A stretch of DNA of 64,000 nt, from positions 248,001 to 312,000 of IMG/VR virus record IMGVR_UViG_3300036853_000446. One strand, 5' to 3'. This document shows positions 1 through 64,000 of this stretch, one piece after another. The position numbers were made by a program, and so were the translations under genes. The notes below the pieces were generated by a model that saw nothing but the letters and a program-made list of their open reading frames with translations, was not told the origin of the DNA and did not search any database. Positions within the stretch are counted from its first letter, which is position 1. The number at the start of each line of letters is the position of its first letter.

Positions 1-2
1 AT

Positions 3-290
3 GCGACCCTCGAGGCGCTCTGCAACGAAAAGCACGGCGAGCTGACCGACGACATCCTAAAGCCTCTCGAGCAGGCGATCAGGGCCATTCGGGAGGCCAC
101 CGCCGCCATCCTGCTTGCCACTCCCGACGAGTCACTCGCTGGGCTCATCTCGACGCTCGAAGCCCAGACGGTGCCCGGGGGAACCGTTCCCCCGTTCGCT
201 CCCGCCACGCTCGGCCCTAACCAGGTTTTCATCTCTCGCTACCCGACCCCCGAAGACCTCATCGAAAAGCCGGAGAAGCGTCGACCCTGA
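3..290 (+). CDS. hypothetical protein, 5'-truncated by window edge
   Basis: Open frame from position 3 to TGA at 288-290 with GC3-rich codons. Confidence 0.5.
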   Translation, partial: ATLEALCNEKHGELTDDILKPLEQAIRAIREATAAILLATPDESLAGLISTLEAQTVPGGTVPPFAPATLGPNQVFISRYPTPEDLIEKPEKRRP

Positions 291-333
291 ATCTCCTTGA
301 CCCCGATCCGACAAAGCTTCGCCTCGGCTCGGG

Positions 334-340
334 CGGTGTA
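334..340 (+). promoter_or_regulatory. class-2 motif CGGTGTA
   Basis: 10 nt before ATG 351. Confidence 0.55.
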
Positions 341-350
341 CCCGGTCGGG

Positions 351-665
351 ATGCGCAAACCACTCACCTACCGCGACCTCCTCCGGCTGCTACGCGCCCA
401 CGACTCTCGGTTCGACATCCGCCCCGGCAAGGGCAGCGAACGGGTTCTCTGCCTCCAGGGCCGCCCGGTCACCTGCTGCCTGCCGCACCACGGCGACGGG
501 CACACGATTGGCGTCGGCCTGCTGACTCGCATCGAACGCGCCTTCAAACTGCCCCGGGGCTTCTTCGACCGGCGGGACAAGCGGAAGGCCGCGGTCGAGA
601 TTCGGGGCGCAGACGTCGTAGGCGCCGGCCGTCCCTCCTCGGCCACCTGGGAATCCCCAGCCTAA
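351..665 (+). CDS. HicA-like toxin-fold protein (GSE instead of GSH)
   Basis: YRDLLRLLRAH...GKGSE...PHHGDGHTIGVGLLTRI follows the HicA pattern. Confidence 0.6.
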   Translation: MRKPLTYRDLLRLLRAHDSRFDIRPGKGSERVLCLQGRPVTCCLPHHGDGHTIGVGLLTRIERAFKLPRGFFDRRDKRKAAVEIRGADVVGAGRPSSATWESPA

Positions 666-762
666 TCCTAGTTTTCTCGCCGACTTCCTCGAACGGACCG
701 ACCGACCGTGACATCGTCGGTCTCTCGCCGATTTGTCGACGTGCCGCCCACTCCTTTCTCGC

Positions 763-790
763 GGTTCAAACCGCCGGGCTCGCCCGTACT
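763..790 (+). promoter_or_regulatory. class-1 ECF-like promoter (variant GGTTCAAA...CCCGTACT)
   Basis: 16-nt spacing, ATG at 800. Confidence 0.55.
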
Positions 791-799
791 TCCGGCAGA

Positions 800-907
800 A
801 TGTCACTCACCGAATCCAAGAAGGCTCTCGCCAGCTCCGACCCCGTCATTTTCGCGCGCAGGCCCGATTACTGGTTGAAGCCGGCGTTCCGCGGACTTCC
901 GATCTAG
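800..907 (+). CDS. 35-aa small protein
   Basis: MSLTESKKALASSDPVIFARRPDYWLKPAFRGLPI directly after a class-1 motif; below the ORF-track cutoff. Confidence 0.35.
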   Translation: MSLTESKKALASSDPVIFARRPDYWLKPAFRGLPI

Positions 908-1024
908 GTCACTTTGGTCCGGGCTGGAGACGGCCGTCATGAGAACCCCTTGCCGATCCTAGGGGTTGGGGGCGAGTTTGAATTTTTAGGGAACGAAATC
1001 GGCGGCTGGCGTCGTCATGGTCTT

Positions 1025-2254
1025 ATGATGACGACGAGCATGCAGCGGCACGAAACCAAGGCCGAACGACTGAGTCCTCTGGCGCCTGACCACGAGCGCA
1101 ACGCCGAAAATTATCCGAGCTGTTCGAACATCTCCGCTGGTCTCATCGGCTGGCAATTCACTCTCGTCCCAGAACGGCCGTCAGGTCCACCCGAGTACGT
1201 CCACGTCCCCGTCACCAGACCCTTCTCGTGGGGAGATGAGGAAGCGCTCAAAGTTCACCTCTTCGCGACTCGCTGGAATGCCGCCTGGGAAGCGGGACAC
1301 CTGCGATCGCAGATGTTCAATGAGAGCGATGTCCCTCGAACCCTGAAGTGGCTCGGAGATTATGACGATGTGGACTTACGCCTGATCGTCGCCGGCCGGG
1401 ACAATCCGTACCTTGCTTACGAGCCCCTGTACCATCTCCTGACTCTCGACACGTTGCACCACTGCGGACTGCCGCCTCTCAGGCGTGGCATATGGCCGTC
1501 GCTCGGCCCGATTGGAAATGCCCGTATGGGCGGCTACCTTCCGAGCGATTTCTCCCACCGACTGCAATCTGGCTTCTCCCGGCAGCTCTGGCCTCATCTC
1601 GAACGCCGACATCGAGGCTCGTATTCACCTCACGAGCCACTGGTCATGCTCTCGAACTGCCTGGATTTTTGGCTACCATACCTCGATCGAGTCGCGCAGA
1701 CCAGGCTCGGCGAATTCGAACGAGTTGCCCACGACGAAGAGTCGCTGGAGGCGCTCGAACATATCCCGGCAAACGTGAGAAAAAAGATCCGGCGTCCTCT
1801 AAAGGGCGGTGACATTTGGCACGGTGAGTTGGACGCGCAAGACGCCATGACTGAGATGGTGGAAGCCGCAGACGAGCGCGGCCGTCTGCGTGGAATTGTG
1901 GACGCCATACGGTCGAACAGGGTCGAGGACGACTTTTCAGCGCGATGGTCGAAAGCCAAGGCAGACTTCGAGCGTCGCCTCTATCACAAGCGCACTCACG
2001 TCAAGGTTTCGTTCGTAGAACTGGACGATACGATCCCCGTACACGCGCCCAACTCCGAGCCCGATGGGAATCTCATCTGGCAGGACCTACTGACGCTATG
2101 CGATCGACGGGAACGCCAAGTCGTCGTGTGTCTACGCAACGGCACCACTCGAGCGACCGATATCGCCCCGAAATTGGGCTACGCCAATCATAGTCCGGTC
2201 TCGAAGACCTTGGCTCGAATCCGAGCGAAGGTCGCCAAGCTATTCGACCTCTAG
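1025..2254 (+). CDS. protein with C-terminal sigma-70 region-4-like HTH
   Basis: C-term CDRRERQVVVCLRNGTTRATDIAPKLGYANHSPVSKTLARIRAKV; start uncertain. Confidence 0.6.
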   Translation: MMTTSMQRHETKAERLSPLAPDHERNAENYPSCSNISAGLIGWQFTLVPERPSGPPEYVHVPVTRPFSWGDEEALKVHLFATRWNAAWEAGHLRSQMFNESDVPRTLKWLGDYDDVDLRLIVAGRDNPYLAYEPLYHLLTLDTLHHCGLPPLRRGIWPSLGPIGNARMGGYLPSDFSHRLQSGFSRQLWPHLERRHRGSYSPHEPLVMLSNCLDFWLPYLDRVAQTRLGEFERVAHDEESLEALEHIPANVRKKIRRPLKGGDIWHGELDAQDAMTEMVEAADERGRLRGIVDAIRSNRVEDDFSARWSKAKADFERRLYHKRTHVKVSFVELDDTIPVHAPNSEPDGNLIWQDLLTLCDRRERQVVVCLRNGTTRATDIAPKLGYANHSPVSKTLARIRAKVAKLFDL

Positions 2255-2691
2255 CGTGAGACGACCGCGGACTTCGTGACGACCCCACGAATGCCGGCCC
2301 CCGTGATATCGATGTTGCCCGTCGCGCGGTTGTATTCGATGCGCTCGACGCCTCGGAACTTCGCTTCGACCGCCTCCCGCGTGAGCGTCTCGAGGGGCGG
2401 CGACTCGGCGCCGTTCATCCTAGTGAACGTCGCGTACCCCCGGCACCACTCGGACGGGTGCGCGTGGTGCATGCGACCGCTCGCGTACCTGACGCGGATC
2501 TCGCCCTTGCAGCCGGGGCAGGTGTCGACGAAGTCCCCCAGCGAATGGTCGCGACTGAGCCAGCGCCCCATCATGTCGAGGTAGCCGTCGGCGAGCTTGT
2601 CTCCCTTCGCAGCGCTCTGCCTTTGTGCGTTCAGATGCCTTTGTCGGCGTGCGTCGAGCTGTCGTCTGCGCTTCACGTCGTCTTTCGCCAT
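2251..2691 (-). CDS. hypothetical protein with CxxC
   Basis: ATG 2691, downstream of the array trailer; CPGC...H...C. Confidence 0.55.
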   Translation of the reverse strand: MAKDDVKRRRQLDARRQRHLNAQRQSAAKGDKLADGYLDMMGRWLSRDHSLGDFVDTCPGCKGEIRVRYASGRMHHAHPSEWCRGYATFTRMNGAESPPLETLTREAVEAKFRGVERIEYNRATGNIDITGAGIRGVVTKSAVVSR

Positions 2692-2723
2692 ATCGGTTTC
2701 GCCATCAGCGTGTCGTGAATCTT

Positions 2724-2980
2724 GTCGTGGTCTGGTGGGCTCCACGCAGCCTCTCAAATCTCTCTGCTCGCTGAGGAGGCAGCGCAACAGAACCAACGTC
2801 GTGGTCAGGTGGGCTCCACGCAGCCTCTCAAATGTCCGAGATCGCGACTTTAGGGTATGTAAATTCGTCGTGTCGTGGTCAGGTGGGCTCCACGCAGCCT
2901 CTCAAAGAAGGTGAACCCGTTGCTGTATGCCTTCGCGTCTACGAGTCGTGGTCAGGTGGGCTCCACGCAGCCTCTCAAAG
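2724..2980 (-). CRISPR. CRISPR array A1 (4 repeats, 3 spacers)
   Basis: 36-nt repeats GTCGTGGTCWGGTGGGCTCCACGCAGCCTCTCAAAK at 2724, 2798, 2872, 2945; spacers 37-38 nt; leader on the right. Confidence 0.95.
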
Positions 2981-3135
2981 ACGTAGCCTCAAAGTTCAGG
3001 CAATATAGGGCATTACGAGGCGGATTGCGAGAGGGTCGATCGTGCTCTGATTTGCCGTCGCGTAACCCTTCGATTTGCTTTGCATGGGCTGATCGAATCA
3101 CGTACTCGCTCGCCAAAGCCCCAAAGGGGCTCGGT
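2981..3135 (-). promoter_or_regulatory. conserved CRISPR leader copy 1
   Basis: Aligns with 12522-12665 and 18319-18472 (CAATATAGGGCATT, CGGATTGCGAG, GCGTAACCCTTCGATTTGCTTTGC, ATCGAATCAC, CGCTCGCC). Confidence 0.85.
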
Positions 3136-3184
3136 CGTCATTCGCAGGCGGACTCAGCGTGTGCTATGATTTATTAACTCAACC

Positions 3185-3745
3185 ATGGCCCAAACCGACA
3201 CCGTTGCCTCTCGGGTCGCCGCGCGTGTGCTCCACGCCATGGCCTATGATCGAAACGAATTCAGGAATAAGCTCGAAGAGCACATCGGTGGGGCTTACCT
3301 CGAGTTCTACAAGGCGCGGCTCGCAAGCAAGAACGGCCAAACCAAGTGGGTCAAGCACTGGCTCACGGAGGTGCGGCAGCTGCTCGATCGAAACCTCGTC
3401 GCCGCCATGCTGCACGAGATCCGCGGGTTCAAAGACCGGCGCAAGGTATATGAGCAGGTTTGTACCGCCATGAAGGCAAAGGACGCGGGCTACCGCCTGG
3501 CGGCTGAGAACACCGTGCTCCGTGACTACGGCCTTCGCAAGGTGCGCATGCTGCTAGACGATCAGGACACGACTAACTTTTGGGCCCTCGTCGAGCAGGC
3601 CGTCGACACCGGACTGGCAGGCAAGGCTGATGTCGAGCTGCAGGCACAACCCCAAGGCAAGCGCGATAAGGGCCGTGGCAAGCCGGAGAAGGGCGACAAC
3701 GGCCGTGGTAAGGGCGACAAGCGGAAGCGAGCGTCCGCTTCATGA
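3185..3745 (+). CDS. leader-adjacent hypothetical protein, paralog of 12708-13229
   Basis: Shared KLEEHIGGAYLEFYKARLA and EVRQLLDRNLV; basic C-terminal tail. Confidence 0.85.
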   Translation: MAQTDTVASRVAARVLHAMAYDRNEFRNKLEEHIGGAYLEFYKARLASKNGQTKWVKHWLTEVRQLLDRNLVAAMLHEIRGFKDRRKVYEQVCTAMKAKDAGYRLAAENTVLRDYGLRKVRMLLDDQDTTNFWALVEQAVDTGLAGKADVELQAQPQGKRDKGRGKPEKGDNGRGKGDKRKRASAS

Positions 3746-3816
3746 AGCTCAGTTGTCCTTCGACGGATCCTGGCGCGGCCGCGTCTTCTCCTTCGACGTT
3801 CGGCTCCTGTGAAGCC

Positions 3817-4299
3817 TCAGCTCGGGTTCGCGGCAAAGTCGAGAAACCCGGTAAACGGCAAGCGCGCATCCGCCGGCAGGCATTCGAACGTCCCGAGCGC
3901 TTCTCCCGCGTCGTTCCTCTTTAGGGTTGCCCTCCACGACACGTTGCCCAGCCCCCGATGCTCGCGCGTCAAGAAGGCAGCTTCTCCGTCTTCCGCGGCG
4001 AAATACACGGCGAGCGCGCGGTAGTCACGCGCCGTTTTTTTGAACAGGAATTGCAGATGGTTCGGCTCATCCCCGTCTCCGTCGACAATCAAGATCCCCC
4101 AAGGCGTCACGGGGAACGCAGGCCCACTCGGATTGTGTGTCGCGAGGCAAAAGAAGGTCGTCTTCACATCGCCATCCGACAGGAACGCCTCCCGAAGTCG
4201 AATCATCACCCACTCGTCCAGCTCCCGGATCACGGGTTCCGAGGACAGGTCGCGACCGTCAAAGGCCTCACGAAACGTAGACTTTGAAACCCCCGTCAT
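3817..4299 (-). CDS. hypothetical protein
   Basis: ORF track; start uncertain. Confidence 0.5.
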   Translation of the reverse strand: MTGVSKSTFREAFDGRDLSSEPVIRELDEWVMIRLREAFLSDGDVKTTFFCLATHNPSGPAFPVTPWGILIVDGDGDEPNHLQFLFKKTARDYRALAVYFAAEDGEAAFLTREHRGLGNVSWRATLKRNDAGEALGTFECLPADARLPFTGFLDFAANPS

Positions 4300-4438
4300 T
4301 GTGGTTACGGTTACCCCCAGGATCTGTCCGGAGTCAAGAGCAGTTCCTCTCAATGAGACCCAGCCTTCTTCAGGCCACTCAAAGGGGGACTTCCATCACC
4401 CAAGGCCAGCCAGATTCAAATTCCGAGTAGGGTCATTG

Positions 4439-4445
4439 CGGTGTA
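4439..4445 (+). promoter_or_regulatory. class-2 motif CGGTGTA
   Basis: 11 nt before ATG 4457. Confidence 0.55.
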
Positions 4446-4456
4446 GAATCGACCCA

Positions 4457-4735
4457 ATGAAAGCCAAACACCGACTCTTCCTGTCCGACAAAATTCTTCG
4501 AGTCATCGGTCCTCGAGAGGTTTCACCTCATGACGTGGCCGAGCTTTTGAGAAAGCGCGATCGGAGACACCCAACCGAACCTCCGTGGACGCCAGAGAGT
4601 AGAGCACTCGACACGTATCTTTCGCTGGTAATGGGGACATTACCCGAGCTTATGCGGGTCCGCCCAAACATGTTCAAGGCCCGGAACCCACATCATTTTC
4701 TCCGCATCGTGTCGAACGACTCAGGGAAGAGTTAG
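4457..4735 (+). CDS. small basic protein, possible winged HTH
   Basis: ILRVIGPREVSPHDVAELL; start set by class-2 motif. Confidence 0.5.
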   Translation: MKAKHRLFLSDKILRVIGPREVSPHDVAELLRKRDRRHPTEPPWTPESRALDTYLSLVMGTLPELMRVRPNMFKARNPHHFLRIVSNDSGKS

Positions 4736-4859
4736 GGTCGCGGACTTTGATAAGTTGCCTTTTTTGGGTAGGGTTCTGCGACCGACCGCACCCGTCTTGG
4801 CGTGGTCGGTTCCCTTCCCTTTGCTTTTCCCATCATTCGGTTCCATTATTTAGGTAACC

Positions 4860-5549
4860 GTGGTTACCCCAAAGGCCAATCTCGTGACCCAACGGATCGC
4901 CGCCCGCGTGGCGGCTCGAACCCTCTGGGCCATGACGAACGTCGCCCCTCGGCTCTCGGGCATCCCGAATGTCTCCATCTTCATGTCGGAGGGCACGAAC
5001 GAGGGAAAAGACCTTCAGCACGGTCCCCGCGTCAAGGTCGAAAGCCTCACCGGTCGGTTCCCCGACACCAGCGTCACTATTGGTCCAAATCCCCATGTAG
5101 TCGAGGGCGGCCCGCTTCCCGCCGACGTTTTGAAGCAAGTCATCATCTGGATCGACTTGAACCGCCCCATGCTCATGCGTCTTTGGACGTCCAAGATTGA
5201 CCAACAACAGGCGGCGTCTGCCGTCAAGAGCGTCGAGCACACCGAGCCAGTAACCTTCTTCCATCCTTCTCTCGAGGCTATCAAACGTGCCCTCTTGCCC
5301 GGCGAATTCATCACGGGCAAGCGTTCGCTTGCAAAGGCTCGCGGCCTCGACCTGGCGATCGAGGCCGGCAAAGACGAGTTCTTCGTTCACCAAGTCCTCG
5401 CCTCCGTCGGCGATCAGGTCACGCGCGGCGGGACGAGCGACGTGTGGAACGCGAGCGAACGATTGCCCGTCACGGAATCAAAGAAGTTTAAAGTCCCTGT
5501 AAAACGGCGCAAGCCGCCCGCTTCAAAGAAGCGACCATCGCGCAAATAA
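4860..5549 (+). CDS. DUF4160-like domain with C-terminal extension, paralog of 60633-61070
   Basis: GKDLQHGPRVKV...WIDLNRPMLMRLW. Confidence 0.65.
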   Translation: MVTPKANLVTQRIAARVAARTLWAMTNVAPRLSGIPNVSIFMSEGTNEGKDLQHGPRVKVESLTGRFPDTSVTIGPNPHVVEGGPLPADVLKQVIIWIDLNRPMLMRLWTSKIDQQQAASAVKSVEHTEPVTFFHPSLEAIKRALLPGEFITGKRSLAKARGLDLAIEAGKDEFFVHQVLASVGDQVTRGGTSDVWNASERLPVTESKKFKVPVKRRKPPASKKRPSRK

Positions 5550-5652
5550 ACGGCGGATTCGTCCGCGCGTGCCTCCGAGTCTGGCCCGTATTCCCTCGAA
5601 TTGCCCTACCCAAGGGCCCCGCGGCGCAAAAGGAGGTACCCTACGGGGTCAA

Positions 5653-6198
5653 ATGCCCATTCTCATTGGCCACCTGCAAATCGATCCCGACCGGATGCAC
5701 ACCATCGCGGATGCGCAGAGGGTCGTGGGCTCCACGCCCGCCAACATCACGATCGTGGGCGACGTCGAGCACTATCCCGAAACGGTCCTCGAGTACCTTC
5801 TCGTTCGGGCGCTCCGTCCCATGGTCGCCCTCGGGGCCAAGGTCGAGCGCGTGCATTACTGCCGGGAATATTTCCCTCTCCACCTTCTGACGGATCACGC
5901 ATTGGAGGTTGCCCGTACTCCCCCCGAAATGACCACCACCGAGACGACGACGCCCGAAAAGACCTACACCCTCACGCTGACCGAGAACGAGATGGCTCGC
6001 GTCATCCACTCCTTGAGCGTCGACGCCGAGTCCCTACGCGCGCTGGCGGAGCCGTTCGACAGCTACGCTCTCCAGCTGGCAGAGGCTTCCGAGGCACTCA
6101 GGGACCGCCTTCGCGAAATCGTAAAGCCCTACCGTGACCCCGTCGCTCACGTCCCCACGGACGAGCGCTGGGCCGCCGAACGCCTCCACAACCTGTGA
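5653..6198 (+). CDS. hypothetical protein (internal promoter and in-frame ATG at 5929)
   Basis: ORF track; class-1 motif inside the ORF. Confidence 0.55.
   Translation: MPILIGHLQIDPDRMHTIADAQRVVGSTPANITIVGDVEHYPETVLEYLLVRALRPMVALGAKVERVHYCREYFPLHLLTDHALEVARTPPEMTTTETTTPEKTYTLTLTENEMARVIHSLSVDAESLRALAEPFDSYALQLAEASEALRDRLREIVKPYRDPVAHVPTDERWAAERLHNL
5892..5920 (+). promoter_or_regulatory. class-1 ECF-like promoter
   Basis: GGATCAC-N-CCCGTACTC, ATG 5929. Confidence 0.7.
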
Positions 6199-6358
6199 GG
6201 AGCGGCGCGCGGGGGGAAGGCCGTTCACGGTCATCCCCCCGTTCGCGCTCGGCACTACACCTGTCTCTGACCCACTTTGACAAATCCAAAGCGATTTCTG
6301 TACCGTCTCGAGAGCCTTGGCGTGCCGCGTCGAGACCCAGGTGTTACTCTCACCTACC

Positions 6359-6814
6359 ATGGCTCTCAACACCGACGATCCAACAGAAACTAAACTCCGG
6401 AGCCTCGTGCTCGTCTCAAAAGATCGGGGCTCAGAAGACCTGGGCATGGGCTCTGTCGTAAACGCTGACCCGTCGCTCGTGCACCTCGGAGACGCGAGTG
6501 TACACCCCGCTGCGATTACCGAGGTCCGCATCGAGCGGTTCTGCGAGAAATACCAGGTGACGACATACGATTTGAGGACACTGGTGTCTGCTGGCTGGTG
6601 CACCTCGATTGGCACACGGTGGGGGGTTTTCCCTTCCGTTTGCATGAAATGCGGGCAGCCACCGCGCCAAGACGTCCACGAGATTCTCCGTCCCAAGACC
6701 CCCCACGGGGAGAAGGACCTCCGCGGCTGGACGCACCTGCACTGCGCGATCCATTGGTCCGAGAAGGCCAAGAGGCTGCATGATCAGGTCGAGCGCCTAA
6801 TCGCCGACGATTGA
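6359..6814 (+). CDS. hypothetical protein with CxxC...HxxC
   Basis: CMKC...HLHC. Confidence 0.55.
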   Translation: MALNTDDPTETKLRSLVLVSKDRGSEDLGMGSVVNADPSLVHLGDASVHPAAITEVRIERFCEKYQVTTYDLRTLVSAGWCTSIGTRWGVFPSVCMKCGQPPRQDVHEILRPKTPHGEKDLRGWTHLHCAIHWSEKAKRLHDQVERLIADD

Positions 6815-6822
6815 CGCGCCAC

Positions 6823-6852
6823 GGATCAAATGCCCGGGGCCCTCCCGTACTC
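6823..6852 (+). promoter_or_regulatory. class-1 ECF-like promoter
   Basis: GGATCAAA-N-CCCGTACTC, ATG 6858. Confidence 0.75.
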
Positions 6853-6857
6853 TCGCC

Positions 6858-7019
6858 ATGATCCATCTCTCAAACCTTCCGGCGGAAGAAATCACGATCG
6901 TGGCATACGTTGGCCTTCTGCTCATGGGCGAGTTCATCAAACCCAAGACCAGGCCCGTGCAGATCACATTCGCGCTTCTGGCACCACTCGCAATACTCGT
7001 CCTTTGGTTCGTCAAATGA
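6858..7019 (+). CDS. 53-aa membrane protein (2 hydrophobic segments)
   Basis: ITIVAYVGLLLMG and ITFALLAPLAILVLWFV; ATGA overlap with next gene; not in ORF track. Confidence 0.6.
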   Translation: MIHLSNLPAEEITIVAYVGLLLMGEFIKPKTRPVQITFALLAPLAILVLWFVK

Positions 7020-7312
7020 TCGCCTCCAAAGTCGCCGAGACCGAAACGTCCGACTTATCTGCCGTCGCGCATGAAGCCCTGTGCAGTCAACGCTGGGAAA
7101 TCGCCGCCGAGTTGCTCGACGCGCTCTTGGCTCGTGACGACGATTACGTAGGCGTGCCCTTCATGGGCCGGTACGCTGGCGCCCCCGATTTCATCGGGGC
7201 CCGCATCGTGGCCGTCAACGAGGCCGTCCGGCGCAACAACGACCGGGATCTCTTGCGAGTCGAGCTTGAAATCGAACAGCAAGAGGCCTCGAAGAGCGAG
7301 CGAAACGAATGA
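7016..7312 (+). CDS. hypothetical protein
   Basis: ATGA-coupled at both ends. Confidence 0.6.
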   Translation: MIASKVAETETSDLSAVAHEALCSQRWEIAAELLDALLARDDDYVGVPFMGRYAGAPDFIGARIVAVNEAVRRNNDRDLLRVELEIEQQEASKSERNE

Positions 7313-7596
7313 ACGTCGATAAGGTCATGTCTTACGCTCACGATCGCCACGGGCTTCTAGGCGATTTGGAAGGGCCCGGGTCGTTCGAGGCCGAGACGGC
7401 TCGTAGCGTCCGCTCGCTTCTCGAGCGTGGCTTCATCGAGCGGCGCGAGCGCACCGTCGTCATCGACCGCAGCTCGTACGGCGGCAACTGGACCGAGATG
7501 CAGCCGGTTGGCCCGACCACGATCGTCACGTGGCACCTGACGGACGCCGGTCGCGAACACTGGCTGAAGCTTCCGGTCAACGAACGCTCAGCGTAA
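7309..7596 (+). CDS. small winged-HTH-like protein
   Basis: RSVRSLLERGFIE...WHLTDAGR. Confidence 0.6.
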   Translation: MNVDKVMSYAHDRHGLLGDLEGPGSFEAETARSVRSLLERGFIERRERTVVIDRSSYGGNWTEMQPVGPTTIVTWHLTDAGREHWLKLPVNERSA

Positions 7597-7604
7597 ACGA
7601 GGCG

Positions 7605-7634
7605 GGATCAAACCTCCCCAGCCCGCCCGTATTC
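7605..7634 (+). promoter_or_regulatory. class-1 ECF-like promoter
   Basis: GGATCAAA-N-CCCGTATTC, ATG 7646. Confidence 0.75.
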
Positions 7635-7645
7635 CCCACGACACC

Positions 7646-7945
7646 ATGAAAAGCACTCTCGATTCGATTCAGGTTTTGGCCGCGCTCGACAACAGCACGC
7701 TCAGCGTCAAAGGCCTCGCGGAGAAGCTCACGGGCGACTCGACCAGCGAGACCGAGCGCGAGGTGGCCGATACCCTCTCGCTCCTCATCGACCAGGACAT
7801 GGTTCGAGCGTTTGAGGCCCACGGCGTGACCTGGTACGAGACGGCTGAGGCACCTCTCGTCCCGCGCCCCTCTCCCAAGCTCGACGCAGGCTACGCCGAC
7901 GAGGATCCGGGCGACGGTCGACCCGACCGCCTCTATGGCAACTGA
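7646..7945 (+). CDS. small winged-HTH-like protein
   Basis: LSVKGLAEKL...EVADTLSLLIDQDMV. Confidence 0.6.
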   Translation: MKSTLDSIQVLAALDNSTLSVKGLAEKLTGDSTSETEREVADTLSLLIDQDMVRAFEAHGVTWYETAEAPLVPRPSPKLDAGYADEDPGDGRPDRLYGN

Positions 7946-8214
7946 TTTTCGGAGCGGGTGCTTCAGCCCCGCTCAAGGGGAACCCCATGCTTTGGGTCGC
8001 GCAGCACGTGCAGCGCTGTGACCAGCCGATCGAGGACTTCGTCCCTATCGGTGGGCGGGAGCCGATCCATAATCCGGACCACGTGGTCAACCGCTTCGTT
8101 GACGGCACGATCGGCAGCCGTATCGGGCGGCAGGTCTTCATCATCATCCATCGCCCGTGATTGTATCCAAAAACTAGTGCCCTGAGCCATAGCCTTTGGC
8201 GTATATTGCCGGGC

Positions 8215-8634
8215 ATGGACTTGCTCGCAGTCGTAAAGAACGGCCGGATCGTCCTCGATGAAGCCACGGATCTCCCCGAAGGGACCGTAGTCGAACTCGG
8301 TGTCTATTACCCGGGGACGATCGCGTCCGACGCAGTCGGGTTCCTCCCTACGCCGCTGCAGCCGGCCGTGAGCACCATCTATAACCTTCGGCAAGCGCTC
8401 ACGGACGGCAAAACGGACATGGCGGCCTTCTACCGCGAACAGCTCGTCTCCGACCTGAACGGGGCTGAAGTCCTGCCCCTCTTGACCGTCGATGTTGCCC
8501 CGGCCCTTCGACAGCTGCTTCGTGCACCGGCGACCGATATTCGTCGACAGGATCTCGCGGCGCTCGAGCTGGCCTTGTTCGACGCCCGATTGCCCGATGC
8601 TGACGAGTCGTCCATCGACACTCCGATGTACTAG
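8215..8634 (+). CDS. antitoxin-like N-terminal domain protein
   Basis: AVVKNGRIVLDEATDLPEGTVVEL resembles DUF104/AF2212-type antitoxins. Confidence 0.5.
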   Translation: MDLLAVVKNGRIVLDEATDLPEGTVVELGVYYPGTIASDAVGFLPTPLQPAVSTIYNLRQALTDGKTDMAAFYREQLVSDLNGAEVLPLLTVDVAPALRQLLRAPATDIRRQDLAALELALFDARLPDADESSIDTPMY

Positions 8635-8682
8635 GCCCACCGCTTGACCCGACCGCAACCGAGTCGCTATGGGGACTGAGGC

Positions 8683-8892
8683 ATGATCAAAAAGCGCATC
8701 ATCAACGGCAAGCTCGTAGATCTCTCAGCACTCATCCCCGAGGGCTGGGTCAAGGCATTCCGGGAGGCCGAATGCAGCGTCTGCCACGAGACGGTCCAGG
8801 AGCATTTCGAGCGCTGCCTTTATTGCGGCTCGCCGATCGACGCTTTGATGTTTCCGCCCGAGGAGCCGTCCCCCGGTACGCCGACGAACTAG
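8683..8892 (+). CDS. small zinc-ribbon protein
   Basis: CSVC...CLYC; RBS GAGG. Confidence 0.6.
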   Translation: MIKKRIINGKLVDLSALIPEGWVKAFREAECSVCHETVQEHFERCLYCGSPIDALMFPPEEPSPGTPTN

Positions 8893-8910
8893 ACCTGCTC
8901 GGAGGGGCCT

Positions 8911-9573
8911 TCAGGTCCCGTCTCGTCCGTCGTCGTCTTTCGCGAGCGTTTCGCCGTGTTTCAAGTAGCCATGCTGCCGCAGGTAAGCCTCGAATCTCGC
9001 CTCTCGCTCTTCGGGAGTCAGAGACGCGGCGTTCTTACCGGCAGCGGTCGCTTCCTCGAGCATCTCGAAGAGCTGCCGATGGGGCGTCTCGACGATCTGG
9101 GAATCGTTCATGTAGAACGGCAGATCGAGGTCGGCGTTCGCGATGCGTCGCCCTAGCTCGAAGCTGACGAAGGCATCGAGAGCCTCGGAGAGGCCGGGGG
9201 GCAGCGGTCGAACGCGAGAGAGCTGTGAACTCATGAAGCCAAGCGCCCCCGGTGGGAGCCTGCCCGCCGCGTCGAGCACCCGACGGTCTTCCAAGGTTGC
9301 GATCTGTTCGGTGAGCTTTTCGCAAAAGTTGAGCTTGTGCTCGAGAACCCGCTTCTCGCTTTGGGACTCTTCAATGATAGCTCGCAGCCGAGTCCTCTCG
9401 TTCTCGAGCGCGTTCTTTTCGTCGAACACCGTTTTGAGTTTGCGTTCGATTTCCTGCACCGACCGCTCGATGCCCGCGACTTTCCGGGCAAATGACTGAC
9501 GTATCTCGGCTGGCTCGGGGGCCTCTTCACCGCATCGCTGGCATTTCATGATTTGGCCTTTCGCTTTGGTCAT
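8911..9573 (-). CDS. coiled-coil hypothetical protein
   Basis: CQRC followed by heptad-rich segment. Confidence 0.6.
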   Translation of the reverse strand: MTKAKGQIMKCQRCGEEAPEPAEIRQSFARKVAGIERSVQEIERKLKTVFDEKNALENERTRLRAIIEESQSEKRVLEHKLNFCEKLTEQIATLEDRRVLDAAGRLPPGALGFMSSQLSRVRPLPPGLSEALDAFVSFELGRRIANADLDLPFYMNDSQIVETPHRQLFEMLEEATAAGKNAASLTPEEREARFEAYLRQHGYLKHGETLAKDDDGRDGT

Positions 9574-10015
9574 TGGCTTCGCGTCGGCTTTGTCACGCGC
9601 CCCTCAGGGCCTCGAGGGCGAGCCGCGCCCGGTCAGCGATGATGCCCGCCGGTTGGTCCGCCTTCACCGTTACGAGCCACGTAATGGCTTTCTCGACCCG
9701 TTGTCGGCAGCCTTTTAGACTTGCCTCCAGCTCCAGGCACCGGGCCTCGAGATCGACCGCGTTCTCACCGTTTGCAATCATGTCGAAGCCGAGCAGTCTG
9801 CGCCCTTGGTACGAGCGCGTCAAACTCGCCCTTCAGGTTCGGCCTTTCGACCGCACCACCATCATTCAACGGGCTCGAGGCCGGCGGTTGGTAACGCAAA
9901 TCAGCAACGCTCATTGGCGGTTGTCACTCGACCCATCGATAGCGGCATCCATTTCTTGCCGTCATTAGTTTAAGCTCATCGCCGCGCGCCGGAACAACCG
10001 CCGTCCCACGACCGC

Positions 10016-10462
10016 ATGGCAAGCAACACGATCAATCACAACCGCCTCGTAATGAGGTTCGCCGATCAGTTCTCCTCCGAGTATCCGAAGCTCATGATCG
10101 GCGCCGTCTTTACGATCGGAAACATGGAGGCGGGGTGGGCCACGTTCGCGGACCTGTCCGGACTTTATAGGCCGCTCGCTCATGACCCACGCGACCGCAA
10201 CGTCATCACGAACCCACGGTTTCTGGGCGAGGTCACGAGTAACGCGAGCGAGCGAATCGATCGCGGTCCGAAGCTCGAGCTGTATCGGACGCTCCCCTCC
10301 GTCGAATCGGTCATTCTCGTCTCCCATCGCCGTCCGCACGTCGAAGTCCACCGGCGCGGCAACAGGGGCTTTTGGACCGTCACCGAGGCCACGACGGGCG
10401 AGCTTCAGATCACTGCGGACCTCGTAGTCGACGTCGACACGCTATACCGAGACATTTACTAG
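10016..10462 (+). CDS. Uma2-family (PD-(D/E)XK) endonuclease-like protein
   Basis: NPRFLGEVTSNASERIDRGPKLELYRTLPSVESVILVS. Confidence 0.8.
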   Translation: MASNTINHNRLVMRFADQFSSEYPKLMIGAVFTIGNMEAGWATFADLSGLYRPLAHDPRDRNVITNPRFLGEVTSNASERIDRGPKLELYRTLPSVESVILVSHRRPHVEVHRRGNRGFWTVTEATTGELQITADLVVDVDTLYRDIY

Positions 10463-10535
10463 CCGGCCGATCCTGGCGCGATTCGATTCCCGATTCGTGT
10501 CCCATCGATCGGCGGCTCCGCTCTATAATCCCGCC

Positions 10536-10907
10536 ATGGACTTTAAGGATCGCAACGACGTCACTCTCCTCGACATTCTCGTCGATGGTTTTGAGAAGAA
10601 CGAAATCGTTGATGGGCACTGGCGCCAGCTCCCCATGCCGGACGAAGCCGCCGCGATTCGTAAATTTGGCTCCCTCGTCGAGGAAGCCATCCGCTGGAAG
10701 GGTCCTCCCCTTCGGACGCTGGAGGAGGGTAAACGGCGCCTCGCCGGCTGGCAGGACTTCGACATTCGTCAGACCGGGCTCGCGATCCACGTGCGCGTCA
10801 AGACGCCGTGGTTCAATGCATGGTGGCACGACGCCAACTGGGATCACGACTCGTTCAGCGATCTCTACGCTTGGCTCCGCGAAGACGAAAAGATCCACCC
10901 CTTCTGA
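10536..10907 (+). CDS. hypothetical protein
   Basis: ATG just after TATAAT; Trp-rich C-terminus. Confidence 0.6.
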   Translation: MDFKDRNDVTLLDILVDGFEKNEIVDGHWRQLPMPDEAAAIRKFGSLVEEAIRWKGPPLRTLEEGKRRLAGWQDFDIRQTGLAIHVRVKTPWFNAWWHDANWDHDSFSDLYAWLREDEKIHPF

Positions 10908-10920
10908 GGACCCGGTCGCG

Positions 10921-11409
10921 ATGCGCAAGCGCTACCAAGTCAACGCAGTCTACCCTTGCCGCGATGAAATCTGGCTCAAGGCAAAGGTGGGCACGAAGGT
11001 GTCGTATGAGTCGACACCGTTTCGGATTATGGGCACCGAACTAGAAGAGGTTTATTATACCTATGGCCGCCTATACCCCAAGGACCATTTCGAACCGGTA
11101 GCACGACCGCCGGACGCCGAACTGCTCTTGAAACGGCTGTCGACACGTCGCGAGACCCCGCCCATCGAGTACAAGGCTTTCCAGTGCGAATACCGAATGG
11201 CGGACGGTACACGTTGCGAGGTCCGCCCCGAACCCCAGAAGCGGCGCGATCCGCACTACTGTTGGGAACACCAGCCGAAAGGGCGCATCCCCGTTTGCGA
11301 GCACAAGTGGTCGATCCACCTTCCGTGCGCCGATTGCGGTCCGGATCCGCAGATTCGAAAAGGTTTCGGGTACGCCACTCCGGACCGCAAACCTTCGTGG
11401 AGAAAGTAA
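10921..11409 (+). CDS. hypothetical protein with C-terminal Cys/His zinc-finger motifs
   Basis: CEYRMADGTRC...YCWEH...CEH...CADC. Confidence 0.6.
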   Translation: MRKRYQVNAVYPCRDEIWLKAKVGTKVSYESTPFRIMGTELEEVYYTYGRLYPKDHFEPVARPPDAELLLKRLSTRRETPPIEYKAFQCEYRMADGTRCEVRPEPQKRRDPHYCWEHQPKGRIPVCEHKWSIHLPCADCGPDPQIRKGFGYATPDRKPSWRK

Positions 11410-11424
11410 TGCCCTCAGGCCCGA

Positions 11425-11730
11425 GTGAAGGGACCCCCAATTATGTGGCAAAAAAACAAGCGTGAGATTTCCAAGACGACCTCGGGTACCGACCTTCCCA
11501 CCGTACGCACCGAATCTGCGTTCGACATCGCCTGCGGTCGTTGTGGACGTAAGGCAGAGGGGCGTGAGATTGCAATCGAGCTGCCGAAAGCTCTCGGGCA
11601 GAAGACCATCACCTGGACCCGTCTTCCTGACGGCTGGTGGCAGGAGGGAATCATGCTCATGATGATCAACGCCAACTGTCCCGGCTGCATGGAGACGCCC
11701 TTGGCGGTGCCGGTCAGCCCCGCCGAATAA
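11425..11730 (+). CDS. small zinc-ribbon protein
   Basis: CGRC...CPGC. Confidence 0.55.
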   Translation: MKGPPIMWQKNKREISKTTSGTDLPTVRTESAFDIACGRCGRKAEGREIAIELPKALGQKTITWTRLPDGWWQEGIMLMMINANCPGCMETPLAVPVSPAE

Positions 11731-11773
11731 CCCGAGGGCCATTCGGGTGGGCTCCGATCGCTGGAATCGTCAG

Positions 11774-12521
11774 GTCGTGGTCTGGCCTCTTAACTCGAAA
11801 GACGAGCCGTCGTTGATGGGGACATGCGCTGAGTCGTGGTTGGGTGGGCTCCACGCAGCCTCTCAAATGGTATCGAGGAGGACGTCCTTCTCGCTGAACC
11901 GTCGTGGTCTGGTGGGCTCCACGTAGCCTCTCAAATCCACCAGGACGGACAAGCGTCCCGAGTAGTCGGCGTGTCGTGGTTGGGTGGGCTCCACGCAGCC
12001 TCTGAAATCGTCGGGCGAATCGTGTCTCATGCCGACAAGGTACTCGTCGTGGTCGGGTGGGCCCCACGCAGCCTCTCAAATCCGTTGAGAGAAGTAGTGA
12101 CCACTCGGTGTGGGATCTCGTCGTGGTCTGGTGGGCTCCACGCAGCCTCTCAAATTTTTCCTAAGGAGCGAGCCGGCGAACTATCCTCCCCGTCGTGGTC
12201 GGGTGGGCCCCACGCAGCCTCTCAAATCAAGATACCGCTGGTGCGAGACATTGGTGATACGTGGTCGTGGTTAGGTGGGCTCCACGCAGCTTCTCAAAAT
12301 CCATGACGGCGTCAGCGGTTGGTGAGGGTCATCCTCAAGTCGTGGTTGGGTGGGCTCCACGCAGCCTCTCAAATCAGCCGCTCAAATTACGCACCTCGCC
12401 ACGCTGGTTCCGTCGTGGTCAGGTGGGCTCCACGCAGCCTCTCAAATTCTTGTAATCGCCTGCGAGCCGTCCAGCCGCGGGTTGCGTCGTGGTCTGGTGG
12501 GCTCCACGCAGCCGCTCAAAT
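11774..12521 (-). CRISPR. CRISPR array A2 (10 repeats plus 1 internally deleted trailer repeat)
   Basis: Repeats at 11833, 11901, 11973, 12046, 12120, 12192, 12264, 12339, 12412, 12486; degenerate copy 11774-11794. Confidence 0.97.
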
Positions 12522-12665
12522 TTCGTAGCCTTAAAGTTCAGTCAATATAGGGCATTGCAACGCGGATTGCGAGGGGGTCGTTTATGAGCTGGTTTGCTCG
12601 CGCGTAACCCTTCGATTTGCTTTGCGTCGGTTGATCGAATCACCTTCCCGCTCGCCAAAGCCCCA
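12522..12665 (-). promoter_or_regulatory. conserved CRISPR leader copy 2
   Basis: Aligns with the other two leaders. Confidence 0.85.
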
Positions 12666-12707
12666 GAGTCGTCAGTCGCAGGTGTGCTACCCTTCGTTAA
12701 GGCCCCA

Positions 12708-13229
12708 ATGACCCAACCCGATACCGTTGTCGCTCGAGTGGCTGCGCGCGTGCTCCGCGCGATGGCTTATGACCGCAACGGCTTCAAGGACAAGCTCGAA
12801 GAACATATCGGCGGGGCCTATCTCGAGTTCTATAAGGCGCGGCTCGCGACCAAAAACAAGCAAACCGAGTGGGTTCAGCATTGGAACACGGAAGTGCGTC
12901 AGCTGCTCGACCGCAATTTGGTCGGTGCCATGCTGCACTCCATTCGTGGCTTTACGGACCGCCGAAAAGCATACGAGCAAGTTCGGACTATGCTTCGAGC
13001 AAGAGACGCCGGCTACCGGAGGGCGGCCGAAACCATCGTGCTCAAAGACTATGGCCTCCGGAAAGTCCGCATTCCTTTGGACGATCAGGATATGGAGGAT
13101 TTCTGGATCCTCGTTGACGAGGCCGCCGAGAACGGTCTAACGGCGGATCCTGATGCTGAAGTCAAGCCGCAAGGCAAGCGGCAAAAGGGAAAGCCCAACA
13201 AGCGGAAGCGAGCATTAGCCACGCCGTGA
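12708..13229 (+). CDS. leader-adjacent hypothetical protein, paralog of 3185-3745
   Basis: High visible identity to 3185-3745. Confidence 0.85.
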   Translation: MTQPDTVVARVAARVLRAMAYDRNGFKDKLEEHIGGAYLEFYKARLATKNKQTEWVQHWNTEVRQLLDRNLVGAMLHSIRGFTDRRKAYEQVRTMLRARDAGYRRAAETIVLKDYGLRKVRIPLDDQDMEDFWILVDEAAENGLTADPDAEVKPQGKRQKGKPNKRKRALATP

Positions 13230-13561
13230 CCGACGTTTCCCCGGGTTCGCGCGAGACTGAATACGCGGCATGGATCGCTGCTTACGTGGGCTCTGGACGC
13301 CCGATCATCGGAGAGTGCCGCTCGGTCTGTAACGCCATGCTCGAAGCCTTCCCCGAACTCGAGCTTCGTGGGGGCTTCGTCCGCACGAGGCTCGGTCAAG
13401 ATCTCCACTACTGGCTTATCGCTCCGTCCGGGGCCATCGTTGACCCCACGGAACTACAGTTCGGCACGGTCGCACCAGAAGACTACGACGACGCGGGCAC
13501 GACCGACGCGGTTACTCTGCTCGGCCGTGTTCTCGTTTTCGGAGACGTTCCCGCGCGTTGA
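13226..13561 (+). CDS. putative papain/transglutaminase-fold protein
   Basis: C...HYWL...IVDPT Cys-His-Asp pattern. Confidence 0.5.
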   Translation: MTDVSPGSRETEYAAWIAAYVGSGRPIIGECRSVCNAMLEAFPELELRGGFVRTRLGQDLHYWLIAPSGAIVDPTELQFGTVAPEDYDDAGTTDAVTLLGRVLVFGDVPAR

Positions 13562-13645
13562 GCCAACTAGCCGGCGTTTTCGCCCGGTTTCTGGAGATTC
13601 TCGAGCGAGCCCAGCGCGCGCAAATCCGCTACGCTCAGGCCCATT

Positions 13646-14176
13646 ATGACGGATACCGAGTACGGCGCGCACACCAGGGCAAGATTGGCTGACATCGAGG
13701 CCCGCATCGAGGCTCTCGAGCTACGTGTCAGGGCCCAACCGCCCTCTCACGGCGCTCGCCAAAAGACCGCGACCTTTGACCCCGACGCTTGGCAAAAAAC
13801 CCTGCAGACCCCCGGGGGCGTCGCTGCGGTCGCTTCTGCCTTTGCGACGCACATCCGTGAGACCTTTGCTGCCCGCCGTCCTCGCGGTCTCGACCTCAAC
13901 GATTTGCACGAACGGACGAGCGTCACGAAGCTCGTCGAGGTTCTCGAGGCGTCCAGCGCTCGGCTTCGTGAATTCCAACCCGTCGGGGCGGCGGACGTCG
14001 ATCTCTCCCCGCTCGGCTCGCGCCCTTTTCGGACGGAATCCAAGGCGTCCACTTCCCGCTCCTGCTCGTTCTGCGGCAAGGCGCAGAACGAGGTGACCAA
14101 GCTCATCGCCGGTCCAACCGTTCTCATTTGCAATGAGTGCATCGACGTCTGCAACTCGATCGTCAGCGAGACGTGA
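13646..14176 (+). CDS. protein with C-terminal ClpX C4-type zinc finger
   Basis: [30 protein letters not shown]. Confidence 0.85.
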
Positions 14177-14249
14177 TTCTTTGCTGAACAGTTTCGAGGA
14201 CGACGCCTATCTCCGCGACTTTAGGGTCGGGTGCTAGTATATAGAGAGC

Positions 14250-14447
14250 ATGAAGACTGTCAGCCATTCATGCCTGGATAGCACCAGCAGCACTGAGCCT
14301 TCGTGGTGGGAGACGGACGCCCAAGGCATTCCGCTTTGCAGGGTCTGCATGAAGTGCCGGACTCAAAAGCTGTCACGCTATCGAAAGGAAATCCTATCCG
14401 GCTACACTCAGGCCGACATAGACGAGCCGATCGAACCCGAGTCCTGA
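14250..14447 (+). CDS. small Cys-containing protein
   Basis: TGCTAGTAT extended -10 upstream; WWETDAQGIPLCRVCMKC. Confidence 0.6.
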   Translation: MKTVSHSCLDSTSSTEPSWWETDAQGIPLCRVCMKCRTQKLSRYRKEILSGYTQADIDEPIEPES

Positions 14448-14485
14448 AGCCGCTGGGCGAGCGCGCTTCTTTCCGCGCTTCCGAC

Positions 14486-14514
14486 GGATCACAACGCGAA
14501 GCTGGCCCGTACTC
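14486..14514 (+). promoter_or_regulatory. class-1 ECF-like promoter
   Basis: GGATCAC-N-CCCGTACTC, ATG 14528. Confidence 0.7.
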
Positions 14515-14527
14515 CCCTCGATCCACC

Positions 14528-14836
14528 ATGATGAACCCTTACACGCTGCACCTCACCGTCCTACAGTCCATCACGGAAGACCGCGACCCGACGCAAGTTG
14601 GTGCCATCTGTAACCCGCAACGCACCGAGGTCGCCTGGAACGACTCGTTCACGGCGTTTCGCCTCATCGCCCTAAAGTGGTGGGACGACGCTTCCTACAT
14701 CGCCTACCAGAGCGGTATCGACGGCGAGGATGACGACCGCTACGAGGGCGACCTGCAGGGCGACGAGCCCGCCGCCGTCGTAGCGGCGGTGGCACCGGCC
14801 GCTCCCCCGATCGACTCAGATGAAATCCCCTTCTGA
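14528..14836 (+). CDS. small acidic protein with SSB-like tail
   Basis: Ends DSDEIPF. Confidence 0.6.
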   Translation: MMNPYTLHLTVLQSITEDRDPTQVGAICNPQRTEVAWNDSFTAFRLIALKWWDDASYIAYQSGIDGEDDDRYEGDLQGDEPAAVVAAVAPAAPPIDSDEIPF

Positions 14837-15212
14837 ACTGCCTCCGAAACGCCCCCGTTTGACCCGCAAGGTCATCGAGGCGCTACGCGGCGTCTACGCC
14901 GACGCAGAAGTGATGCTTGACGAGCGCGCTGGAACGGACAGTGCGTTCAACAGCGACAAGCTGACATATCACGGGCTCGAGTATTTGGATGCTCTCTTTA
15001 CCTGGTACGACGCTACGCATCCCGAGACTCAACCGAAGAAGCCCGTCCCCCACGAGCACACGAGCCACAACCCCGACTGCGTCTTTTCGGACGGTCACGA
15101 AGGCGAATGCCTCAGCCAACAGGAAATCACGAGGATCGATCCCGCCACTGGAGAGCCATGGTTGACCCCGACACCACCGAAATGGCCGCCGCCGAAGGTG
15201 CGGAAGGCATGA
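14820..15212 (+). CDS. hypothetical protein, tandem paralog 1
   Basis: PRLTRKVIEALR...HNPDCVFSDGHEGEC. Confidence 0.7.
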   Translation: MKSPSELPPKRPRLTRKVIEALRGVYADAEVMLDERAGTDSAFNSDKLTYHGLEYLDALFTWYDATHPETQPKKPVPHEHTSHNPDCVFSDGHEGECLSQQEITRIDPATGEPWLTPTPPKWPPPKVRKA

Positions 15213-15598
15213 AGCCGCGCCTCACGAGCCGCATCGTTCGCGGTCTGCGCACGGTCCGCAGTGACGCGGCTTCCATGCTCGAGGAGCGTCAGGGGCACGG
15301 GGAAGACTCGCCGACGGACGCCGATCAGGAATGTGCTCTCGCCTGGCTCGAAGCCCTCATCGCCTGGCACGAGGAGAAGGCCGGCACGGAATCCGAGCCC
15401 GCTGCTCCCCCGCCGGTCGCCGTGGCAGTCTCCCAGAGCCACGACCCCGATTGCGTCTTCCCCGACGGCCACAACGGCGCCTGCGTCCTCGCCAGTGAGC
15501 TGGCGGACGTCGACCCCCAAACAGGGCACCTTCTCAGCCGTGGTGCCGTCAAGGCAGCGCAAACACGGCTCGAGCGCACGAAGAAAAACCCGCGATGA
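15209..15598 (+). CDS. hypothetical protein, tandem paralog 2
   Basis: PRLTSRIVRGLR...HDPDCVFPDGHNGAC; ATGA overlap. Confidence 0.7.
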   Translation: MKPRLTSRIVRGLRTVRSDAASMLEERQGHGEDSPTDADQECALAWLEALIAWHEEKAGTESEPAAPPPVAVAVSQSHDPDCVFPDGHNGACVLASELADVDPQTGHLLSRGAVKAAQTRLERTKKNPR

Positions 15599-15634
15599 GT
15601 CCGAGCCCGAACTCGACTCCCTCCTCTCAAACTG

Positions 15635-15663
15635 GGATCAGCCTCTTCTCCTCACCCGTATTC
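15635..15663 (+). promoter_or_regulatory. class-1 ECF-like promoter
   Basis: GGATCAG-N-CCCGTATTC, ATG 15672. Confidence 0.7.
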
Positions 15664-15671
15664 AGGGCGCA

Positions 15672-15995
15672 ATGAAGAACACCAAAATCCAACGCTTGGC
15701 CAAAAAACTCCGCCCGGAGACCGCCGTCAAGGCTGCCCCGATCGTTGCCCCTGCCAGGGCTCCCGACCTCGTCATTCCTTTGGAGGACGTCTTCCGCTAC
15801 GAAATCAAGCTTCAGCGGGGCAGAACGCTCCGCAACGCGGAAGACCTACTGTCCCGGATCCAATCATTCGTCGAACAGCTGCGCGCCGGTGAGATTCCGA
15901 GTGCGATCAACATCAACGCCGTTGCCTTCGTCCTTTCCGACCATGCGCGGCTGCTCACCCTAGAGGAGGCGCTCGAAGTCACCACGTCCAAATAA
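15672..15995 (+). CDS. hypothetical protein
   Basis: Start set by class-1 motif. Confidence 0.6.
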   Translation: MKNTKIQRLAKKLRPETAVKAAPIVAPARAPDLVIPLEDVFRYEIKLQRGRTLRNAEDLLSRIQSFVEQLRAGEIPSAININAVAFVLSDHARLLTLEEALEVTTSK

Positions 15996-16014
15996 CCCCC
16001 GGAGTTCCCACGAC

Positions 16015-16043
16015 GGATCAAACCGTGGGGCTCGCCCGTACTC
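16015..16043 (+). promoter_or_regulatory. class-1 ECF-like promoter
   Basis: GGATCAAA-N-CCCGTACTC, ATG 16052. Confidence 0.75.
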
Positions 16044-16051
16044 CCCAAGAT

Positions 16052-16594
16052 ATGACAACCACCCCCGCCGTCCGCTTTCACGCCCCCACGCGCCCCTATT
16101 CGCCGATCGACGCTCTGAACCGCCGCGCCGCCGCCACGGGCTCTCCCCGTTACGGCCAGCTGACGTCCCACGCCGACTACAACGGCCATTCCGTGTCGGT
16201 ATATTTCAACGACTATCGCCAGTACTACGTCGCCGACTACACCTGGTCGGGCCGGCAGGTTCTCGGGCGCGGCGAATTCGCAACGTGTCTCGAGGCAGCA
16301 CTTTTCGAGTACGGGCGCGGCGCCCTGGGTGGCAGTGTCTCCGTCTCGGTGCGCGCCGATGATGCCGAGGCGATTGCCTTGTGTGAGGCCTCGCCCCTGC
16401 TCGTCCCGGGCGTCGAAGCTTCGCGTCCCGTGTGGTATACGTGGCGGCATGAGGTGGCAGCTTCCTGCGCGCAAGACGCCGCCGTTCGCACGCCGAAGAT
16501 GCTCTTCGATTGGTCCTTGCTCGAGTCGGCCGAGAGCCGCGAGGCTTACGAGGCGGCCTTGAAGGCGAAGCACGGCCGGGTCTACAATTTCTGA
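16052..16594 (+). CDS. hypothetical protein
   Basis: Start set by class-1 motif. Confidence 0.65.
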   Translation: MTTTPAVRFHAPTRPYSPIDALNRRAAATGSPRYGQLTSHADYNGHSVSVYFNDYRQYYVADYTWSGRQVLGRGEFATCLEAALFEYGRGALGGSVSVSVRADDAEAIALCEASPLLVPGVEASRPVWYTWRHEVAASCAQDAAVRTPKMLFDWSLLESAESREAYEAALKAKHGRVYNF

Positions 16595-16644
16595 TAACAT
16601 TCGAAAACGAACCGGTTCAAAGCCCGTTTAGTGGGGATTTTCCA

Positions 16645-17277
16645 ATGCATGACTACGATCGCAGGCCACAACAGGACCGCACCGCAACGCACAAGTCCGT
16701 TGTAGGGCCGTTTACCAAACAGCATTACACGGCCGCTTGGGCGCCCCTTCTTCACCTGTCGCTAGACGAGCAGCGAGGGGTTTACGCCGGCCCCGACGGG
16801 CTTCCGGGCTGCTGGACGTATCAGGACGAGCGTCACTACGGCCCCTCTCTCGGCACCGCGGACAATCGACACGCGACGCCGGAGGCGGCACTCGAGTCCG
16901 CCGTGGAACGAGACGTCTACTCGGCAGCCCAGGGTGGCCCACTCACCCGAGAGGAATACGAGGCGGAGATCAAGCGGCTCCACCTCCACCAGATGTGGAA
17001 GGACCGGGATTGCGCGGCGATCATGGGTGGCGATTGGGATTTCAAGACGTACGGCGTCAAGGGAGCAGCGGAACGCATTCTCGCTGGCCGACGGGGCGCG
17101 GCGGTCAAGGAGGAGAGCCAGAAATCTGCCCCGAACAATGATGATCGCGTCGCACTCGAGATGGAGATTGCAGACCTCGAGGAGCAGGCACAAGACGCCG
17201 AGGATCGAGAGCAGCTCGGCCGTGCATCAGCCCTGCGCGCCAAGGCCCGTGCACTACGCAGCCGCACCCACGGTTGA
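16645..17277 (+). CDS. hypothetical protein
   Basis: ORF track; C-terminal helical hairpin. Confidence 0.6.
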   Translation: MHDYDRRPQQDRTATHKSVVGPFTKQHYTAAWAPLLHLSLDEQRGVYAGPDGLPGCWTYQDERHYGPSLGTADNRHATPEAALESAVERDVYSAAQGGPLTREEYEAEIKRLHLHQMWKDRDCAAIMGGDWDFKTYGVKGAAERILAGRRGAAVKEESQKSAPNNDDRVALEMEIADLEEQAQDAEDREQLGRASALRAKARALRSRTHG

Positions 17278-17550
17278 ATCAGAGAGGCACGAGTTAAGTC
17301 GAGCTGCAGGCCGCGTCCTCAGCCTTTTCCTTCGCGATCATTGAATCTGCCGGCGCGAGTGGGAGGCTTGGACCAGCTCTCTGCCAGCCGATCCCAGTCC
17401 GCCGCCACCGCCTCCTGATCGGTCGTGATCTTGCGCTTCTTCCGACGAGGCATTGTCGTCGCCGTGGCCCCGATGTCCAGGACGCTCGCCACGGCGAGCC
17501 ACAGGTTCATGAAGCGGCTACGCTCAACTCGGCGCTGCGAGGGGGACATG

Positions 17551-18318
17551 ATCGTGGTCTGGTAAGGCTCCATACAGCCTCGCGAATAAGTTCACAGCTT
17601 GAAAGGTCAAGGACAGATCGGGTTGTCGTGGTTGGGTGGGCTCCACGCAGCCTCTCAAATCGGTCGCCTTTGACACGGGCATACTCATATCATGCTGCCA
17701 GTCGTGGTTGGGTGGGCTCCACGCAGCCTCTCAAATCCGAGCACCACCGCGTCGCGACGCGGAAGGTAGTGGGGTCGTGGTTGGGTGGGCTCCACGCAGC
17801 CTCTCAAATCGCAAGCCAAGGATGCACGTGCTACGGACGACCGCGTGTCGTGGTTGGGTGGGCTCCACGCAGCCTCTCAAATCAAGCTGGCGGAAGCTGC
17901 CGTTGACCACTCTTCTATCGTCGTGGTCGGGTGGGCTCCACGCAGCCTCTCAAATCTGAACCTCGAGTGGATGCTTAATGGACCGCTCATCGTCGTGGTC
18001 GGGTGGGCTCCACGCAGCCTCTCAAATCCAATGCGCGACGAGGCTCGTCACCTGCGTCGGATTGTCGTGGTTGGGTGGGCTCCACGCAGCCTCTCAAATT
18101 CGCCTCGAAGCAGTCGGCACTCGTATCGGATGCGCACGTCGTGGTCGGGTGGGCTCCACGCAGCCTCTCAAATTCTGCGCCTGCAGGTGCGGGCTACCGA
18201 TCACAGTGGCGTCGTGGTCGGGTGGGCTCCACGCAGCCTCTCAAATCCGTCAAGTCCTCGGCCCCGAGACGGAGGTTGTGCTGTCGTGGTCGGGTGGGCT
18301 CCACGCAGCCTCTCAAAT
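17551..18318 (-). CRISPR. CRISPR array A3 (10 repeats plus 1 degenerate trailer repeat)
   Basis: Repeats at 17625, 17701, 17774, 17847, 17920, 17992, 18064, 18138, 18211, 18283; degenerate copy 17551-17587. Confidence 0.97.
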
Positions 18319-18472
18319 CTGTAGCCATAAAGTCCAGGCAATATAGGGCATTGCAAGGCGGATTGCGAGAGGGTCATTTACGAGCTGGTTTGTTCGCGCG
18401 TAACCCTTCGATTTGCTTTGCGTGAACTATCGAATCACCTTCGCGCTCGCCGAAGCCCAGAGGGGCTTCGGC
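18319..18472 (-). promoter_or_regulatory. conserved CRISPR leader copy 3 with distal hairpin
   Basis: Aligns with other leaders; perfect GCCGAAGCCC-AGAG-GGGCTTCGGC at 18449-18472. Confidence 0.85.
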
Positions 18473-18826
18473 CGTCCTGAGGTCCGATCACGACAACCCT
18501 ACCGTCTGTTTCGTCACGCCAACCAAGCCGAGAAGTCCGGCGAGACGGATCGCCTTGTAACAGCGTTCCTCGACCAATCCCGTCTCGCGGCCGAGCCTCG
18601 CGGCAAAAACATCGATGTCCACGATCCCGAGCCGGTTCGAGAGCTGAGCGACCAACAGAACCAATGAGACCGCGCTCCCGGGCATCTCGGTTCCGTGCAT
18701 CGTAAGCTCCGGAAACCATGGCACCGTGTGGAGAGGGCTCTCGGACATGGCCCAATCTTATCGTCTTTTTCCACGCGAGGGCGCATCAAAAGCGCGGTAA
18801 CCTCCACGCCCATGGGAGAAATAAAG

Positions 18827-19282
18827 ATGGTCGACAAATGGGCACACACGACCGATGAGTTGCAGACGATGATCTCGAAGATGCAGGGCGTGAGCAACTG
18901 GTTCTACACGCACGCGCAAAGGACCGGCTGTCATGCATTCCTGGAGTTTACGGGCCTCATGAACGAGTACATCACGTTATGTCGTGCCGCGCTCTCGCAA
19001 GGCATCGACTTTACCGACACCAACGTGCACGGCCCCGGCAAGGCTCTACCGATGCAGAGCTTTCACCGCGATTATCTGAACGAGAAACTCCAGTGTATTT
19101 ATGGCGTGAGTCTCAACGCACTCACGAAGGCGCGACCGAGCGAAGAATCTGCTGACGAACAGCCCGCGCGTCTCCGAGCGACATGGGAAGAGGGACTCGC
19201 ATCGCTTGACGAGCACGGTCCGCAGCTCGAAACGGATGAGGAATTTGAGGCATTCCTGGACGAGTGCGAAGCGGAGTCGTGA
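18827..19282 (+). CDS. hypothetical protein
   Basis: RBS GGAG; GCHAFLEFTGLMNEYI. Confidence 0.6.
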   Translation: MVDKWAHTTDELQTMISKMQGVSNWFYTHAQRTGCHAFLEFTGLMNEYITLCRAALSQGIDFTDTNVHGPGKALPMQSFHRDYLNEKLQCIYGVSLNALTKARPSEESADEQPARLRATWEEGLASLDEHGPQLETDEEFEAFLDECEAES

Positions 19283-19332
19283 GGTGAAATCTTGTCTTTC
19301 CCCTCCGCTCGTTCGTGGGTATCCTTCCGGCC

Positions 19333-19980
19333 ATGGAGGAGGTGTCTGGCGACATCACGTCGGCCAAATTGGCCAATGCGTACACGTGGGCCATTCGCGT
19401 CCTGCGGTTCGACGACGGCGGGCTGCTTCCGGAAATACGGGAGCGCTACGAAAGACTGGAGGGAAAGCCTGTCGAGGGGCCCTGGGGCCCTTCGCGCTCC
19501 GTATGGCAGCCGGGAATCTGGAAAACGGAACCGGATCTGGTCGAGTGGCGCTCGGCCGCCGTTCCATACCCGCTCTTGATCATCCGTGGCGACGTGGGTG
19601 CACTTTGCGGATACGTCGGTGTCCCGCCTTCGCATCCGTTTCATGGACGCTCGCCCCGCGATGTCGGCTTTGAGTTCGGCATCAATTGGGCAGGTCCCTG
19701 TGATGGCTATCGCATTCCCACGGGCGAACCTCCTGACTGCTGGTGGTTCGGCTTCGACTGCGCCCACGCGGGCAATTACGTGCCCGCTATCGCCGCCCTC
19801 GAGCAATCGATCAGCGACCTCACCGGGGCTCCCCTGAGGCTCATGAAAACGGGATTTCTCTCGAGTGGGTATTACGTGGACATCGCTGAATTGCGCCTCA
19901 GGACTGAAGCTGTAGCGATCTGGTTGTTCGAGGCGAATCAAACCGACGCACCCGACCGTACTCCCAGCAACGTCCCATGA
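19333..19980 (+). CDS. conserved phage-type hypothetical protein
   Basis: GALCGYVGVPPSHPFHG...WWFGFDCAH pattern common in phage genomes. Confidence 0.7.
   Translation: MEEVSGDITSAKLANAYTWAIRVLRFDDGGLLPEIRERYERLEGKPVEGPWGPSRSVWQPGIWKTEPDLVEWRSAAVPYPLLIIRGDVGALCGYVGVPPSHPFHGRSPRDVGFEFGINWAGPCDGYRIPTGEPPDCWWFGFDCAHAGNYVPAIAALEQSISDLTGAPLRLMKTGFLSSGYYVDIAELRLRTEAVAIWLFEANQTDAPDRTPSNVP
19935..19963 (+). promoter_or_regulatory. class-1 ECF-like promoter (variant GAATCAAA)
   Basis: ...ACCGTACTC, ATG 19977. Confidence 0.6.
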
Positions 19981-20225
19981 TCGATCTCAAAACCGCAATT
20001 TGTCATGCCGTCAATGACCTGACACAGGAGCAGGCGCTCTCGCCGTTTACAATGCCCTGGCTCAGTGGCACGAAAACACGAGCGTCGGCCTCGAAGAGGA
20101 ATCCTCCGAGTCCCGGGAGACCGCGCGGTTCACGGCAGCTGTGGACGCGGTGGGCGCCGTCGTGGCGGCCTGTGATGCGGAGTTGGCGCGCGTCGCGCTC
20201 AGCTGATCAAAACACCGGAATCTCC

Positions 20226-20254
20226 GGATCAACCCGTCGGGATTGCCCGTACTC
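20226..20254 (+). promoter_or_regulatory. class-1 ECF-like promoter
   Basis: GGATCAAC-N-CCCGTACTC, ATG 20261. Confidence 0.75.
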
Positions 20255-20260
20255 TCGGGT

Positions 20261-20677
20261 ATGAAGCACACGATCAAGCGCGGCGCCCTGATCATTGGGA
20301 CGATCGATTGCCCCGGCGACTCGGGCGCCTCGGTTTACGGGATGGAAGTTCTCGTGGAGTCAGCCTTCCCAGCCGTCGACCCAGACGCTGACACTCAGTT
20401 CGAGTCGTACGAGCGCGGAGAGAAGTACCTCCAGAGCGCGTACGAGGCCCACTGTGAGGCCAAGGGTATCGAGGCTATGCCGATGCCGGCCGCGTCCAAA
20501 GACCTCGACCAGGAGGACGCCTGGTACATGCGCGCCCGGGAAGCCGAGGAGGCCGCGTACTACGCCAGTCAAATGGAAGGTGTCGTCGAGGAAGTCCCCG
20601 CTGGCCAGGAAAGCCTCCCCGCATCCGCCGAGTTGCCTCCAGTCGCGAGCGACGAAGCCGATGATTTCCCTTTCTGA
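20261..20677 (+). CDS. acidic protein with SSB-like tail
   Basis: Ends DEADDFPF. Confidence 0.65.
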   Translation: MKHTIKRGALIIGTIDCPGDSGASVYGMEVLVESAFPAVDPDADTQFESYERGEKYLQSAYEAHCEAKGIEAMPMPAASKDLDQEDAWYMRAREAEEAAYYASQMEGVVEEVPAGQESLPASAELPPVASDEADDFPF

Positions 20678-21622
20678 ACCTGAGCTGGACGAAAAAAGAG
20701 AGGCGACCCCCACAGCGTCGTGCAAGCGGTGGGGGGCTCCAAACTCACGATCGGGGGGTCGCCCTCTAGGAGGGTAGTGTAGGTGAAACGCTCTTGTCCG
20801 TCCATTTCACTCGATTTCTCGGCAAGTCTTAGCCGGACGGGTTCAAAGAGAGAATGGAGAGCGATCCACCCTCGGCCACAGCCCGCAAAGCCCCCGGCCC
20901 CCTACCCCGTTTGTCTTTGCGCGGGCACCGGAAGGACCGCCCTCCGCATTCGACGTTTGTCTGACCAGGCAGTCGCCGTCAAGTTCAGTGTTTGGCTGTG
21001 CTTGCGCCGCTTTACCCCCCAATTGGGTTGTCATCTGCGCGAGGCCTGTCTCACCGGCTAGTCTGGCCTTGGGCTTAGGCAATCGAGCGCTCATGCATCG
21101 GGTTACTGAAGCTAACTTGCTCTGAGAATATTTCCGGCCAACCTCGCGTAGTTTAGGCTACGTTTGGTTTGGTTGGGGTTAAGGGCTCGCGTAGCGGCGG
21201 TGCGCCTGTGTCAGCGGGGGGTTCCAAATGGTAAGTCACCGGTCCGTCTATCGGACCTTCGGGTTTTGTTGTGCCCTGATCTTCGTCCTGCTCTGGCAGG
21301 GACTTGTGAGCCATGTCATCGGCCCAGAGCTGAGGGGCGGTTTCCTGTTTCTGGGAATGATCATTTGGGCCGTGTGGGATGAGCGTGGCGATGTCGCCCC
21401 ATAGATTTTGTCTTCAAGTTCCCTATTTGCCCCGTACTTCGCCACCGATGCGGGGCCACCTCGGCATAGGTGGAGGCAGAAAAAACTAAGACCCCCTGGC
21501 TTGCCCGTTTGTCAGAGCGGGCCGACTGGTGCGACTTGACGGAACCTCCGTCGTCTCTGGCCTTTGGGGCCGCACCTCGCACGGCGCTTGTCCCGAGCGT
21601 AGCACCACGTACGCTACGAGCC

Positions 21623-21880
21623 ATGTCTTACGCGCGCCGCGGAGCCGAGTCCGATGTCTACATTTTTTCCGACGGCGTCTACGTCATCTGCATGGACTGT
21701 GAACTCGCGATTAACGGGGGTACCATCGCTGAAACCCACTATGGGCCGATGATCGCGCATCTCGAGGAGCATCGTGCACGCGGGCACAAGGTACCCGAGA
21801 GTGCTTTCGCTCGGCTCCGTGAAGAGGAGCGTCTTTCCGCGGTCGTCGCAGAGGCGAGACTCGAGGGTGACGATTTTTGA
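21623..21880 (+). CDS. small phage-type hypothetical protein
   Basis: MSYARRGAESDVYIF...CMDC...HLEEHRARGHKVP. Confidence 0.65.
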   Translation: MSYARRGAESDVYIFSDGVYVICMDCELAINGGTIAETHYGPMIAHLEEHRARGHKVPESAFARLREEERLSAVVAEARLEGDDF

Positions 21881-21957
21881 GTCTCTCGTCATATTTTTGT
21901 GTGAAATCTCAGACGGTGGGGTTTTCGATTCGCCGCGTCGTCTTACGACCGTCATGC

Positions 21958-22122
21958 GTGCGATCGATCATCATACAGATCTTGTTGGTCGTGGGTGCTT
22001 TGGCAATTAGTTTCAAAGTCCTCAGCCTGCATCTTTCGATCATGATGGTTCGTGTCATGCTCTCGTTAATTGCAGCCGTAATGATAATTGTTTATCTGAA
22101 AATTCCCAAAGATCATTCTTAG
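21958..22122 (+). CDS. small 2-TM membrane protein (lower GC)
   Basis: Two hydrophobic stretches; GTG start assumed. Confidence 0.45.
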   Translation: MRSIIIQILLVVGALAISFKVLSLHLSIMMVRVMLSLIAAVMIIVYLKIPKDHS

Positions 22123-22208
22123 ATCCGGTTACGAGAAAGTTTCAGAAAGCGCTGGATGGCTCAAGCCCCGAGTTTTGGATTGTGCCAATTAAGAGTGTGA
22201 GATCCCCC

Positions 22209-22529
22209 ATGGACGACGACAGCCTCCAGCCCGACGCCTTCAATGGTAAGAATTTACTCATCGCCGAGAAGCCTTGTGACGAATGCTTGTTCTCGAAGAA
22301 CAAGCTCGTCGACGAGCAGCGTAAGCGGGTGATCCTTCAGCAATGCTACAAGGATGGCTCGTATTTTATCTGTCACAAGGCCACGCTCGTCGGACGAGCG
22401 GTCATCTGTCACAACTTCGCGAAGTCGAATGAAGGCGCCGGGAATGCGACCATCAGAGTCGCACAATTCTTTGGTATGATCGAATACGTGGAACCGGGAT
22501 GCACCAGCGCCAACCCGAAGAAGCCCTGA
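22209..22529 (+). CDS. Cys/His-rich small protein (DUF6283-like pattern)
   Basis: KPCDECLF...FICHK...IC. Confidence 0.6.
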   Translation: MDDDSLQPDAFNGKNLLIAEKPCDECLFSKNKLVDEQRKRVILQQCYKDGSYFICHKATLVGRAVICHNFAKSNEGAGNATIRVAQFFGMIEYVEPGCTSANPKKP

Positions 22530-23167
22530 GCGGGGCGCGCTCGCCCGAAGCCGACATGATTCGGCTAAAGTCACTCAGCGGTCGAGCGCCACGTCCGACT
22601 GAGGCCGGTTGCAAGGCAAGGTGCGCCGCGGTCGACATGACGTTCTCCACACTCGGGGCACCAGAGGAGCATTGGGATTGTCTCGGTCATGAGCCGTTTT
22701 TACACCGTCGAGCTGCCACCTCGCATACGGTCCCATTTTGGTGAGCCAAATGCGCGGCAGTCATTGGACGCGGCACCGATTTTAGCGCATGATTTATCTG
22801 CGGCTCGGGGAAACCCGAGCATGCAAAACCACCCACCGACCACCCTAAAGAACCACCACCGTGATCATTTCCGCCAAATTCGCCAGTGCTTGCCCCTGTT
22901 GCTCGAGCCGTATCGCCGTCGGCAGCAAGGTCGAGTGGAGCAAGGGTGTAAAAGCCCGCCATATCACCTGTGCGGCCAAGCCCGGCGCCGTCACGGTAGC
23001 GAGTGCTCCGCGAGTGAGCGCTTACGGTCGCGGCTCCGGCGGAGGTCTCTGGACGGGCTGCTCGTGCGGCTCTCGCGAGGGTAACCCGCGTGACAGTGAC
23101 TGCGCGAGCTGCCAATACGACAACGAGTGATCCCTGCGCTTCCGGCAAGAAAAGAGACCACCACCAA

Positions 23168-23569
23168 ATGACCACCAGCGAAATCGAACCCGAAAAGAAG
23201 ACCATCAAAGTCAAGCTTTCCGAGCGCCGTCCCGTCACGCTCGATCCCGAGCAGTGGCCCATCATCGCCAAGGCGACGTGGTTCGACGGGCAGCACCGGA
23301 GTCAGGCCAATCACGAGGCGTATGTCCTGGTGCGGCAGCATGAGGACGGGCGTACACTCGTCTACTCGAAACTGTTTGCTGGAGGCGGCGGCGTTTTCGT
23401 CGGATTCCGCGAATTGGCAGGCGGTTTCCTACTGCCCGCCCGCGGCTCGAGCAACGAGCGGGAGTACGCCGACGAGATTGTCCGCGCCATCCGTCGCTGC
23501 GCTGGCATCATCGACATGCCAGAACTCGGTGACGAGTGCATCTCGGACCTGCCCGCCGAAGAGATCTGA
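23168..23569 (+). CDS. hypothetical protein
   Basis: ORF track; ends CISDLPAEEI. Confidence 0.65.
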   Translation: MTTSEIEPEKKTIKVKLSERRPVTLDPEQWPIIAKATWFDGQHRSQANHEAYVLVRQHEDGRTLVYSKLFAGGGGVFVGFRELAGGFLLPARGSSNEREYADEIVRAIRRCAGIIDMPELGDECISDLPAEEI

Positions 23570-23584
23570 ACATCGGAGAAAACG

Positions 23585-23794
23585 TCAGGGCCCGCGGGAT
23601 GATCCGCTAGTCTTGGTGCCCTCGCAAACGTGGCAAGTGACACGCAGCCGGCCGAGTCCTCCGAGCCACAGCACGCCTTCACCACGGCATTCTGGACAGG
23701 GCTCGGGGGAGCCCGCCGTTTCGCGATCTTTTTGCTCGTTCCTACGCTCCGCATCCAGCTCGTTTGAAGGTTCCTCAGGCTTCGACGTGGACAT
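23585..23794 (-). CDS. small protein with DnaJ-type CxxCxGxG repeats
   Basis: CPECRGEG...CHVCEGT; RBS GAGGAGG. Confidence 0.55.
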   Translation of the reverse strand: MSTSKPEEPSNELDAERRNEQKDRETAGSPEPCPECRGEGVLWLGGLGRLRVTCHVCEGTKTSGSSRGP

Positions 23795-23978
23795 GGTTCC
23801 CTCCTCCTCAGAGACACCTGAGAAGCCACACGACGCTCCAACCGGCACCGATGCCGCCTGAGACGAGCGAAGCCCCCCAGCGAGGCTCCCAGCCTACCAG
23901 AGGCCCCTTCCGTACGTCGACCGGCAAGCCCGGCGAGTCGTTCGGTAACACCACCGGCCTAGCGGAATCTCATATCGT

Positions 23979-24372
23979 TTGTGGAGACCTCTGGCCGGCC
24001 AAGCCGAAGACAGTTCCGGCGTGCCTTCTTGGAGCCAGGAATCATACTCTTCGCCCCTTGTCCTGCGACACCCACGGTCCATTTCCGTTTGCCGCCGTGC
24101 GCGATCTGCTCGGAATTACCCGCGCCCTGTACCGAGCCGAAATCGCTGGAGCGGCCGACGGCGCGCGGCTGCGAAGTCTCGAGGAAATCGGCAGGGGCTA
24201 TCGCAGTGCCCTCGACTTGGCTCGTCGAAGCGGAGAGGGAACGCTCGGTCGTCGTGCAGCGTGGTCATGGGCTGAGAAATCAACGTCCGCTTTGGGCAAC
24301 CTCGTCGCGGAGCAATCACAAGTGGCGACGCTCGTGCGTGCGTCGGCGGCTCTTCTCGGGAGACGACCCTAA
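23979..24372 (+). CDS. helical hypothetical protein (start uncertain; frame of 23764-24372)
   Basis: PFPFAAVRDLLGITRALYRA... Confidence 0.45.
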
Positions 24373-24517
24373 CTCACTGAGTTCTCCACAACGACGCCAT
24401 GCCAAATGCTCACCAAATCGGTAGGCCACCGAGGGAGTCTCACAGAACCCAAAAGAGGGGCTTGCCTTCCCCGAGCCGAGCTGGCAAACCCGTCCACTCG
24501 AGGAGGCGTGAAGCCGT

Positions 24518-24874
24518 ATGGGGGACGCTGACGCCGCTCTTACCGACGAGCAGTTGATCGAGACCATCAGAGAGGGAATGCAGGCCTCGATTGGCCGCGC
24601 CGCACAGTCCCTCGCCGATGGCAAGACGCTCGCTGACGTTTTGGAGGCAGAGCCCATGTCGCTGCAGATTGTGACCATCGTCGCTGACGATCTCCGCGAG
24701 ATTGGCTCTTTCGTCCTCGAGACGCCCCACGGCAATCGGCGTCATTGGGTCTATCGACGTCGCGACGATCGGAAGATCGCCTACGCCGTCAGCTGGACCA
24801 ATCGCATGAGACTTCAGCAACTGGGATTCGCTCAACTCGAAGCGTTCGTTTGCGATCCAAACATTAGTAACTGA
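24518..24874 (+). CDS. hypothetical protein upstream of MqsA-like gene
   Basis: 13-nt gap to next gene. Confidence 0.55.
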   Translation: MGDADAALTDEQLIETIREGMQASIGRAAQSLADGKTLADVLEAEPMSLQIVTIVADDLREIGSFVLETPHGNRRHWVYRRRDDRKIAYAVSWTNRMRLQQLGFAQLEAFVCDPNISN

Positions 24875-24887
24875 GGGGGGTAAAAGC

Positions 24888-25418
24888 ATGAAATGTACCG
24901 AGTGCGGTGAAGACATCGTGCGTTCGAAACCGTGCGCTTATGCCTATGATGGGCTGGGCCTCGATAACGTCGTCCTCACGGAGATTGAGGTCCGTGAGTG
25001 TACGGCCTGCAATTGGTCGGCACCCGGTATTCCTCAACCGTCGGCCCTGCATCGGGCGATCGCGAAGGACTTGCTCCACGAGCGGCGCTTGTTGTCGGGG
25101 CGCGAGCTTCGTTTCTTGCGCAAGATACTCGACTGGTCGGAGGAAGCGCTGGCGCGCCATCTCGGCGTCGAACCTTTCATCGTGGGCGCGTGGGAGCACG
25201 ACTGCAACGACGGAACCGAGCGCATCGAAAGCCCCGTCTTACCGGCCTTGATGGCCCCCATTGACCGCCTCCTGCGCGTCCTCGTCGCGTATCGACTCGA
25301 GGCTCCCTTAGACATTTTCAACGTGTTTCCCGACGTCAAAGATCAGAAAACACCGTGCATTCGGAAGGCCGCCTTCAGGGACGGCGCGTGGACCGTCGCC
25401 AAGGAAAGGGTCGCCTGA
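24888..25418 (+). CDS. MqsA-like zinc-ribbon + XRE HTH protein
   Basis: MKCTECG...ECTAC...LSGRELRFLRKILDWSEEALARHLGV. Confidence 0.8.
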   Translation: MKCTECGEDIVRSKPCAYAYDGLGLDNVVLTEIEVRECTACNWSAPGIPQPSALHRAIAKDLLHERRLLSGRELRFLRKILDWSEEALARHLGVEPFIVGAWEHDCNDGTERIESPVLPALMAPIDRLLRVLVAYRLEAPLDIFNVFPDVKDQKTPCIRKAAFRDGAWTVAKERVA

Positions 25419-25681
25419 TGGACAACCATCCTTACGATCCACAATGTCCGGATTGCGTCCCAGCTCTCATCGATCCCGAGACGGGCGAGATCATTCCGAA
25501 GAGTGATCCGATCATGGTGACCATAATGAAGGTCTGGAATGCGGCGTCGGTCGAAGACCGGCAGGCATTCATGAACATCACCTGGGCCAACAGCCAAGAA
25601 CCCGTCGATCGAGAGCGGATGAGCCTCCTCATGCGTCGAATCCAGAAGGCCGTGGACGTTTACACGAAGAACTTGTCCTGA
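25418..25681 (+). CDS. hypothetical protein
   Basis: TGATG overlap; CPDC. Confidence 0.6.
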   Translation: MDNHPYDPQCPDCVPALIDPETGEIIPKSDPIMVTIMKVWNAASVEDRQAFMNITWANSQEPVDRERMSLLMRRIQKAVDVYTKNLS

Positions 25682-25726
25682 GTCGAGTCTTCCTCGAAGA
25701 AGGGCCGTATGCTAAGGTCGAGGAGC

Positions 25727-26425
25727 ATGCAGTTCAACTGGGATGGCGCCGAGATCGTCACGCTCGACGCGAGTCATGAAACCGAGATCCTCGCCGGGCT
25801 CGACGCCGAGTGTCTCGACGAGAAGGGTCGCCTCAAGGCCGTGCCCGCGAGCGTCTACGCGAATCGGTCGCGAACGGATCTTGCGCTATGGTGTGTCCGG
25901 CGCGGCTTCTATTGTCTGCCGACGCTCGAGCTGGTGGAATTTCTTCGCGAGCAAATTATTGACGGCGACACGATTGAAATCGGCGCCGGCAACGGAGCCC
26001 TCGGGCGCGCGGTTGGGATCCGGATGACCGATTCACGGCAACAGGAACGGGACGATGTCCAGCAGCTCTATCAGAATATCGAGCAGGCAACCGTCCCGTA
26101 CGGTGAGGACGTCGAGAAGCTCACGGCGCTGGAGGCCGTGGAGAAATACCGCCCGACCGTGGTCCTAGGCGCGTGGGTCACGCACCGATGGAATCGCGAC
26201 CATCCTCAGCGGCGTGGCAACATGAATGGCATCGACGAGGGTCGCATACTCGACAAGAAATTCGTGAAGAAATACATCTTCGTTGGCCACGAGCACGTAC
26301 ATGCACTCAAGCCAATACTCGGTCGACCACGCGAGACGTTTCGGTTGCCTTACCTCTACTCGCGATCGCCCGACCCTCGCGACGTCGTCTGGGTCTGGTC
26401 GCGCTCTCGGCGCTTAGCAGGCTAA
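25727..26425 (+). CDS. SAM-dependent methyltransferase-like protein
   Basis: Motif I TIEIGAGNG; RBS GAGGAG. Confidence 0.7.
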   Translation: MQFNWDGAEIVTLDASHETEILAGLDAECLDEKGRLKAVPASVYANRSRTDLALWCVRRGFYCLPTLELVEFLREQIIDGDTIEIGAGNGALGRAVGIRMTDSRQQERDDVQQLYQNIEQATVPYGEDVEKLTALEAVEKYRPTVVLGAWVTHRWNRDHPQRRGNMNGIDEGRILDKKFVKKYIFVGHEHVHALKPILGRPRETFRLPYLYSRSPDPRDVVWVWSRSRRLAG

Positions 26426-26435
26426 AGAGAGCAGG

Positions 26436-26810
26436 CTAAAGAGAGCCTTCGGCCCGTTCATTCTCGGTCGCGCTCTCGAACGCGCTCACTGCAGCGTCGA
26501 GAGTCGTCTTCGCCTGCAGCAGAACGGGACCGAGCGTGGACCCATCCGGCAAGATCCCGCGAAACGTCCGAACCTCGTCGTAGAGCGCTCTCTCGGTTGG
26601 ATCGAGGATTGGCATGATGTAGATGAAGGGGAGGCCTTTGACATCGTCGCTGCAGATGAGCAGTCGCACGCTGACGCCCGTGCGGTGGCGCACCACGACC
26701 TTGTACGCGGTTCTGCAGACGACACTGCAGACGACCTGTCCGAGGGGCTCGAGATCTCGAGCGATCCACCCCTGAATGTTCTCCAGGTCCCTTGCCCCAA
26801 TTTCAAACAT
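26436..26810 (-). CDS. hypothetical protein
   Basis: ORF track. Confidence 0.5.
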   Translation of the reverse strand: MFEIGARDLENIQGWIARDLEPLGQVVCSVVCRTAYKVVVRHRTGVSVRLLICSDDVKGLPFIYIMPILDPTERALYDEVRTFRGILPDGSTLGPVLLQAKTTLDAAVSAFESATENERAEGSL

Positions 26811-26902
26811 CGCCGCCAGATCATAGATACGGCCGCTGCATCTCTCCTGGGCGACGGATGACGTTCACCCTTAGAAGTTGTCATCTCGAAGATCCGTTCG
26901 TG

Positions 26903-27112
26903 TCAGACGCCTCGGGTCTTCAACGCACGATCGATCCGACCGACGAGCTTTACGCGACGCTGGAGGTTCGGGTCAGCTGCGATGTCGTCCTCAGAATTGC
27001 TGTGGATTTCGGTCATGAACTCCCGCCGGGCGTCTTCGAGCAGCTTACGCAAGGATGGGCTCAATGCGGAGCCCGCGCGCGCTCGTGATTTCTTACCGGC
27101 TTTCGATCTCAT
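26903..27112 (-). CDS. hypothetical protein
   Basis: Coupled to upstream ORF. Confidence 0.5.
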   Translation of the reverse strand: MRSKAGKKSRARAGSALSPSLRKLLEDARREFMTEIHSNSEDDIAADPNLQRRVKLVGRIDRALKTRGV

Positions 27113-27357
27113 TTAGTCCGCTCGGAGATCGTCGTCAGCGTTGTCAGATCCGCCAAGCGGACGAACGTTGGCTCGAGAGACTCGGCGTACAGGCGCCGCA
27201 CCTTCTCGACCTCGAGACGAATGACTTCACATTCGGCTTCCGGCAATCCCGTTTCGCGCGGGATGTCCTCGAGAAGCCAAGATTCGGTGCACCAGTAGAG
27301 AGCAAAGTCGGCGGTGGTCATGTTGTCAGGACGCGCCGAGCCCCTCGATTCTGACAT
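27109..27357 (-). CDS. hypothetical protein
   Basis: Coupled in minus-strand operon. Confidence 0.5.
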   Translation of the reverse strand: MSESRGSARPDNMTTADFALYWCTESWLLEDIPRETGLPEAECEVIRLEVEKVRRLYAESLEPTFVRLADLTTLTTISERTK

Positions 27358-27582
27358 TTACTTTTCGCCGCGCCGGGCGCCGCCCCTCAGACTCGTCCGT
27401 TTCGTTTTGGTGGTCTTGCTGGTCTGTTGAACGGCCTCGAGCTTCTTGTTCTTTTTGAGCTGTGCGGCGCGCTGTTTGGCCGTGAGTTGGAGCCCGGGCA
27501 TGCAGAAACCCAGGATGTGAAGATTCGAAGCCATGCCACAGTTGATGCAAACCGGGGTGGCCTTCTCGTTCGTGCGTTTCAT
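27358..27582 (-). CDS. small basic protein
   Basis: CINC...H...C, Lys-rich tail. Confidence 0.5.
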   Translation of the reverse strand: MKRTNEKATPVCINCGMASNLHILGFCMPGLQLTAKQRAAQLKKNKKLEAVQQTSKTTKTKRTSLRGGARRGEK

Positions 27583-27637
27583 CGGTTCAGTGTTTCTCGA
27601 GGATCATCGGGGTGGTTGGGGTGGGGGTGGCAGGGTG

Positions 27638-28186
27638 TCATCGGCCGAGCAATCGCAGGTCGCGCTCCGCCTTTACCAGGTCTTCGCGAGCCTGCTCCAG
27701 GCTATGGCCGACTTTGATCGAATGGTCCCGATACTTCTGCAGGTCCCTGTCGCCCTCGGGCGTGCCCATGCACCGGTTGTCGGCGTCTTCTTCCTCCTGC
27801 TCCAACTGCTTCACACGGGCCTTCGCGTCTTCCACGTCCTTCCGCAGAATCGTTTGATAATCGTCGTCGGACATGACAGGCACCTCCACTGGAGCCTCCG
27901 GTTCTCCGATGGCCACGAGGGCCTCCCGGACGGCGGTGAAGCCGGCTGCACGCCGTTCGGCGGCCTTAGTCTTGGCCTGAATGTCCTCCAAGTCCGTATC
28001 GGCTTCCTCGACAGCGACAACGATGGCTCGGAGCAGATCTTTGGCGCGCTGCTCGGTCATCGCAAAGATGATGTCGTTGACGGTTCGCGTGGGCTTCGAG
28101 GAGGGGGTGCTGGCTTTGAGGCGTCTCATATGGGCTTTCATTTGGCTTTTAGGGTCAGTTGGGCGCGCGCGGCGCATGTTTGGCAC
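27638..28186 (-). CDS. coiled-coil hypothetical protein
   Basis: ORF track. Confidence 0.6.
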   Translation of the reverse strand: MPNMRRARPTDPKSQMKAHMRRLKASTPSSKPTRTVNDIIFAMTEQRAKDLLRAIVVAVEEADTDLEDIQAKTKAAERRAAGFTAVREALVAIGEPEAPVEVPVMSDDDYQTILRKDVEDAKARVKQLEQEEEDADNRCMGTPEGDRDLQKYRDHSIKVGHSLEQAREDLVKAERDLRLLGR

Positions 28187-28222
28187 CAGCGCGACGGCAT
28201 GTGGTATGCTTTCGACAATCGT

Positions 28223-28720
28223 TCACTCCGGGCAGTTGATGCGCGTCCAGTCCGCGCTCGTCGACTGCCACTGCCAACCGCGGGCCTCGAGTTCGGCCAT
28301 GATCGCCGCGCTGCTCTGCCCTCGCGAATTGGGGAACCAAAGCTTCAGCGCGGAGGTCGCTTCCCGGCGGCAGATTGCGTCAAAGTTGATGCGCTCCAGA
28401 TACAGGCCGATGAACGCCGCGCCGGCCGTGAAGTGCCAGTTCGTGTCGTGGGTGTGAGCCTTTCCTTGCCTCACGAAGCCCTTCCGCTCGAGCGCGCGCA
28501 TCGTCGACACGCTGTGCCCGCCACGGCCCGAATGCGTCGTGGTGCTCTCGACCGCGCGCAACAGGACGGTCTTCTGCGCCTCCGACAGGTCCGCGACAAC
28601 CTCGCCGGTCGACTTCTCGACGTGCGACTTGCAAGCGGGCCGGAGGTCGGGTTTCGTACCGCCAACATCGCACAGACCAACGATGTCAGTGCTCGGGCAG
28701 AGGTGGCAAATCGTGTTCAT
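28223..28720 (-). CDS. hypothetical protein, Zn-binding N-terminus plus winged-HTH-like
   Basis: CHLC...ACKSH; STMRALERKGFV. Confidence 0.65.
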   Translation of the reverse strand: MNTICHLCPSTDIVGLCDVGGTKPDLRPACKSHVEKSTGEVVADLSEAQKTVLLRAVESTTTHSGRGGHSVSTMRALERKGFVRQGKAHTHDTNWHFTAGAAFIGLYLERINFDAICRREATSALKLWFPNSRGQSSAAIMAELEARGWQWQSTSADWTRINCPE

Positions 28721-28725
28721 GCTGG

Positions 28726-28754
28726 GAGTACGGGTCAGCGGCTTCTTTTGATCC
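28726..28754 (-). promoter_or_regulatory. class-1 ECF-like promoter
   Basis: GGATCAAA-N-CCCGTACTC, ATG 28720. Confidence 0.75.
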
Positions 28755-29070
28755 GGGCGCGTTCGAAGCGCTGATCCATCACTTTGTGGAACGTGTCGTT
28801 CACAACCATGTCGTGGCACGTCTTGTGCGCGAAGTTCCCATCGATGAGCCAGGACCCCTTCCGGGCCGGCGCGTCGCAGTACATGCAGGCATCGTAGGTA
28901 GCGACCGTCGGGTCGGCGTGGCGTGCACAGGCAATTTCGAGGGAGCCGCCTTCCGGACGGCGATCACGGAGGCCCACGACCGTCTGGCAGTCGCAGGCGT
29001 AACATTGCTGGCCACCGTGGAACGGGAGCTTCTTTTGCGTGGACTGCACGGTCTTCTTTGCCTTTGCCAT
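28735..29070 (-). CDS. small double zinc-finger protein
   Basis: CYAC...ACARH; CMYC...HKTC. Confidence 0.65.
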   Translation of the reverse strand: MAKAKKTVQSTQKKLPFHGGQQCYACDCQTVVGLRDRRPEGGSLEIACARHADPTVATYDACMYCDAPARKGSWLIDGNFAHKTCHDMVVNDTFHKVMDQRFERARIKRSR

Positions 29071-29075
29071 GTGTC

Positions 29076-29104
29076 GAGTACGGGTGAGGGTCAGGGTTTG
29101 ATCC
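29076..29104 (-). promoter_or_regulatory. class-1 ECF-like promoter
   Basis: GGATCAAA-N-CCCGTACTC, ATG 29070. Confidence 0.75.
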
Positions 29105-29420
29105 GTCCTGAGGCGGTGGCCAGGTACCCACCGATCTTCTTGCCGAAGTCCGTCAGCTGCCACGCCTTGTCGTGTTGTTTCGCGAGCCCGCGCCGCTCGA
29201 GGCGGGCCATGGTTGATTTCGACACGGTCCGGCTGGTGGCCACGTGGGGCTTGTCGTGACACGCAGCCAGGACCCTGCGCGCCGTCGACCCGAGCATGTC
29301 CGCTTCCTCTCGCAGGACGACGGGATCGGATTCGATGCTCGCGATCCAGGCCGACATGTCGTCGTCGGATAGGATTTCGGGCTCTAGGTCGAGTTCGTCG
29401 GGGGACAGGGGGCGGCTCAT
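29091..29420 (-). CDS. winged-HTH-like protein
   Basis: STMARLERRGLA...WQLTDFG. Confidence 0.6.
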   Translation of the reverse strand: MSRPLSPDELDLEPEILSDDDMSAWIASIESDPVVLREEADMLGSTARRVLAACHDKPHVATSRTVSKSTMARLERRGLAKQHDKAWQLTDFGKKIGGYLATASGRIKP

Positions 29421-29692
29421 CAGCTCTTCGACCCGCGAGTCTCCCGGTGAATGCGGGTGTGCTCGTTGCCCGTGCTCGTCGCGTTGCCGTTACAGGCGCG
29501 TTTGACCCGCTCGGCGAATTCCGTTGCGGACATCGCCCGGAACGATGCGACCAGGTCGGCCACCGTGGCACTACTGTCGATTTCGTCGACGATCATTTTG
29601 GCGTAGGCCGTCAGCTGCTCGTCCGAGAGATCGGACTCGAGGGCGAGCCGGCAGAAGGTGTCGAGACTGTCTTTTTTGATGGTCGTTGTCAT
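29420..29692 (-). CDS. hypothetical protein
   Basis: RBS GGAGG; class-1 variant upstream. Confidence 0.6.
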   Translation of the reverse strand: MTTTIKKDSLDTFCRLALESDLSDEQLTAYAKMIVDEIDSSATVADLVASFRAMSATEFAERVKRACNGNATSTGNEHTRIHRETRGSKS

Positions 29693-29705
29693 GGTGTTGT
29701 CCTCC

Positions 29706-29734
29706 GAGTACGAGCGACGCCTTCGGTTTGCTCC
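29706..29734 (-). promoter_or_regulatory. class-1 ECF-like promoter (variant GGAGCAAA)
   Basis: ...CTCGTACTC, ATG 29692. Confidence 0.6.
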
Positions 29735-29740
29735 GTGCGT

Positions 29741-30271
29741 TTAGCCCCAATGAATTTCCGTGGCGCCGGCCGCAACCGCGCTCCGGACGAATGACTCGAA
29801 ACGGTCGATGCGCTCGACCAGGCCCTCGACCGAGAGCCCTGCGGAGTGGCTGCGGATGGGCCGCATGGCGACCGTCCCGTCCTCCTGCACGCGCGGCCCG
29901 CCGTACGTGGTTTCCTCCGCCCGGACCAGGTTGCCCAGGTTCATGTTGCGGGCGCGTACGAGGGCCCGTCGAGCGTCGGCAACCGGGCACTGGCCGAAGT
30001 CCTGGGCCAGGCCAAGGGCTGCAAGCAGACGCCGGGCGTTGTCCAGGCACAGATCGAGATGGTGGGGCGACTCCACGGGCGTGTTCTCCACGCCCGTACC
30101 GCCACAGGACATGCAGCGCGGGTCGGCCTGCTTGGCGAGGTCTGCTCGGACCTCGATCGAGTCCTGCCCGCGCATCATGAGGATGAAGCCGTCGCCCATT
30201 TGGGCACAGAGGCAGGGGACCTCGACGGTCCCTTCGGGTGGCGGCAGATTGGTGGAAAACGTGATGCCCAT
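29741..30271 (-). CDS. hypothetical protein
   Basis: CMSCGGTG; start set by class-1 motif. Confidence 0.65.
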   Translation of the reverse strand: MGITFSTNLPPPEGTVEVPCLCAQMGDGFILMMRGQDSIEVRADLAKQADPRCMSCGGTGVENTPVESPHHLDLCLDNARRLLAALGLAQDFGQCPVADARRALVRARNMNLGNLVRAEETTYGGPRVQEDGTVAMRPIRSHSAGLSVEGLVERIDRFESFVRSAVAAGATEIHWG

Positions 30272-30281
30272 ATGACGCTGA

Positions 30282-30310
30282 GAGTACGGGCGAGCCTGGC
30301 TCTTTGATCC
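30282..30310 (-). promoter_or_regulatory. class-1 ECF-like promoter
   Basis: GGATCAAA-N-CCCGTACTC, ATG 30271. Confidence 0.75.
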
Positions 30311-30407
30311 GTGGGCCATCACTTTAGTGAGCGCCCATCGCGGGCTTTTACTTTATACTCGTAGGTGCAACGGCGCAGCCTTAAATGGACGCGGCCACTC
30401 AGTCGAC

Positions 30408-30437
30408 GGATCAATCCGACGGTGCCCACCCGTACTC
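30408..30437 (+). promoter_or_regulatory. class-1 ECF-like promoter
   Basis: GGATCAAT-N-CCCGTACTC, ATG 30443. Confidence 0.75.
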
Positions 30438-30442
30438 GATTC

Positions 30443-30730
30443 ATGGGAAGTTCGCGAAGCGTAAAGTACACCGTTGAAATGACCACCACCGACGTTACGG
30501 GGGGTAAAACCTACACCTGCACGCCCGCCGAGTGGCGCACGCGGACGCGCGGACGATTCGAAGGTCTCGGCAAGCCGACGACCGAGAACCTCGCGAAATA
30601 CGTCGCCGCCTTCGAGGCGTCGACCCAGGATAAGGGTTGCAACGCACACCTCGGAGTCCAGAAGGTCATCCAGGCCAGCATTCTCGACCAGGACACATGG
30701 GTTGTCGTCGCGACGTTCTCGAGCCATTGA
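30443..30730 (+). CDS. hypothetical protein
   Basis: GKPTTENLAKYV...GCNAHLG. Confidence 0.65.
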   Translation: MGSSRSVKYTVEMTTTDVTGGKTYTCTPAEWRTRTRGRFEGLGKPTTENLAKYVAAFEASTQDKGCNAHLGVQKVIQASILDQDTWVVVATFSSH

Positions 30731-30803
30731 GGGGCATGGCCAGCCAAGCTGGACGAGCTGGGCCGTTGGCGTCGAGACGTCTCGTCTTGCATGCACGAGT
30801 CAC

Positions 30804-30832
30804 GGATCAAAGCGCGACCGCTGTCCGTACTC
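30804..30832 (+). promoter_or_regulatory. class-1 ECF-like promoter
   Basis: GGATCAAA-N-TCCGTACTC, ATG 30838. Confidence 0.75.
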
Positions 30833-30837
30833 CCAGC

Positions 30838-31026
30838 ATGAAGACCATCGTTGTGAGAGACATTCAGGTCGGTATGGTGGTTGACTTGGGCGACAATTAC
30901 CCCGTCCGTGTCGACCGAATCAAGGTCAACAAGACCACGGTGCGCATCGAATACACGTTGGGCAATACGGGCCAGACGAGCGCACACGGTTTCAGAATCA
31001 ATCAAGTTTTGACGGTGGTGGGCTGA
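30838..31026 (+). CDS. 62-aa beta-rich (SH3/KOW-like) protein
   Basis: VRDIQVGMVVDLGDNYPVRVDRI. Confidence 0.6.
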   Translation: MKTIVVRDIQVGMVVDLGDNYPVRVDRIKVNKTTVRIEYTLGNTGQTSAHGFRINQVLTVVG

Positions 31027-31027
31027 A

Positions 31028-31393
31028 ATGACGACGACACTGACAGAGAATGAAACCGCGCTGCGTGCGGCGGTCACGGAGCATTACCTCGAGACGAACA
31101 AACCGGTGGACGCCGCGCAGCTTGCCGAGCGCCTCGGATGGGCCCCTGCAAAGATTCGCCGCATCATGGCCGATGGCCTCGCGGGCGTGTCCTCCGAGAC
31201 CGAGATGCGAGCGAGCTACTCCAAAAACTATCGCGGGTTCCAGAGCGGCGCGCACAAGGTTGCGGTCTACTACCCCACGATCAGCCACCTCCGCACCCTG
31301 GTGCTCGAGGCACGCAAGCCCTCACCGGTCGCCGAAGGCACCGCGTTTGCGCCCGATGGCACCATCCGCCGCGTCACGATCCCGAGTCGATAG
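31028..31393 (+). CDS. HTH protein (HrcA/LexA-like N-terminus)
   Basis: LRAAVTEHYLETNKPVDAAQLAERLGWAPAKIRRIM. Confidence 0.65.
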   Translation: MTTTLTENETALRAAVTEHYLETNKPVDAAQLAERLGWAPAKIRRIMADGLAGVSSETEMRASYSKNYRGFQSGAHKVAVYYPTISHLRTLVLEARKPSPVAEGTAFAPDGTIRRVTIPSR

Positions 31394-31499
31394 ACGATGA
31401 ACGTCGCGACCATCTCATCGACAATGCGCGCCGGCTGGGACACGAGTCTCAGACGACAGACGTTGGCCACCATTGCCTCGTAATCTTGCCGGGAGCCTC

Positions 31500-31528
31500 G
31501 GATCAAACGGCTTCCGTCACCCGTATTC
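31500..31528 (+). promoter_or_regulatory. class-1 ECF-like promoter
   Basis: GGATCAAA-N-CCCGTATTC, ATG 31539. Confidence 0.75.
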
Positions 31529-31538
31529 TGGATGAATC

Positions 31539-32189
31539 ATGAAGAAGGAGATTTCCGACGAGCAGCTCTATACGACGATAGAGGGTATCAAGAAGCAGCT
31601 GGCCAAGCCACTCTCGAAGCTAGGCAAGGTCAGCCTGCAGAAGGGTACGAGCCTGGACCGAGCCATCAGGGTGAGGACTCCCCTGGGTTCGCATCTCAAT
31701 GTCGTCGTCCGCCACGAACACAGTGGTGGCTTCTCCTGTAAGCCGACCGGGCTGTACGCCGTCCTGGTACAAGAGGTGCGAACGGCCGACTCCAGAATCA
31801 AATATCGCGCTCGTGACTTCACGGGGCTCGCCCCCAAGCTGACCGAGAAGCAGGTCACGGACATCGTTGCCTGCGTGCAGAAGCATCTGGTTGCACAGAA
31901 CGAGCGGACTCGCGACGTAGATGCTCGAATCGCCGAGTCCGAGCACTCCGAGAAGGAGAAGGCGGCACGTGAAGCTGGTCTGCGCGCCACTCTCGAACGT
32001 CATGGTATCAAAGCAGGCGAGCTGAGCATCTACTGCGAGGGAGCGACTTTTAATGTGCGGCTCCGGCTCGAGGAAGACGAACTCGAGCAATTTCTGAAGT
32101 TCTGGAAGACGCGCGACCGCGGGTCACCAGTCCCCCAGGGAAGGCGTCGAGCGGAATTACCTTCTCGGGCCAAAAAGGCAACCAAATGA
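31539..32189 (+). CDS. hypothetical protein
   Basis: ATGA-coupled to the GHKL gene. Confidence 0.65.
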   Translation: MKKEISDEQLYTTIEGIKKQLAKPLSKLGKVSLQKGTSLDRAIRVRTPLGSHLNVVVRHEHSGGFSCKPTGLYAVLVQEVRTADSRIKYRARDFTGLAPKLTEKQVTDIVACVQKHLVAQNERTRDVDARIAESEHSEKEKAAREAGLRATLERHGIKAGELSIYCEGATFNVRLRLEEDELEQFLKFWKTRDRGSPVPQGRRRAELPSRAKKATK

Positions 32190-33649
32190 CTGAACCCGCC
32201 ATCATCGTCGACCGCCGTGGTCTTGCCAGTAAACTCGCAAACCGCCCTCGTGCATTCATCCTGAACGAGCTGCTGCAGAACGCCTGGGACGAGAACGTCA
32301 CGACGGTCCGCGCGACCGTCGAGCCCCTCCCGGGCAAGGCCCAGTGCCGGATCACGGTCGAGGACGACAGCCCCGAGGGTTTCTCCGACCTGACGAGCGT
32401 CTACACGATGTTCAAGCATTCGAAGAAAGCTCCCGACCCGACGAAGCGCGGCCGCTTCGAGATGGGTGAGAAGCTCGTGATCGCCCTGGCGCTCAGCGCT
32501 GAGGTCACATCGACCAAGGGCACGGTCATTTTTGACGAGGACGGTCGGCGCACGTCACGGGCGACACGCAAGGCGGGAACGGTCTTCACGGGCGTTTTCC
32601 GCATGACTCGCGAGCAATACATCGAGCTGATCGCTTCGGCAAAGATGTTGATCCCCCCGCCCGGCATCAAAACCTATCTTGACGGCGACCTGCTCCCGCC
32701 ACGAGAGGTTCTTCATTCTTTCGAGGCGACCCTACAGACGATCCGAGCGGACGCGGACGGCAATCTGGCGCCGACGCAGCGCAAGACGGCCGTCAACGTC
32801 TACGAGGTCCTCGAGGGCGAGACGGCGCACATCTACGAGATGGGCATCCCCGTCGTCGAGACCGGCGACCGCTGGCACTACGACGTCGAGCAGCGCGTCC
32901 CCGTCAATTGGGAACGCAACAACGTGCCGCCGGCATTCCTCAGGACGTTGCGCGTGGAGGTCCTCAACGCCATGCACTCGCGCCTCTCGGAAGACGAGTC
33001 TACCGCGGCCTGGGTGACCGAAGCGGCCGCCGACGGTCGCTGCGCGCCCGAGGCCATCACCACGGTCGTTCACCGCCGCTTCGGCGACAAGGTCGTGATC
33101 CACGACCCCTCCGACCCCGAGGGGACGAAGATTGCCGTCAGCCAAGGCTACACGGTCATCCCCGGCGGGGCCTTCTCGAAGGGCGCATGGGAGAACGTCA
33201 AGACATCCGGCGCCGCCCTCCCCGCGGGGCAGGTGACGCCGAGCCCCAAGCCTTACGATGAGAACGGACGGCCCGAGAACGTCATCCCGCCCTCAAAGTG
33301 GACCCCGGATATGTCGAGAATTGCGGCCTTTGCAGAGCACATCTTTTTAAGGCTCACCGGCAAGACCTGTCGCACGACGATCGTCAGGGAGCTGCAGGCG
33401 TCGTGGGCCGCCAATTTCGGGCCCACCGATGACGGGGGCTTTCGCCTTTGCCTAAATTACGGCCGGCTCGGCAAGAAGTGGTTTGCCCTGGCGAAACGTG
33501 ACGAGCGCGTGCTCGACTTGCTGCTCCACGAGTTCGTTCACTACGAGGTGAATGATCATCTGTCCAACGAGATGCACGAAGCGGCGACGAAGCTCGGCGC
33601 GCGTCTCGTGGGAATTGCCCTCGACGAACCCAATCTTTTCAACGACTGA
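32186..33649 (+). CDS. GHKL ATPase with C-terminal HExxH domain
   Basis: ELLQNAWD (N box), EDDSPEG (G1), RGRFEMGEK (G2), GT; LLHEFVH. Confidence 0.85.
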   Translation: MTEPAIIVDRRGLASKLANRPRAFILNELLQNAWDENVTTVRATVEPLPGKAQCRITVEDDSPEGFSDLTSVYTMFKHSKKAPDPTKRGRFEMGEKLVIALALSAEVTSTKGTVIFDEDGRRTSRATRKAGTVFTGVFRMTREQYIELIASAKMLIPPPGIKTYLDGDLLPPREVLHSFEATLQTIRADADGNLAPTQRKTAVNVYEVLEGETAHIYEMGIPVVETGDRWHYDVEQRVPVNWERNNVPPAFLRTLRVEVLNAMHSRLSEDESTAAWVTEAAADGRCAPEAITTVVHRRFGDKVVIHDPSDPEGTKIAVSQGYTVIPGGAFSKGAWENVKTSGAALPAGQVTPSPKPYDENGRPENVIPPSKWTPDMSRIAAFAEHIFLRLTGKTCRTTIVRELQASWAANFGPTDDGGFRLCLNYGRLGKKWFALAKRDERVLDLLLHEFVHYEVNDHLSNEMHEAATKLGARLVGIALDEPNLFND

Positions 33650-33661
33650 GAACGGTATCAA

Positions 33662-34036
33662 ATGAAGATGGAATTGACGAACGAGACGGGCTTCCGAGAT
33701 GATCTGATCCGCGCACTCATATACAGGGTCCTGGTCGTCATAGGCTACCGCCTGAAGGCCCACTCCCTTGAAGTCGAAGTTGTCCACAGCCGCAGTCATG
33801 GCGTGAGCGGTCGCGCCCGCGTTGGTACGAACCGAATCAAGCTCTACGTACCGAAGCCTCGCGCCTGGCGAAACGACACGTGGCGGCTAATCGTCGCCAC
33901 GGTTTTTCATGAGTGCCTGCACCTGGTGGGCGTCCGAGACGACGACATGATCGACGAGGTGCTGCGCGCCAACTTCCCGTTGCAAGCTTGGGCGAGAGAC
34001 TTGCAGCCCTTCTGTCGCGTCGCCCATCGGGTTTGA
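33662..34036 (+). CDS. small HExxH zincin-like protein
   Basis: VFHECLHLVG. Confidence 0.65.
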   Translation: MKMELTNETGFRDDLIRALIYRVLVVIGYRLKAHSLEVEVVHSRSHGVSGRARVGTNRIKLYVPKPRAWRNDTWRLIVATVFHECLHLVGVRDDDMIDEVLRANFPLQAWARDLQPFCRVAHRV

Positions 34037-34079
34037 CCCCACGAAACGCTCGAAGGAAAAGGCCGCTGAACGAAGTTCC

Positions 34080-34086
34080 CGGTGTA
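34080..34086 (+). promoter_or_regulatory. class-2 motif CGGTGTA
   Basis: 10 nt before GTG 34097. Confidence 0.55.
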
Positions 34087-34096
34087 ACGACGAGGG

Positions 34097-35092
34097 GTGA
34101 AACGGCGCCTCAAGGAAATCACCCCGAATATCCACAACGAAAAGCTGTTTGACTCGACGGACGAGAGCCTGGCTGAGCTGGGGCGCGACATCGAGCGGAA
34201 CGGGCTGCGGTGCCCGATCCGCATCACGAAAGTTGGTGCGGTCATCATCGATGGTGAGCGTCGGTGGCGTGTCTGCAAAAAACTCGGCTGGACCCTCATC
34301 GATGTCGTGGAGGAAGACGTCCACCGGAACGAAATTCTCGGTCTCCTCATCGACACCGTTTCACAGCAGCGGCACATGACGTTGATCGAGCAGGCCCGCG
34401 TTTACGCGACGTATTACAACCACCTAAAGAGAGCGCACCGGAAGGGCGATCTCAACCACATCGCGGCCAAGCAGATCGCACTCGAGAAAGCGCGACTGCC
34501 TTTCCGATCGGTGGCTCTCGCCGATCAACTCGTGCAAGTCGTCGACCGAGGCCACCCCGACCTGCATGAGAAATTGCTCCGCGGGGAGATGAGCATCACT
34601 GGGGCCTACGAGGCCATCCTGCGACGCTTGTATAAGCCCATGAAATACGAGCTACTCCCCCGCCCCGAGCGTACCCTCGAACAGCTCGCTCGAGCCAAGC
34701 GGCATGAAGACGAACGGCTCGAAAGGCAGGAAGAGCTGGAATTTACCCAGACTTACATTGATGCCCATCTGGATGACCTCGAATCGGTGGAGGCGCAACG
34801 AAGGCTGCTCGGACTGTTCGAGCCCGATCCGCCTCCCGCGGCGCTGAAATACCGAGACAACCCCGAGAGCCAAGTCATCGCAGAGGCCTTTGAGTCCCTG
34901 GCTGTGAAGGAGCCCCCCGAGCTGCTCGTTGGGCGCCTCACGATGTTCATCGAAGAGATCGCGGCGAGCGTCCAAGGCGTCGATGAGTCGCGCGCGCGGG
35001 ACATCGTTCGAGACGTGGTCAAGCCGATGGTCCTTCGTCTCGCGCAAGCCTTCCCGCGCCAGGAGTTCGAAGTCCCCGTCAATCGGGAATGA
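34097..35092 (+). CDS. ParB N-terminal domain protein
   Basis: LAELGRDIERNGLRCPI...IIDGERRWR. Confidence 0.85.
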   Translation: MKRRLKEITPNIHNEKLFDSTDESLAELGRDIERNGLRCPIRITKVGAVIIDGERRWRVCKKLGWTLIDVVEEDVHRNEILGLLIDTVSQQRHMTLIEQARVYATYYNHLKRAHRKGDLNHIAAKQIALEKARLPFRSVALADQLVQVVDRGHPDLHEKLLRGEMSITGAYEAILRRLYKPMKYELLPRPERTLEQLARAKRHEDERLERQEELEFTQTYIDAHLDDLESVEAQRRLLGLFEPDPPPAALKYRDNPESQVIAEAFESLAVKEPPELLVGRLTMFIEEIAASVQGVDESRARDIVRDVVKPMVLRLAQAFPRQEFEVPVNRE

Positions 35093-35123
35093 ATTCCTCG
35101 AACCGTTCGAACCCTTCGAGGGT

Positions 35124-35771
35124 TTACGGGGCTACGTAGCTTGCCAGAACGACGATCTTGCTTTGAACTTCGAAGCACTCATGACGGAAATAGCAATCGA
35201 GGCGGCCGTCTTTGATGAAGTAGATCTCGTCGTAATCGGGATCGGGGTTTTGCTCGACGCGCTCGAGCAGATACTCCGTGAGCCCCAGGCGATCGCGCCA
35301 GAGTTGGGCCTCCTCTTCGGCTTGGACTCGTGAACGCCCCTGCAGCGTGAGCATGGGGCCGTCCGCCGTCACGAGCTGTCTGCGAATCAGGGCATCGCCC
35401 ACAATCTTGCCGACGTTATACCTGCCTTCGGACTTGATGATCCCGTAGTGGTAGAGAACGTTGCCCCAGTCGCACTGGTCTTGCACCTCCAGTTCGGCGA
35501 TGATCTCCAACATGCACACCTGGTGGTGAGTGAGATCGGGCTTGGGGTGCAGCTCGGGCAAGGCTTCGATCGAAAGCGTATCGAGCAACTTTTGAACGGC
35601 TTCCGTGATCTCGCTTTTGGGAACGACCTTGAAAGCGCGGTCGGAGAGAAGTTGCTCGATCGTAACGGTTTCAGGGTCGAGATGCGTGGGCATCTCGACC
35701 ACGCCGTAGCGTGTGATCACCCGCTTCTTGTCGAAGGCCTGAACCCATCGGTTGCGACGCCGACGACTCAT
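35124..35771 (-). CDS. hypothetical protein
   Basis: ATGA-coupled to upstream gene. Confidence 0.6.
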   Translation of the reverse strand: MSRRRRNRWVQAFDKKRVITRYGVVEMPTHLDPETVTIEQLLSDRAFKVVPKSEITEAVQKLLDTLSIEALPELHPKPDLTHHQVCMLEIIAELEVQDQCDWGNVLYHYGIIKSEGRYNVGKIVGDALIRRQLVTADGPMLTLQGRSRVQAEEEAQLWRDRLGLTEYLLERVEQNPDPDYDEIYFIKDGRLDCYFRHECFEVQSKIVVLASYVAP

Positions 35772-36331
35772 GGCTCGGAAGTCGGTCGGGAGCCCTTCGG
35801 GAGCGACTCGATCAATTCGCCGCCCAGAATGACCTCGTCCGCCGTCGGGAGCGACTCGTCGTAGGCGTGCTGCTCCGCGGATGGTGTGATCCCGAGCGCC
35901 CGAGCCACTCCGACCTCGAGTTTAAAGCCGCTCTCGGAACGTCGAGGCTCCTCGGGGCCAAACCCCGGAGTGTGCGGCGGCCACTGCCCGCTCTGAAAGC
36001 TCTGCAAGTGTCGCAGCGGCAGTCGGTTGCCTTCGAATGTCGGAATGCCTTCGTTATGACAGCGCTCGAGGGCTCTCAACATCCCGGTCGACATGCCGAG
36101 ATCCATGAAGAAATAGTGAGTAACGTCGGGTAGCCAGAACCAGGGCATCCCTATGCCGGCGTCCCTATCCGCCGCGATTCGATCGTCCATGAACCACGGT
36201 GCTACCAAATGACTCGCGAGGGGCGAGTAGCCACACTCGTGCATGTGGCGGCAACACCAGGTGGCGTAGCGGCGGTTGGTAGCAAAATCCCCGTTGAGCG
36301 GGCTTTCGATGATGATACGTTGATGCTCCAT
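35768..36331 (-). CDS. nucleoside-deoxyribosyltransferase-fold-like phage protein
   Basis: IIESPLNGD...NRRYA...SPLASHL...DLGMSTGM. Confidence 0.6.
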   Translation of the reverse strand: MEHQRIIIESPLNGDFATNRRYATWCCRHMHECGYSPLASHLVAPWFMDDRIAADRDAGIGMPWFWLPDVTHYFFMDLGMSTGMLRALERCHNEGIPTFEGNRLPLRHLQSFQSGQWPPHTPGFGPEEPRRSESGFKLEVGVARALGITPSAEQHAYDESLPTADEVILGGELIESLPKGSRPTSEP

Positions 36332-36341
36332 CGTGAGCATC

Positions 36342-36348
36342 TACACCG
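36342..36348 (-). promoter_or_regulatory. class-2 motif CGGTGTA
   Basis: 10 nt before ATG 36331. Confidence 0.55.
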
Positions 36349-36508
36349 GTCACGGCGATACGCTCGCTCGCTCGAATTTGTGCAGAATAAGCCATGAGCC
36401 GAGGATGCTCTAGTGGTGCGGACGGAAACGAAATGATCATCAATTCCCCCAGATGTCATTGTTCACTCGCCGCTTCCCTCTCCCATGGCCTTTCCCGCAT
36501 GTGCGGTC

Positions 36509-36991
36509 TCAGGCGACCGCCGCGAACGACAAATTCCAAATCACCCTGTTGAAGAAACGAAGATATTCAACCATCTGTCGCGCCGTCACCAGGCGGAGGT
36601 CTTTGACCTTCCAATCGGCTGCGTAGAACGAGAGATTCTCGGCGGCTCTATCCCCATACGCAGCAGCCCAAATTTCCCTCGCCTTGGCGGGAATCATCAC
36701 AACCTCCGGGTCGTCGATACCCGTCCGCTTGCATTCATCGTCAATCCACCGCTGCGCAGGCGGTGCCACATTCTCTCCCAGACCGATCGCAACGCCACGA
36801 CGGTTGTGTCGCACGGGCACCATGGCTGCGGCGAGAATCAACCCTGCCAAGCAGAATGTCCGACGCGGCACTCCTCTTGTTTTCCTCTTACCTGACGAAC
36901 GTCTCACCTCTGAGAACTCCGACATGCCTAAGACGTCAGGCTCCCGTTTTAACCGCTCAATGATTCTGTCTTGTAACTCTCGTTGGTCCAT
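36509..36991 (-). CDS. hypothetical protein
   Basis: RBS GGAGG upstream. Confidence 0.55.
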   Translation of the reverse strand: MDQRELQDRIIERLKREPDVLGMSEFSEVRRSSGKRKTRGVPRRTFCLAGLILAAAMVPVRHNRRGVAIGLGENVAPPAQRWIDDECKRTGIDDPEVVMIPAKAREIWAAAYGDRAAENLSFYAADWKVKDLRLVTARQMVEYLRFFNRVIWNLSFAAVA

Positions 36992-37880
36992 TTTTACCTA
37001 TTGCCTCCTTCGGTCGCCTTAAATTGGGCTCGCGTTGACTTCAACGCAGCCTCGAGAACGACGGAACCCATTCGTCGAGGTCGCATTGCGCGCGAAGAGC
37101 CACGCGCTCGACACGCTTTTTGAAGTCCCTGAACCCTCGCGCCATCGGATGGCGTCTTTGAGTCCCCCTAGTGCCCACCCCGCTCTTTGGGAGAATTTTG
37201 CCCCCAAATGTGGCCATCGTGGGCCGTTATGAGTTGATAGAGTACCCGGGTGTTCTAGTCGGCGTCTACCGGATCGCCATGGGGTGTGACAGTTTAGTGA
37301 GCAACATGCCTACACACCTCCTGAACTCTAGCTTTCACTTTGGGTTTGAACGGGTCCCTCCCTTTGTCTTTACTTGGGTTTGTCCCATTTGTTTGAGGTT
37401 AGGTGATCCAGTGAGTCCACCTGGAGGTCAGGAGCGAGATGACACATGACAGATGTGGCAAACGGGTAACCACTAACATCGCGCCGCTGTCATCGACCAT
37501 TACAGACGATTTCAAAAGGTGAGCAATTCTGAGCGTTTGTGGGAGACTACCCCATATCAGCACACAGGCGCGCTAGAGCAATTCTATAACTGCTCATGCA
37601 GCAAGCCGAACACGTTGACGGCGCAGTACCGCCAAGAGCCCTTTCGGGCACGGTTTATAGAATGGGTCTGGCGGGAGCCACCATCAACCTGGCGGGAGCC
37701 CGTGGGCCCTTGCAGTGGTTGGCGTTGCCCCAACCTCGTCGTTCACGTTGCAGCACGGTCGACGGTTCGGGGCCGAAAAGCACGCCCGCGGATGCGGACG
37801 GCTAGTTGCCAAGGGCGCTCTCGAATTTTAGTTGGCTGGTAAAGGCCCCGAGGGGAAGGAGGCGGCCTCCCCTCACAAAG

Positions 37881-38363
37881 TCATTCGCCAGACGTGGTCG
37901 AAGGCGCGGTGGAGGCTGGGGACGGTGCAGTGCCGCCCATCACTGCAGACGGAGTCACAACCGTCCTCCGTCTAACGGTCGGGGCTGGCTCGTCGGAATT
38001 GACCCCACAGACCACCCTCAAGTTCTCCCAGATCTTTTCGGCCTCGATGAAGCCGATTTTCACGACGGCTGTCCGAAACTGCTCCGCATATAGCGAGGCC
38101 TCATTTGAGGTCGAGGGGCGACCACTCTTTACGGCTCGCGGCACCTTCCCGCTCTTGGTCGCCTGCTTCCTGTCCGTCGCTCTAATGTTGTAGACGTGGT
38201 TCTCGGATAACGCGAGCCCTTGCTTCTTGGCGAGGGCCACGACCTCCGACGCTGGCACATCGACGGCGACAGACCGCACGAAGGCTGATTTAGCACCAAA
38301 CTCGACTTTGGGAGCTTTGCTGGCTTTGCCGGTTTTGCTGGTGCGTTTGGTTGATTTAGGCAT
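37881..38363 (-). CDS. small basic DNA-binding-like protein, paralog of 45158-45478
   Basis: GAKSAFVRS...AKKQGLALSENHVYNIRA. Confidence 0.7.
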   Translation of the reverse strand: MPKSTKRTSKTGKASKAPKVEFGAKSAFVRSVAVDVPASEVVALAKKQGLALSENHVYNIRATDRKQATKSGKVPRAVKSGRPSTSNEASLYAEQFRTAVVKIGFIEAEKIWENLRVVCGVNSDEPAPTVRRRTVVTPSAVMGGTAPSPASTAPSTTSGE

Positions 38364-38707
38364 AAAACTCTTTCGAGGAAGTTGACATCGTTGGATTGTT
38401 ACAACGGCTTTGTGGCGGCTATAATAGCAGCTCGTGATGTTTGTGAGTGCATTTAGGGCAGATAACCCGCCCGGGATGGCACCTAGGCAGCTCCAATGGC
38501 CGAGATGTCTCACACACCCGTCGTGTGGCCAAGCATAACACACAAAAGAACCCAACGCGCGGTAAACCGCTCAAAGTACTCAGAACGTCCTGTAGGTTTG
38601 AACGCCCAATACCTGTCGAATGAGGTTACCGAGGCACACATCTTCGGCGAAGTCCTCTTTAGGGCCCGAATGGTTCGTCGAGTGCGTCGGCCAATACACG
38701 AAAGGAT

Positions 38708-39010
38708 TCAAATCTTCTTGGGTCGCCCCCGCCCCAGCCTGCTCTTGCGCGGCGCCTTGGGCGGCATCAACAGCTCGACCACGGGAACCCCGAGGGCATT
38801 GGCGAGTCTCACCATGGAGGCAAGGTTGAGGTTCTGCAGGCCTCTCTCGACATGAGAAATCCACTGAACCGTAGCCGGAACGGCACTGGCCAGTTCTTGT
38901 TGAATCCACCCCCTTTCGCGACGAATTTCGCAGACCTTCTGCCCCACTCGCTTGGCGACCTCGTCAACCTTCTCGGACACTCGCAACGGTGACCGTAGAC
39001 GGCTATCCAA
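38708..39010 (-). CDS. XRE-family HTH regulator
   Basis: IRRERGWIQQELA...WISHVERGLQNLNLASMVRLANALGV. Confidence 0.85.
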   Translation of the reverse strand: MDSRLRSPLRVSEKVDEVAKRVGQKVCEIRRERGWIQQELASAVPATVQWISHVERGLQNLNLASMVRLANALGVPVVELLMPPKAPRKSRLGRGRPKKI

Positions 39011-39395
39011 ATAAACCGCATTGTAAGGCTATATTAACCGTTTTTCGCGGAGTGCTTATCGATCGAAACGTGAGCGCTAGGCACCGCCTCGGTAGGCTGA
39101 TGAGACCTATTTCCCAGGCACGTTCCATGGGCAAACCCTCCCCCGTGCCAATCTAGCGGGGCGGGTTTGTTGGTGTCCAGTATCAGTCGACGATCGCCGA
39201 AGGGGCCTGCGTCCAGACGTTGACGAGTGCGATCATGTCTCGACCTCGCGCCCTTGATGTGATCTGGCAATCTCCCGGAGCCAATCGGGTATGGCCGCCG
39301 TACGTGCGCACCATGTGGGTCGGCCCATTGGACAGTTGCCGGTGTTCGTGGTGTATAGGCCATCATTACTCAGGCCGAAGGTGTTTGATGCCTCC

Positions 39396-39424
39396 GGATC
39401 AAACGGAAGTGCTTGTTCGTACTC
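39396..39424 (+). promoter_or_regulatory. class-1 ECF-like promoter
   Basis: GGATCAAA-N-TTCGTACTC, ATG 39430. Confidence 0.7.
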
Positions 39425-39429
39425 TAGGC

Positions 39430-39735
39430 ATGCGAAACGTCCACGAAGTCCATGGCTGGAAACTCACTCCCGCGATCGGTCGTTCCACCTACGAAGGGAA
39501 GGAGGAAACCATGGCGGTTACCAAGGTCAACTGCGGCCGGGACGGGGACGGTTACCACGTCGAGTCACCGCAAGGCCTGACGTACTTCGTTCAGTTTTGG
39601 GACACGGACCGCAGGTGGACTTCGCAGAAGCTCGTGGGAGAGACCCCGAGCATGTGGCTCGAAAACTCCTCCAAAACGCTCAAGGGCATCCTCGAGACGC
39701 TCCGATTTCTCGCGTGCAAGCGGACTGCCTCGTGA
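39430..39735 (+). CDS. hypothetical protein
   Basis: Start set by class-1 motif (alternative ATG 39511 with strong RBS). Confidence 0.55.
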   Translation: MRNVHEVHGWKLTPAIGRSTYEGKEETMAVTKVNCGRDGDGYHVESPQGLTYFVQFWDTDRRWTSQKLVGETPSMWLENSSKTLKGILETLRFLACKRTAS

Positions 39736-39782
39736 ACGCGCCAGACAGCAACCGCCCGATGACGGATCCGTCAAGGAGAAAC

Positions 39783-40031
39783 ATGACCTTAGAGAAGAGA
39801 GCTGCTGAGGCCCTGCGCAAGGGCGAGTGTCATAAGAAACCCTGTCCATCGAAGGCAAATGCCCTCAAACGAATCGAAAGCGGAAAGGCGGACGCGATGT
39901 CCGTCGACCCATATTCCATGGGCGAGGTGACCCTCATGAATCACTTTGCGATTCGGTTTCACGATCGAACACTCGGCGCGGCGGTTCGCAAGCTGACTCT
40001 TCGCGGCTTCGGACGCGGATCAAACGACTGA
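39783..40031 (+). CDS. hypothetical protein
   Basis: RBS AAGGAG. Confidence 0.55.
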   Translation: MTLEKRAAEALRKGECHKKPCPSKANALKRIESGKADAMSVDPYSMGEVTLMNHFAIRFHDRTLGAAVRKLTLRGFGRGSND

Positions 40032-40045
40032 CGTCGCCCGTACTC
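40017..40045 (+). promoter_or_regulatory. class-1 ECF-like promoter
   Basis: GGATCAAA-N-CCCGTACTC, ATG 40054. Confidence 0.75.
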
Positions 40046-40053
40046 GAAGCACG

Positions 40054-40335
40054 ATGACCCAAGACAAGATGACCGCAGTGGCCGAGCAACTACGAGCCCA
40101 AGGGCTCCGCGTCGCGGTCAAAAGAATCTACGCCTGCGTCGATGGCGTGGCCCGGGACGTCTACTCGCTAGACATCGACACCGGCCGCTTCGGCACGGCT
40201 AGCTGCACCGTTTTCGAGACCGAGATCGACGGTCTCGACGCCGCCAAGTTCGCAAAATCGCTGCGCGCCTCCGAGAAGAAAGCAGCACGTGCCAAGGCTG
40301 CCACCGCGTATTACACACGGTTTTTGCCGAAGTGA
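40054..40335 (+). CDS. hypothetical protein
   Basis: Start set by class-1 motif. Confidence 0.6.
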   Translation: MTQDKMTAVAEQLRAQGLRVAVKRIYACVDGVARDVYSLDIDTGRFGTASCTVFETEIDGLDAAKFAKSLRASEKKAARAKAATAYYTRFLPK

Positions 40336-40380
40336 AGGTCGGGCTGCGGCGGTTGGCTCCCCCAGGGGGTTGGCCGCGGC

Positions 40381-41064
40381 TCAAATGGCTTCACCGCTCG
40401 GTCGAAGCCCGGTGAGCGCCCCTAGGCCAGGTCTCGTTCTACGGGGCAGTTCCGCGGCAACGTCCCATGCGCTCCTCGAGTCCCCCTGTTCGAGCACGAT
40501 CACGATGGGCTCCGGGAGCGGTTCAATGGGCGCCCCCCACTCGAGAGTCCCGCCGCGCGCCTCACGAATCTCGGCGACGCGCCGCTCGACGTTGCGGGCC
40601 CAGACGGCCGTCGCCTCCTCCAGCGCCGCCTCCCGGGAGTGAAACGACTTGGTTCCCGTCTGAGGACGGGGCTTGCCGCTGCGCCGGAGCTTGGGGACGG
40701 CGGCGGGGTTGATGACGGGGGTGAGACGGCTCCCGAGGCCCAACCAGGCGAGCCAGGTGCCTCCCGTGGCTTCGGACGTGTGCCTCACGACGACGTACGC
40801 CTCCGGGGTGCCGAGCAGGAGGCAGCCCGCGTTCTCGACAGCCTTGGCGCCCCCCACGGACGCCGGGGCGACGTAGTTCCAGTCTCGCTCGGCTTCGGCA
40901 CGGGCTCGAGGCTCGCCCCCGTGCTCGTCACAGTAGGCGGAGACGGCGTCAGGGCGATTTCTGGGGCACCGGAGGCGGACCTCGACGGCGTCCCGCGGGC
41001 ACCACTCGTCTTCACCCAGCCATTCATTGCAATGGGTGCCACTGTGGGCAGCTCGCGTCCTCAT
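40381..41064 (-). CDS. hypothetical protein
   Basis: Last of four ATGA-coupled genes. Confidence 0.6.
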   Translation of the reverse strand: MRTRAAHSGTHCNEWLGEDEWCPRDAVEVRLRCPRNRPDAVSAYCDEHGGEPRARAEAERDWNYVAPASVGGAKAVENAGCLLLGTPEAYVVVRHTSEATGGTWLAWLGLGSRLTPVINPAAVPKLRRSGKPRPQTGTKSFHSREAALEEATAVWARNVERRVAEIREARGGTLEWGAPIEPLPEPIVIVLEQGDSRSAWDVAAELPRRTRPGLGALTGLRPSGEAI

Positions 41065-41270
41065 ACTTCTCCCGACTCCTTTCCACTCGAGGATTCAGAG
41101 AGCAAGATCTTACCCGTCGCGAGATTGCCTAGCCGGTAAATGCGCTCAGCCGCGCTGGTGACCCGCCATTTGCCACCGCAATCGTGTGACATGCCTTGAC
41201 GGCCCGGCGAAAATCCCGCGTCAATGTCGGCGACGACCTCACTGCACCGGTCACATGTGCTGTTCTTCAT
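41061..41270 (-). CDS. small zinc-ribbon protein
   Basis: CDRC...HDCGG. Confidence 0.55.
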   Translation of the reverse strand: MKNSTCDRCSEVVADIDAGFSPGRQGMSHDCGGKWRVTSAAERIYRLGNLATGKILLSESSSGKESGEV

Positions 41271-41653
41271 TGCATCCTCGCGTGTACGAGTCGGGCGATG
41301 TGAAGGGTCGATTCAACGTCGCCTCGGCGCGGAGCATGAATGATGGCCTCGGCACTCTCTAGTCCGCAAAGGTCGGTCAGGATTTCTCGACCGCGTCGCG
41401 ACCCGGCAGCCATTTCGAGATACTGGCGGCAATCTTCCACCGTGGCGGCGCATGCCGCGACGTTCGGCCGCTCGTGAGGCATGTCCCAGGGACCCTGCTC
41501 TTCGTGCCGACCATTGATGTTGCAGTGCCGGACAGCGCCGCAGCGGCAGTGCTCGGTGATCTTGACGTTCCCGTGCGCAGCAGGATTGTATTCGGCGCCG
41601 CTGATCGGCGCAGAAAAGGCGTGTGTATCCGAACGAAATACAACGTGACTCAT
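41267..41653 (-). CDS. hypothetical protein
   Basis: ATGA overlaps. Confidence 0.55.
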   Translation of the reverse strand: MSHVVFRSDTHAFSAPISGAEYNPAAHGNVKITEHCRCGAVRHCNINGRHEEQGPWDMPHERPNVAACAATVEDCRQYLEMAAGSRRGREILTDLCGLESAEAIIHAPRRGDVESTLHIARLVHARMQ

Positions 41654-41922
41654 GAAGATTCCTCGCTCGTCTCGATGGTCGCGGAGCACGGCTGCACGTC
41701 GTCATCCGACTCCGTGTCACTCCAGTCGGCGAGTTCGACCGTCGCGTAGCGGTAGTTGCCTGCGCCGGGCCGGTCCGTGTGGATCGGACCCTCGAACGAA
41801 CACACGCGATACAGCTCGCCATCGTCTCCCGGGACGAGGTCCCCAACGTCGGGGAACCCGTTGCCACGCTCGGTGATGGTTGCACGCGCGGTCTGCGAAA
41901 CGGCACAATTACGCTCATTCAT
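41650..41922 (-). CDS. small acidic protein
   Basis: RBS GGGAG; ATGA overlap. Confidence 0.55.
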   Translation of the reverse strand: MNERNCAVSQTARATITERGNGFPDVGDLVPGDDGELYRVCSFEGPIHTDRPGAGNYRYATVELADWSDTESDDDVQPCSATIETSEESS

Positions 41923-42159
41923 GATGTCAGGTCTCCCTGTGAGGACGCTGCGACCGGAGCCGCAACGTCGAGTAGAACCTAAAGATAGCATGGCTCTCTA
42001 GTGGGCGCCAGCGGGGCGGGCGGCCGGGGACTTACGCAATCGAGTCCAGGGTTCAAAAGGCTTCCCGGAGCTGCCTCGCGACCAAAGGCGAATCACGGTC
42101 ATTGTTTCCCTTCCCTTTGGATCCCGTCGGAGGCAAACTCGCACCCCATTGAGGGGTCA

Positions 42160-43602
42160 ATGGCAAAGAGGAAGTCAAAGACGACGAGTGTCCAGCCCGG
42201 TGAAGTGCTGAAGGGGTTTCGCGTCAAACTCAGACCGACCCAGGAGGATCTGCGTTACCTATCGACGGCTCAAGTCGAGCTGATGACGATGTGGAACATC
42301 CTCGTGATAACGTGGAAGACGCACGTCGATTACTGCGTTCGGCATTGCGAGGACCTCGGGCTCATCGGACCCGTACCGCCACGACCGACCTCGGACCAAG
42401 ACACGAACGTGCCCGAAGAGATCGCCGAATGGGAGGAGTACGCGGCACTCTGCCGTGAACGCCGCCGAAGCGCTCGCGAGCAGTGTAAGACCGTCGAGGG
42501 TCTGACACGGCGCGACTGGGCGAATCGAGCCCTCGATTACCACCAACTTGATCTCACGGAGAAGGCTCGAGAGCAGACGCAGATCGATTACCGCGTCCTG
42601 CGGTCCGCCGTGAAGGGCGTCACGACGGCCCATATGGCCCAGGCCGTCATCGAGACTTACAAGGCGTCATTGCAGAAAGGGCGGCCGCCACCGAAGCTCA
42701 AGAGACGCCCGCTCGAGATGCCTCTCTTGCTTCGCAGCGGTAAGGATTTGCTTACGCTTTCAGCGAACCACTCCACCCGAACGACGGCGTCCGGGAAGAA
42801 GCGGCTCACCGGCTCCCACCACTGCATCGTCAAGTTTGGCCCGCTCAAGATCGGGGGACGATTCAACCGCCCGCCGTCGGGTCCCTTCCTCCAGGGCATT
42901 TCGATCGGGCTCGAGAAGGACGGCTGGTACGCCTCCGCGAAGGTCCGGACCCTACCTGAGGATCTGCCGAAGCCAACGAAGGAAATCATCGCGATCAACC
43001 CGGGACTCGAATGCCTCTACGCCGACAATGAGGGTTATGTGATCGAGAACCCACGGGGCAACGCTTACTCCCTCCGGATGCGCGAGATGAGCGATTGGAT
43101 CGACGACGCCGAAACCCAGTGGGACGAAGCCCACCGTCGCAACCATCAAGCTCGATATGCCGAGCGTTTCGCGCGGCACACGGAGGACCTCATCTACAGC
43201 CGCATCCTCCCGAAGCTCGCCGATTACGAGACGATTCTCATCGGCAAGGCCGGCAAAACCGCCGCTCAAGGTCGACAAAACCGCATCAGTAAGAACGACG
43301 AGGGCGGCTACGTTTCGGCCATGAGCTTGATGCAGCAGCTCATCATCCAGAGGTATGGCCTCTATGACCCCGACGAGAATCCGACGGGGCGAGTGCGAGT
43401 GCTGGAGTCCATGGGAATTTCCCGGAGGTGCTCGCGTTGCGGAACCGAGCACGCAACCCGTTATCAACGCAACAATTTACGCCGGTATGACCAACAGACC
43501 GATTGCCAGGAACCCTCGTGTCGGCTCAAGATACACGTCGATGTTGGCGCCGCTCGCAACCTGCTTTCCAACTATCGGGATTTGCAGGCGGCAGCAGAAT
43601 GA
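42160..43602 (+). CDS. compact type V (TnpB/Cas12-like) effector with inactivated RuvC, 480 aa
   Basis: TnpB-like GFRVKLRPT, PKLKRR, GWYAS; RuvC-I IIAINPG (D->N), RuvC-II TILIGK (E->G), Zn finger CSRC...CQEPSC, RuvC-III HVDVGAARNL; RBS GAGGGG; array 2 nt downstream. Confidence 0.88.
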   Translation: MAKRKSKTTSVQPGEVLKGFRVKLRPTQEDLRYLSTAQVELMTMWNILVITWKTHVDYCVRHCEDLGLIGPVPPRPTSDQDTNVPEEIAEWEEYAALCRERRRSAREQCKTVEGLTRRDWANRALDYHQLDLTEKAREQTQIDYRVLRSAVKGVTTAHMAQAVIETYKASLQKGRPPPKLKRRPLEMPLLLRSGKDLLTLSANHSTRTTASGKKRLTGSHHCIVKFGPLKIGGRFNRPPSGPFLQGISIGLEKDGWYASAKVRTLPEDLPKPTKEIIAINPGLECLYADNEGYVIENPRGNAYSLRMREMSDWIDDAETQWDEAHRRNHQARYAERFARHTEDLIYSRILPKLADYETILIGKAGKTAAQGRQNRISKNDEGGYVSAMSLMQQLIIQRYGLYDPDENPTGRVRVLESMGISRRCSRCGTEHATRYQRNNLRRYDQQTDCQEPSCRLKIHVDVGAARNLLSNYRDLQAAAE

Positions 43603-43604
43603 CC

Positions 43605-44869
43605 CTCAGAACGGCAGCGTGGTGCCTACCCTCCCACGACGAGGAGTTCGGTGGCCGCGCGCGATGATGTGCAAGACCTCAGAACGGCAGCGTGGTGCCT
43701 ACCCTCCCACGACACGAGGTCGGAAAGAGTCTCAATCTCGGCAATCTCACGCTCAGAACGGCAGCGTGGTGCCTACCCTCCCACGACGACCTGCGGAAGA
43801 AGGGCCTTCGCCGATCTACTTGGGCTCAGAACGGCAGCGTGGTGCCTACCCTCCCACGACGAAGTGACGTCTACCAATTGGGCTTGGTCCTCTATCACTC
43901 AGAACGGCAGCGTGGTGCCTACCCTCCCACGACTTATGGGGATGAACCGAGAACCAGCCTCGATCGATGTCTCAGAACGGCAGCGTGGTGCCTACCCTTC
44001 CACGATAGCCGCGTCCTCCAAACTGCCGAATCGATTCCGAAACTCAGAACGGCAGCGTGGTGCCTACCCTCCCACGACGGCATCTCCACTCGTTCCCTCG
44101 TCCTCCGGGTATGGACCTCAGAACGGCAGCGTGGTGCCTACCCTCCCACGACTACGGCTGGCGGTCCCCCGCCAAACGAGGTTGGCGTGCTCAGAACGGC
44201 AGCGTGGTGCCTACCCTCCCACGACGAAACATCACGCGCCTGGGCAACAGCATCAGCGTCGCCATCTCAGAACGGCAGCGTGGTGCCTACCCTCCCACGA
44301 CCAACGACATGACCCCGTGGAACCTGTGAGCTTGCTCGGCGCTCCTCGGAACGGCAGCGTGGTGCCTACCCTCCCACGACGGAAAGACTCGTTCGTGATC
44401 CCGAGTCGACCCCCATGCTCAGAACGGCAGCGTGGTGCCTACCCTTCCACGACGAGGAGTTCGGTGGCCGCGATGGTGATGCGCAAGCCCTCAGCATGGC
44501 AGCGTGGTGCCTACCCCTCCACGACTTCGAGCAACACGTCAACGCGCGTATTGGCTCGTTCAGCCTCAGAGTGGCAGCGCGGTGCCTACCCTTCCGCGAC
44601 ACGTCCCCCAGTTAGCGGAAAGCCTCGGTACTGGTCTCAGAATGGCAGCGTGGTGCCTACCCTTCCACGACCACATCCGTGGATAGAGAGTCCCCCTCCG
44701 GAGTCAACCTCAGAACGGCAGCGTGGTGCCTACCCTTCCACGACTTTCCGATCTCGTTAAAGTAGATGCGGACTTATGGCAGCGTGGTGCCTACCCTTCC
44801 ACGACGTGCACGGGTCTTCTCAAAGAAAGACGCCTCAGAACGGCAGCGTGGTGCCTACCATTCCACGAC
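43605..44869 (+). CRISPR. CRISPR array B (18 repeats, 17 spacers)
   Basis: 36-nt CTCAGAACGGCAGCGTGGTGCCTACCCTYCCACGAC at 43605, 43678, 43752, 43825, 43898, 43971, 44043, 44117, 44190, 44266, 44345, 44418, 44490, 44565, 44636, 44709, ~44770 (5'-degenerate), 44834; decay increases away from the gene. Confidence 0.98.
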
Positions 44870-45157
44870 CCAATGCTCATAGATGGCAGACGCCACAGGC
44901 TTACAGAACTGGCTAGGCTTCCCCGATCTCAACGCGCTGGACATAGCTCGCGTCGTCGCTCATCCAGACAGCGATTGCCTCTCCGTTGTCGAGACGCTGG
45001 TAGACGTGGAGTTCGAGGCGAAAATCGAATTCCAGGACGCCGCCCTCGACGTCTTCCTCCGCATAGTCCCACCATTCGGCCATGCTCTTTTGTCGGGCGG
45101 AGCCGACGGCAGTTGCGTGGCCGACGGCCGGCTTTGCGGAGTTTTTGTCGATCGGGA

Positions 45158-45478
45158 TTAGAGCGCCCGCAGGGAACTCTTTAGTTCGGAGAGGACCTGC
45201 TCCGCTCGATCCAAGCCCACTCGAATTACTAGGGTTCGCAGCTGCTCGTCTGTGGACGATCCCTTGGAGGATGGCTGCGTCTCGTCTCGCCGCTGGATCT
45301 CCTGGGTCCCATTCCCCGTTTCCTTCTTCTTGTCCGCGGCGCGGATATTGTAGACATGGCCTGCCGTTAGAGCCATTCCCTGCTTTTTTGCTGCGCTGAC
45401 AAGCTCTTGGGCCGACAGGTTAGGGTTTGAGCGAACGAAGGCTGCTTTAGCACCGAGTTGTAGTTTCCTGCGAGGCAT
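45158..45478 (-). CDS. small basic DNA-binding-like protein, paralog of 37881-38363
   Basis: GAKAAFVRS...AKKQGMALTAGHVYNIRA. Confidence 0.7.
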   Translation of the reverse strand: MPRRKLQLGAKAAFVRSNPNLSAQELVSAAKKQGMALTAGHVYNIRAADKKKETGNGTQEIQRRDETQPSSKGSSTDEQLRTLVIRVGLDRAEQVLSELKSSLRAL

Positions 45479-45626
45479 GGTGGGTAAGACTACCACTTTT
45501 TGCTGCTGCGAGTGAAGGGTCTCTTTACTCCGCCGGGCCGCGGTGCGGTGAGCCTCTCATAGGTACCTTTGCAACGCCTCAAGCCCGCCTCGCCAACCAA
45601 CCAACAGGAGGCAGGCAGTACTCCCG

Positions 45627-45902
45627 CTAACGCGCGCCGCCGTCCGTCTCGGGTCCACGCTTCGCTTCCTCGAGTCGGCGGAGCAGCTCGTCCCCACTGT
45701 CGGCCGTAATCGTCACGTCGTGCCGGCTGATGCAGAGTCCCCAATCCTCACACGTCCGGTGCACGGCCGAATCTGAGAAGCCTTTCTTGAAGAAGACTGC
45801 TTTGACGTCCTCGACGGTGGGGTTCTCGGGCGCGTCTTTTTCTGGCCAGATTTCTTCGATCGTGAACGAATCACAAACATAAATATCGATCCTGAACTTC
45901 AT
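45627..45902 (-). CDS. hypothetical protein
   Basis: EEIWPEKDAPENPTVEDV. Confidence 0.55.
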   Translation of the reverse strand: MKFRIDIYVCDSFTIEEIWPEKDAPENPTVEDVKAVFFKKGFSDSAVHRTCEDWGLCISRHDVTITADSGDELLRRLEEAKRGPETDGGAR

Positions 45903-45975
45903 GACTGCGACTACACCGCCGGGCTCTTGTTCTGATTTTTGGTTTGACTTATGCTGCACGGGCTCTTCTCGGCGC

Positions 45976-46160
45976 GGTTGAGAGGCTGCGTGGAGCCCAC
46001 CCAACTACGACGGTATCATTCGGCTTTTTATCAGGTCCCCCGATCCGGAGTAACTTGCGAGGCTGCGTGGAGCCCACCCAACTACGATATGCCCGTGCCG
46101 ACGTGGCGCTTCCAAGAAAGGTACATTTGAGAGGCTGCGTGGAGCCCATCACACCACGAC
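45976..46160 (+). CRISPR. CRISPR mini-array A4 (3 family-A repeats)
   Basis: Repeats at 45976, 46053, 46125 in the ATTTGAGAGG...CCACGAC orientation. Confidence 0.9.
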
Positions 46161-46250
46161 TTGCTTGGATCGTTGACTTGATAGGTTTTCAACCCTGATG
46201 ACAGGCTTGCACCGATGAACCCGGTTGGCTCGACCCCAAACCCGGGTAAC

Positions 46251-46286
46251 GATGAAATGGCAGCGTGGTGCCTACCCTTCCACGAC
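46251..46286 (+). repeat. orphan family-B CRISPR repeat
   Basis: GATGAAATGGCAGCGTGGTGCCTACCCTTCCACGAC, 3' 28 nt match repeat B. Confidence 0.85.
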
Positions 46287-46348
46287 GGATCTACGGGCGA
46301 GGCGACCGCAACAGCTACCCCAAGACCAAGAGCGGCTTCGGGATTTGC

Positions 46349-46693
46349 TCACGGCGCTGGCTTTTTAATCGGCCCCGAAACGATGGCCTCTCGAAGGCTC
46401 TCGGCGAGCGCCGTGCTCGGACTTGGCATCGGCCTCGGAATGGCCCACGTCCGAGGAGCCTCGACCTGCTCGACCTTGTCGCCGTGCAGGTCGTAGACCT
46501 CCATCACCTTGGTCATCGCGACGTCGCTCTCGTAGTCTTGGGCGATCTGGTGGACGGTTTTCTCTCCATCCGCCATCACGTAGACAGGGAAATCCGTCCA
46601 GTCGAATTTGTCCGTTACGATAATCATGAAGGCCGCGCCTCGCGTAAGGCCTTCCTCGAACCATAATGAGAGCTGTTCTCGAGTAGTGCTCAT
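46349..46693 (-). CDS. phage-type hypothetical protein
   Basis: MIIVTDKFDWTDFPVYV...VMEVYDL. Confidence 0.65.
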   Translation of the reverse strand: MSTTREQLSLWFEEGLTRGAAFMIIVTDKFDWTDFPVYVMADGEKTVHQIAQDYESDVAMTKVMEVYDLHGDKVEQVEAPRTWAIPRPMPSPSTALAESLREAIVSGPIKKPAP

Positions 46694-46749
46694 CAAACGG
46701 CTTAGCCCCCGTCCCATTCTCCACCAGATGATCCCAAGGATGCAAGTCG

Positions 46750-47292
46750 TCAGTCATTCAGCCAGGACATGAAATCATCATCATCTTCCGACTCGGGTCC
46801 CTCGTCTGATTCTCGAGCCTCCGCGGGATCCCGCAGGAAATCCTTCCCGGCCATCGTGACGCGCAGCAACGTCGTCTGGTTCTCCGCGCTCGGATCCCAC
46901 ACGTACGCGGCGGCCACTTTCTCGAGGCCCTTACGCCACCGACCGCGAACCAGGACGCCGGGTCTGTCACCGTTCGACCACTGTTCATACCACTCGAAAC
47001 ACGCGCCCGGGGCCAACATCAAGATGTCGGCGTACCGCCCTCTCGACGTCTTCCGCCTCTCGCCTGTTGTCACGAGGATCCCGGCTTGACGAAGATTCGT
47101 GATCCGAGCCGAAATCGTGTTGTAGCGCTCGCCGCCGAGCAGGTTGAAGGCTTCATCGCAGGTGAAGTTGCCACCCTGATAGAGCACGATGATCCTCTTG
47201 ACGTCGTCATGATCGCTCGTGAGGGATTCGGCAGCGGCCTTGCTGGTCTCGCTATCTTTGATGTAGGGGATCCGTTTTTTATTCTCAGTCAT
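46750..47292 (-). CDS. winged-HTH protein
   Basis: FTCDEA...TISARITNLRQAGILVTTGERRKTSRGRYA. Confidence 0.75.
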   Translation of the reverse strand: MTENKKRIPYIKDSETSKAAAESLTSDHDDVKRIIVLYQGGNFTCDEAFNLLGGERYNTISARITNLRQAGILVTTGERRKTSRGRYADILMLAPGACFEWYEQWSNGDRPGVLVRGRWRKGLEKVAAAYVWDPSAENQTTLLRVTMAGKDFLRDPAEARESDEGPESEDDDDFMSWLND

Positions 47293-47301
47293 CCCAGGCC
47301 A

Positions 47302-47308
47302 TACACCG
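47302..47308 (-). promoter_or_regulatory. class-2 motif CGGTGTA
   Basis: 9 nt before ATG 47292. Confidence 0.55.
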
Positions 47309-47628
47309 GCGCGATGCAAAGCTGATCGCGAGGTGGGCTGCGCCTTGTCTGACTGGTCCCACTCGTGAAGAAGGTCAGAAGCCAAAGCGGCCAGGCATGA
47401 CCACCCCGTGCCGCTAGCACCGGCCAACAAGGACTCCGGCCCCCGTCCGCATCGTCGTCGCTCGAGCTTACGGGGGGCCCGGACGGGTCACCAAGATTCG
47501 AAGGTGCAGCGCCACGATCAAACCGATCGCCGCCGCCGTAGCCCAGCGGTGCGTGACCACGAGCACCCAGAACACAACGAATCCCGTCACTAGGGACGCC
47601 CAATCGAGAGTCCACCGAGTCGCGGCGG

Positions 47629-47874
47629 TCATCGCTTCTCTCCGGGAGACTTGCCCCCGACCCTGATCCTTCTTCGAAGGGCCTCTGCCCGGATTGTCTC
47701 GGAAAACGCCTTGAACGCAGCGTCGTCCAGAGCACTGAGAGGCTCGATTCCTGGATCTTCGAGTTTTTTGTCCAAGGCTTCCGCGATGATCAAACGCGCG
47801 GACTCGACGTGACCTGCTTGGAGGAGCACGGCGAGGGTTATTAGAATCCGCTGCTCTCCGATTGTGAGCGTCAT
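47629..47874 (-). CDS. hypothetical protein
   Basis: GGGTGTA variant at 47886-47892, 11 nt upstream. Confidence 0.55.
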   Translation of the reverse strand: MTLTIGEQRILITLAVLLQAGHVESARLIIAEALDKKLEDPGIEPLSALDDAAFKAFSETIRAEALRRRIRVGGKSPGEKR

Positions 47875-47946
47875 CGGTTCGAGTTTACACCCAAATTTGG
47901 GCGGGTGAAACGCCGAACCGCCTCTCGGTCGGTGGGCAGTAGCTGC

Positions 47947-47953
47947 CGGTGTA
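47947..47953 (+). promoter_or_regulatory. class-2 motif CGGTGTA
   Basis: 10 nt before ATG 47964. Confidence 0.55.
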
Positions 47954-47963
47954 TCCCGAACAG

Positions 47964-48566
47964 ATGAATCGCGCCGAGCTACGAGCCCTCGTCTCCGAGC
48001 TGCAGGAACGGAATCCCGAGGTGCGGGTCGAGCTGCAGCGCCTGCTTACTCCGCGGGGAGCAATGCGAGACGGAAGGTATTTTCAGGTCAACGTCACCCT
48101 GCAAGTCGTGGAGTCCTTCTATATCGACCAGGGAATCATGACTACCGCAAATGTTGTTGGTCAGCAGATGACAGCGGAAATTCAGACGCTCCGCGAGTCA
48201 TGTTCACAAGGAACGCGCGACAGACTGCGCCACGAACGACTCGTGAGAGAAGCCCCAGAGAGCAGCGTCGCCCGTCAACTCCTGCAAGCATCCCCACGGC
48301 TACGGCCATATCTGTGGTCACCAACGCCCGAATCACCACCGCCGTCGCTGCTGCAGACGCCACCACGACCAATGAATCAGGTACCCGTACCCTTCCCCGA
48401 CTCATTCCGCCGGGCTCTTTCGATCCAGGTGCCCACGATGCCGGCGCCGGCAGCACCAAAGATTAAAGTCGGGGAAGCTGTCACTCAACCCCGGCCGTCA
48501 CTGTGGGACCTCCTCGAGTCGGACGACTCTTCTGATGACGGAGCAGCCGCCACGAAAGCCAAATAA
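47964..48566 (+). CDS. Pro-rich hypothetical protein, tandem paralog 1
   Basis: MNRAELRALV...SLWDLLESDD. Confidence 0.7.
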   Translation: MNRAELRALVSELQERNPEVRVELQRLLTPRGAMRDGRYFQVNVTLQVVESFYIDQGIMTTANVVGQQMTAEIQTLRESCSQGTRDRLRHERLVREAPESSVARQLLQASPRLRPYLWSPTPESPPPSLLQTPPRPMNQVPVPFPDSFRRALSIQVPTMPAPAAPKIKVGEAVTQPRPSLWDLLESDDSSDDGAAATKAK

Positions 48567-48578
48567 GCCGCAGCGCTC

Positions 48579-48585
48579 CGGTGTA
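48579..48585 (+). promoter_or_regulatory. class-2 motif CGGTGTA
   Basis: 10 nt before ATG 48596. Confidence 0.55.
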
Positions 48586-48595
48586 ATGCCAGGTG

Positions 48596-49054
48596 ATGAC
48601 GCGCGCTGAACTGAAAGCAATTATTGCCGACCTGCAGGCGGCGCACCCAGACGTCAAAATCGAACTCAACCGGAGGCTGAGCACACGAGGGGGTCTCTAC
48701 GACACGCCAGGGTTTCGCGTCAGCATCAAGCTTCCCGTCGTTCACGACGTCTACTTCGCGACGGAGGACGCTTGGGATGTCGCTAGCGTCGTTGAACGCA
48801 TCGAGGAAGAGATGACCACCCTCATTGAGCTAACCTCCGAACGTGGAATCCTACGCACAAGGGCAGCACGCATGATGCAGGAATCCGCGCGAGCCGCAGC
48901 CGCCGAACGGCTCCTTACCCCTCCAATTCCTCCTCCAATTCCTCAACCGAGACTCGATCCGCCACCGGTGGCGATTCCGCGAGCCGCCGTCTCGTCTGCC
49001 TCTCCGCCCGGGTCGTCATTATGGGAACGCCTCGAGTCCTCCGACGAGGATTGA
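48596..49054 (+). CDS. Pro-rich hypothetical protein, tandem paralog 2
   Basis: MTRAELKAII...SLWERLESSDED. Confidence 0.7.
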   Translation: MTRAELKAIIADLQAAHPDVKIELNRRLSTRGGLYDTPGFRVSIKLPVVHDVYFATEDAWDVASVVERIEEEMTTLIELTSERGILRTRAARMMQESARAAAAERLLTPPIPPPIPQPRLDPPPVAIPRAAVSSASPPGSSLWERLESSDED

Positions 49055-49340
49055 TTCAACTCACCCAAAAAACACCCGCCCCTCGGCCCCAGCGCCGGTG
49101 ACGAGCCCTCTCGCGCCCCGCACCCTGTGTTCCGCGAGCCGGTCGCCCTCATCTTTGATTCCTTCCAACAAAAGGACGAGTCAAAGATCAAACCCAACCG
49201 GTTAAATCCTTGGGTTTTTGGAGTTTCGAAAGGTGCGCCATGACTTATCCCAAGTTCTCAATCGTTAGGGAACCGAATGGACGTTCAGCATCCTTTTCGG
49301 AGTCTCCGGTGTACTACCGAATCACGAAGGGGGTCATCCG

Positions 49341-51872
49341 ATGCTCAGAGAGTCAGGGGCAGCTCGCGCGAGGGACTGTGCACCCTCAAGTGCCGTCCAC
49401 CGCACCGCTAAAACAGAGCCCGTTGTCATTCAGTGCTTTGAGGCACCGTGCGGGACACGACCACATAACCTGCCGAAACGAAAAGGAAAGGATAAAGCGT
49501 ACGTCCCGAACAGGTCGCAGCGTGCCAGCTACACAGCCCTGGATGGTCAACTCCTTTGTATACTTACCAAGCCAACGGGTAGCGGAAAAACCATTGACAT
49601 CCTAACACTTGCACTGAGCGACCTCGCAAAGCCCGACGGACGAAAACAGGTCGTCATCTACTCGATGACGGACATCGGTCCTGGCTTCGGTGGCCCAGGA
49701 AGGCAGGAGGGCCCCATCACGATCGACGTTCCGGGGCATGGGCTCATGACCTGGACCCCGATTTGTGCCTCTGAACAGACCGTCGAAACGATCATCAACT
49801 TCTTGCGACGGCGCCCCGCCAAGGATCGCAGTCAGCGCATGCTCATCTGCACCCACCTTGCTCTGGTGCTGGCTCACGAGGAAATGCTGCGACGTGGTTA
49901 TAAGCGCCCCTTCAAAAAAACCTCACTCTACATAGACGAGTGCCACCACATCTGCTGGGACATGTCGAGTGGCACAGCCGTCACGAACGGCCTCGGTAAG
50001 ATCGTTTCCCATTACTACGAGTGCCGGCCCGGCAAGCTCGTGCTTGCCACTGCCACGTTCATGCGCCCTGACGGGCAGGTCATCCCGCCCGAGTATCGCG
50101 ACAAATTCGCCGCCTACGAGCTTCCGATGCATGAGCACCTTGCATCGATGCCGCACCTGAAGGGGATACGCTTCCACTTCGTGATGGCGTCCGCTGTCGA
50201 GGCTGTTGAGACGATCATCGGGGGAGACCCTCATCGCCCGACGCTAATGTGGTTGCCAAACAACGTGATCGGCAGCGCCAAGGCGCCTTATGTCAAGCGC
50301 TTGGTCGACGCTACACCTGACTGTATTCGCGACCGAATTTACGACTTCACGGATGACGAGCAGGTGTCCGAGATTCGAGAGCGCTTTCACCGGCTCAAAC
50401 TGGACCCTGTCGAGTACCCGTGCCTTGGGATTGCCCTGCGTCGGTTGCTCGAGGGAGTTGACTCACCTATGGCGAGCCGCGGGATCATCCTCGGGCTTCG
50501 CGGTATCCGGGACATCATCCAGATGGTCGGGCGCTTTATCCGCGACTTAGAAGGCAAGCCGTATGCTGATATCTACATCGTCGTCGACCCTCCCTCCGAA
50601 GACGAAGCAGACGTTGTCGAGCACCTCGAGGACAATCTCTCCGCCATCTTCATTGCGATGATCGCGGGGTGGCAGTACGGCCCGGCCCGCAAGCCCCGGA
50701 ACAAGGCGGAGCGGGATCTCGCCGAGAAGGTGGGTAAGATTCTCAGCAACCCGGAAGCAACCACCGTAGTGCTAAACGCAATCGCGAGCGCGGTCGCCCG
50801 TCACGCTGACGGTGAGCCGGAGCAACTCAGCGCCGGCATGCACGAATCCATGCGTCGACTGGCAGAAGAGCGACCGGACCTCGCGGACATGAAGGACCCT
50901 GCGGTTCGGTCACGACTCGTCGAGGACGTCGACGAAAGAATGGCAGGACCTGCTGCCGAAGCCGAGAAGAAGCTGAAATACAAGATCCCGGGGCTCAAGG
51001 GAGCGCGAGATCTGACTGGGCTCAAGTTGACGGCTGAGCAAGGTCTTGCTCGCAACATCACGGTCCTCGGCTTCACGTGCGGCGCGCGCAGCATGAAGAT
51101 GATGAGGGAGAGTTTAGCGTCGGATACAATTGAACTCGTATACGAAGATGTGCGAGAAGCCGCCCTCCGATGGTGGGAAGCAACCGGTAAGTTCCCCCAC
51201 GCGGGAATGGTGGGCGTAGTGGTTGATATCGGAGGCCGTCAGCATTGCTGGCGTCAGGTCAACGGCTGGCTGAGCCGGCACTGCAGCTCGTCCTTGGGCA
51301 AACTCAGAATCGAGTGCACGGGCAACCTCGGCAGGGGTCTGATTCCGTATGATCTAGTCGCAGAGGAGGCATCTGAATACCGGGCCCGGACCGGTGAGTG
51401 GCCTCGAATTAAATCGGGACCCCTCGCTCGATTGCGTACTACGTGGGAGACACTATACCAAAAGTTCATTCGGGAAGGCACTAGCCTGGAAGACTTTTTG
51501 GAATCCAGGTTCGGGCCCTTGCGACTGAGACACTTCGACACCTATGACGAATGGCGAAAACACGCACTGGATGCAAACGTCGGTTGTCATACGGACTATC
51601 AGAGAGCGCGCGGTGAGTCTCGCATTGACAGCCGATTCCCCTCAAATCCGCGAGATTATTACGGTGCCGGGTGGAAGGGGTGGCCAAAAGACCGCAAGGT
51701 CTCACGTGGTGAAAGCCATGGATGCGCAAAGTTGTCCGATGCATCGATCAAGCGAATGCGAAGGCGATTTAAGCAGCGTTTCACAAAGCGCGCCGTCGCC
51801 GAAGAGTTTGGTGTCTCCATCTCAACCGTCAAGCTCATCAAGTCTGGGCGCATTTGGGCACACGTGAAGTGA
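49341..51872 (+). CDS. SF2 helicase with C-terminal DNA-binding modules
   Basis: KPTGSGKT, IDECHH, ATAT, LLEGVD, IQMVGRFIR; CGGTGTA at 49307-49313. Confidence 0.85.
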   Translation: MLRESGAARARDCAPSSAVHRTAKTEPVVIQCFEAPCGTRPHNLPKRKGKDKAYVPNRSQRASYTALDGQLLCILTKPTGSGKTIDILTLALSDLAKPDGRKQVVIYSMTDIGPGFGGPGRQEGPITIDVPGHGLMTWTPICASEQTVETIINFLRRRPAKDRSQRMLICTHLALVLAHEEMLRRGYKRPFKKTSLYIDECHHICWDMSSGTAVTNGLGKIVSHYYECRPGKLVLATATFMRPDGQVIPPEYRDKFAAYELPMHEHLASMPHLKGIRFHFVMASAVEAVETIIGGDPHRPTLMWLPNNVIGSAKAPYVKRLVDATPDCIRDRIYDFTDDEQVSEIRERFHRLKLDPVEYPCLGIALRRLLEGVDSPMASRGIILGLRGIRDIIQMVGRFIRDLEGKPYADIYIVVDPPSEDEADVVEHLEDNLSAIFIAMIAGWQYGPARKPRNKAERDLAEKVGKILSNPEATTVVLNAIASAVARHADGEPEQLSAGMHESMRRLAEERPDLADMKDPAVRSRLVEDVDERMAGPAAEAEKKLKYKIPGLKGARDLTGLKLTAEQGLARNITVLGFTCGARSMKMMRESLASDTIELVYEDVREAALRWWEATGKFPHAGMVGVVVDIGGRQHCWRQVNGWLSRHCSSSLGKLRIECTGNLGRGLIPYDLVAEEASEYRARTGEWPRIKSGPLARLRTTWETLYQKFIREGTSLEDFLESRFGPLRLRHFDTYDEWRKHALDANVGCHTDYQRARGESRIDSRFPSNPRDYYGAGWKGWPKDRKVSRGESHGCAKLSDASIKRMRRRFKQRFTKRAVAEEFGVSISTVKLIKSGRIWAHVK

Positions 51873-52297
51873 GACAACGCCAGGCGAAGTCCAATGGAAC
51901 GAGCGTTCCCACTCGCGTCCTGACCTGGTACCTCGCCACGAGCGCGAAAGGTGGCACCGTCGACGACTGCTCTCGCTCTCTGGGGCTCGCGAATCAGTCG
52001 GTGTCGGGGGCGGTGACACGGCTCACGAACGCCGGCAAGCTGTCAAAGACCGACCTCACGCGCAGCACTCGACTGAAGCGCCCGGCAGCCGTCTACGTCC
52101 ACAGCAAATTCGCAAAGGGCCCGTCCAATGCGAACAAGGCCGAAGCTTCCCGAGCTGAAGCCGCTCGGGAAGCAAGAGTCCTCCAACTCTTCCGGCAGTA
52201 TGTGGAGGCTCGGAAGAAGGCAGGGAAGGACGAGCGGGCGATCCAGCGGGCGCTCATGCGGTTAATGAAAGGGCTGGCGGTCGAGGCGGAGCGTTAA
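51869..52297 (+). CDS. winged-HTH protein (same pattern as 46750-47292)
   Basis: GTVDDCSRSLGLANQSVSGAVTRLTNAGKL...TRSTR...AAVY. Confidence 0.7.
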   Translation: MRQRQAKSNGTSVPTRVLTWYLATSAKGGTVDDCSRSLGLANQSVSGAVTRLTNAGKLSKTDLTRSTRLKRPAAVYVHSKFAKGPSNANKAEASRAEAAREARVLQLFRQYVEARKKAGKDERAIQRALMRLMKGLAVEAER

Positions 52298-52363
52298 ATG
52301 GACTGCTGCACCGGTCGTATGCACCACTGGTCCGCAGCCAGTGCTGCGCATGTGAAGGGAAAC

Positions 52364-52579
52364 ATGCACCACGTCACGATTGCTCAGCTAGAGACACAAA
52401 TTGACCTGGACTACGACTTCGATTCCATGGGTCGAATTCTACCGATGACAAAGCGAGTTGTCGGGCGTCGAGGGAGTGTCACCTTGTTATCTGACAGAGG
52501 GGAAAGCCTGACGCTGAAGGTCGACCATGAGGATGTGGCCAGAATCCGAGCCCTCATCAGGCGCCGTATATTTGCCTAG
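52364..52579 (+). CDS. hypothetical protein
   Basis: RBS AAGGG. Confidence 0.45.
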   Translation: MHHVTIAQLETQIDLDYDFDSMGRILPMTKRVVGRRGSVTLLSDRGESLTLKVDHEDVARIRALIRRRIFA

Positions 52580-52796
52580 CGATGAATACAGGCATCCTCG
52601 CGCGGTGAGCTGGTTCAGCGGCTCGGTATCGGGGCTCCAGACCTGGTCTGAGACTCGAGCTATTCCGCCAAATGCGCTGGATCTCGACACCCTGGGCTGA
52701 TATCGCCGAAGCAATCCGAGCCTGGCGCAAGAACGCGGGCTGATGCGGCGCCAATGTAAGGCGCTGCATGAGACTTCTGGCTCTGCAGTCCGCGCG

Positions 52797-53381
52797 TCAG
52801 CTATTCCCAGACAAGGCCGCCTGGCGCCCCCGTCTTGTCTCGAGCAACCTGTCCACAGCCTTCATGACCCCGCAGCGCTCCTGGTTCCCAAAGCCCTCAA
52901 GATGTCTCTTCAATCCGAGCGGGAACGCAAAGCCATGATCGCCTTTAACCGGAATCGAAAGTCCACTGATGAGGAACTTCCCCCCTGGAAGGGGGCCAGC
53001 GGGGATGTTCTGGTAGCGCTGAGAGGGCCCTTGCCGACACAGCGGACAGAGTGCACGCGGGGGGTCATTGGTCAGATGGGCAAAGTTGTGCGGCGGTAGC
53101 TCGACGGCAGCATCCATGACGGTGTCCACGACCAAGGCTATGTCGACTTCTTCGAACACGAACCGCTCAAGCAGCTCTTCCAGAGGTTTTGGCTGCATCC
53201 TGATGATGAGCCAATACGTCTCTTTAGATTCCCGCTCCAGCATGTAGATCTGGCCCTGCAGCTTCCGAATCGTCTCTTCGGCTGGGTCGATTGGCATCGC
53301 GGTGGACGCCATGGTACGAGGTTTTCGCTTCACCTGCGGCACCTTGGTTTGCTTTGGCGTTGGGTCTTTTTTGGATGCCAT
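52797..53381 (-). CDS. hypothetical protein with CxxC...H...C
   Basis: RALCPLC...GFAFPLGLKRHLEG...C. Confidence 0.6.
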   Translation of the reverse strand: MASKKDPTPKQTKVPQVKRKPRTMASTAMPIDPAEETIRKLQGQIYMLERESKETYWLIIRMQPKPLEELLERFVFEEVDIALVVDTVMDAAVELPPHNFAHLTNDPPRALCPLCRQGPSQRYQNIPAGPLPGGKFLISGLSIPVKGDHGFAFPLGLKRHLEGFGNQERCGVMKAVDRLLETRRGRQAALSGNS

Positions 53382-53432
53382 TGGGTTCTCAGTTGAGTGC
53401 GAGCCGGTCACTTGACCACCCGCAGGGGACGT

Positions 53433-54314
53433 TCAGCGCCGCCTTGCTGCGGAGATGTCCGTCACGTTCGGGGGGAGGCGCGGCCCGCCCTGCCCTTGCA
53501 GGGCCCTTGCGACGGCTTCCACCTCGCTCCACTTCTCATTCGCGACCGCTCTCTGCAGGTCAGCAACGAGCGAAGCCTCGTCCTTTCCTTTAGGCATGGT
53601 GGCCTTGGCGAGATGAGCTTGTCTCCTCTTCGCGTCGTGTTTGATCGGCGGGTTCTCGAGCAGCGGCGAGCGGAACATGTAGCCCTTCTTGCCGATGCGC
53701 TCGAATCCGAGCTTGCGGTAGTACCGCTGGAGCTTTTGCAGCGCAGCTTTCTCGCTAACCTCGTCGAACATCCCGTACAGCTCGCGCATACGTGGGGCTG
53801 CCTCGGAGTCCTGCTCCACGTACTGCAATGGCCTCGGAAAGAGGACCGCGAGATCGTGAGGCACGGTGTCGAGGATCTGCTGCATCATCTCGAGCCCGAG
53901 ATTAACGCCGCGATGCGCCGGCTCCACATGCAACCGCTTGAACAACAGCATGTCACCCTGGAAAACTTCGAGGCGGTGGAACTTCGAACGGAACTGACAA
54001 CCGTGGTCGAGCATGTAAACCTCCTCCGCCGCTTCATACAGCTCCTGCTCTTCGGCATCGGCTGTCATGATTGGGTCCTCGCGGTATTCCTCCGCGGTTC
54101 GGGCCCGGAGCAATTCGGCGGTCAACTCGCCGACAACGACATGCCGATCGTCCTCCGTAAAGAGGGCCTGTGACGTGGCACGGATGATGAAGTGGCGTGG
54201 CGAATCACCCATGTTGCCGCCAGCCTGAAGCACGCAGCCTTTGAGGTGAATCTCGAGCCAGTAGTCGCGGTCTTTTTCGGGGGCGCTGACGGGGGACGGG
54301 GTTTCTGTCTTCAT
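53433..54314 (-). CDS. GNAT-fold acetyltransferase-like protein
   Basis: LHVEPAHRGVNLG (motif A), RYYRKLGF (motif B). Confidence 0.7.
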   Translation of the reverse strand: MKTETPSPVSAPEKDRDYWLEIHLKGCVLQAGGNMGDSPRHFIIRATSQALFTEDDRHVVVGELTAELLRARTAEEYREDPIMTADAEEQELYEAAEEVYMLDHGCQFRSKFHRLEVFQGDMLLFKRLHVEPAHRGVNLGLEMMQQILDTVPHDLAVLFPRPLQYVEQDSEAAPRMRELYGMFDEVSEKAALQKLQRYYRKLGFERIGKKGYMFRSPLLENPPIKHDAKRRQAHLAKATMPKGKDEASLVADLQRAVANEKWSEVEAVARALQGQGGPRLPPNVTDISAARRR

Positions 54315-54368
54315 TTGGTGGGGTTTCTTTGTCTTGAGCGGCGTCGAGCAATGCTTGCCCATCTCACT

Positions 54369-55895
54369 TCACACAGCCCTGATGCGGCGCTTTTCGAGAG
54401 CCAAAACCTCGGCAGCGCGATCGGCACTCAATTCCTCTTGCAAGGGTGCAACAAGTTCGATCAAACTCCCCGTTCTGCGCTGCTTTATCCGGCCGTGGAT
54501 GATGTGTCCACCGCGATCGATGCAATGGACGCCCGGGATGCCCGTCGGCGTGACCGAGTAGGGATCGCGGTCATCGAAGAAATCGAGCACCGGCAGTTCG
54601 AAATTACACGGCGGCTTGGCGAGTGCTTCCCTCACCAGCACGAGAAACTCACCGACGAATCGGGAGTTATGGACGGCATGGCCGTTGACTCTAACCCAGT
54701 TGGCTTGGCAGACCCAGGCCAACAGCTTCGACCCGCTTGCCTTCACGACGTCGAGCTGGATCCGAGTCTCCTTGCGCCATGCCTTTACGGCAGCGAGTGC
54801 TTCACCCTCGGTGCCGTAAGCCAGGAGGCTGCCGCGCTCCATAATTCCGTACAAGAATTTACTGCTGCGGATTTGAGTCACGTGCACAGGCTGCTTGCCA
54901 CGAGTGAGGCACCAGAGGTGCACATCACGAAGCTTGTCGAATATTTCGTGATGAGGGCCGCGCTCGAGACACCATATTGCCGTTTGAAAATTACGGCTGT
55001 TATGCGGAACGAGCACAACGGTGGAGGTGTCCATTCGGTTTAGCCTCCAGTCCCTGGTGTTGATGTTCCCGATGGTCGCGGCGACATCGCTGATATGGAG
55101 ATAGGACCGATCCAAGTTGTGCAAGATAAGGGGCTCCTTGGTTGAGTCAAATACGTGCTGCACGACCGGAAGCGCTATCTCGCGCGTCTTTACGCCCGAA
55201 CGGTCGAGGAAGACATGGGCGATATGTTCTTGGTCGTGACTCCATTGATCGCGGTTGACCACGACGGCATCAAGCGGAATGACTGTGCTCTTGACTCGAC
55301 CGGCTGCGATAGCGTCGACCAACTTCTCGGCATCCTCAAGAGTCCCTCGGAAGGCCGTGAGCGGGAAAGGCAGAGTGTCGGTTTTCCGGGCGAACCGTCC
55401 GGCTCCGGCGACAATGGGAATGGCTGCGAGGTTCGCTTTCAAGTCAGAAGCGGTCTGCGACCAGAGGAGCCGATGCTCCGTAAACTTATCGCGGTTCGTG
55501 CGCGACTCGACCTGATCGACATAGACTTGAACCTGTCGGGGTTGGCCGAAGACCGCTCGCCCGACAGTCACAGGTAAGGGGCAGGGCCCTCCCCTCGTGT
55601 CGATAACCAAGAGAAGGTCGAGATCGCCTGATCCCGCGGCGCCACGCGCAAACGATCCGAAGACATGCACCTCGATGACTTCAAGGTCCCCCGCATGATA
55701 GATTGGCGGTGGCCATGGCCACTTCATGCGCCAATGGTAGACGCGGCTCGGTTCCGCAATGATGCCTGCCAAGAGAGTTTCTAGTTTGGTCTCCCAGTAG
55801 GCGCGCGGTTTGGGCTGGCGCAAATGCAACGAGCCAAGGACCGCATTCTGTTCTGCTGCTCGAGCCGCTGATCGTTCGTTAATTCGTCTGCCCAT
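54369..55895 (-). CDS. minimal nucleotidyltransferase (Pol-beta superfamily) with long C-terminal extension
   Basis: VHVFGSFARGAAGSGDLDLLLV. Confidence 0.75.
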   Translation of the reverse strand: MGRRINERSAARAAEQNAVLGSLHLRQPKPRAYWETKLETLLAGIIAEPSRVYHWRMKWPWPPPIYHAGDLEVIEVHVFGSFARGAAGSGDLDLLLVIDTRGGPCPLPVTVGRAVFGQPRQVQVYVDQVESRTNRDKFTEHRLLWSQTASDLKANLAAIPIVAGAGRFARKTDTLPFPLTAFRGTLEDAEKLVDAIAAGRVKSTVIPLDAVVVNRDQWSHDQEHIAHVFLDRSGVKTREIALPVVQHVFDSTKEPLILHNLDRSYLHISDVAATIGNINTRDWRLNRMDTSTVVLVPHNSRNFQTAIWCLERGPHHEIFDKLRDVHLWCLTRGKQPVHVTQIRSSKFLYGIMERGSLLAYGTEGEALAAVKAWRKETRIQLDVVKASGSKLLAWVCQANWVRVNGHAVHNSRFVGEFLVLVREALAKPPCNFELPVLDFFDDRDPYSVTPTGIPGVHCIDRGGHIIHGRIKQRRTGSLIELVAPLQEELSADRAAEVLALEKRRIRAV

Positions 55896-55975
55896 GACTC
55901 CTGCGCGGCCTTCTCTTCGAGCTGCCAGACAGAGGCAACTTACTGAAGTTTAGCATGCGCTCCACCGACCGATGC

Positions 55976-56027
55976 TAGGGTTCTGGCAGAGCCACGAAGT
56001 ATAGTCCGCCGATCTGACGAATCGATG
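55976..56027. repeat. imperfect 52-bp direct repeat copy 1
   Basis: TAGGGTTCTGGC...AAGT...GCCGATCTGACGAATCGATG; matches 58395-58446. Confidence 0.8.
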
Positions 56028-56298
56028 TCGCCTCGGATTTAGAACCACGACGTTGATCCGATTCGGCGCACGTCGATGTCGCCGTCAGTTGTGCGGACCC
56101 GGCGCGCTCAGGGCACCCTTCACTCGTGAAGGTATCGAGGCGCAGATGACAGAAGCCCGGCAGGGCATCAGGCGAATGCGTGCACTTCAGAAGGCCGCTG
56201 AGGGCGGGCGTGCCACCGGTGAGTGGCTTTCGCCCACGCCTGAAAACTGACTCGAGCCAGTAGTCGCGGTCGTGATTGGAGGGCGTTGGCCGGCAATG

Positions 56299-57066
56299 TC
56301 ACGGGTCTGCTGTCCATTGGTAGCGGCCCTGATCGTTGCGTTGGATCCAGCCGGACAGGCGTTTCGGCTTCTTGTAAGCAACGATCTGATGGAGCGCCGC
56401 AGCTATTGATGCGGCGTTCTTGTGCTTGATCGCCGTGGCCACCTCCTCGGGAGTCAGCGCCTTCGCAGCGTCGCGCAGTGCTATCGCGATGCGGTCGACG
56501 ATGGCCGGTTTCTTCTCCCGTGGCCCCTCCCCTCGATTTGCAGGCCGCGTCACCAGAGGTTCGTGCTTCCGGTGAATCCGGTTCAGATATTCCTCCTCTT
56601 GCTTCTCGCGCTTCTCCACGTAAACCGCGTTGCGGACAACCTCCTTCAGCAGCTCCCTAGCCTTCGGCACGACCTTCTCGTAGTCGGGGACGAAGATGAG
56701 TTCGGTGCCGTACAAGCCGTGCCAGAAGATCCTCGGGTCCACGCCGAGAGCATCCTGCACCTGGAAAGCCCATCCGTAGAGGAGGATACTCAGCCGTGAG
56801 CCGTGGTACCTCGACTTCCAGATGCCCTCGTCGTTCTCGTCTTCGGGTCCCATGCTTTCGAACCTGAGCCCCGTGTGCGCGAGAGCGTCGATGAGCATTT
56901 CGTGGGTCGGCACGTCTTCTTCGTCGGGAGCCTCGTCCTCGAAGAACAACTCCCACTCGTCATGCACCATCGCCGTGCTGAAGCCATGCCAGGTCTCTGC
57001 AGCGTCGATTTGCGCGAGCGGGTGCGCGTACGCCGTGTACCCGTGGATCTTGTCGTTGACCGGCAT
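56299..57066 (-). CDS. hypothetical protein with C-terminal winged HTH
   Basis: IVDRIAIALRDAAKALTPEEVATAI...SIAAAL...GRYQW. Confidence 0.65.
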   Translation of the reverse strand: MPVNDKIHGYTAYAHPLAQIDAAETWHGFSTAMVHDEWELFFEDEAPDEEDVPTHEMLIDALAHTGLRFESMGPEDENDEGIWKSRYHGSRLSILLYGWAFQVQDALGVDPRIFWHGLYGTELIFVPDYEKVVPKARELLKEVVRNAVYVEKREKQEEEYLNRIHRKHEPLVTRPANRGEGPREKKPAIVDRIAIALRDAAKALTPEEVATAIKHKNAASIAAALHQIVAYKKPKRLSGWIQRNDQGRYQWTADP

Positions 57067-57075
57067 CCTAAACCT

Positions 57076-58206
57076 TCAATGCGGCACGACGCTGTCATCG
57101 TCAAGCTCGTCATCGGCAGCAGCTCCGACGCTACCGTGATCGCTGGCGTATCGAGCGCTCAACTGCTCGAGGTCGAGCTGGGTGGGGGGCATCGCGTAGC
57201 CGATCGTCTTGAGTCGGTTCAAATACTTCTTCAGCGTCTCTTGTTCGATGTCACTTTGCGACGGGCGCGACAAGAGCTGCCACTCGACGGTCGGGGAGTC
57301 ATCGGGAGACGTTCTTCGGGTCGTGTTTGGATTGGCGAGGGCGCACACGCCCGCGACGAGGCGCGCGAAAAGAACCATGATGCCTTCGCTAGCGTCGCCC
57401 TCAGGGATGATCGGTTTCATCAAGTGCTGTCGGCGGACGAGGCCCAGCTGCTCTGTCAGCAGCGATTCACCCTGGAGAAAGCCGCGGTCGCCGGACATCC
57501 CGTACAAGCCCCAGCGCTCGCGGGGGCGCTCTGCCATAAGGCGCTCGACCTTCGCGAAGGCGCTTCGCACATCGCTCGGGACTTCGTCCTTCAGGGACGG
57601 CAGGACCGGCGTTTCGTACCGGTGGAGCATCACCTCGGTGTACTTGACGCCGTCCCATTCGATGTTGAGCCCCTCTGGCAGCCGAATCAGGAATGCATCC
57701 CACGGTGGCACGAGCCCGTCGACGAACTCGGGCGGGTAGCTCGTAAGCATCATCGCGGCGGCCAGCCCAGCATCCAACGAGATCGCCGGACACCTGAACG
57801 ATTGCCAGCGACTCTCCCGGTACAAGGTCTGAATTGTGCTGAGGGTGCGATCGAAGTCTGCCGGCCCCCTCTCGTTGAATATCATGCCGATCGCGCTTTT
57901 GGCGAAGCACGGGGGGAGCAGTTCCCCGAACTGCTTCAGCTTGAGGATGAAGTCGCCCGAATCAGCCGTGACGGGGAGCGCCGTGCCGACGAGAGTTCCC
58001 AGCAGGCGCCACGGAATGTCGTAGTAAGGGCTCTCTGACTCGCGCTGTTGAAGGGCATCCTCCTCGATGGCGCCGAGTAGACGCTCGATCTTCTTTATGT
58101 GGAGGTCCGACGATTCGCGGCTCGCACCAGCTGGCCTTCTCTGCTGCTGGCGAAGCTGTTTTCTCTGCTGCCTGCGGGCAGACTTGATTTTGGACTTGTG
58201 CGACAA
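57076..58206 (-). CDS. hypothetical protein
   Basis: 376-aa ORF, basic N-terminus. Confidence 0.65.
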   Translation of the reverse strand: MSHKSKIKSARRQQRKQLRQQQRRPAGASRESSDLHIKKIERLLGAIEEDALQQRESESPYYDIPWRLLGTLVGTALPVTADSGDFILKLKQFGELLPPCFAKSAIGMIFNERGPADFDRTLSTIQTLYRESRWQSFRCPAISLDAGLAAAMMLTSYPPEFVDGLVPPWDAFLIRLPEGLNIEWDGVKYTEVMLHRYETPVLPSLKDEVPSDVRSAFAKVERLMAERPRERWGLYGMSGDRGFLQGESLLTEQLGLVRRQHLMKPIIPEGDASEGIMVLFARLVAGVCALANPNTTRRTSPDDSPTVEWQLLSRPSQSDIEQETLKKYLNRLKTIGYAMPPTQLDLEQLSARYASDHGSVGAAADDELDDDSVVPH

Positions 58207-58394
58207 TTTGGGGGTTCGCTCTGCTTGGGGTTTCTATTAGACGCGGATGCCTGACAGCTGACCACGGTGACAGCACCGAATCCGCTTTACAGCGTCCGAA
58301 GTGGGAGGCTCCTCTGGAGTACACCGAGACGAGCGAATAATGCATATATATGCCATATTCGCTCCGGGGTCAAGCCGCATTTATCTAAGCGATT

Positions 58395-58446
58395 TAGGGT
58401 TCTGGCGGGCCGCTCTAAGTCTGGCTGCCGATCTGACGAATCGATG
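58395..58446. repeat. imperfect 52-bp direct repeat copy 2
   Basis: Matches 55976-56027. Confidence 0.8.
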
Positions 58447-58494
58447 ACTCCAGAAGTCGGCCGCCTGTCGAGCAGGTCGGGCAAGACCGCCTAG

Positions 58495-58534
58495 AGGGGT
58501 TGGAATGATGTTGAAGGGGTTGGAATGATGTTGA
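58495..58534. repeat. perfect 2x20-bp tandem repeat
   Basis: AGGGGTTGGAATGATGTTGA twice. Confidence 0.9.
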
Positions 58535-58665
58535 GCAAGGCTGCGACTCGGGAGGCTCGGAGCATCTTTTAGAGATGGGCCTTTTCGGAACGTCCGATGG
58601 CCCTTGGCGGTAGTGGCAAATGGATTGTAGCTTCAACAGGCGGCCAAATCGGCCACGCGCGAGGC

Positions 58666-58672
58666 CGGTGTA
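58666..58672 (+). promoter_or_regulatory. class-2 motif CGGTGTA
   Basis: 9 nt before ATG 58682. Confidence 0.55.
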
Positions 58673-58681
58673 CTTGTATGG

Positions 58682-58846
58682 ATGGCAGCACGTCGGACCC
58701 GTTCACCATCACAAGCGCCATCAGAGCCGAATGCCGAGACGGTGCGCGTAACCTGTTACCAGGTCGACGTTTCGCGGGAACAGCAACAAGCCATTCATCA
58801 GCAGCTTCTCGAATTACTCGCTGAAATTTATCGGAACCTTAAATGA
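58682..58846 (+). CDS. 54-aa protein coupled to the recombinase
   Basis: MAARRTRS...QLLELLAEIYRNLK; ATGA overlap with 58843; not in ORF track. Confidence 0.55.
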   Translation: MAARRTRSPSQAPSEPNAETVRVTCYQVDVSREQQQAIHQQLLELLAEIYRNLK

Positions 58847-60420
58847 AGGCTGCAATCTACGCCCGTGTGTCGTCCGACCAGCAAAGGGAGCGCCACACCA
58901 TCGGCTCGCAGCTCACCGAGCTACCCAAGTACGCAAAAAGCCAAGGCTGGACGGTTGTCCGACTCTACCAAGACGACGGCAAGTCGGGAGAGAGTATCGA
59001 CGGGCGTCCAGAGTTTCAGGCACTTCTCGAGGACGCCGAGAAGAAACTCTTTGAAATTGTCCTCGTCATCGACCTCGACCGCATCACTCGCTCGAAACGT
59101 GATCAGGAGGGGGCTTTCATCTACGACACGTTTCGGTTGCATGGCATCAAGCTGGCGACTCCGAGCAACGGTCTCATCGATCTCGAGAATGAGGACCAGG
59201 ACCTTCAGATCGGTATCCTTCAGGCTTTCGCAAAGTTTGAGAAGCGGAAATTTCTCCGCCGAACGATGCGAGGTAAGTATCAGGCCGCTAAAGACGGGAA
59301 GCGGTATGGTTCGATCGATCCCTACGGGTATCGGTGGGTTATCGACCCGGTCTTGAAGGCGGGGGGCTCGTACCAGATCGTCGAGGACGAAGCTAAAGTC
59401 GTTCGTCGCATCTACAGCCTCGCTCTCGAAGGTCATGGCGTGGCAATGATCGCTTGGATGTTAGAGAATGAGGGTATTCGGACGCGACCACGCGCACCCC
59501 GTGGCACCGAAGGCAAGATCGCCGGTCCTTGGTGGCGCTCGTCTGTGCTGAAGGTTCTGCATTCCGTGACGTACACGGGATCGTTCAAAGTCCTCAAGGG
59601 GAAGGAGAGCGAACCCCTCTCGATCAAGGTCCCGCCTATTGTCACCCGGGCAACCTGGGACGCAGCCCAGAGGGCGCTCACACAGCGCAAGATGTCCTCG
59701 GGCGCTCCGGCACGACACGACCACCTCTTACGCGGATGCGCCTCGTGCGGCGTCTGCGGGTACAAGATGTGGATCGTTACCCCTAGGGCCGGCAAAAGCG
59801 CTGCCTACTACAGATGCTGCACGACCAACGGATGGCGCGGCATGGGCCTCAAGGGCCCATGTGGCAACAAGCACCACCGAGTGGACCGCACGGACCATGA
59901 GGTCCAGACGAAGGTGCTCGAGATTCTGCAAAATCCAAAGCTGCTAGCTCAAGCGTGTTCGTTGCAGGGTGAACCTACGGACGGGGTCGACTGGAAAGGT
60001 CAGCTCCGAGGTCTCGAGCAAAAGCTTGCGATACTGGATGAGGCCGCGTCCGACGCGATGGTCCGTCAGCGTCGGGGAATCATTCCTTCCGCGGTCGCCG
60101 AGAAGGAACTCCTGAACATTGCCCGCGAGCGAAAGCTCGTTGACCGAAACGTCAAACTAGCGCGTGTCAGATCCGGTAAAGCCTCAGCTGAACGCAGCCT
60201 GCGCCAAAATATCGAGGATCAAGCAAAGGCCCTAAGCAGCGGACTCGATCAAGCGGACTTTGAAACGCGACGGAAGATTATCACCCTGCTCCTTCCGAGA
60301 GAGCTGGGCTGCGGTGTCGTCCTGCACCGGGACGGTGGTATCGACATCAAATGGGTCCTGCCACTGCCCGGCGACATCGAGCACGTGGAACTACGCACCG
60401 CCCTCAAAAAAGTTGGGTGA
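58843..60420 (+). CDS. large serine recombinase (integrase)
   Basis: AAIYARVSS, DDGKSG, RPEFQALL, DLDRITR, PYGY recombinase domain, CGVC...YYRC...C Zn ribbon, coiled coil. Confidence 0.95.
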   Translation: MKAAIYARVSSDQQRERHTIGSQLTELPKYAKSQGWTVVRLYQDDGKSGESIDGRPEFQALLEDAEKKLFEIVLVIDLDRITRSKRDQEGAFIYDTFRLHGIKLATPSNGLIDLENEDQDLQIGILQAFAKFEKRKFLRRTMRGKYQAAKDGKRYGSIDPYGYRWVIDPVLKAGGSYQIVEDEAKVVRRIYSLALEGHGVAMIAWMLENEGIRTRPRAPRGTEGKIAGPWWRSSVLKVLHSVTYTGSFKVLKGKESEPLSIKVPPIVTRATWDAAQRALTQRKMSSGAPARHDHLLRGCASCGVCGYKMWIVTPRAGKSAAYYRCCTTNGWRGMGLKGPCGNKHHRVDRTDHEVQTKVLEILQNPKLLAQACSLQGEPTDGVDWKGQLRGLEQKLAILDEAASDAMVRQRRGIIPSAVAEKELLNIARERKLVDRNVKLARVRSGKASAERSLRQNIEDQAKALSSGLDQADFETRRKIITLLLPRELGCGVVLHRDGGIDIKWVLPLPGDIEHVELRTALKKVG

Positions 60421-60632
60421 CGCGCTCGTAACACCTGCAGCGCTCGCGAGCGCACAGGCTGAGGCGGAACTAGGCTGATCTCTCGGCATTTCGAGGTAAT
60501 AATGTGGCCATACCCTGCTCAAGTTGTGGCCACATTATTACCGGCGTAAACTGTTGATTCTTCGTGAATTTTTGAGTGACCTCTCATGCTTGCGGCGCCG
60601 TTCTCAGGCCGATTCGCGGGTATGCTGCACCG

Positions 60633-61070
60633 ATGGCCGAGACCACTGAACGGCCATCTTCTCCGGCGGCTCATGCTAGACTCGAGACGATGTCGACCGC
60701 CGAGCGCGTTGTCTCTCAATTTATCGAGGTTGATTTCGAAGTCGCTGCCATGAGCAACGTTCTCCCCGAGGACAGCGGCGTCGAGGATGCCGTCCTCTGG
60801 ATCAGCCCGGGTGAGTCCGATGGTAAAGACCTGGCGCACGGCCCCCGCCTCAAGGTCGTGCTGGGCACCAAGATAACGGCAGAGAGCCTCCGCGATTCCG
60901 TGAGCGTGACGATTGAGGCAACCCCACGGGTCATCGGGTCGCGGACGCTCCCGGGCAAGGTCAAGCGTCAGGTGGAAGCCTTCATTCACCTGAATCAGGA
61001 CGTCTTGCTCCGCCACTGGCGCGGTGAGCTTGGGTCGAAGCAGACGCTCAACCTGCTTCAGCCCATCTGA
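60633..61070 (+). CDS. DUF4160-like protein, paralog of 4860-5549
   Basis: GKDLAHGPRLKV...FIHLNQDVLLRHW. Confidence 0.7.
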   Translation: MAETTERPSSPAAHARLETMSTAERVVSQFIEVDFEVAAMSNVLPEDSGVEDAVLWISPGESDGKDLAHGPRLKVVLGTKITAESLRDSVSVTIEATPRVIGSRTLPGKVKRQVEAFIHLNQDVLLRHWRGELGSKQTLNLLQPI

Positions 61071-61127
61071 AGTCCCGGACATCTCTACACACGGGCGCGA
61101 ACGTCGGGGCCCTCCCCAATGAGGTCG

Positions 61128-61134
61128 CGGTGTA
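61128..61134 (+). promoter_or_regulatory. class-2 motif CGGTGTA
   Basis: 9 nt before ATG 61144. Confidence 0.55.
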
Positions 61135-61143
61135 TGAGCAGAG

Positions 61144-61953
61144 ATGCAGGTAGTATCGCGGGGAAAGTATGAAGGAGTACCTTGGGAGGAATTCTTCGAG
61201 GACTTCGACTTCGGCGTAGAAGAGCATGCAGAGGACTACCTCGATGTTCTATTGGCGCCGCTGCGCGAAAGTGGCAAGTACGTGCGGCGTGAGATGCCGC
61301 AGGCCGATGCGTTCTCCGAATGGTTCGGCCTCAATACTCCGGCTATGCTCGAGGCGAAGACGAGAGCCGGCATGGTCACCTCGATCTATCGGCAGATCGG
61401 CATTGGCTGTGAGCGCCTCATGCGGAGAGTTATCCAAGACAATCTTGGCGTTCCCGCGTCGAGCTGTTCATGGGCGCACGTCGTCGAGGGACAAAATCGC
61501 TCACTGGATGCCCGAATACCGCTCGAATCAATTACGGCGAGGCGCAACGAATTTGAAGGCTGGATCTGCGAGGCCTCGGCACATCTTGGATGCGGTCCGA
61601 TGAATGCCGGGGCAGTGTTTGAGGTACGACAAGGCCACAAGAGCGGTGATTCGAAGAGGCAGGTAGGGGATCGCCTCAATGCCGCAAAGGCACTATCGGA
61701 GGGCTACCTTCCCGTCATGTTAGTAGTCTCGACGCAAATTCCAGAGGCGACACGAAGACGATACATCAAGGATGGTTGGCTAGTGTTGACAGGCAGGTTT
61801 GGCGGTGGCGCACTCAGGAGCAGCTACGCCTTCTTCGCTGACGTCCTAGGTTTTGACCTTGCCGGCTTCCTGGAAGACCACCAAGTGCACTTGAAAGAGT
61901 TGGTCCAATCCACTCTCAGTCGGGGCATGACGCCGCACTCGATGCAACCGTAG
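61144..61953 (+). CDS. putative type II restriction endonuclease-like (PD-(D/E)XK) protein
   Basis: SIYRQIGIGCE...SLDARI...AVFEVRQGHKSGDSKRQ. Confidence 0.65.
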   Translation: MQVVSRGKYEGVPWEEFFEDFDFGVEEHAEDYLDVLLAPLRESGKYVRREMPQADAFSEWFGLNTPAMLEAKTRAGMVTSIYRQIGIGCERLMRRVIQDNLGVPASSCSWAHVVEGQNRSLDARIPLESITARRNEFEGWICEASAHLGCGPMNAGAVFEVRQGHKSGDSKRQVGDRLNAAKALSEGYLPVMLVVSTQIPEATRRRYIKDGWLVLTGRFGGGALRSSYAFFADVLGFDLAGFLEDHQVHLKELVQSTLSRGMTPHSMQP

Positions 61954-62025
61954 AAGCCCAAGCGCGCGAACATGCGGTGCCCTTCGGGTGAGAGAGGGCA
62001 AGCAGCAGTCCGACAAGCGTTCACG

Positions 62026-62574
62026 CTAAGGGCGCGTCGGAACATCGTGCTCGGGTAGCACGCGACAGAGCCGGTGGTCCCGCACGAGGAGCCGCCAGCG
62101 GGGCTTTCCAAACTTGGCGCCGCGTCCCTTGGCCCGCCACAACTCGTTGCCGTTGTCTTGCGTCCGCGAGAACGACGCCGTCCTCAGGACCTCCGACAGC
62201 TCTTGCCGGGCCTTTGCCAAGCCGGCTGGGTTGTCCTCGCCACACGAGAGCAAACAGAAATCGCGGACCACGCTGACCGACAGCTTGCCGGGCTCGCATT
62301 CGATGTAGCGCTCGGGAGCCGGTACTTGAGCGACGTTGGCCCTCAACGTTTCAGCCCGCGCGCGGTGTCTCTCGGTGGTTACGATCTCGACCTTCCACGT
62401 GTCGCGGGCGTCCGTACCGCTGCCCGTGAGCGTGAGGCGATCCGTGACGTAACCCCGCTCCGCACAGCGCGTCGCGATCGCTTCGAGACTCGCCGTCACC
62501 TCCGACCAGAAACGCCCGTCGGAGGTGACACGCTGTGCCGCGTCCGGCTCGGTGACGCGGAGAGTCGACTTCAC
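62026..62574 (-). CDS. hypothetical protein
   Basis: GTGA overlap with upstream gene. Confidence 0.55.
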   Translation of the reverse strand: MKSTLRVTEPDAAQRVTSDGRFWSEVTASLEAIATRCAERGYVTDRLTLTGSGTDARDTWKVEIVTTERHRARAETLRANVAQVPAPERYIECEPGKLSVSVVRDFCLLSCGEDNPAGLAKARQELSEVLRTASFSRTQDNGNELWRAKGRGAKFGKPRWRLLVRDHRLCRVLPEHDVPTRP

Positions 62575-63092
62575 GCCGCCGTCGAGGCGCTGAGAAACTG
62601 CGCCAGAAGCGCACGCAACACCGGTTCCGCCTCCTGCAGGTCCTCGAGTGTGGGGGTCATCCGCTCCCATTCGATCGTAATATCACGGTCGCGGTCGCCG
62701 GGGTGGGCGGCATATTGGCCGACGCGGCCGGTGCCCGATTCATCGGAGCTGTACCAGAAACCATTGCGTCCGAGGTAGCAGCCACCGTCGGTCGTCTGCC
62801 GGCGCCAGGTGTGATAGAAGCCCGTCTCCGTCGGCACGTCCTCGGTTTCTCGACCGCGGACACGGACGACCGAAGGTCCGCGGCCATGCCGCTCTTCGCT
62901 CGGTGGGTAACTGTTGTCGAAATGCCCCGCCTCATCCGTGATGCTCGTGCTGGTGCCCTTCCAGACGTCGGGCTGCCGACGCGCCAGGATCTTGCCCATT
63001 GCGTTACACAAGCGCAGCAGCCGGGTCTGTTCCTCAGCGTCGGTTTGCTCGATTTTGGCGGCCAGTTCTTCGAGCTGTTCAATCGTTATCAT
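62571..63092 (-). CDS. hypothetical protein
   Basis: RBS GGGAGAG; class-1 motif upstream. Confidence 0.65.
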   Translation of the reverse strand: MITIEQLEELAAKIEQTDAEEQTRLLRLCNAMGKILARRQPDVWKGTSTSITDEAGHFDNSYPPSEERHGRGPSVVRVRGRETEDVPTETGFYHTWRRQTTDGGCYLGRNGFWYSSDESGTGRVGQYAAHPGDRDRDITIEWERMTPTLEDLQEAEPVLRALLAQFLSASTAA

Positions 63093-63138
63093 GATCTCTC
63101 CCAAGGGTGAGCGCTTGTTGACGTGCGCTTGCCCTAGA

Positions 63139-63167
63139 GAGTACGGGCCAGGGTTCAGGTTTGATCC
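63139..63167 (-). promoter_or_regulatory. class-1 ECF-like promoter
   Basis: GGATCAAA-N-CCCGTACTC. Confidence 0.75.
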
Positions 63168-63636
63168 GTTGGGTCGTAACGCCCTCTTGTGGGACGTTCC
63201 CCGAATAACCTACGAGGCGTTCTTCGCCGTGCACTCGATACAGCCAAAGAACCCAGGATGGGTCTTCGGCGAGTTGAGCCAGCTTCGCGGAGTCAACGAA
63301 GCGATCGCAGTGAGCGCAGCGCCGGAGACGAGTCCGTCCTTTGGCCTCCGCGGGATGCGGAAAGCCCCGCCGGTCTCGAGTCTTGTGCCCGGGGCACTCG
63401 GGGCAGCAGGCGTCGGGTCCATGGTGCGGGCAGGTCACGGCAGCTTTTACACCGCCAGGGCGCGGGCACGAGCGGTGTCGTTCCGCTGAGATTTCGCAGG
63501 GGCGTTCGCAATTTCCGACACAGCAGGTGCAGCCTCACTTCAGCGCCTAAATTCATGACCTTTCGGGTCGACAAACTGACTGCCAAAAATGCTCGTCTCG
63601 GTATACAATTCCCTTTGAAATCGATGACGAAAAACC

Positions 63637-63786
63637 ATTTCAGAGGCTGCGTGGAGCCCGCCCAACCACGACTCATTCAATCGGCAGAACTTGGTTCAAA
63701 TATGAAGGGCTGCGTGGAGCCCACCCAACCACGACAAGATTCACGACACGCTGTGAGAGGCCGCGTGGAGCCCACCCAACCACGAC
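63637..63786 (+). CRISPR. CRISPR mini-array A5 (3 family-A repeats, short spacers)
   Basis: Repeats at 63637, 63700, ~63751; spacers 27 and 15-18 nt; AT-rich upstream with TACAAT at 63604-63609. Confidence 0.9.
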
Positions 63787-64000
63787 AAGCACCAGGATCA
63801 CTTTGTCCAGCTGAGCCGCCGGAGTAGTTCCCGGTGGCCCAGGCGACGGCCTCCCGGAGGCTTCGCGCGCTTCATTTCTTCGCGGCCTTCCTCTGGCGGT
63901 ATTTGACGACGTCGGCGGCGACCTTCTCCTGCTCGACGCCGAACATGTCGGCGACGAACCCGACGGTCACGTAGCTGTGGACCATCTCGGGATCCAAGGC

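Follow-up and report, generated by a model that had tools for sequence, protein, structure and literature searches.

A huge soil phage carries a CRISPR array in which two spacers probably stem from one site in a DUF4062 gene, captured directly after a TTY codon; beside the array lies the gene of an apparently nuclease-dead effector that would silence this NADase gene in the host. For spacer 12, the alignments establish an origin in a DUF4062 gene of a defense island, right after the TTY codon, and by extension the same origin applies to spacer 1. Taken alone, a spacer pair from one protospacer is ordinary. The system behind the pair is less so: judged by sequence, its effector falls in an unclassified type V subclade that is rare and in which two RuvC residues are missing.

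Array B carries two spacers with an identical head and related tails

The window, by which we mean the whole 64,000-nucleotide stretch analyzed here, is part of a single IMG/VR virus record of 407,634 bp with 60.5% GC and a CheckV completeness of 86%. With its cluster of 30 tRNA genes and PHROG matches to tail-fiber, baseplate and helicase proteins, the record is a huge soil phage. Searches of the 407-kb record for Cas1 and Cas2 found neither, and comparing all spacers with the phage contig revealed no self-target. Nor does the phage have a DUF4062 gene. The features at the center of this study are the following:

42160..43602, + strand, effector gene encoding a 480-aa TnpB/Cas12-fold protein
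43605..44869, + strand, CRISPR array B, consisting of 17 spacers between 18 repeats of 36 nt
43641..43677, + strand, spacer 1, 37 nt, with head 43641-43659 and tail 43660-43677
44454..44489, + strand, spacer 12, 36 nt, in frame with the target gene: EEFGGRDGDAQA

Array B shows the hallmarks of a CRISPR array, namely at least three near-identical, regularly arranged direct repeats separated by unique spacers of similar length. Most spacers measure 35-40 nt, with a single 43-nt spacer and a final two of 25 and 28 nt, so that the period is 71-79 nt in most units and 61-64 nt in the last two. The repeats degenerate from 44490 on, at the end far from the effector gene. All spacers are unique except the pair formed by spacers 1 and 12, for which the coordinates and sequences given by the original prediction are correct: nucleotides 1-19 are identical and the tails are related. 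The shared 19-mer has exactly two matches in the window against 0.05 expected, and in an all-against-all comparison of the 46 spacers of the window's arrays the next-best pair has at most 9 nt in common. The tails align at 12 of 17 positions with one 1-nt gap, a score equalled by 71 of 20,000 tail shuffles, and the repeats flanking the two spacers are near-identical (35/36).

The locus occurs in two sequencing runs, both of DNA and none of RNA, and both agree with the sequence. A Logan contig from a soil run corresponds to 43612-43706 with zero differences, including the CG run in spacer 1; it comes from a second assembler, but its reads are probably from the source sample itself and do not represent a second sample.

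An effector from a rare subclade in which two RuvC residues are missing

The effector gene ends 3 nt upstream of the first array B repeat. Its reading frame is open from a GTG at 42001, with ATG 42160 (M54) as the likely start, and it is the sole candidate effector gene, present as a single copy in the 407-kb contig. An NF040570 search of the contig gave no match and was uninformative, as it also missed the known effector itself. Profile matches to TnpB, Cas12u2, Cas12u3 and Cas12f were all weak, the PADLOC match to Cas12f (E = 0.004) covering the Zn ribbon only. The AlphaFold (AF2) model (pLDDT 75.9) matched TnpB, Cas12f, Cas12p, Fanzor2 and Cas12m in Foldseek with a probability of 1.0 at 10-16% identity. 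Cas12m ranked 19-27 and, at 10-11% identity, did not surpass Cas12f or TnpB; nor did Cas12f resemble the model more than TnpB did. A profile search of PDB sequences with E values up to 10 gave no Cas12m match. By sequence, the effector is thus not a member of Cas12m (V-M), while it combines a TnpB-like fold, a split RuvC and a Zn ribbon, as a type V effector does, beside an array.

Close homologues are few, about 14 among 5.8 billion proteins, several of them annotated with the Cas12f/TnpB Zn-ribbon Pfam; the CxxC...CxxxxC ribbon is conserved. In all six homologue loci with DNA (L105-L110), a same-strand CRISPR array lies downstream of the effector gene, either directly after it or about 260 nt on. 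The effector is therefore a genuine CRISPR-associated type V-like protein of a rare, unclassified subclade. One homologue, P0012, is encoded by a T4SS plasmid-like contig; one copy of the target contig described below stems from that JGI sample too.

The catalytic site is where this subclade departs from its relatives. The RuvC-I Asp is replaced by Asn280 within the motif I-N-P/A-G-L; Asn is found in 12 of 13 subclade members as well as in the nearest representatives, and aligns to the Asp of Fanzor2 G-I-D-P-G-L. At RuvC-II there is no conserved Glu, the position being occupied by Gly, Ser, Ala or Asp in the subclade, while RuvC-III D461 and the Zn ribbon are retained in the effector, leaving the D-E-D triad incomplete. 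In the wider family, of which a profile search recovered about 50 full-length clusters (E < 1e-30), the canonical motifs G-I-D-V-G-L, V-E-E/D-L and D-R-D-x-N-A-A-R-N are intact. Since two of three catalytic residues were lost in exactly the array-linked subclade, the protein is best understood as a DNA-binding protein whose nuclease is dead, and most likely it would bind DNA without cutting and block transcription, as Cas12m and TldR do. A caveat on nuclease loss is that relatives such as Fanzor2 have rearranged catalytic sites.

Two repeat families share a covarying stem and pseudoknot

Array B included, the window contains six arrays or mini-arrays built from two related repeat families, A and B, with these further features:

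2724..2980, - strand, family-A array, 4 copies
11833..12521, - strand, family-A array, 10 copies
17552..18318, - strand, family-A array, 11 copies, with the same stem and pseudoknot and one stem pair flipped from A-U to U-A
44565..44600, + strand, repeat copy 14 of array B, with a compensatory pseudoknot change (loop T to C with tail A to G)
45976-46160, + strand, three degenerate family-A repeats
46251-46286, + strand, solitary family-B repeat
63637..63786, + strand, mini-array, three repeats resembling family A, the spacers shortened to 27 and 15 nt

An identical run of 18 nt follows a repeat at 2723 (-) and at 63736 (+), representing material common to the arrays.

Aligning 17 repeat variants, drawn from the window and from L108 and L110, gave covariation support for a 4-bp stem, formed by nt 9-12 with nt 19-22, and a 5-bp pseudoknot, in which nt 14-18 of the hairpin loop pair with nt 30-34, ending 2 nt before the spacer. 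In this fold, 98.7% of alignment cells are paired, compared with 33-51% in slid controls, and five of the nine pairs of the stem and pseudoknot show compensatory changes. Because the pseudoknot ends 2 nt before the spacer, the guide should be the spacer that lies 3' of its repeat. The repeat geometry of array B comes close to the scaffold of Cas12m2, in which pairing joins nt -22 to -17 and nt -8 to -3 (PMC10442227). Single-strand minimum-free-energy folding of repeat plus spacer with a pseudoknot-free tool performed no better than shuffles, an anti-repeat (tracrRNA) search of 40000-47000 returned nothing convincing, and scanning for promoters and terminators was uninformative. At old array ends, spacers are shortened to 15-28 nt, and the adjoining stem-pseudoknot modules are intact. 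In L108, the array of a 61%-identical effector, two further spacers begin with an identical 17 nt and then run into different tails.

Spacer 12 originates in a conserved site of DUF4062 genes

Scanning metagenome contigs for the shared 19-mer listed 100 matches, most of them due to chance. In three of the matches listed (L090, L011 and L032), the genes are homologous and the 19-mer falls on the same codons, preceded by TTC or TTT. The closest allele to spacer 12 among the matches listed is L090, which it matches in frame at 33 of 36 positions (L090:7348-7383), with mismatches at spacer nt 23, 27 and 35. The codon immediately 5' of the protospacer encodes Phe68 and is TTC or TTT in all six alleles examined. 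A TTY at this position fits a Cas12-type 5' PAM, as seen at one site only, where TTY is also the conserved Phe codon. Spacer 12 carries the sense sequence of the target gene, so its guide would pair with the template strand.

The original prediction had asked for the protospacers, and this search succeeded in part: it yielded the DUF4062 site, with 33/36 for spacer 12, whereas no exact protospacer for either spacer appeared among the metagenome matches listed. That absence is one reason to consider that the DUF4062 link is a coincidence, with a GC-rich 19-mer recurring in many unrelated genes and the true source lying elsewhere. In the same direction, at least 97 of the 100 metagenome matches listed, one viral match and two genome matches sit in unrelated contexts. 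The viral match (L001), the only one in IMG/VR, does not extend into the tail and was rejected as chance, as were the two matches to the 19-mer plus TTY in GTDB representative genomes. However, among the matches listed only those in DUF4062 genes reach into the spacer tail, L090 doing so at 14 of 17 positions without a gap, for which the chance is about 1e-5 per match. The DUF4062 matches also have TTY directly upstream with the 19-mer in the same codons, and the in-frame translation of spacer 12 is the family consensus. Taken together, we regard a coincidental link as very improbable.

The orientation of the array can be read from several sides. The earlier proposal of + strand transcription, with the guide 3' of the repeat, is borne out by a putative PAM on the head side of the spacer, a same-strand effector in six loci, repeats that degenerate from 44490 toward the far array end, and a covarying pseudoknot 2 nt before the spacer, all of which argue for transcription from the + strand.

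Comparing all spacers with every fetched locus disclosed no cross-targets other than the DUF4062 site. As the pair 1/12 is the only one among the 46 spacers with an identified target, any counter-defense role is drawn from a single site.

The target is a DUF4062/NIR gene in a defense island

The target gene, at L090:7144-8313, encodes a product of about 389 aa, and Pfam PF13271 (DUF4062) is recorded for all 120 homologues listed. The L090 contig is present in JGI samples 3300041965 and 3300078620. DUF4062/NIR is a TIR-like NADase that acts in the abortive-infection defense of Swarozyc, Vulcan, Vesta and Avs, its NADase activity having been shown in 2026 (bioRxiv 10.64898/2026.05.01.722283, 10.64898/2026.09.04.749371). 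The target domain aligns to the DUF4062 domain of KpSwz (PDB 10wc) with E = 0.002 over residues 37-127 only, and its invariant E114 aligns with the Ala of the KpSwz E97A construct, E97 being placed by a manual count of the chain numbering. The target thus pairs PF13271 with a conserved putative catalytic Glu, as DUF4062/NIR domains do. A Foldseek search with the full target model retrieved EF-Tu-like and TIR-APAZ matches and no KpSwz entry.

The protospacer spans codons E69-D80 within the conserved motif F-E-x-F-G-G-R-D-A-D-P-x-D, of which the identical 19 nt encode the invariant E-x-F-G-G-R. F68, E69, F71, G72 and R74 are invariant and the site has zero indels in the 120 homologues listed. 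That the protospacer might include the catalytic Glu was considered and rejected, since the KpSwz-aligned Glu is E114 and the site is E69-D80.

On a 58-kb contig, the target gene is located between McrBC and a BREX-like cluster (PglZ, BrxC and a PglX-type methylase), and the family numbers more than 500 homologues. Defense islands often ride on mobile elements, which raises the alternative of a rival plasmid, integrative element or phage that carries a DUF4062 gene and is the true target of the spacers, in line with the competition between elements typical of Cas12m and type IV systems. The plasmid-like context of the homologous effector P0012, in the same JGI sample as a copy of the target contig, would agree with this, as would the description of V-M systems as plasmid-competition tools (PMC11656645). 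Several results speak against it: homologues of the target occur on contigs of 3.8-6.0 Mb, a pattern-based scan of IMG/VR contigs found no member of the family, array B had no match in GenBank phages, arrays B, A2 and A3 had none in PLSDB plasmids, and no mobility gene lies within 10 kb of the target on the 58-kb contig. We therefore consider a mobile-element target improbable and favor a host gene. Two further searches bear on distribution. Viral contigs scanned for both repeat cores, the spacer 2 head and the head shared by the L108 pair returned nothing, and 401 genomes from the phylum of L102's Acidimicrobiia MAG gave three weak or partial matches to the target family, none over the site.

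Natural alleles reproduce the identical head and diverged tail

Alleles picked by protein similarity alone (L115, L116 and L119) differ from the spacers by 0, 3 and 3 mismatches in the head (nt 1-19) and by 8, 9 and 8 in the 17-nt tail, all of them after TTY. Across natural alleles overall, 0-3 mismatches fall in nt 1-19 and 8-10 in nt 20-36, so that the head is near-invariant at the DNA level while the next 17 nt vary freely. As this is the very asymmetry seen between the spacers, allelic variation explains the pair. Both tails are nearest to L090, with 3 mismatches for spacer 12 and 5 for spacer 1 against 8-10 for other alleles, which points to a single allele lineage as the source of the two. 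The original prediction had put forward two alleles sampled at one PAM as one of its readings, and it gains from these results: both spacers begin right behind an invariant Phe codon (TTC/TTT), the in-frame reading of spacer 12 gives a plausible allele, and natural alleles give the same pattern.

Spacer 1 departs from a simple allele at its junction. At nt 20-22 it has CGC where alleles have AT, producing 13 nt where all alleles have 12, and the 1-nt excess breaks the frame and gives an in-frame TGA. Spacer 1 thus cannot be an intact in-frame allele; the source allele may already have been frameshifted, or the CG run may have slipped once the spacer was in the array.

The same junction is the starting point for a different history, in which a spacer unit was duplicated within the array, or recombined between arrays, and its PAM-distal half then decayed around a functional guide of about 17-19 nt. 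Spacer 1 goes out of frame exactly from nt 20-22 at a slippage-like CG run, and slippage is more credible in an array free of constraint than in a conserved gene whose 120 listed homologues show no indel. Other observations lean the same way, including old-end spacers reduced to 15-28 nt next to an intact stem and pseudoknot, the L108 pair with its 17-nt common head and differing tails, the exchange of material between arrays seen in the shared 18 nt at 2723 (-) and 63736 (+), and heteroduplexes of only 17 bp in Cas12m2 and 12 bp in TnpB (PMC10442227). Decay is not needed, however, as the asymmetry is already present in natural alleles, and spacer 12 stays in frame through its tail, which codes for residues close to the consensus. 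The adjoining spacers are not duplicated, and spacer 1 occupies the usual entry position of new spacers. In addition, divergence of about 30% in 18 nt would be too slow to arise between repeats that are still 35/36 identical, unless the repeats were homogenized. Duplication followed by decay is accordingly an unlikely origin of the pair, and we prefer independent capture of two alleles.

Since allelic variation accounts for the pair, a short functional guide is unnecessary as its explanation, and the other reading of the original prediction, that only the first ~19 nt serve as guide, loses that role. It is nonetheless plausible as a property of the effector, considering the 17-bp heteroduplex of Cas12m2 (PMC10442227), the persistence of 15-28-nt spacers, the L108 pair and the frame break of spacer 1.

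A model for silencing of a host NADase gene

We propose that spacers 1 and 12 were acquired separately, at the same 5'-TTY PAM, from two related alleles belonging to the L090 lineage. Spacer 1 would be the newer of the two, an assumption based on its place at the non-degenerate end beside the effector gene. During infection, the phage would express the effector and the arrays early, and the crRNAs, pairing with the template strand, would guide the putatively nuclease-dead effector to the host NADase gene. This would block transcription of that gene and weaken the abortive-infection response. With a conserved head, either spacer would recognize many alleles if pairing over ~17-19 bp suffices. 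Extended to the whole locus, several arrays and a nuclease-dead mini-Cas12-like effector may form a natural 'CRISPRi' counter-defense that silences host abortive-infection NADase genes, in which a short guide of ~17-19 nt, anchored by the invariant Phe codon as PAM and by the near-invariant 19-nt motif, covers many alleles and makes mutational escape hard; we advance this broader reading tentatively, with less confidence than the origin of the pair.

If the model holds, few other cases are on record in which a phage CRISPR array is directed against an innate-immunity gene of the host, here one from a family shown to be anti-phage only in 2026. Within its limited coverage, our literature search found no paper on a phage CRISPR spacer against a DUF4062/NIR gene, nor on the effector subclade. 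Once confirmed, the model would carry what is known from ICP1/PLE and 'dCas14' over to a programmable silencing of abortive infection by NAD depletion. The spacers could also serve as a host-linking marker for an uncultured huge phage, the effector as a very small (435-480 aa) natural, putatively DNA-binding Cas12-like protein with a simple crRNA, and the head/tail pattern as a testable handle on its guide length.

Comparison with known systems

On the target side, the gene resembles the Swarozyc, Vulcan, Vesta and Avs-NIR proteins in its N-terminal DUF4062/NIR domain and in the invariant Glu at the position of KpSwz E97, as placed by manual count. Like the Swarozyc-group systems, it is a single gene with a C-terminal auxiliary domain in a defense island. 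Compared with KpSwz, the NIR domain alone aligns (E = 0.002), and the C-terminal beta-rich domain has no demonstrated match to Swarozyc AUX, HEAT repeats or VstA.

On the effector side, the closest functional parallel is Cas12m, represented by Cas12m2 with its 17-bp heteroduplex, pseudoknot scaffold, TTN PAM and silencing activity (PMC10442227). As in Cas12m/V-M (PMC10442227, PMC11013384), a compact TnpB-derived effector is carried by a mobile element and has its first RuvC Asp replaced, and a 36-nt repeat forms a stem and pseudoknot ending ~2-3 nt before the guide, together with a 5'-TTN-type PAM, here a putative one seen at one site. Cas12m acts by binding and silencing, and the sequence of the phage effector suggests that it may do the same. 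Differences from Cas12m include size (435-520 aa in the phage subclade against ~600 aa), the active site (Asn and no Glu, where Cas12m2 has His-Asp-Asp) and the target, which here is a cellular defense gene, not a plasmid or phage gene.

TldR (PMC10705468, PMC13418256) is a nuclease-dead TnpB descendant found on phages that represses a host gene under RNA guidance, as the present effector is predicted to do. TldR uses one fixed omega-RNA-like guide encoded beside its gene and targets flagellin or opp promoters, whereas the system described here has multi-spacer arrays with a crRNA-type pseudoknot repeat. A single omega-RNA-type guide without an array, the hallmark of TldR, is not what we find, as arrays follow the gene in all loci.

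The ICP1 type I-F system directed against PLE (PMC11656645) offers a precedent for phage CRISPR as counter-defense against an anti-phage element of the host. The class 1 system of ICP1 is complete and nuclease-active, includes adaptation genes and destroys PLE DNA (PMC11656645), while the phage studied here has a single class 2 effector that is predicted to be nuclease-dead, without adaptation genes.

Huge-phage CRISPR systems (Al-Shayeb et al. 2020, PMC7162821) are a further precedent, with no adaptation genes, host-gene targeting and a 'dCas14'. Our phage shares with them a genome above 200 kb, compact arrays and the lack of Cas1, Cas2 and Cas4. Spacers again match bacterial chromosomal genes, and the effector lacks a catalytic residue, with repression proposed (PMC7162821). 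The present effector falls in a rare subclade separate from those of PMC7162821. The targets reported there are transcription and translation genes such as sigma-70 and glycyl-tRNA synthetase (PMC7162821), whereas the target identified here is an anti-phage NADase-family gene.

Spacers with a common head and the old ends of arrays

Behind an effector homologue of 61% identity, at the locus L108, we found a degenerate array in which two spacers (L108:6784-6817 and L108:6907-6938) are alike in their first 17 nt and differ in their tails, and in which the repeats that precede them are clearly different variants. Spacers 1 and 12 of array B display this same phenomenon. A scan of viral sequences returned no match to the common 17-nt head of the L108 pair.

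Units at the old ends of arrays (window 44745-44833 and 63673-63750; L108:6592-6930) retain the part of the repeat that forms the stem and pseudoknot. The distal part of the spacer, together with the initial ~8 nt of the repeat that follows, is lost or replaced in these units, so that the remaining spacers measure 15-28 nt, a pattern that fits a functional module in which the spacer head is joined to repeat nt 9-36.

An identical 18 nt was also detected 3' of a repeat in two arrays of the window, ~61 kb apart:

Window 2706-2723, minus strand: first copy, following the final repeat of array 2724-2980
Window 63736-63753, plus strand: second copy, where the spacer is shortened to 15 nt and continues into the next repeat

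The 18 nt common to both arrays, together with the spacer cut to 15 nt, suggests that the arrays of this phage are related via duplication or recombination, with loss of spacer tails.

Elsewhere, window 45551-45570 and 46117-46136 form a 20-nt inverted match (90%), the latter side of which comprises a spacer end and nt 1-12 of a repeat of family A, one of the two repeat families of the window. This match could be what remains of an array fragment in inverted orientation; alternatively, it could be a short anti-repeat.

Effector homologues and their neighbors

At L110:10001-11788, the most distant array-linked effector homologue (54% identity) has a different 36-nt repeat, whose stem, loop and 3' tail co-vary such that the same stem-pseudoknot architecture is kept; this contig also carries a phage integrase gene.

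Within the window, we identified a gene pair with homologs at two other effector loci, L106 and L107:

Window 49341-52297, plus strand: SF2-helicase-like protein (843 aa) and winged-helix-like protein (147 aa); counterpart at L106:6237-9205

The helicase-like protein displays a Walker A motif (TKPTGSGKT) and DECHH, and weakly matches a dnd restriction enzyme domain. Both proteins are 61-65% identical to the pair in L106 and L107, where it lies directly upstream of the effector, an arrangement with two readings: synteny conserved among phages, or an accessory module belonging to the CRISPR system.

The effector homologue P0012 (52% identity) resides on a 21-kb contig from JGI sample 3300041965, the metagenome sample that also yielded one copy of the DUF4062 target contig matched by spacer 12. 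This 21-kb contig encodes a topoisomerase and the T4SS proteins VirB8, TrbL, TrbI and CagX, which shows that not only phages but also plasmid-like elements carry the effector family.

Other phage genes

A further region may be a phage module related to partition or to the nucleoid:

Window 32186-35092, plus strand: 487-aa protein with a weak match to a sacsin-like ATP-binding domain, a short ORF, and a 331-aa ParB/Noc-like protein

Outside the window, 30 tRNA genes are clustered on one strand throughout (contig positions 140248-164650), and a one-strand cluster of such size is typical of huge phages.

What the first reader, a model, noticed from the sequence alone, without database searches (positions are those of the whole stretch)
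43605..44600. Two repeat families share one H-type pseudoknot, with compensatory mutations visible in the window
Seen: B = CUCAGAAC-GGCA-G-CGUGG-UGCC-UACCCUC-CCACG-AC. A (reverse complement) = AUUUGAGA-GGCU-G-CGUGG-AGCC-CACCCAA-CCACG-AC. Both have the same 36-nt geometry. Stem 1 covaries between families (GGCA/UGCC vs GGCU/AGCC). The repeat at 44565-44600 has a double compensatory change in stem 2 (CGCGG/CCGCG). Variants at 45976 and 46053 (CUACG) and at 12046 and 12192 (GGCU/GGCC) keep G-U wobbles. Most other variation falls in the first 8 nt and the 7-nt linker. From memory, Cas12m repeats have a similar topology (needs verifying). Inference: a tracrRNA-independent crRNA handle under structural selection.
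Basis: partly seen in the sequence, partly recalled or inferred. Interest (0 to 1): 0.88.

Follow-up and report, generated by a model that had tools for sequence, protein, structure and literature searches.

The report
Pseudoknotted guide-RNA handle, compact dead Cas12
The 36-base CRISPR repeats in this giant-phage fragment fold into a small RNA pseudoknot of the kind already solved for Cas12m guide RNAs, but here they serve a smaller, separate and uncharacterised Cas12 lineage that has lost its DNA-cutting residues.

Summary
The window holds 49 repeats of 36 nt in six arrays, 19 of family B and 30 of family A. All share one layout: an 8-nt variable 5' flank, stem 1 (4 bp), one G, stem 2 (5 bp), no junction, a 7-nt linker and a terminal AC.

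In the window, 435 of 441 stem pairs are Watson-Crick, 4 are G-U and 2 are broken.

The decisive evidence comes from other contigs. Arrays next to homologous effector genes keep the same layout with different stem sequences. Across 45 distinct repeats, 99.5% of pairs are kept and 7 of 9 pairs show double changes. Register-shifted controls pair only 30-48%.

The layout matches the cryo-EM crRNA scaffold of type V-M Cas12m: a 36-nt scaffold with a stem stacked on a pseudoknot, a G:A pair and a terminal AC. The RNA fold is therefore a known kind.

The new part is the protein, a 435-480 aa TnpB-derived Cas12 ending 2 nt before array B. It forms its own clade apart from Cas12m, and its RuvC triad reads N-x-D while its nearest relatives keep D-E-D. 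I found no anti-repeat, and no cas1 among the ORFs I scanned.

Most likely function: tracrRNA-free, binding-only DNA silencing.

The parts
42160..43602 (+). Compact Cas12/TnpB-like effector gene. It encodes 480 aa (P0001); the ORF is open from 42001, and the start at 42160 is inferred from homologues. The RuvC-I position is Asn (N280, 42997-42999), the RuvC-II position is Gly (G362, 43243-43245), and RuvC-III Asp is kept (D461, 43540-43542).
   Evidence: AlphaFold model with pLDDT 79.7; Foldseek best matches are Cas12f, TnpB, Cas12p and Cas12m
43605..44869 (+). CRISPR array B: 18 repeats of 36 nt with 35-43 nt spacers. It starts 2 nt after the effector stop codon. Repeats are perfect at the gene-proximal end and decay distally.
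43613..43626 (+). In the first B repeat: stem 1 5' arm GGCA (43613-43616), single G (43617), stem 2 5' arm CGUGG (43618-43622), stem 1 3' arm UGCC (43623-43626).
43627..43640 (+). In the first B repeat: 7-nt linker UACCCUC (43627-43633), stem 2 3' arm CCACG (43634-43638), terminal AC (43639-43640) directly before the spacer.
44565..44600 (+). B repeat with the compensatory double change in stem 2 (U16-A32 to C16-G32).
45976..46160 (+). Decayed array of 3 A-type repeats. Two carry the G17-U31 wobble.
46251..46286 (+). Solo B-type repeat 90 nt downstream of the decayed A-type array.
63637..63786 (+). Decayed A-type mini-array of 3 repeats with 27- and 15-nt spacers. The last copy has the broken pair C12-A19.
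17625..18318 (-). A-type array of 10 repeats with no adjacent effector gene.
11833..12521 (-). A-type array of 10 repeats. It holds the U12-G19 wobble copies (12046, 12192) and one broken copy (12264).
2724..2980 (-). A-type array of 4 repeats.
18319..18478 (-). Conserved leader of about 150 nt upstream of the A array at 17625-18318. Homologous leaders lie at 12522-12681 (-) and 2981-3140 (-).

Best explanation
The repeats are the crRNA handles of a minimal, tracrRNA-free type V CRISPR system carried by a 407-kb viral contig.

Shown here:
- Each 36-nt repeat has two interleaved helices: stem 1 (columns 9-12 with 19-22) and stem 2 (columns 14-18 with 30-34).
- One nucleotide (G13) separates the two 5' arms, there is no junction nucleotide, the linker is 7 nt, and a conserved A35-C36 abuts the spacer.
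- Both helices are kept by compensatory change in every array found next to a homologue of the effector.
- The layout is the same as the solved Cas12m scaffold.

Inferred:
- The arrays are transcribed on the effector's strand. Array B would be read through from the gene, and the A arrays from their own conserved leaders.
- The variable 5' octamer holds the processing site.
- The spacer-derived 3' part guides the complex to PAM-flanked DNA.
- Because RuvC-I is Asn and RuvC-II is lost, the complex binds and blocks transcription or replication rather than cutting, as Cas12m does.
- One effector probably serves both repeat families. A and B have the same stem 2 and differ in stem 1 by one swapped base pair, and close homologues use arrays that mix such stem 1 variants.
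For: Anatomy.

Covariation:
- In 45 distinct repeats from the window and five other contigs, 99.5% of cells are paired. Seven of 9 pairs have changes on both sides, and all 5 stem 2 pairs covary. No shuffle of 500 reached the observed score. Slid registers pair 30-48%.
- In 11 array-type representatives, 100% of cells are paired, 7 of 9 pairs have double changes, and no shuffle of 500 matched.
- Stem 1 occurs as GGCA/UGCC, GGCU/AGCC, GGCG/CGCC, GGCC/GGCC, GCCC/GGGC and GGCU/GGCC. The D-E-D relatives use AGGG/CCCU and CGUU/AACG.
- Stem 2 occurs as CGUGG/CCACG, CGCGG/CCGCG, UGCAG/CUGCA, CGCAG/CUGCG, UGCGG/CCGCG and CUGGA/UUCAG.

Strand:
- In seven of the nine effector contexts the first repeat starts 2-10 nt after the stop codon on the same strand; in L001/L002 and L026 it follows after roughly 85-280 nt.
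- G-U outnumbers A-C by 16 to 2 in stem cells.

Known counterpart: the MmCas12m2 and GoCas12m cryo-EM descriptions and the Cas12m crRNA sequences, which parse the same way. The MsCas12m array on its plasmid shows the same within-array covariation.

No tracrRNA: the longest complementarity to a repeat outside the arrays is 13 nt and lies 36 kb from the effector gene. The duplex energy between the repeat and the ORF 3' kilobase is no better than 74% of background segments.

Nuclease loss: Asn is invariant at RuvC-I and RuvC-II is lost in P0001-P0017, while 22 of the 24 relatives P0019-P0060 keep D-E-D. The N-x-D clade is monophyletic and nested inside the D-E-D family.

No cas1, cas2 or cas4 appeared among the 21 window ORFs scanned. 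These included every ORF of 300 aa or more and several ORFs on both sides of the effector gene and array B.
Against: No RNA data exist, so transcription, processing site and fold are all inferred.

Thermodynamically the pseudoknot is not clearly favoured without protein. Each hairpin alone is only about -5.8 kcal/mol, and ViennaRNA cannot score pseudoknots.

Some repeats from L004 and L005 were picked with a scan that required pairing. This inflates the paired percentage for those rows. The window, L007, L008 and L018 rows were chosen by sequence or position only.

Two window copies break a stem 1 pair.

The protein cannot be placed in the Cas12m family, so the structural analogy rests on the RNA. 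No protospacer was found, so the target and the biological role are unknown. Loss of the canonical RuvC triad does not by itself prove loss of all nuclease activity.
Confidence: 0.78

Rival explanations
1. Only one hairpin forms at a time. On this view the repeat is an ordinary stem-loop handle (stem 2 with an 11-nt loop, or stem 1 with a 6-nt loop), and the second helix is an alternative conformer or has another role.
For: RNAalifold, which cannot predict pseudoknots, returns stem 2 alone. The two hairpins have nearly equal energies, -5.9 and -5.7 kcal/mol.
Against: Both helices covary independently. The zero-nt junction and the 1-nt loop are invariant across the five contigs aligned. Stem lengths of 4 and 5 bp with loops of 1 and 7 nt (4 nt in the D-E-D relatives) are sterically compatible with a classical H-type knot; this rests on established pseudoknot geometry and is an inference. 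The homologous Cas12m scaffolds are seen as stem plus pseudoknot stacked in one helix.
Confidence: 0.08
2. The arrays are transcribed from the opposite strand, and the functional RNA is the reverse complement.
For: The reverse complement has a lower nested minimum free energy, -12 to -14 kcal/mol.
Against: Those reverse-strand structures are not conserved: only 60-74% of cells pair across the alignment, against 99.5% for the forward pseudoknot. The 16 G-U pairs become A-C mismatches on the other strand. The array follows the effector gene on the same strand at all nine effector contexts examined, within 2-10 nt of the stop codon at seven of them. Cas12m crRNAs with the same layout are known to run repeat 5', guide 3'.
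Confidence: 0.03
3. The system needs a tracrRNA, as in Cas12n or Cas12p. That RNA would be encoded inside or next to the effector ORF and would pair with part of the repeat.
For: The wider family's profile matches RdCas12n over its full length (E 7e-23). Cas12n tracrRNAs overlap the ORF (PMC12216341).
Against: There is no anti-repeat in the ORF 3' kilobase, downstream of the array, or elsewhere in the window. The pseudoknot partner that a tracrRNA supplies in Cas12n and Cas12p is here supplied within the repeat itself. In seven of the nine effector contexts the array abuts the stop codon, leaving no intergenic room.
Confidence: 0.05
4. The pseudoknot handle is real, but the effector does something other than binding-only silencing. 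It could have residual or alternative nuclease activity, or it could recruit a partner such as the neighbouring 843-aa helicase-like protein.
For: RuvC-III Asp and the zinc finger are conserved. A helicase-like gene and a 147-aa gene lie near the effector both here and in L002.
Against: The helicase pair is shared only with the closely related element L002 and is absent from L004, L005, L007, L008 and L018. That fits synteny rather than a functional link. RuvC-I and RuvC-II are both lost. Cas12m variants with N-D-D or H-D-D triads bind but do not cut (PMC11013384).
Confidence: 0.12

Closest known systems
Type V-M CRISPR-Cas12m crRNA scaffold (MmCas12m2, PDB 8HHL/8HHM/8HIO; GoCas12m, PDB 8PM4)
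   Same: Both have a repeat of 36-38 nt with a variable or disordered 5' end of 7-8 nt. Both have a 3-4 bp stem, then a pseudoknot helix whose 3' arm lies just before a terminal AC and the guide. The junction between the helices has no nucleotides, giving coaxial stacking, and a conserved G lies opposite the penultimate A. Neither uses a tracrRNA, and in both the array lies downstream of the effector on the same strand. Some repeats are nearly superposable: L007 against ApCas12m, and L008 against MsCas12m. RuvC-inactive variants occur in both.
   Different: Here the single-nt loop lacks the extra flipped-out base (A-24 in MmCas12m2). Stem 2 is 5 bp rather than the 6 bp of Mm, Go, Ap and Mk. 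The linker is 7 nt in this clade, against 4-7 nt in Cas12m. The protein is 435-480 aa rather than 536-628 aa. It aligns to a Cas12m profile only over the WED-C/RuvC/zinc-finger core and forms a separate clade. Its RuvC loss (N-x-D) arose inside a D-E-D family, so it is independent of the Cas12m H-D-D and N-D-D variants.
Type V-N Cas12n (V-U4; RdCas12n, PDB 9J09)
   Same: Both are small TnpB-like Cas12 proteins. RdCas12n is the best full-length solved match to the wider family profile (E 7e-23). The best PADLOC models for several members are Cas12u4 and Cas12f, but weakly.
   Different: Cas12n is an active D-E-D nuclease guided by a crRNA plus a tracrRNA of about 170 nt that overlaps the ORF. 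Its pseudoknot forms between the repeat 3' end and the tracrRNA. Here the pseudoknot lies within the repeat, no anti-repeat exists, and the window's clade lacks two catalytic residues.
TnpB omega-RNA (reRNA) triplex-pseudoknot core
   Same: [quoted passage not shown] The protein fold matches TnpB (TM 0.62-0.74 in the ESM Atlas; Foldseek).
   Different: The omega-RNA is a single RNA of about 150 nt fixed to a transposon end. Here the core is reduced to 28 nt and repeated in arrays with variable spacers.
Cas12a 5'-handle pseudoknot
   Same: Both are tracrRNA-free repeat-derived handles 5' of the guide with pseudoknot-like tertiary pairing.
   Different: The Cas12a handle is about 19-20 nt: one 5-bp stem plus a few tertiary contacts. 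It is bound by a 1200-1300 aa nuclease that is active on DNA.

Membership tests
Type V-M (Cas12m) system | Repeat of about 36 nt whose 3' part folds into a stem plus a coaxially stacked pseudoknot ending in AC next to the guide | tested here: met
   Covariation of both helices. The parse matches the published Cas12m crRNAs and the cryo-EM descriptions. The three-dimensional fold itself was not testable here.
Type V-M (Cas12m) system | No tracrRNA; guided by a single crRNA | tested here: met
   No anti-repeat in the window. Repeat-to-ORF duplex energy lies within background. RNA expression was not testable.
Type V-M (Cas12m) system | Effector belongs to the Cas12m (V-U1) protein family | tested here: not met
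   The clade profile A1 finds no Cas12m in the PDB at E up to 10. hhalign of A1 against MsCas12m gives 21% probability. The wider profile A2 against a 5-member Cas12m profile gives 98% probability, but only over the RuvC-side core shared with all TnpBs. Cas12m and this family are separate clades, each with support 100, in the tree. The Cas12u1 model is never the best PADLOC hit.
Type V-M (Cas12m) system | Size of 536-628 aa with an Arg-rich REC 'roof' and a RuvC helical insertion | tested here: not met
   Members here are 435-480 aa. The Cas12m side of the hhalign alignment spans about 95 more positions than the query inside the RuvC region. The model does have a long REC helical hairpin, residues 28-111, but I did not test whether it is equivalent to the roof.
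Type V-M (Cas12m) system | Binds but does not cleave dsDNA | not testable with these tools
   Only the sequence proxy could be checked: RuvC-I is Asn, RuvC-II is lost and RuvC-III Asp is kept.
Type V-M (Cas12m) system | No adaptation module next to the effector | tested here: inconclusive
   No Cas1, Cas2 or Cas4 match in the 21 window ORFs scanned, which included every ORF of 300 aa or more and several ORFs on both sides of the effector gene and array B. About 70 small ORFs of the window and the other 343 kb of the contig were not scanned.
Type V-N (Cas12n) | Active D-E-D RuvC nuclease | tested here: not met
   The window's clade has N-x-D.
Type V-N (Cas12n) | tracrRNA overlapping the ORF that forms the pseudoknot with the repeat 3' end | tested here: not met
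   No anti-repeat was found, and the pseudoknot partner lies inside the repeat.
TnpB / omega-RNA (IS200/IS605) | A single fixed guide at a transposon end, with no spacer array | tested here: not met
   The arrays hold 3 to 18 repeats with unique spacers.

The most novel reading that the evidence does not exclude
This is a separate, hypercompact Cas12 lineage of 435-480 aa, roughly 100 aa smaller than Cas12m. It reduced the TnpB guide RNA to a 28-nt self-contained pseudoknot, either independently or through an ancestor shared with type V-M. One of its branches then lost the RuvC triad on its own. A 407-kb phage carries that branch with six arrays and about 42 spacers, apparently as a cleavage-free silencing system against competitors or host genes. 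If it is active, it would be among the smallest natural tracrRNA-free DNA-binding CRISPR effectors.
Probability: 0.45. Interest if true: 0.65.

Novelty: new variant of a known kind. Interest (0 to 1): 0.5.

Why it matters
The RNA fold is not new. It is the guide-RNA core already solved for Cas12m and related to the TnpB omega-RNA core. The natural covariation gathered here (six stem 1 versions in this clade, two more in its D-E-D relatives, and six stem 2 versions) is an independent evolutionary confirmation of that fold. It also shows which positions are free and which are fixed: the G before stem 2, the ACC in the linker and the terminal AC.

The more useful result is the effector. It is an uncharacterised clade found on phage-like and conjugative-element-like contigs. 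It is 435-480 aa long, needs only a 36-nt repeat, and has an inactivated RuvC site that arose separately from the Cas12m cases. Such a protein would be a smaller chassis for CRISPR interference, base editing or epigenome editing than Cas12m.

It also gives a second data point on how nuclease-dead, binding-only CRISPR effectors arise in mobile elements. Six arrays with two repeat families and a single effector raise a testable question: how much stem 1 and 5'-flank variation can one effector tolerate?

Tried and rejected
- Plasmid and phage reference collections gave no DNA or protein match to the locus. The species-representative genome scan found no relative.
- The metagenome contig scan with the wide profile returned only distant TnpB-like loci.
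- Rfam at gathering threshold had no family for the repeats or anything else in the window.
- There is no second effector copy or pseudogene next to the A arrays (tblastn). All arrays of this repeat type in the 407-kb contig lie inside the window.
- Three 559-585 aa proteins matched the N-terminal half of the profile. I checked whether they bridge to Cas12m, and they do not.
- Spacer targets were not found. No spacer matches elsewhere in the window. The 19-mer shared by B spacers 1 and 12 hits more than 120 genomes, but the flanks differ, so these are chance GC-rich matches; some fall in what reads as the dnaA 'EEFGGRDHTT' motif by my own reading of the flanks. Two other spacer seeds hit only the contig itself.
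- I rejected the 843-aa helicase-like gene plus the 147-aa gene as a conserved partner. They are shared only with the closely related element L002.
- I rejected Cas12p, CasDelta and CasLambda as identities. Cas12p and CasDelta differ in size and RNA requirements. CasLambda was only a weak structural match.
- The effector ORF has no internal stop.
Full report
WHAT IS IN THE SEQUENCE

A mismatch-tolerant search finds 49 copies of a 36-nt repeat in six arrays (Tandem Repeats Finder sees the larger ones).
- Family B has 18 copies at 43605-44869 on the plus strand and a solo copy at 46251.
- Family A has 4, 10 and 10 copies on the minus strand, at 2724-2980, 11833-12521 and 17625-18318.
- Family A also has two decayed plus-strand sets of three copies, at 45976-46160 and 63637-63786.
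- Spacers are 35-43 nt in the intact arrays.

- columns 1-8: an 8-nt 5' flank;
- columns 9-12: stem 1, 5' arm;
- column 13: a single G;
- columns 14-18: stem 2, 5' arm;
- columns 19-22: stem 1, 3' arm, with no junction nucleotide before it;
- columns 23-29: a 7-nt linker;
- columns 30-34: stem 2, 3' arm;
- columns 35-36: AC, directly before the spacer.

HOW VARIATION IS DISTRIBUTED IN THE WINDOW

I counted substitutions against each family's consensus.
- 34 lie in the 5' octamer.
- 38 lie in the linker, mostly in its last three positions.
- 8 lie in the 18 stem columns.
- 1 lies in the single-nucleotide loop and 2 in the tail.

Of the eight stem substitutions, two form the compensatory pair in the repeat at 44565. 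Four create G-U wobbles, at 45976, 46053, 12046 and 12192. Two break a pair, at 63751 and 12264, both in decayed copies.

The A and B consensus sequences differ at a dozen positions. Within the 20 core positions they differ only at columns 12 and 19, and those two changes are complementary.

This is suggestive but amounts to about two compensatory events. The bare structural pattern is also loose: 75 matches in the window against 22 +/- 4 in shuffles. The window alone does not prove the fold.

THE EFFECTOR

An ORF ends 2 nt before the first B repeat. It is open from 42001, and homologues put the real start at 42160, giving 480 aa.
- It matches only the TnpB/Cas12f zinc-finger and TnpB models, and weakly.
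- It has no direct sequence match in the PDB.
- It has 13 close homologues, all from metagenomes.
- A full HMM scan of 1.8 billion representatives finds about 60 full-length relatives of 420-480 aa, and then ordinary TnpBs.
- The AlphaFold model has mean pLDDT 79.7. It matches Cas12f, TnpB, Cas12p and Cas12m structures with TM about 0.42-0.50 on the query side.
- Only one copy exists in the window.

The window is part of IMG/VR contig UViG_3300036853_000446, which is 407,634 bp long. The window covers roughly positions 248,001-312,000.

COVARIATION ACROSS HOMOLOGOUS LOCI

I fetched the contigs that encode the homologues. Wherever sequence continues past the gene, a repeat array follows on the same strand. 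In seven of the nine effector contexts the first repeat starts 2-10 nt after the stop codon. In L001/L002 and L026 it starts after roughly 85-280 nt. Many contigs end inside the first repeat, as expected when assemblers break at arrays.

Within the N-x-D clade the repeats are 36 nt with the same layout and different stem sequences.
- Stem 1 appears as GGCA/UGCC, GGCU/AGCC, GGCG/CGCC, GGCC/GGCC, GCCC/GGGC and GGCU/GGCC.
- Stem 2 appears as CGUGG/CCACG, CGCGG/CCGCG, UGCAG/CUGCA, CGCAG/CUGCG, UGCGG/CCGCG and CUGGA/UUCAG.

Results on 45 distinct repeats (alignment A3), tested against the pseudoknot:
- 99.5% of cells are paired.
- 7 of 9 pairs have changes on both sides, including all five stem 2 pairs.
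- No shuffle of 500 reaches the observed covariation score.
- Sliding the 3' partners by 1-3 columns drops pairing to 30-48%.

To avoid counting related copies many times, I repeated the test on 11 array-type representatives. All cells are paired, 7 of 9 pairs show double changes, and no shuffle of 500 matches.

One caveat applies. Several L004 and L005 rows were found with a scan that required pairing, so they are biased. The window, L007, L008 and L018 rows were chosen by sequence or position only, and they carry most of the signal.

Two D-E-D relatives, at about 25-30% identity to the window protein, also have 36-nt repeats with the same order of elements. They use further stem 1 versions (AGGG/CCCU and CGUU/AACG), a 4-nt linker and an 11-nt 5' flank.

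STRAND, AND THE QUESTION OF A SECOND RNA

The forward strand is favoured for four reasons.
- The gene and array share a strand at all nine effector contexts examined.
- G-U pairs outnumber A-C pairs 16 to 2 in stem cells.
- The low-energy structures predicted for the reverse complement are not conserved: only 60-74% of cells pair.
- Cas12m crRNAs of the same layout are known to run this way.

No anti-repeat exists. The longest complementarity to a repeat outside the arrays is 13 nt and lies 36 kb from the effector gene. The best duplex between the repeat and the last kilobase of the ORF is weaker than in 74% of random window segments. Rfam has no match.

COMPARISON WITH WHAT IS KNOWN

Omura et al. 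(PMC10442227) describe the MmCas12m2 crRNA scaffold as follows:
- it is a 36-nt scaffold;
- its first seven nucleotides are disordered;
- it has a stem;
- A(-24) is flipped out;
- G(-23):A(-2) form a non-canonical pair;
- a six-pair pseudoknot joins C(-22)-C(-17) with G(-8)-G(-3) and stacks coaxially on the stem;
- C(-1) is the last scaffold nucleotide.

Bigelyte et al. (PMC11013384) describe the roughly 30-nt GoCas12m handle as a triplex plus a pseudoknot, reminiscent of the TnpB core. They report no tracrRNA and RuvC-independent processing within the repeat.

Their Table S5 crRNAs parse just like the repeats here. MsCas12m reads GCCU-AG-CUCAG-GGGC, then a 7-nt linker, then CUGAG-AC. ApCas12m shares stem 1, the stem 2 core and the terminal AC with the L007 repeat.

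The MsCas12m array on plasmid NC_014214 shows the same within-array covariation.

The differences here are small. There is one nucleotide fewer before stem 2: the conserved G13 probably corresponds to G(-23), and A35 to A(-2). Stem 2 has five pairs rather than the six of Mm, Go, Ap and Mk.

IS THE PROTEIN A Cas12m?

It is not demonstrably one.
- The clade profile finds no Cas12m in the PDB.
- The wider profile matches RdCas12n over its full length (E 7e-23) and TnpB (3e-22) better than Cas12m (5e-7, C-terminal only).
- I fetched five Cas12m genes from plasmids and built a profile from them. Profile-profile comparison gives 98% probability, but only over the WED-C/RuvC/zinc-finger core shared by all TnpB descendants. 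The Cas12m side spans about 95 more positions there.
- In a quick maximum-likelihood tree, Cas12m and this family are separate clades, each with support 100, with TnpB-like proteins forming the third group. That tree is unrooted, and its TnpB sample is biased toward relatives of the query. It does not decide between shared ancestry and convergence.

THE CATALYTIC SITE

In P0001-P0017, RuvC-I is an invariant Asn and the RuvC-II position holds G, S, A, D, H or L. Of the 24 relatives P0019-P0060, 22 keep D-E-D.

The N-x-D clade is monophyletic with support 100 and nested inside the D-E-D family. The loss therefore happened within this lineage, separately from the H-D-D and N-D-D Cas12m variants. 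Those Cas12m variants bind DNA but do not cut it.

CONTEXT

Most of the window consists of ORFs with no known family. Recognisable genes are:
- a ParB-like protein (34097-35092);
- a large serine recombinase (58843-60420);
- a GHKL-ATPase-like protein (32186-33649);
- an 843-aa helicase-like protein with a C-terminal HTH (49341-51872).

No Cas1, Cas2 or Cas4 was detected among the 21 window ORFs scanned. These included every ORF of 300 aa or more and several ORFs on both sides of the effector gene and array B.

The homologues sit on contigs with integrases, resolvases, type IV secretion genes or phage lysozyme. The family therefore appears to be carried by mobile elements.

The three minus-strand A arrays share a leader of about 150 nt. 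That leader has a conserved box also present between gene and array in the two closest homologues, whose repeats are A-type. The 5' flank of B matches that of L005, where stem 1 variants U-A, G-C and A-U are mixed in one array. This supports the idea that one effector reads both families.

No protospacer was found.

VERDICT

The observation and the interpretation both stand. The pseudoknot is real by covariation, but it is the known Cas12m-type handle.

What is new is the setting. It is a smaller, separate Cas12 lineage with its own RuvC loss, on a very large viral contig, with six arrays and two repeat families. The function (binding-only silencing) and the fold in three dimensions are inferred and need the experiments listed under next steps.

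Noticed in passing
window 18319-18478 (-), 12522-12681 (-), 2981-3140 (-); L001:8238-8506; L002:10964-11223: The three minus-strand A arrays have a conserved leader of about 150 nt. Its CTCGCAA..GCCTT box also occurs between the effector gene and the array in the two closest homologous loci. It resembles the 3' end of the effector coding sequence (the AARNL codons). The orphan arrays may therefore have arisen by duplication of a gene-end-plus-array module.
   Followed up: partly
window 43641-43677 and 44454-44489: Spacers 1 and 12 of array B share their first 19 nt and are similar afterwards. This looks like two acquisitions from variants of one target. No target was found; the shared 19-mer gives only chance GC-rich hits in genomes.
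   Followed up: partly
window 63736-63753 and 2706-2723: The sequence after the last repeat of the A array at 2724 recurs as 18 nt inside the decayed mini-array at 63637-63786. This points to duplication of an array end together with its trailer.
   Followed up: no
window 45976-46286: Three decayed A-type repeats are followed 90 nt later, on the same strand, by a B-type repeat. A- and B-type units therefore lie adjacent on one strand.
   Followed up: no
window 12375-12411: One spacer of the A array ends with a 13-nt partial copy of the repeat's 5' end.
   Followed up: no
L031:3840-3875 (IMGVR_UViG_3300037067_010007): A solitary repeat with the same pseudoknot layout (GGCC/GGCC, CGUGG/CCACG) lies in another viral contig, just upstream of an ATG. 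No effector gene is detected in the 5 kb fetched around it. It may be a stand-alone cr-like RNA.
   Followed up: partly
L018:2489-2524: A homologue (P0015) is followed by a single repeat with no second copy before the next gene. This would be a one-guide locus.
   Followed up: no
L004:7511-7590: Two further repeats with the same layout lie about 2.4 kb upstream of the effector gene in an intergenic gap. Scattered mini-arrays therefore occur in other elements too.
   Followed up: no
window 49341-52297; L002:6237-9205: An 843-aa helicase-like protein with a C-terminal HTH, plus a 147-aa protein, are about 60% identical between the window and L002. They are absent from the other effector loci. 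I take this as synteny of related elements rather than a partnership with the effector.
   Followed up: yes
window 43651-44760 (+); L008:11989-13182: Long ORFs running through the arrays (369 aa here; a called 397-aa 'gene' in L008) are artefacts of the repeat periodicity.
   Followed up: yes
L029:3856-4396 (NC_014214.1, MsCas12m array): The reference Cas12m array itself has degenerate repeats. At least one keeps stem 2 through a G-U wobble, which parallels the pattern in the window.
   Followed up: partly

Follow-up and report, generated by a model that had tools for sequence, protein, structure and literature searches.

Array B of a soil jumbo phage: a putative guide set for a predicted RuvC-inactive miniature type V effector

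A jumbo phage from soil carries, in the window analysed here (the whole stretch of 64,000 nt), a CRISPR array directly behind the gene of a miniature type V effector whose RuvC nuclease site is predicted to be inactive. With moderate confidence, the spacers of this array, termed array B, can be regarded as the guides of this effector, which would silence foreign DNA by binding alone, in a Cas12m-like manner. The best explanation of the spacers is that protein-coding genes of foreign DNA served as their source, on both strands. The following sections describe the phage and its arrays, the effector family, the structure of the repeats and the origin of the spacers, and weigh the proposed mechanism against its alternatives.

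The carrier phage and its arrays

The carrier is a 408-kb soil jumbo phage represented by a contig of 407,634 bp (an IMG/VR virus record, CheckV completeness 86%). Genes for TerL (phrog_2, E 2.5e-24), a baseplate hub, RNR, an NAD-dependent ligase and a helicase are present, and the contig is that of a genuine jumbo phage. A large serine recombinase is encoded at 58843-60420, and the phage may be temperate. No Pfam match to Cas1 was obtained on the contig, and a tblastn search across all 407 kb detected no second effector, the 480-aa protein being the sole copy. The phage genome also contains one MazE-type antitoxin gene followed by a Doc/Fic-like ORF, a MazE-Doc-like pair; homologues of this antitoxin are named MazE and carry PF04014. 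In the two soil runs that contain the phage, the contigs end inside the array and revealed neither variants nor a target; an 18-nt match within the MazE spacer (see below) on these contigs is due to chance.

Array B occupies positions 43605-44869 on the plus strand; its 36-nt repeat (CTCAGAACGGCAGCGTGGTGCCTACCCTCCCACGAC) occurs 18 times and separates 17 spacers of 25-43 nt. The two stretches singled out in the first-pass annotation are true spacers of this array, and their coordinates and translations were correct to the base. Twelve of the 18 repeats deviate by at most 1 nt. From 44490 onwards the repeats become degenerate towards the 3' end, which identifies the side adjoining the effector gene (43605) as the leader side. 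Spacer 1 (43641-43677, plus strand) and spacer 12 (44454-44489, plus strand) have their first 19 nt in common and then diverge, pointing to two variants of one target site. A 369-aa ORF at 43651-44760 was rejected as a gene; it can cross the array only because no forward frame of the repeat contains a stop codon.

Together with six further loci, the window contains seven array loci with at least 42 spacers overall. Type-A arrays lie on the minus strand at 2723-2980 (4 repeats), 11832-12521 (10 repeats) and 17624-18318 (10 repeats). On the plus strand there are a mini-array of three type-A repeats (ATTTGAGAGGCTGCGTGGAGCCCACCCAACCACGAC-like) at 45976-46161, a solitary type-B-like repeat at 46251-46286 and a degenerate type-A array of three repeats at 63637-63786. 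The sister repeat of the further arrays, ATTTGAGAGGCTGCGTGGAGCCCACCCRACCACGAC, differs from the array B repeat mainly in its 5' part, and in its stem a T:A pair has changed to A:T, a compensatory swap. No large ORF was found on the flanks of the sister arrays.

The effector and its family

The effector gene (42160-43602, plus strand) encodes a protein of 480 aa, a single effector of type V with the TnpB/Cas12 fold (WED, REC, RuvC and Zn-ribbon/TNB). The AlphaFold (AF2) model has a pLDDT of 75.5, and its top Foldseek matches are TnpB (8iaz) and AsCas12f (8j12), both at E 1e-11 and a probability of 1.0; matches to TnpB, Cas12f, Cas12p and Cas12m span E 1e-11 to 1e-8 at an identity of about 14%. 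Searches against PDB profiles returned Fanzor2 and Cas12f, and Pfam a weak match to the Cas12f1-like TNB (E 2e-4).

The catalytic triad of the protein is broken, with N280, G362 and D461 in place of D/E/D. When the effector clade (P0001-12, P0016-19 and P0021) was compared at the catalytic columns, the RuvC-I position was always Asn (AINPG) as opposed to Asp in active relatives (GIDVG), and the RuvC-II position was Gly, Ser, Ala or another non-Glu residue (TILIGKAG) as opposed to Glu (TIVVEDL). The RuvC-III Asp is retained in the clade, and the D-E-D triad is intact in 30 more distant full-length relatives. At the level of sequence, this clade-wide difference from the D/E state of the 30 relatives supports the earlier prediction that the effector is nuclease-dead. 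In principle, the RuvC-I Asn could still bind metal. Catalytic residues have been lost separately in three other lineages (P0023, P0024 and P0037). The dead clade retains 52-72% identity, full-length ORFs and intact Zn-ribbon cysteines, and the C-terminus of the phage protein is complete, including CxxC...CxxC and HVDVxAARN. Conservation at full length with an intact Zn ribbon argues for a working, non-cutting protein and against a pseudogene.

The family is rare. Only 13 homologues were present among 5.8 billion clustered proteins, an exhaustive profile search with the effector family yielded 50 representative clusters at E<1e-30, and a profile search of IMG/VR returned no relative beyond the phage's own contig. 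The active relative P0022 is recognised by the PADLOC models for Cas12f (PDLC01700, E 3e-29) and Cas12u4 (E 3e-28). The same profile models match the window protein at E 6e-5 to 4e-3 only (PADLOC Cas12f, E 4e-3), its NCBIfam matches all fall far under the cut-offs (guided_TnpB, 23.6 bits, cut-off 100), and NCBIfam Cas12f2 gives no match. Taken together, the PADLOC matches of P0022 and the sub-cut-off NCBIfam scores place the family on an unnamed branch near V-F and V-U4.

The effector gene has an adjacent cognate CRISPR array, the first repeat of array B beginning 2 nt past the stop codon. In the dead relatives P0010 (L033) and P0006 (L034/L035) the array begins within about 10 nt after the stop codon, as it does in the active relative P0022 (L039-41). 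The contig of a further relative, P0011, also bears T4SS genes. The spacers of the relatives (L033, L034 and L039-42) matched neither the phage nor one another's contigs. It could be imagined that array B borrows a Cas protein of the host, an idea that was rejected, given that the repeat architecture co-varies with the effector family on unrelated contigs.

Repeat structure and guide RNA

The repeats of array B and of the relatives' arrays have a common architecture: positions 9-12 pair with 19-22 in a stem of 4 bp closed by a loop of 6 nt, and five bases of this loop (14-18) pair in turn with positions 30-34, giving a pseudoknot that ends two bases 5' of the spacer. In the handle of array B, a GGCN/N'GCC stem is combined with a CGUGG loop whose partner is the CCACG tail. 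The pseudoknot was assessed by a covariation test on 17 distinct repeats. Among these, 98.7% of cells are paired, compared to 33-48% after sliding the partners; both sides have changed in five pairs, and the G-U pairs fit the plus strand only. The repeat at 44565-44600 combines the loop GCGCGG with the tail CCGCGAC, a compensatory change, and the L033 repeat has a GUGCAG loop and a CUGCAAC tail at the equivalent positions. Judged by this covariation, the repeat forms a pseudoknot handle on the 5' side of its spacer, similar to type V systems that work with a crRNA only.

No anti-repeat to the type-B repeat was found within about 3 kb of the array, and the crRNA of array B would apparently work without a tracrRNA. 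At 45551-45570 lies an inverted copy, 20 nt long, of a spacer end plus the start of a type-A repeat.

Origin of the spacers

Two of the 42 spacers can be read as fragments of recognisable genes. Spacer 4 (43861-43897, plus strand) encodes [R/G]SDVYQLGLVLY[H/Q], with positions 43863-43895 of the window giving SDVYQLGLVLY in frame 3. It contains, in frame, the kinase subdomain IX motif D-[VI]-[YW]-x-x-G-x-x-[LIVM]-[YFW], which occurs neither in the six-frame translation of the rest of the 407-kb contig nor in the other 41 spacers. A DNA pattern of the spacer with N at third codon positions and Y at the first base of Leu codons retrieved 30 sites: one in IMG/VR, 11 in JGI metagenome contigs and 18 in GTDB species genomes. 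At every one of the 30 sites the exact 11-mer is in frame within a long ORF that shows kinase subdomain VIII-IX context, an APE/SPEQ-type subdomain VIII preceding it by about 15 residues. This confirms the kinase assignment proposed in the first-pass annotation. The IMG/VR ORF with the 11-mer (L003) matches Pfam Pkinase at E 5e-33, and a Fimbriimonadaceae protein (P0015) matches PF00069/PF07714; a word-indexed protein search around the motif returned the query alone. This spacer was certainly copied in sense from a Hanks-type Ser/Thr kinase gene.

The carriers of the exact peptide are mostly chromosomal multi-domain kinases of soil bacteria, the 18 GTDB carriers belonging to Dokdonella, Rhodanobacter, Planctomycetota and Fimbriimonadaceae. 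The IMG/VR carrier of the identical peptide is a 317-aa kinase on a viral contig that matches phrog_2361, a phage kinase family, and adjoins a phrog_6367 gene. None of the sites in IMG/VR, JGI metagenomes or GTDB genomes is a protospacer, the best agreeing at 30 of 37 nt, although an exact protospacer would have been retrieved by the kinase pattern. Over the PAM-proximal 27 nt the closest is L012, a stand-alone kinase of 315 aa (24/27).

Spacer 9 (44226-44265, plus strand) encodes NITRLGNSISVA[I/M], of which NITRLGNSISVA is read from positions 44228-44263 of the window. The N-terminal strand-loop motif of PF04014 (MazE/AbrB/SpoVT) was taken as x-[KR]-x-G-N-S-x-x-V-x-[ILV]. Per million six-frame codon positions there are about 8.6 occurrences of GNSxxV, and 0.026 would be expected over all spacers. 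The N-termini of MazE homologues (K-L-T-R-T-G-N-S-L-A-V-V-L) are close to the spacer peptide (I-T-R-L-G-N-S-I-S-V-A-[I/M]). On a 12-column profile made from homologues of the MazE-type antitoxin that the phage itself encodes, without the spacer, this peptide scores 13.9 bits, the next best spacer window reaching 3.8 bits. The family-wise chance is about 0.002 (null 1.3e-5 per window, 134 spacer windows), a value that concerns 12 residues only. A wobble pattern of the spacer had no match in IMG/VR, and the shorter pattern GNSISVA[IM] had three chance matches there, outside genes, and none in a real gene. The resemblance to AbrB/MazE noted earlier thus stands as probable on the strength of its score, tempered by the length of 12 residues and the lack of an IMG/VR gene with the peptide; the spacer probably stems, in sense orientation, from the N-terminal part of a MazE/AbrB-type antitoxin gene.

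Searches with the other spacers gave chance matches or nothing. All spacers were compared with the 407-kb phage contig, where only chance matches of 12-19 nt and no self match appeared. By blastn, the whole of array B found nothing in GenBank phages and a single chance-level match in PLSDB plasmids (46 bits, E 0.3). In IMG/VR, the 19-mer common to spacers 1 and 12 had one chance match (L036), and merged patterns for spacers 3 and 8 and for spacers 2 and 15 had none. No PAM was derived, since no protospacer was found for any spacer searched.

A codon-usage classifier (68% accurate on the phage's own genes) assigned 19 spacers to the sense and 19 to the antisense strand, and hence no strand bias, as expected for DNA targeting. 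Both readable spacers are sense, so that they would pair with the template DNA strand and not with the mRNA, which fits silencing at the DNA level. RNA targeting does not fit, given the sense orientation of the readable spacers and the absent strand bias.

As only two of the 42 spacers are readable, no enrichment for any class of target is claimed. The first-pass annotation had suggested that the guides aim at cellular signalling, defence or toxin-antitoxin genes. With no protospacer, no strand bias and two readable spacers among 42, this suggestion is not supported. Moreover, kinase and MazE genes are also present on mobile elements, as illustrated by the identical kinase peptide on a viral contig and by the phage's own MazE-Doc pair. 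Silencing an antitoxin in the phage's own host would amount to self-harm, so that a rival element is the more plausible owner of the MazE target. Overall, rival phages or plasmids are somewhat more likely as target owners than the host chromosome.

Proposed mechanism and alternative explanations

In the mechanism that we favour, array B would be transcribed on the plus strand, probably together with the effector gene, whose stop codon lies 2 nt before the first repeat; a sigma-70-like promoter was not seen for the locus, and none of the RNA runs searched contained it. Each repeat would then fold into the small, covariation-supported pseudoknot directly 5' of its spacer. By homology, the effector is expected to bind this handle and to use the 35-40-nt spacer for locating complementary double-stranded DNA. 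The loss of two of the three RuvC carboxylates suggests binding without cutting, and the bound effector may block transcription or replication of the target as a natural CRISPRi of the kind attributed to Cas12m. The RuvC site of Cas12m, Cas12c and Cas12j processes pre-crRNA. Such RuvC-dependent processing is unlikely here because two catalytic residues are substituted, and pre-crRNA would have to be processed by another site of the effector or by a host RNase.

It is conceivable that the guides are directed at the host itself, silencing chromosomal kinase and toxin-antitoxin genes non-lethally by CRISPRi as a means of counter-defence or host take-over. We consider this rather unlikely. An effector predicted to be dead would make targeting of the host genome non-lethal, the exact kinase peptide is found mostly in chromosomal kinases of soil bacteria, including 18 from GTDB genomes, and long-term regulation of the host would pay if the phage, with its serine recombinase, is temperate; precedents for the repression of host genes are TldR and array-linked dCas12f (PMC13472631). 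However, none of the 29 genome and metagenome sites is a protospacer, the kinase spacer derives from the middle of the gene, and the spacers show no template-strand bias. Moreover, a silenced MazE-type antitoxin would free the toxin and harm the phage's own host cell, and the remaining 40 spacers would stay unexplained. Distinctly unlikely, in our judgement, is that a dead Cas12 of the phage with more than 40 guides exerts multiplexed CRISPRi against kinase and toxin-antitoxin abortive-infection defences of the host while leaving the chromosome uncut. If the host-defence reading were true, the virus would perform RNA-programmed counter-defence or host reprogramming.

The dead effector might instead be a targeting module that recruits a nuclease, a transposase or a sigma factor. 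Dead Cas12 proteins have repeatedly been coupled to partners in nature, as in Cas12k-CAST, Cas12m-Cas3 and dCas12f-sigmaE (PMC10910872, PMC13472631), and many of the genes next to the phage effector are uncharacterised. Yet no neighbouring gene is conserved across L001, L033, L034, L042 and the P0011 contig, and Pfam searches of the flanks detected no transposase, sigma factor, helicase or nuclease domains, which leaves a recruited partner quite improbable. Even a decaying relic has been considered, with an effector inactivated by drift and fossil arrays whose kinase and MazE spacers would do no more than record past encounters. The degenerate repeats at 44490-44869, 45976-46286 and 63637-63786, the missing Cas1 match and the rarity of the family would agree with decay. 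Against it, the N and non-E states are kept in about 18 full-length members down to about 50% identity, most array B repeats (12/18) are identical or 1 nt off, and compensatory changes such as that in the repeat at 44565-44600 preserve the pseudoknot; a relic is thus very improbable. Binding-only silencing of foreign DNA remains the preferred reading of array B.

Comparison with known systems

The work of Wu et al. in 2022 and of Omura et al. in 2023 is said to show that Cas12m silences its targets by binding DNA without cutting it. Binding-only interference by Cas12m is also stated elsewhere (PMC12607003, PMC10910872). Like Cas12m, the phage protein is a small, putatively crRNA-guided type V effector on a mobile element, with binding-only action predicted by analogy. 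Its model matches the Cas12m structures 8pm4 and 8hhl in Foldseek (E 3e-9 to 1e-8, identity about 11%). Cas12m has about 600 aa compared to 480 aa here, and the window effector (P0001) has no match to the PADLOC Cas12u1 model and so lies outside the V-M profile.

RuvC-inactive miniature Cas12f-like proteins, some of them beside CRISPR arrays, have been proposed to act as transcription repressors (Hoffmann et al., 2026; PMC13472631). These dCas12f proteins are bacterial, mainly from Bacteroidetes, have a truncated C-terminus and use few guides directed at the host's own promoters (PMC13472631). In contrast, the phage effector keeps its C-terminus, Zn ribbon and RuvC-III and would be inactivated by point substitutions, and its carrier is a 408-kb phage with seven array loci, at least 42 spacers and no self match. 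Functionally, Cas12m would be the closest known system, and array-linked dCas12f is also near, but profile, size and mode of inactivation place the phage effector in neither. V-U4/Cas12n and V-F (Cas12f/Cas14) provide the best profiles for the active relatives of the family and have the fold and the Zn ribbon in common with it. Compared to these nucleases, the phage effector scores below the cut-offs, its triad is broken, its repeat forms a pseudoknot of its own and no anti-repeat was found.

Type IV CRISPR-Cas systems of plasmids are likewise borne by mobile elements, lack nuclease and adaptation genes and take part in CRISPRi-like conflict between elements. They rely on a Class 1 multi-subunit effector that is evolutionarily unrelated to the phage protein. 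Most known CRISPR effectors that act by binding only come from bacteria and plasmids (Cas12m, array-linked dCas12f, TldR and type IV), and here a candidate is found in a jumbo phage. Phage type V homologues without RuvC motifs have already been noted in surveys (PMC12607003). The kind of system is therefore known, and what is new is the clade, the jumbo-phage carrier and the guide set spread over seven loci. The clade is unnamed and branches from nuclease-active, array-linked relatives, and at least one guide was taken from a regulatory and not a virion gene. Should the targets be regulators of the host or of rival elements, the arrays would represent a naturally evolved CRISPRi with a high degree of multiplexing, used in conflict between virus and host or between viruses. 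With 480 aa and an apparently tracrRNA-free crRNA, the effector is also a candidate compact DNA-binding scaffold.

TldR is a further dead protein of the TnpB fold and uses an RNA guide to block transcription. It has one fixed omega-RNA-like guide and no array, whereas the phage has seven array loci; in the family described here, only the locus of the dead relative P0017 (L042) consists of a single repeat and a guide.

Spacers of array B and their possible targets

Array B (window 43605-44869, plus strand) contains two related spacers, spacer 1 (43641-43677) and spacer 12 (44454-44489), which are identical over their first 19 nt. Beyond that point they are set apart by five substitutions, along with an indel of 1 nt. 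Variants of one site appear to have supplied both, in two acquisitions, and the 19 nt they have in common lie on the side presumed to be PAM-proximal. A 369-aa ORF running through the array (43651-44760) was rejected as an artefact rather than a gene because the repeat lacks a stop codon in every forward frame.

The kinase subdomain IX peptide SDVYQLGLVLY, which is encoded by the spacer at 43861-43897, occurs exactly in each of three paralogous kinases within single Dokdonella metagenome-assembled genomes (L016, L021 and L027; L018, L026 and L031). A toxin-antitoxin-like pair is carried by the phage itself approximately 7 kb upstream of the window (G000:C1:240723-241372, corresponding to L037:1474-2123). 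Its 76-aa antitoxin is of the MazE/AbrB type, its homologues bearing the name MazE and the domain PF04014, and the gene shares an ATGA overlap with a 140-aa ORF in which a Doc/Fic-like HxFxDGNKR motif was read by eye.

Relatives of the effector

Downstream (3') of P0017, a nuclease-dead relative of the window effector, a lone repeat and one guide-length stretch are found without an array (L042:2488-2561). This repeat has the same pseudoknot as those of array B, GGCC-GCGCAG-GGCC ... CUGCGAC, a RusA gene adjoins the locus and the fixed-guide arrangement resembles that of TldR. RuvC residues were lost independently in at least three further lineages of the protein family, represented by P0023, P0024 and P0037 (S/E/R, G/G/- and S/D/-, respectively), two of which also lack the C-terminal Zn ribbon. 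Genes for a topoisomerase, TrbI, CagX, VirB8 and TrbL lie 1-10 kb away from P0011, a dead-clade homologue on a JGI 3300041965 contig, and the effector family is therefore carried by conjugative elements too, not by phages alone.

Rearrangements and mobility

The stretch past the last repeat of the minus-strand array at window 2723-2980, AAGATTCACGACACGCTG (2687-2723), is found again at 63736-63753 inside the degenerate 63.7 kb array, which points to a duplication or recombination event between these distant array loci. Window 45551-45570 is a 20-nt inverted copy, 90% complementary, of 46117-46136, where the end of a spacer is joined to the initial 12 nt of the type-A repeat, the sister of array B's. 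An anti-repeat and an inverted piece of an array are both possible readings of this copy. Judging from a large serine recombinase (58843-60420, plus strand; domains Resolvase, Recombinase and Zn_ribbon_recom), the jumbo phage may be able to integrate or to resolve multimers.

Follow-up and report, generated by a model that had tools for sequence, protein, structure and literature searches.

A probable non-acquiring guide cassette: an orphan type V mini-array with shortened spacers on a mobile element that encodes a seemingly RuvC-defective Cas12-like protein

A small array of CRISPR repeats with shortened spacers was localized within a 64-kb stretch of DNA (hereafter the window; bases 248,001–312,000 of a single 407,634-bp contig in an IMG/VR virus record), and our analysis indicates that this mini-array is real and is probably a functional guide cassette that does not acquire spacers. 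The best explanation that we can offer, held at a confidence just short of even, is that of an orphan type V mini-array, borne by a mobile element and assembled by recombination, which encodes binding-only guides with targets outside the element. An anatomy known from other mini-arrays is here found in a mobile-element-borne system that lacks Cas1 and has a miniature Cas12 that is seemingly unable to cut.

The mini-array consists of three 36-nt repeats on the plus strand, each made up of an 8-nt 5' part and a 28-nt 3' core (Table 1). As is required of a CRISPR array, at least two direct repeats match those of the bona fide arrays of this genome and unique spacers lie between them. The 5' part of repeat 1, ATTTCAGA, is a variant that is present in array A2 too. 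Ordinary spacers in the window are 32–43 nt long, mostly 36–38 nt, and their GC content is 54–63%, vs 41–47% for the spacers of the mini-array. The units of the latter are 10 and 22 nt shorter, with the loss borne by the distal spacer. Both the coordinates and the identity with A1 described below agree with the spacer lengths of 27 nt and 15–18 nt that had been given by the sequence-only reading, a first inspection made from the DNA letters and their translations. Unrelated hypothetical genes flank the cassette, which is separated from the upstream cas12 by 20 kb and matched no family in Rfam. A Logan contig of the source run covers positions 59271–64000 with zero differences from the window; this makes an assembly artefact less likely, but a contig obtained from the same sample provides no independent biological evidence.

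Table 1. Coordinates of the mini-array, its flanks and the related features of the window (position 1 is the first base of the window).
Feature	Position	Strand	Remarks
Last A1 repeat with 18-nt guide AAGATTCACGACACGCTG	2706–2759	−	
Array A1, A-type	2724–2980	−	4 repeats; conserved leader
Array A2, A-type	11833–12521	−	10 repeats; conserved leader
Array A3, A-type	17625–18318	−	10 repeats; conserved leader
TnpB/Cas12f-like effector, 480 aa (from first Met)	42160–43602	+	only cas gene found; single-copy
B-type array	43605–44869	+	18 repeats; starts 2 nt past the cas12 stop
Second atypical locus	45976–46286	+	3 degenerate A-type repeats (45976–46160) and a solitary B-type core (46251–46286)
Sigma-70-like promoter candidate CTGCCA-18-TACAAT	63580–63609	+	consensus prediction
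Repeat 1	63637–63672	+	core 63645–63672, 1 mismatch, in linker
Spacer 1	63673–63699	+	27 nt; 41% GC
Repeat 2	63700–63735	+	5' part 3/8 changed; core 63708–63735 perfect
Spacer 2	63736–63753	+	15 nt by repeat register (63736–63750), 18 nt by identity with the A1 trailer
Repeat 3	63751–63786	+	5' part 2/8 changed; core 63759–63786, 1 mismatch
Guide-like trailer AAGCACCAGGATCAC...	63787–63811	+	closing repeat absent
GC-rich hairpins and weak terminator-like site (63857–63873)	63812–63873	+	consensus prediction

Six repeat loci, with 49 repeats in all, were found on the element. The 28-nt core GGCTGCGTGGAGCCCACCCAACCACGAC gave 30 matches in the window vs 0 expected (100 shuffles), and a looser core search of the whole contig returned 48 cores, every one of them within the window; one additional variant repeat beyond these is present in the B array. 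Arrays A1–A3, which span positions 2724–18318 of the minus strand, share a leader of approximately 130 nt with the motif CTCGCAA...GCCTT...CCTATnTT, a motif that was also observed in leaders beside cas12 homologs in L060 and L001, and these long A-type arrays carry 22 ordinary spacers. The A- and B-type repeats are distinguished by a compensated flip within the stem, GGCU/AGCC vs GGCA/UGCC, in which a U-A pair has become A-U. The last units of the B array have spacers of 25 and 28 nt. A 369-aa ORF at 43651–44760 was rejected as a gene, its sequence being that of the B array. With regard to the nature of the element, the contig is linear with a CheckV completeness of 86%; a Pfam scan revealed ParB as well as a serine recombinase, neither terminase nor the HK97 capsid was detected with a Pfam probe for each, and Cas1 is absent from the whole 407-kb contig. 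The virus status stems from the IMG/VR label, and the element could be a megaplasmid or a phage-plasmid.

To describe the repeat RNA, 27 distinct repeats from the window and seven homolog loci were aligned to a model with (i) a 4-bp stem, in which columns 9–12 pair with columns 19–22, and (ii) a pairing of the loop with the 3' tail, in which columns 14–18 pair with columns 30–34. In this alignment, 99.2% of the cells were paired and 7/9 pairs displayed compensatory changes; all five of the loop-tail pseudoknot pairs covary, as exemplified by the replacement of CGUGG/CCACG with UGCAG/CUGCA, CACGA/UCGUG or CGCGG/CCGCG. None of 500 shuffles was as good, and controls in which the model was slid along the alignment reached 32–50% pairing. 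The covariation together with these controls gives good support to a pseudoknot core, and the repeat RNA structure of the family is both conserved and covarying, as it should be in a CRISPR array. In seven loci (the cas12 locus of this contig, L004, L006, L220, L221, L222 and L223) the array starts only a few nt past cas12 and has the same orientation as the gene; since, in addition, the conserved segment of each repeat lies directly before the spacer that follows it, as it does with other crRNA-only type V effectors, the orientation is fixed as a 5' handle followed by the guide.

Sequence changes in the mini-array are unevenly distributed, with mismatches at 6/24 positions of the 8-nt 5' parts vs 2/84 positions of the cores (Fisher p = 0.0014). 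The earlier claim that the repeats diverge mostly in their first 8 nt while a pseudoknot core is largely kept was hence confirmed by the counts and by the covariation of the pseudoknot. The same core-sparing pattern was shown by five atypical units beyond the mini-array, and for all eight atypical units of the window the counts were 23/64 in the 5' part vs 10/224 in the core (p = 5e-10). In the B-type cores at 44770–44805, within the B array, and at 46251–46286, the 5' 8 nt are wholly replaced. Change that avoids the handle fits purifying selection on a crRNA handle, whereas neutral decay would hit both segments alike. One exception to the intact fold was observed: the core change in repeat 3 converts a U to C and results in a C.A mismatch at the loop-closing stem pair, which makes repeat 3 the single unpaired cell at columns 12/19, where natural variants have U.G.

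The middle guide of the mini-array links it to array A1. The 18 nt that follow repeat 2, AAGATTCACGACACGCTG, are identical (18/18) to the 18 nt that follow the last A1 repeat (2706–2723, minus strand), and together with the adjoining core they make up a 46-nt match between 63708–63753 and 2751–2706. The repeats beside the two copies differ at 5/36 positions. The terminal guide of A1 is thus repeated as the middle guide of the cassette, which makes an origin by recombination probable. A second relationship of this kind was noted at repeat 1: extended by 3 nt at either end, it is similar to the unit that closes array A2 (95% over 42 nt). Downstream of A1, a 146-aa gene (2691–2251) starts 32 nt past the last repeat; a protein search limited to 0.55–1.75x the query length gave no homolog for it.

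These relationships also bear on a serious rival explanation, in which the mini-array is a non-functional relic of illegitimate recombination or deletion among the arrays and its short spacers are scars. We regard a relic as unlikely, even though several observations fit it well. Spacer 2 equals sequence that flanks A1 outside its repeats, and the hexamer CACGAC, with which the repeats end, occurs within it; repeat 1 is similar to the A2 terminal unit, and the stem mutation of repeat 3 is uncompensated; the locus is not conserved in the syntenic relative L225, arrays without Cas1 can only decay, and the 8- and 11-nt spacers of another family member, L221, look too short for guiding. However, the 28-nt handle has been spared from mutation far beyond what a neutral relic would predict, and another three units in the window display the pattern of a kept core with a replaced 5' part. 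The two copies of the shared guide, moreover, are identical at all 18 positions despite the difference between the neighbouring repeats, and a promoter-like site is present in the correct orientation and position.

That site lies within a segment (63586–63636) of only 39% GC, vs 60% for the window, which has zero similarity to the conserved A1–A3 leader; the sequence-only reading was therefore right that an AT-rich segment containing TACAAT stands in place of the standard leader. The putative sigma-70-like promoter ends 27 nt before repeat 1 and is the only such site in the 1.1 kb between 62900 and 64000, vs 0.2 expected. Sites found by the same rule are rare in the contig (approximately 0.1 per kb per strand), and there is none in the standard leader and none upstream of cas12. 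Placement of a promoter-like site at this position by chance would be unlikely (roughly 1 in 100, as judged post hoc for what is a match to the consensus only). On the other side of the cassette, the predicted segment of hairpins and the terminator-like site precedes the stop of a convergent minus-strand gene (63872–64108).

The only candidate for a cognate effector is the single cas12-like gene present on the same replicon. Its 480-aa product gave weak Pfam and PADLOC matches to Cas12f-like TNB and Cas12u models. An AlphaFold model (pLDDT 76) matched the structures of TnpB, Cas12f, Cas12p, TranC and Cas12m with E values of 1e-8 to 1e-12, TnpB and Cas12f being ranked above Cas12m by Foldseek, and ESM Atlas agreed with a TnpB/Cas12f-like fold. 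Twelve homologs at 52–72% identity were identified in soil and other metagenomes. The three RuvC motifs constitute the catalytic D-E-D of TnpB and Cas12f. By alignment, two of the three acidic residues have been lost from the effector, which reads N280, no conserved Glu and D461. This is a property of the family, in which the first RuvC motif contains Asn (AINPGL), the second, ILIGKAG in the 480-aa protein, is devoid of a conserved acidic residue and the third retains its Asp. In P0015, a distant relative with 27% identity, the canonical D, E and D persist in the motifs GIDVGL, IVVEDL and SDLNAARN. Given the residues lost in the alignment and the analogy with Cas12m, the effector probably binds DNA without cutting it. 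No tracrRNA or anti-repeat was found in our searches, and the family (435–520 aa) appears from its sequences to need crRNA alone. This family of RuvC-defective miniature type V effectors seems to have remained uncharacterised so far, and it would be of interest for the construction of compact programmable repressors.

It is worth noting that the repeats of the mini-array are of the A type and that the array adjacent to the effector gene is of the B type. Based on the shared architecture of the two repeat types, we infer that the same protein would use both. Elsewhere in the family, A-type repeats with the same leader motif adjoin a different cas12 (P0004, 68% identity) in L002 and L060.

Taken together with the repeat structure, these features suggest how the cassette could work. 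Transcription from the candidate promoter at approximately 63580–63609 would produce a pre-crRNA of about 250 nt. Each 28-nt core folds, as the covariation shows, into a stem-plus-pseudoknot handle, which the Cas12-like protein of the element would bind, and processing of the RNA may take place within or close to the 8 variable nt at the 5' end of the repeat. The resulting crRNAs would carry guides of 27 nt, of 15–18 nt and of run-off length. Such guides could direct the effector to bind DNA without cleavage and so block transcription or replication of the target, as the lost RuvC residues and the analogy with Cas12m suggest. The cassette itself would take up no spacers and was probably put together by recombination among the element's own arrays. 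What has been retained would be what the effector needs, namely the handle and at least 15 nt of PAM-proximal guide; the dispensable 5' ends of the repeats and the distal part of the spacers would have been deleted or randomised. The guides would have their targets in the host or in rival elements rather than on the element itself. Should the cassette be expressed, the minimum requirement of a binding-only effector would be a 28-nt pseudoknot handle with approximately 15–18 nt of guide. Expression would also make the locus an example of how arrays evolve after acquisition is lost: they recombine, shed the segments that can be spared and undergo compensatory changes in the handle.

A different role for the short guides, and one that we consider improbable, is that of hard-wired regulators like crlRNA or CreR, which would pair in part with PAM-adjacent sequence in promoters of the element or its host. 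Several features of the mini-array are in keeping with this role. Like the published regulatory mini-arrays, it combines a promoter-like site of its own with degenerate 5' parts and lacks an acquisition leader; one of its guides is encoded twice; its spacers are richer in AT, as promoter targets would be; and a protein with the predicted loss of nuclease activity would suit repression. Targets were searched for on the contig with all 48 spacers and trailers, and none was found. The short guides, i.e., those of the mini-array, the distal B units, the solo B core, A4 and the trailers, were compared with the contig at up to 2–5 mismatches and then by exact PAM-proximal seeds of 11–14 nt. Across the 407-kb contig (86% complete) their matches were at chance level. 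A single 12-mer match, that of spacer 1, was found inside a coding region with no repeats nearby, and was judged to be due to chance. No guide prefix of at least 9 nt was present upstream of cas12, A4, the mini-array or the syntenic 843-aa gene, nor in the leaders of the arrays, and no prefix of at least 10 nt occurred in ten homologous cas12 loci, including the upstream region and leader of the P0004-type cas12. The sequence-only reading had named partial guide matches in promoters of the element and host as a check; for the element, the upstream regions and leaders just listed gave none of at least 9 nt, and matches elsewhere on the contig were at chance level. CreR-type autoregulation is hence unsupported. 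The position of the cassette, 20 kb from cas12, is likewise unlike that of CreR and CreA inside the cas locus, and the cassette is absent from L225. Overall, the earlier description of the guides as fixed regulatory guides held in its first half, as evidenced by the lack of a leader and of Cas1, the decayed 5' parts and the duplicated guide, but not in its second, for which no targets were found.

Searches for targets beyond the contig were similarly blank for the most part. Spacer 1 had zero matches in viral_contigs, phages and plasmids, the trailer after repeat 3 had none in the contig or in viral_contigs, neither the B array nor the mini-array gave a match in INPHARED phages and PLSDB plasmids, and three scans of viral_contigs (IMG/VR) with spacer patterns returned nothing. 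Spacer 2 had one match of 18–20 nt on an unrelated 41.6-kb IMG/VR contig (L224:4870–4889). It was rejected as a target because an 18-mer should give about this many matches by chance, the L224 contig is matched by none of the other spacers and a T-rich flank is absent.

The length of the guides is a less informative feature than it might appear. That a short spacer means binding without cutting, and hence regulation, is a logic derived from the nuclease-active Cas9 and Cas12a. With a RuvC-dead effector all guides would bind, and 15–18 nt falls within the 12–18 bp of heteroduplex that are read by TnpB (12 bp) and Cas12m (18 bp) (PMC11013384), so that length cannot separate regulation from defence. 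For dCas12f, a guide of >10 nt suffices (10.1101/2025.06.10.658880). By analogy, guides of 15–18 nt would plausibly be of full strength for the 480-aa TnpB-like protein.

In nuclease-active systems of types I, II and V-A, short-guide mini-arrays have known regulatory roles, and they are also known as anti-CRISPR RNAs of phages. The regulatory mini-arrays crlRNA, CreR and CreA (Shmakov et al., 2023, 10.1101/2023.03.03.530964; Liu et al., 2023, 10.1101/2023.03.10.532045) share with the cassette a small number of degenerate repeats that keep the handle, the lack of an acquisition leader, a promoter of their own (here predicted) and a shortened spacer. They differ from it in being located inside the cas locus, with a guide that partly matches a cas or toxin promoter next to a PAM, whereas the mini-array is 20 kb away and no such match of at least 9 nt was found. 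They also serve nuclease-active type I and V-A systems, whereas the effector of the mini-array seems, as judged by its RuvC residues, to be nuclease-dead. The viral Cracr and Racr units (10.1101/2024.10.29.618823) resemble the cassette in being virus- or plasmid-borne and multiplexed, with short guides in a compact transcription unit (here predicted); Cracr phages, which have no cognate Cas of their own, borrow that of the host, whereas our element has its own cas12 and five further repeat loci, including long arrays. The virus-borne mini-CRISPR arrays implicated in inter-viral conflict (Medvedeva et al., 2019), as far as they are described where cited in 10.1101/2023.03.03.530964, are likewise small arrays on a viral genome with presumed targets in competitors; by that description they have spacers of normal length and use host Cas, in contrast to the 27- and 15–18-nt spacers and degenerate 5' parts observed here.

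Among effectors, Cas12m of type V-M silences by binding and has a non-canonical RuvC (PMC10442227). The 480-aa protein is comparable to it (PMC10442227; PMC11013384) in being compact, in apparently requiring crRNA only, in the pseudoknot of its handle and in its non-canonical RuvC, and it is predicted to act by DNA binding as well. The type V-M combination of a non-canonical RuvC, here read from the alignment of the triad, with a lack of adaptation genes was found on the element, on which no Cas1 is encoded. Cas12m proteins are, however, of approximately 600 aa and fall into clades such as HDD, HEK and NED, vs 480 aa and N, none and D for the effector. There is no detectable sequence relationship, as phmmer and profile searches of PDB sequences with the effector did not recover Cas12m; the effector is not a member of Cas12m by sequence, and the fold match is generic to TnpB/Cas12f. 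TldR and dCas12f-sigmaE (PMC10705468; 10.1101/2025.06.10.658880) are nuclease-dead relatives of TnpB and Cas12f with short fixed guides, as is predicted here. Each of these works with one fixed guide, lacks CRISPR arrays and is paired with a fliC, oppF or sigmaE partner, in contrast to the 49 repeats in six loci of the element, and Pfam scans of the tested ORFs revealed no sigma factor, fliC or oppF neighbours. The closest counterparts in anatomy are thus the crlRNA/CreR mini-arrays and viral Cracr, and in the logic of the effector Cas12m silencing, TldR and dCas12f. By the features that define them, the mini-array belongs to none of the crlRNA/CreR, Cracr, Cas12m and TldR/dCas12f families.

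A Racr/Cracr-like decoy, whose A-type repeats would titrate or re-programme an A-type Cas12 of the host or a competitor and so protect the element, is very improbable: the A-type repeats beside the P0004 cas12, the B-type array of the element's own cas12 and the documented viral Cracr arrays with several short guides (10.1101/2024.10.29.618823) are compatible with it, but the element's three long A-type arrays with their ordinary spacers are hard to explain as decoys, and no guide matches the P0004-type cas12 upstream region or leader. A broader and rather speculative reading, to which we assign a low probability, is that the element carries an RNA-guided repressor regulon. In such a regulon the putatively RuvC-dead Cas12 would be served by long arrays and by scattered modules of a handle plus a 15–18-nt guide with their own promoters; the modules, which would comprise the mini-array, the A4 locus, the solitary B core and the distal B units, would silence genes of the host or of rivals. 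If true, this would represent a CRISPR-derived counterpart of TldR and dCas12f, with the decay of arrays shaped into minimal fixed guides.

Relatives of the locus were also examined. Neither an A-type repeat nor a cas12 relative was found in viral_contigs. An 18-nt core pattern had 90 metagenome and at least 120 genome matches, with L015 and L060 as the sole real arrays among those listed. Homologs of the neighbouring genes were located on two unrelated viral contigs of 69% GC without repeats. The only related syntenic contig found was L225, in which the neighbours are 62–74% identical and the position of the mini-array is taken by three genes with zero repeats, i.e., the cassette is not conserved there. 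Note that the word-based protein search covers only proteins of 0.55–1.75x the query length, and its blanks weigh little.

Irregular, shortened and heterogeneous arrays recur in at least three lineages of the effector family without a visible adaptation module. Beside P0007 (61% identity), L004 has an array of eight units in which three different variants of the stem occur, the spacers measure about 26–37 nt and two units are identical in the first 17 nt of their guides. In L221, beside P0013, the first cores are 16 and 19 nt apart, leaving spacers of 8 and 11 nt, and L223 mixes three repeat variants at normal spacing. The arrays of L222, L220, L006 and L015 are regular. One of the cas12 homologs is located on a contig that also carries type IV secretion genes.

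Throughout the family of the 480-aa effector encoded in the window, represented by 12 homologs sharing 52–72% identity, the Asp of RuvC-I is replaced by Asn and no conserved Glu is found in RuvC-II. D, E and D are all retained in a relative at 27% identity. Judged from its sequence, this miniature type V effector probably acts by binding only; a sequence link between it and Cas12m was not found. Downstream in the window lie the genes for an 843-aa protein, with a weak DEAD-helicase match at its N-terminus and HTH_7 at its C-terminus, and for a 147-aa protein. These two share 61–65% identity with a gene pair located immediately upstream of the cas12 homolog on two other metagenome contigs, L002 and L003, a conservation that would reflect either a shared backbone or a functional association.

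Features of the window and of related contigs (L numbers)
Feature	Position	Strand	Remarks
480-aa TnpB/Cas12f-like protein gene	42160-43602	+	Sole cas gene found
Distal B-array units	44745-44833	+	25- and 28-nt spacers; one repeat with its 5' 8 nt replaced
Solitary B-type core	46251-46286	+	90 nt past the degenerate A4 locus (A-type repeats)
843-aa and 147-aa protein genes	49341-52297	+	Counterpart at L002:6237-9205
Large serine recombinase	58843-60420		
Eight-unit array	L004:6483-6966		Directly 3' of cas12 homolog P0007

The distal units of the B array (B-type repeats, adjoining the effector gene) and the solitary B-type core are further units composed of a handle, i.e., the repeat core folding as a stem and loop-tail pseudoknot, plus a guide, and they resemble the mini-array of three short-spacer A-type repeats at 63637-63786 (+). 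Irregular arrays were also observed beside cas12 homologs on other contigs. The strongest shortening observed in the family is that at L221:8422-8540, adjoining homolog P0013, where the first three repeat cores are spaced just 16 and 19 nt apart, leaving spacers of 8 and 11 nt when the 8-nt 5' part of the repeat is counted. The eight-unit array of L004 contains three stem variants (U-A, A-U and G-C) and spacers of approximately 26–37 nt, and two of its units (L004:6784 and L004:6907) have the first 17 nt of the guide in common.

Within the B array, the repeat at 44565-44600 (+) has C instead of U in the loop together with G instead of A in the tail, a double substitution that preserves one pseudoknot pair; this is covariation inside one array, and the same loop C/tail G variant is present on L223. 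B spacers 1 (43641-43677, +) and 12 (44454-44489, +) are identical over their first 19 nt and differ at about one-third of the later positions. Since the two thus look like variants of one protospacer, their sequences hint at past spacer acquisition in the array, despite the lack of Cas1 on the contig. A 369-aa reading frame at 43651-44760 (+) was rejected as a gene, being the B array translated through; a 413-aa gene called on L222 is the same artefact.

Spacer 2 of the A-type array A1 (2834-2871, -) contains an internal 18-nt exact match to its own element at contig positions 323,107-323,124, outside the window, where a tandem CGCGACTTTAGGGT motif is located. The chance expectation is approximately 0.01 such matches, and the match is not anchored at the PAM-proximal end of the spacer.

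The 407-kb element may be either a phage or a megaplasmid. With Pfam probes, neither Terminase_6N nor the HK97 capsid was matched across the whole "virus" record, which encodes ParB and a serine recombinase, and the contig bearing cas12 homolog P0012 carries type IV secretion genes. An exact 20-nt tandem duplication (58495-58534) upstream of the large serine recombinase gene at 58843-60420 and a palindrome with 23-nt arms (60495-60542) just downstream of it may be recombinase or regulatory sites.
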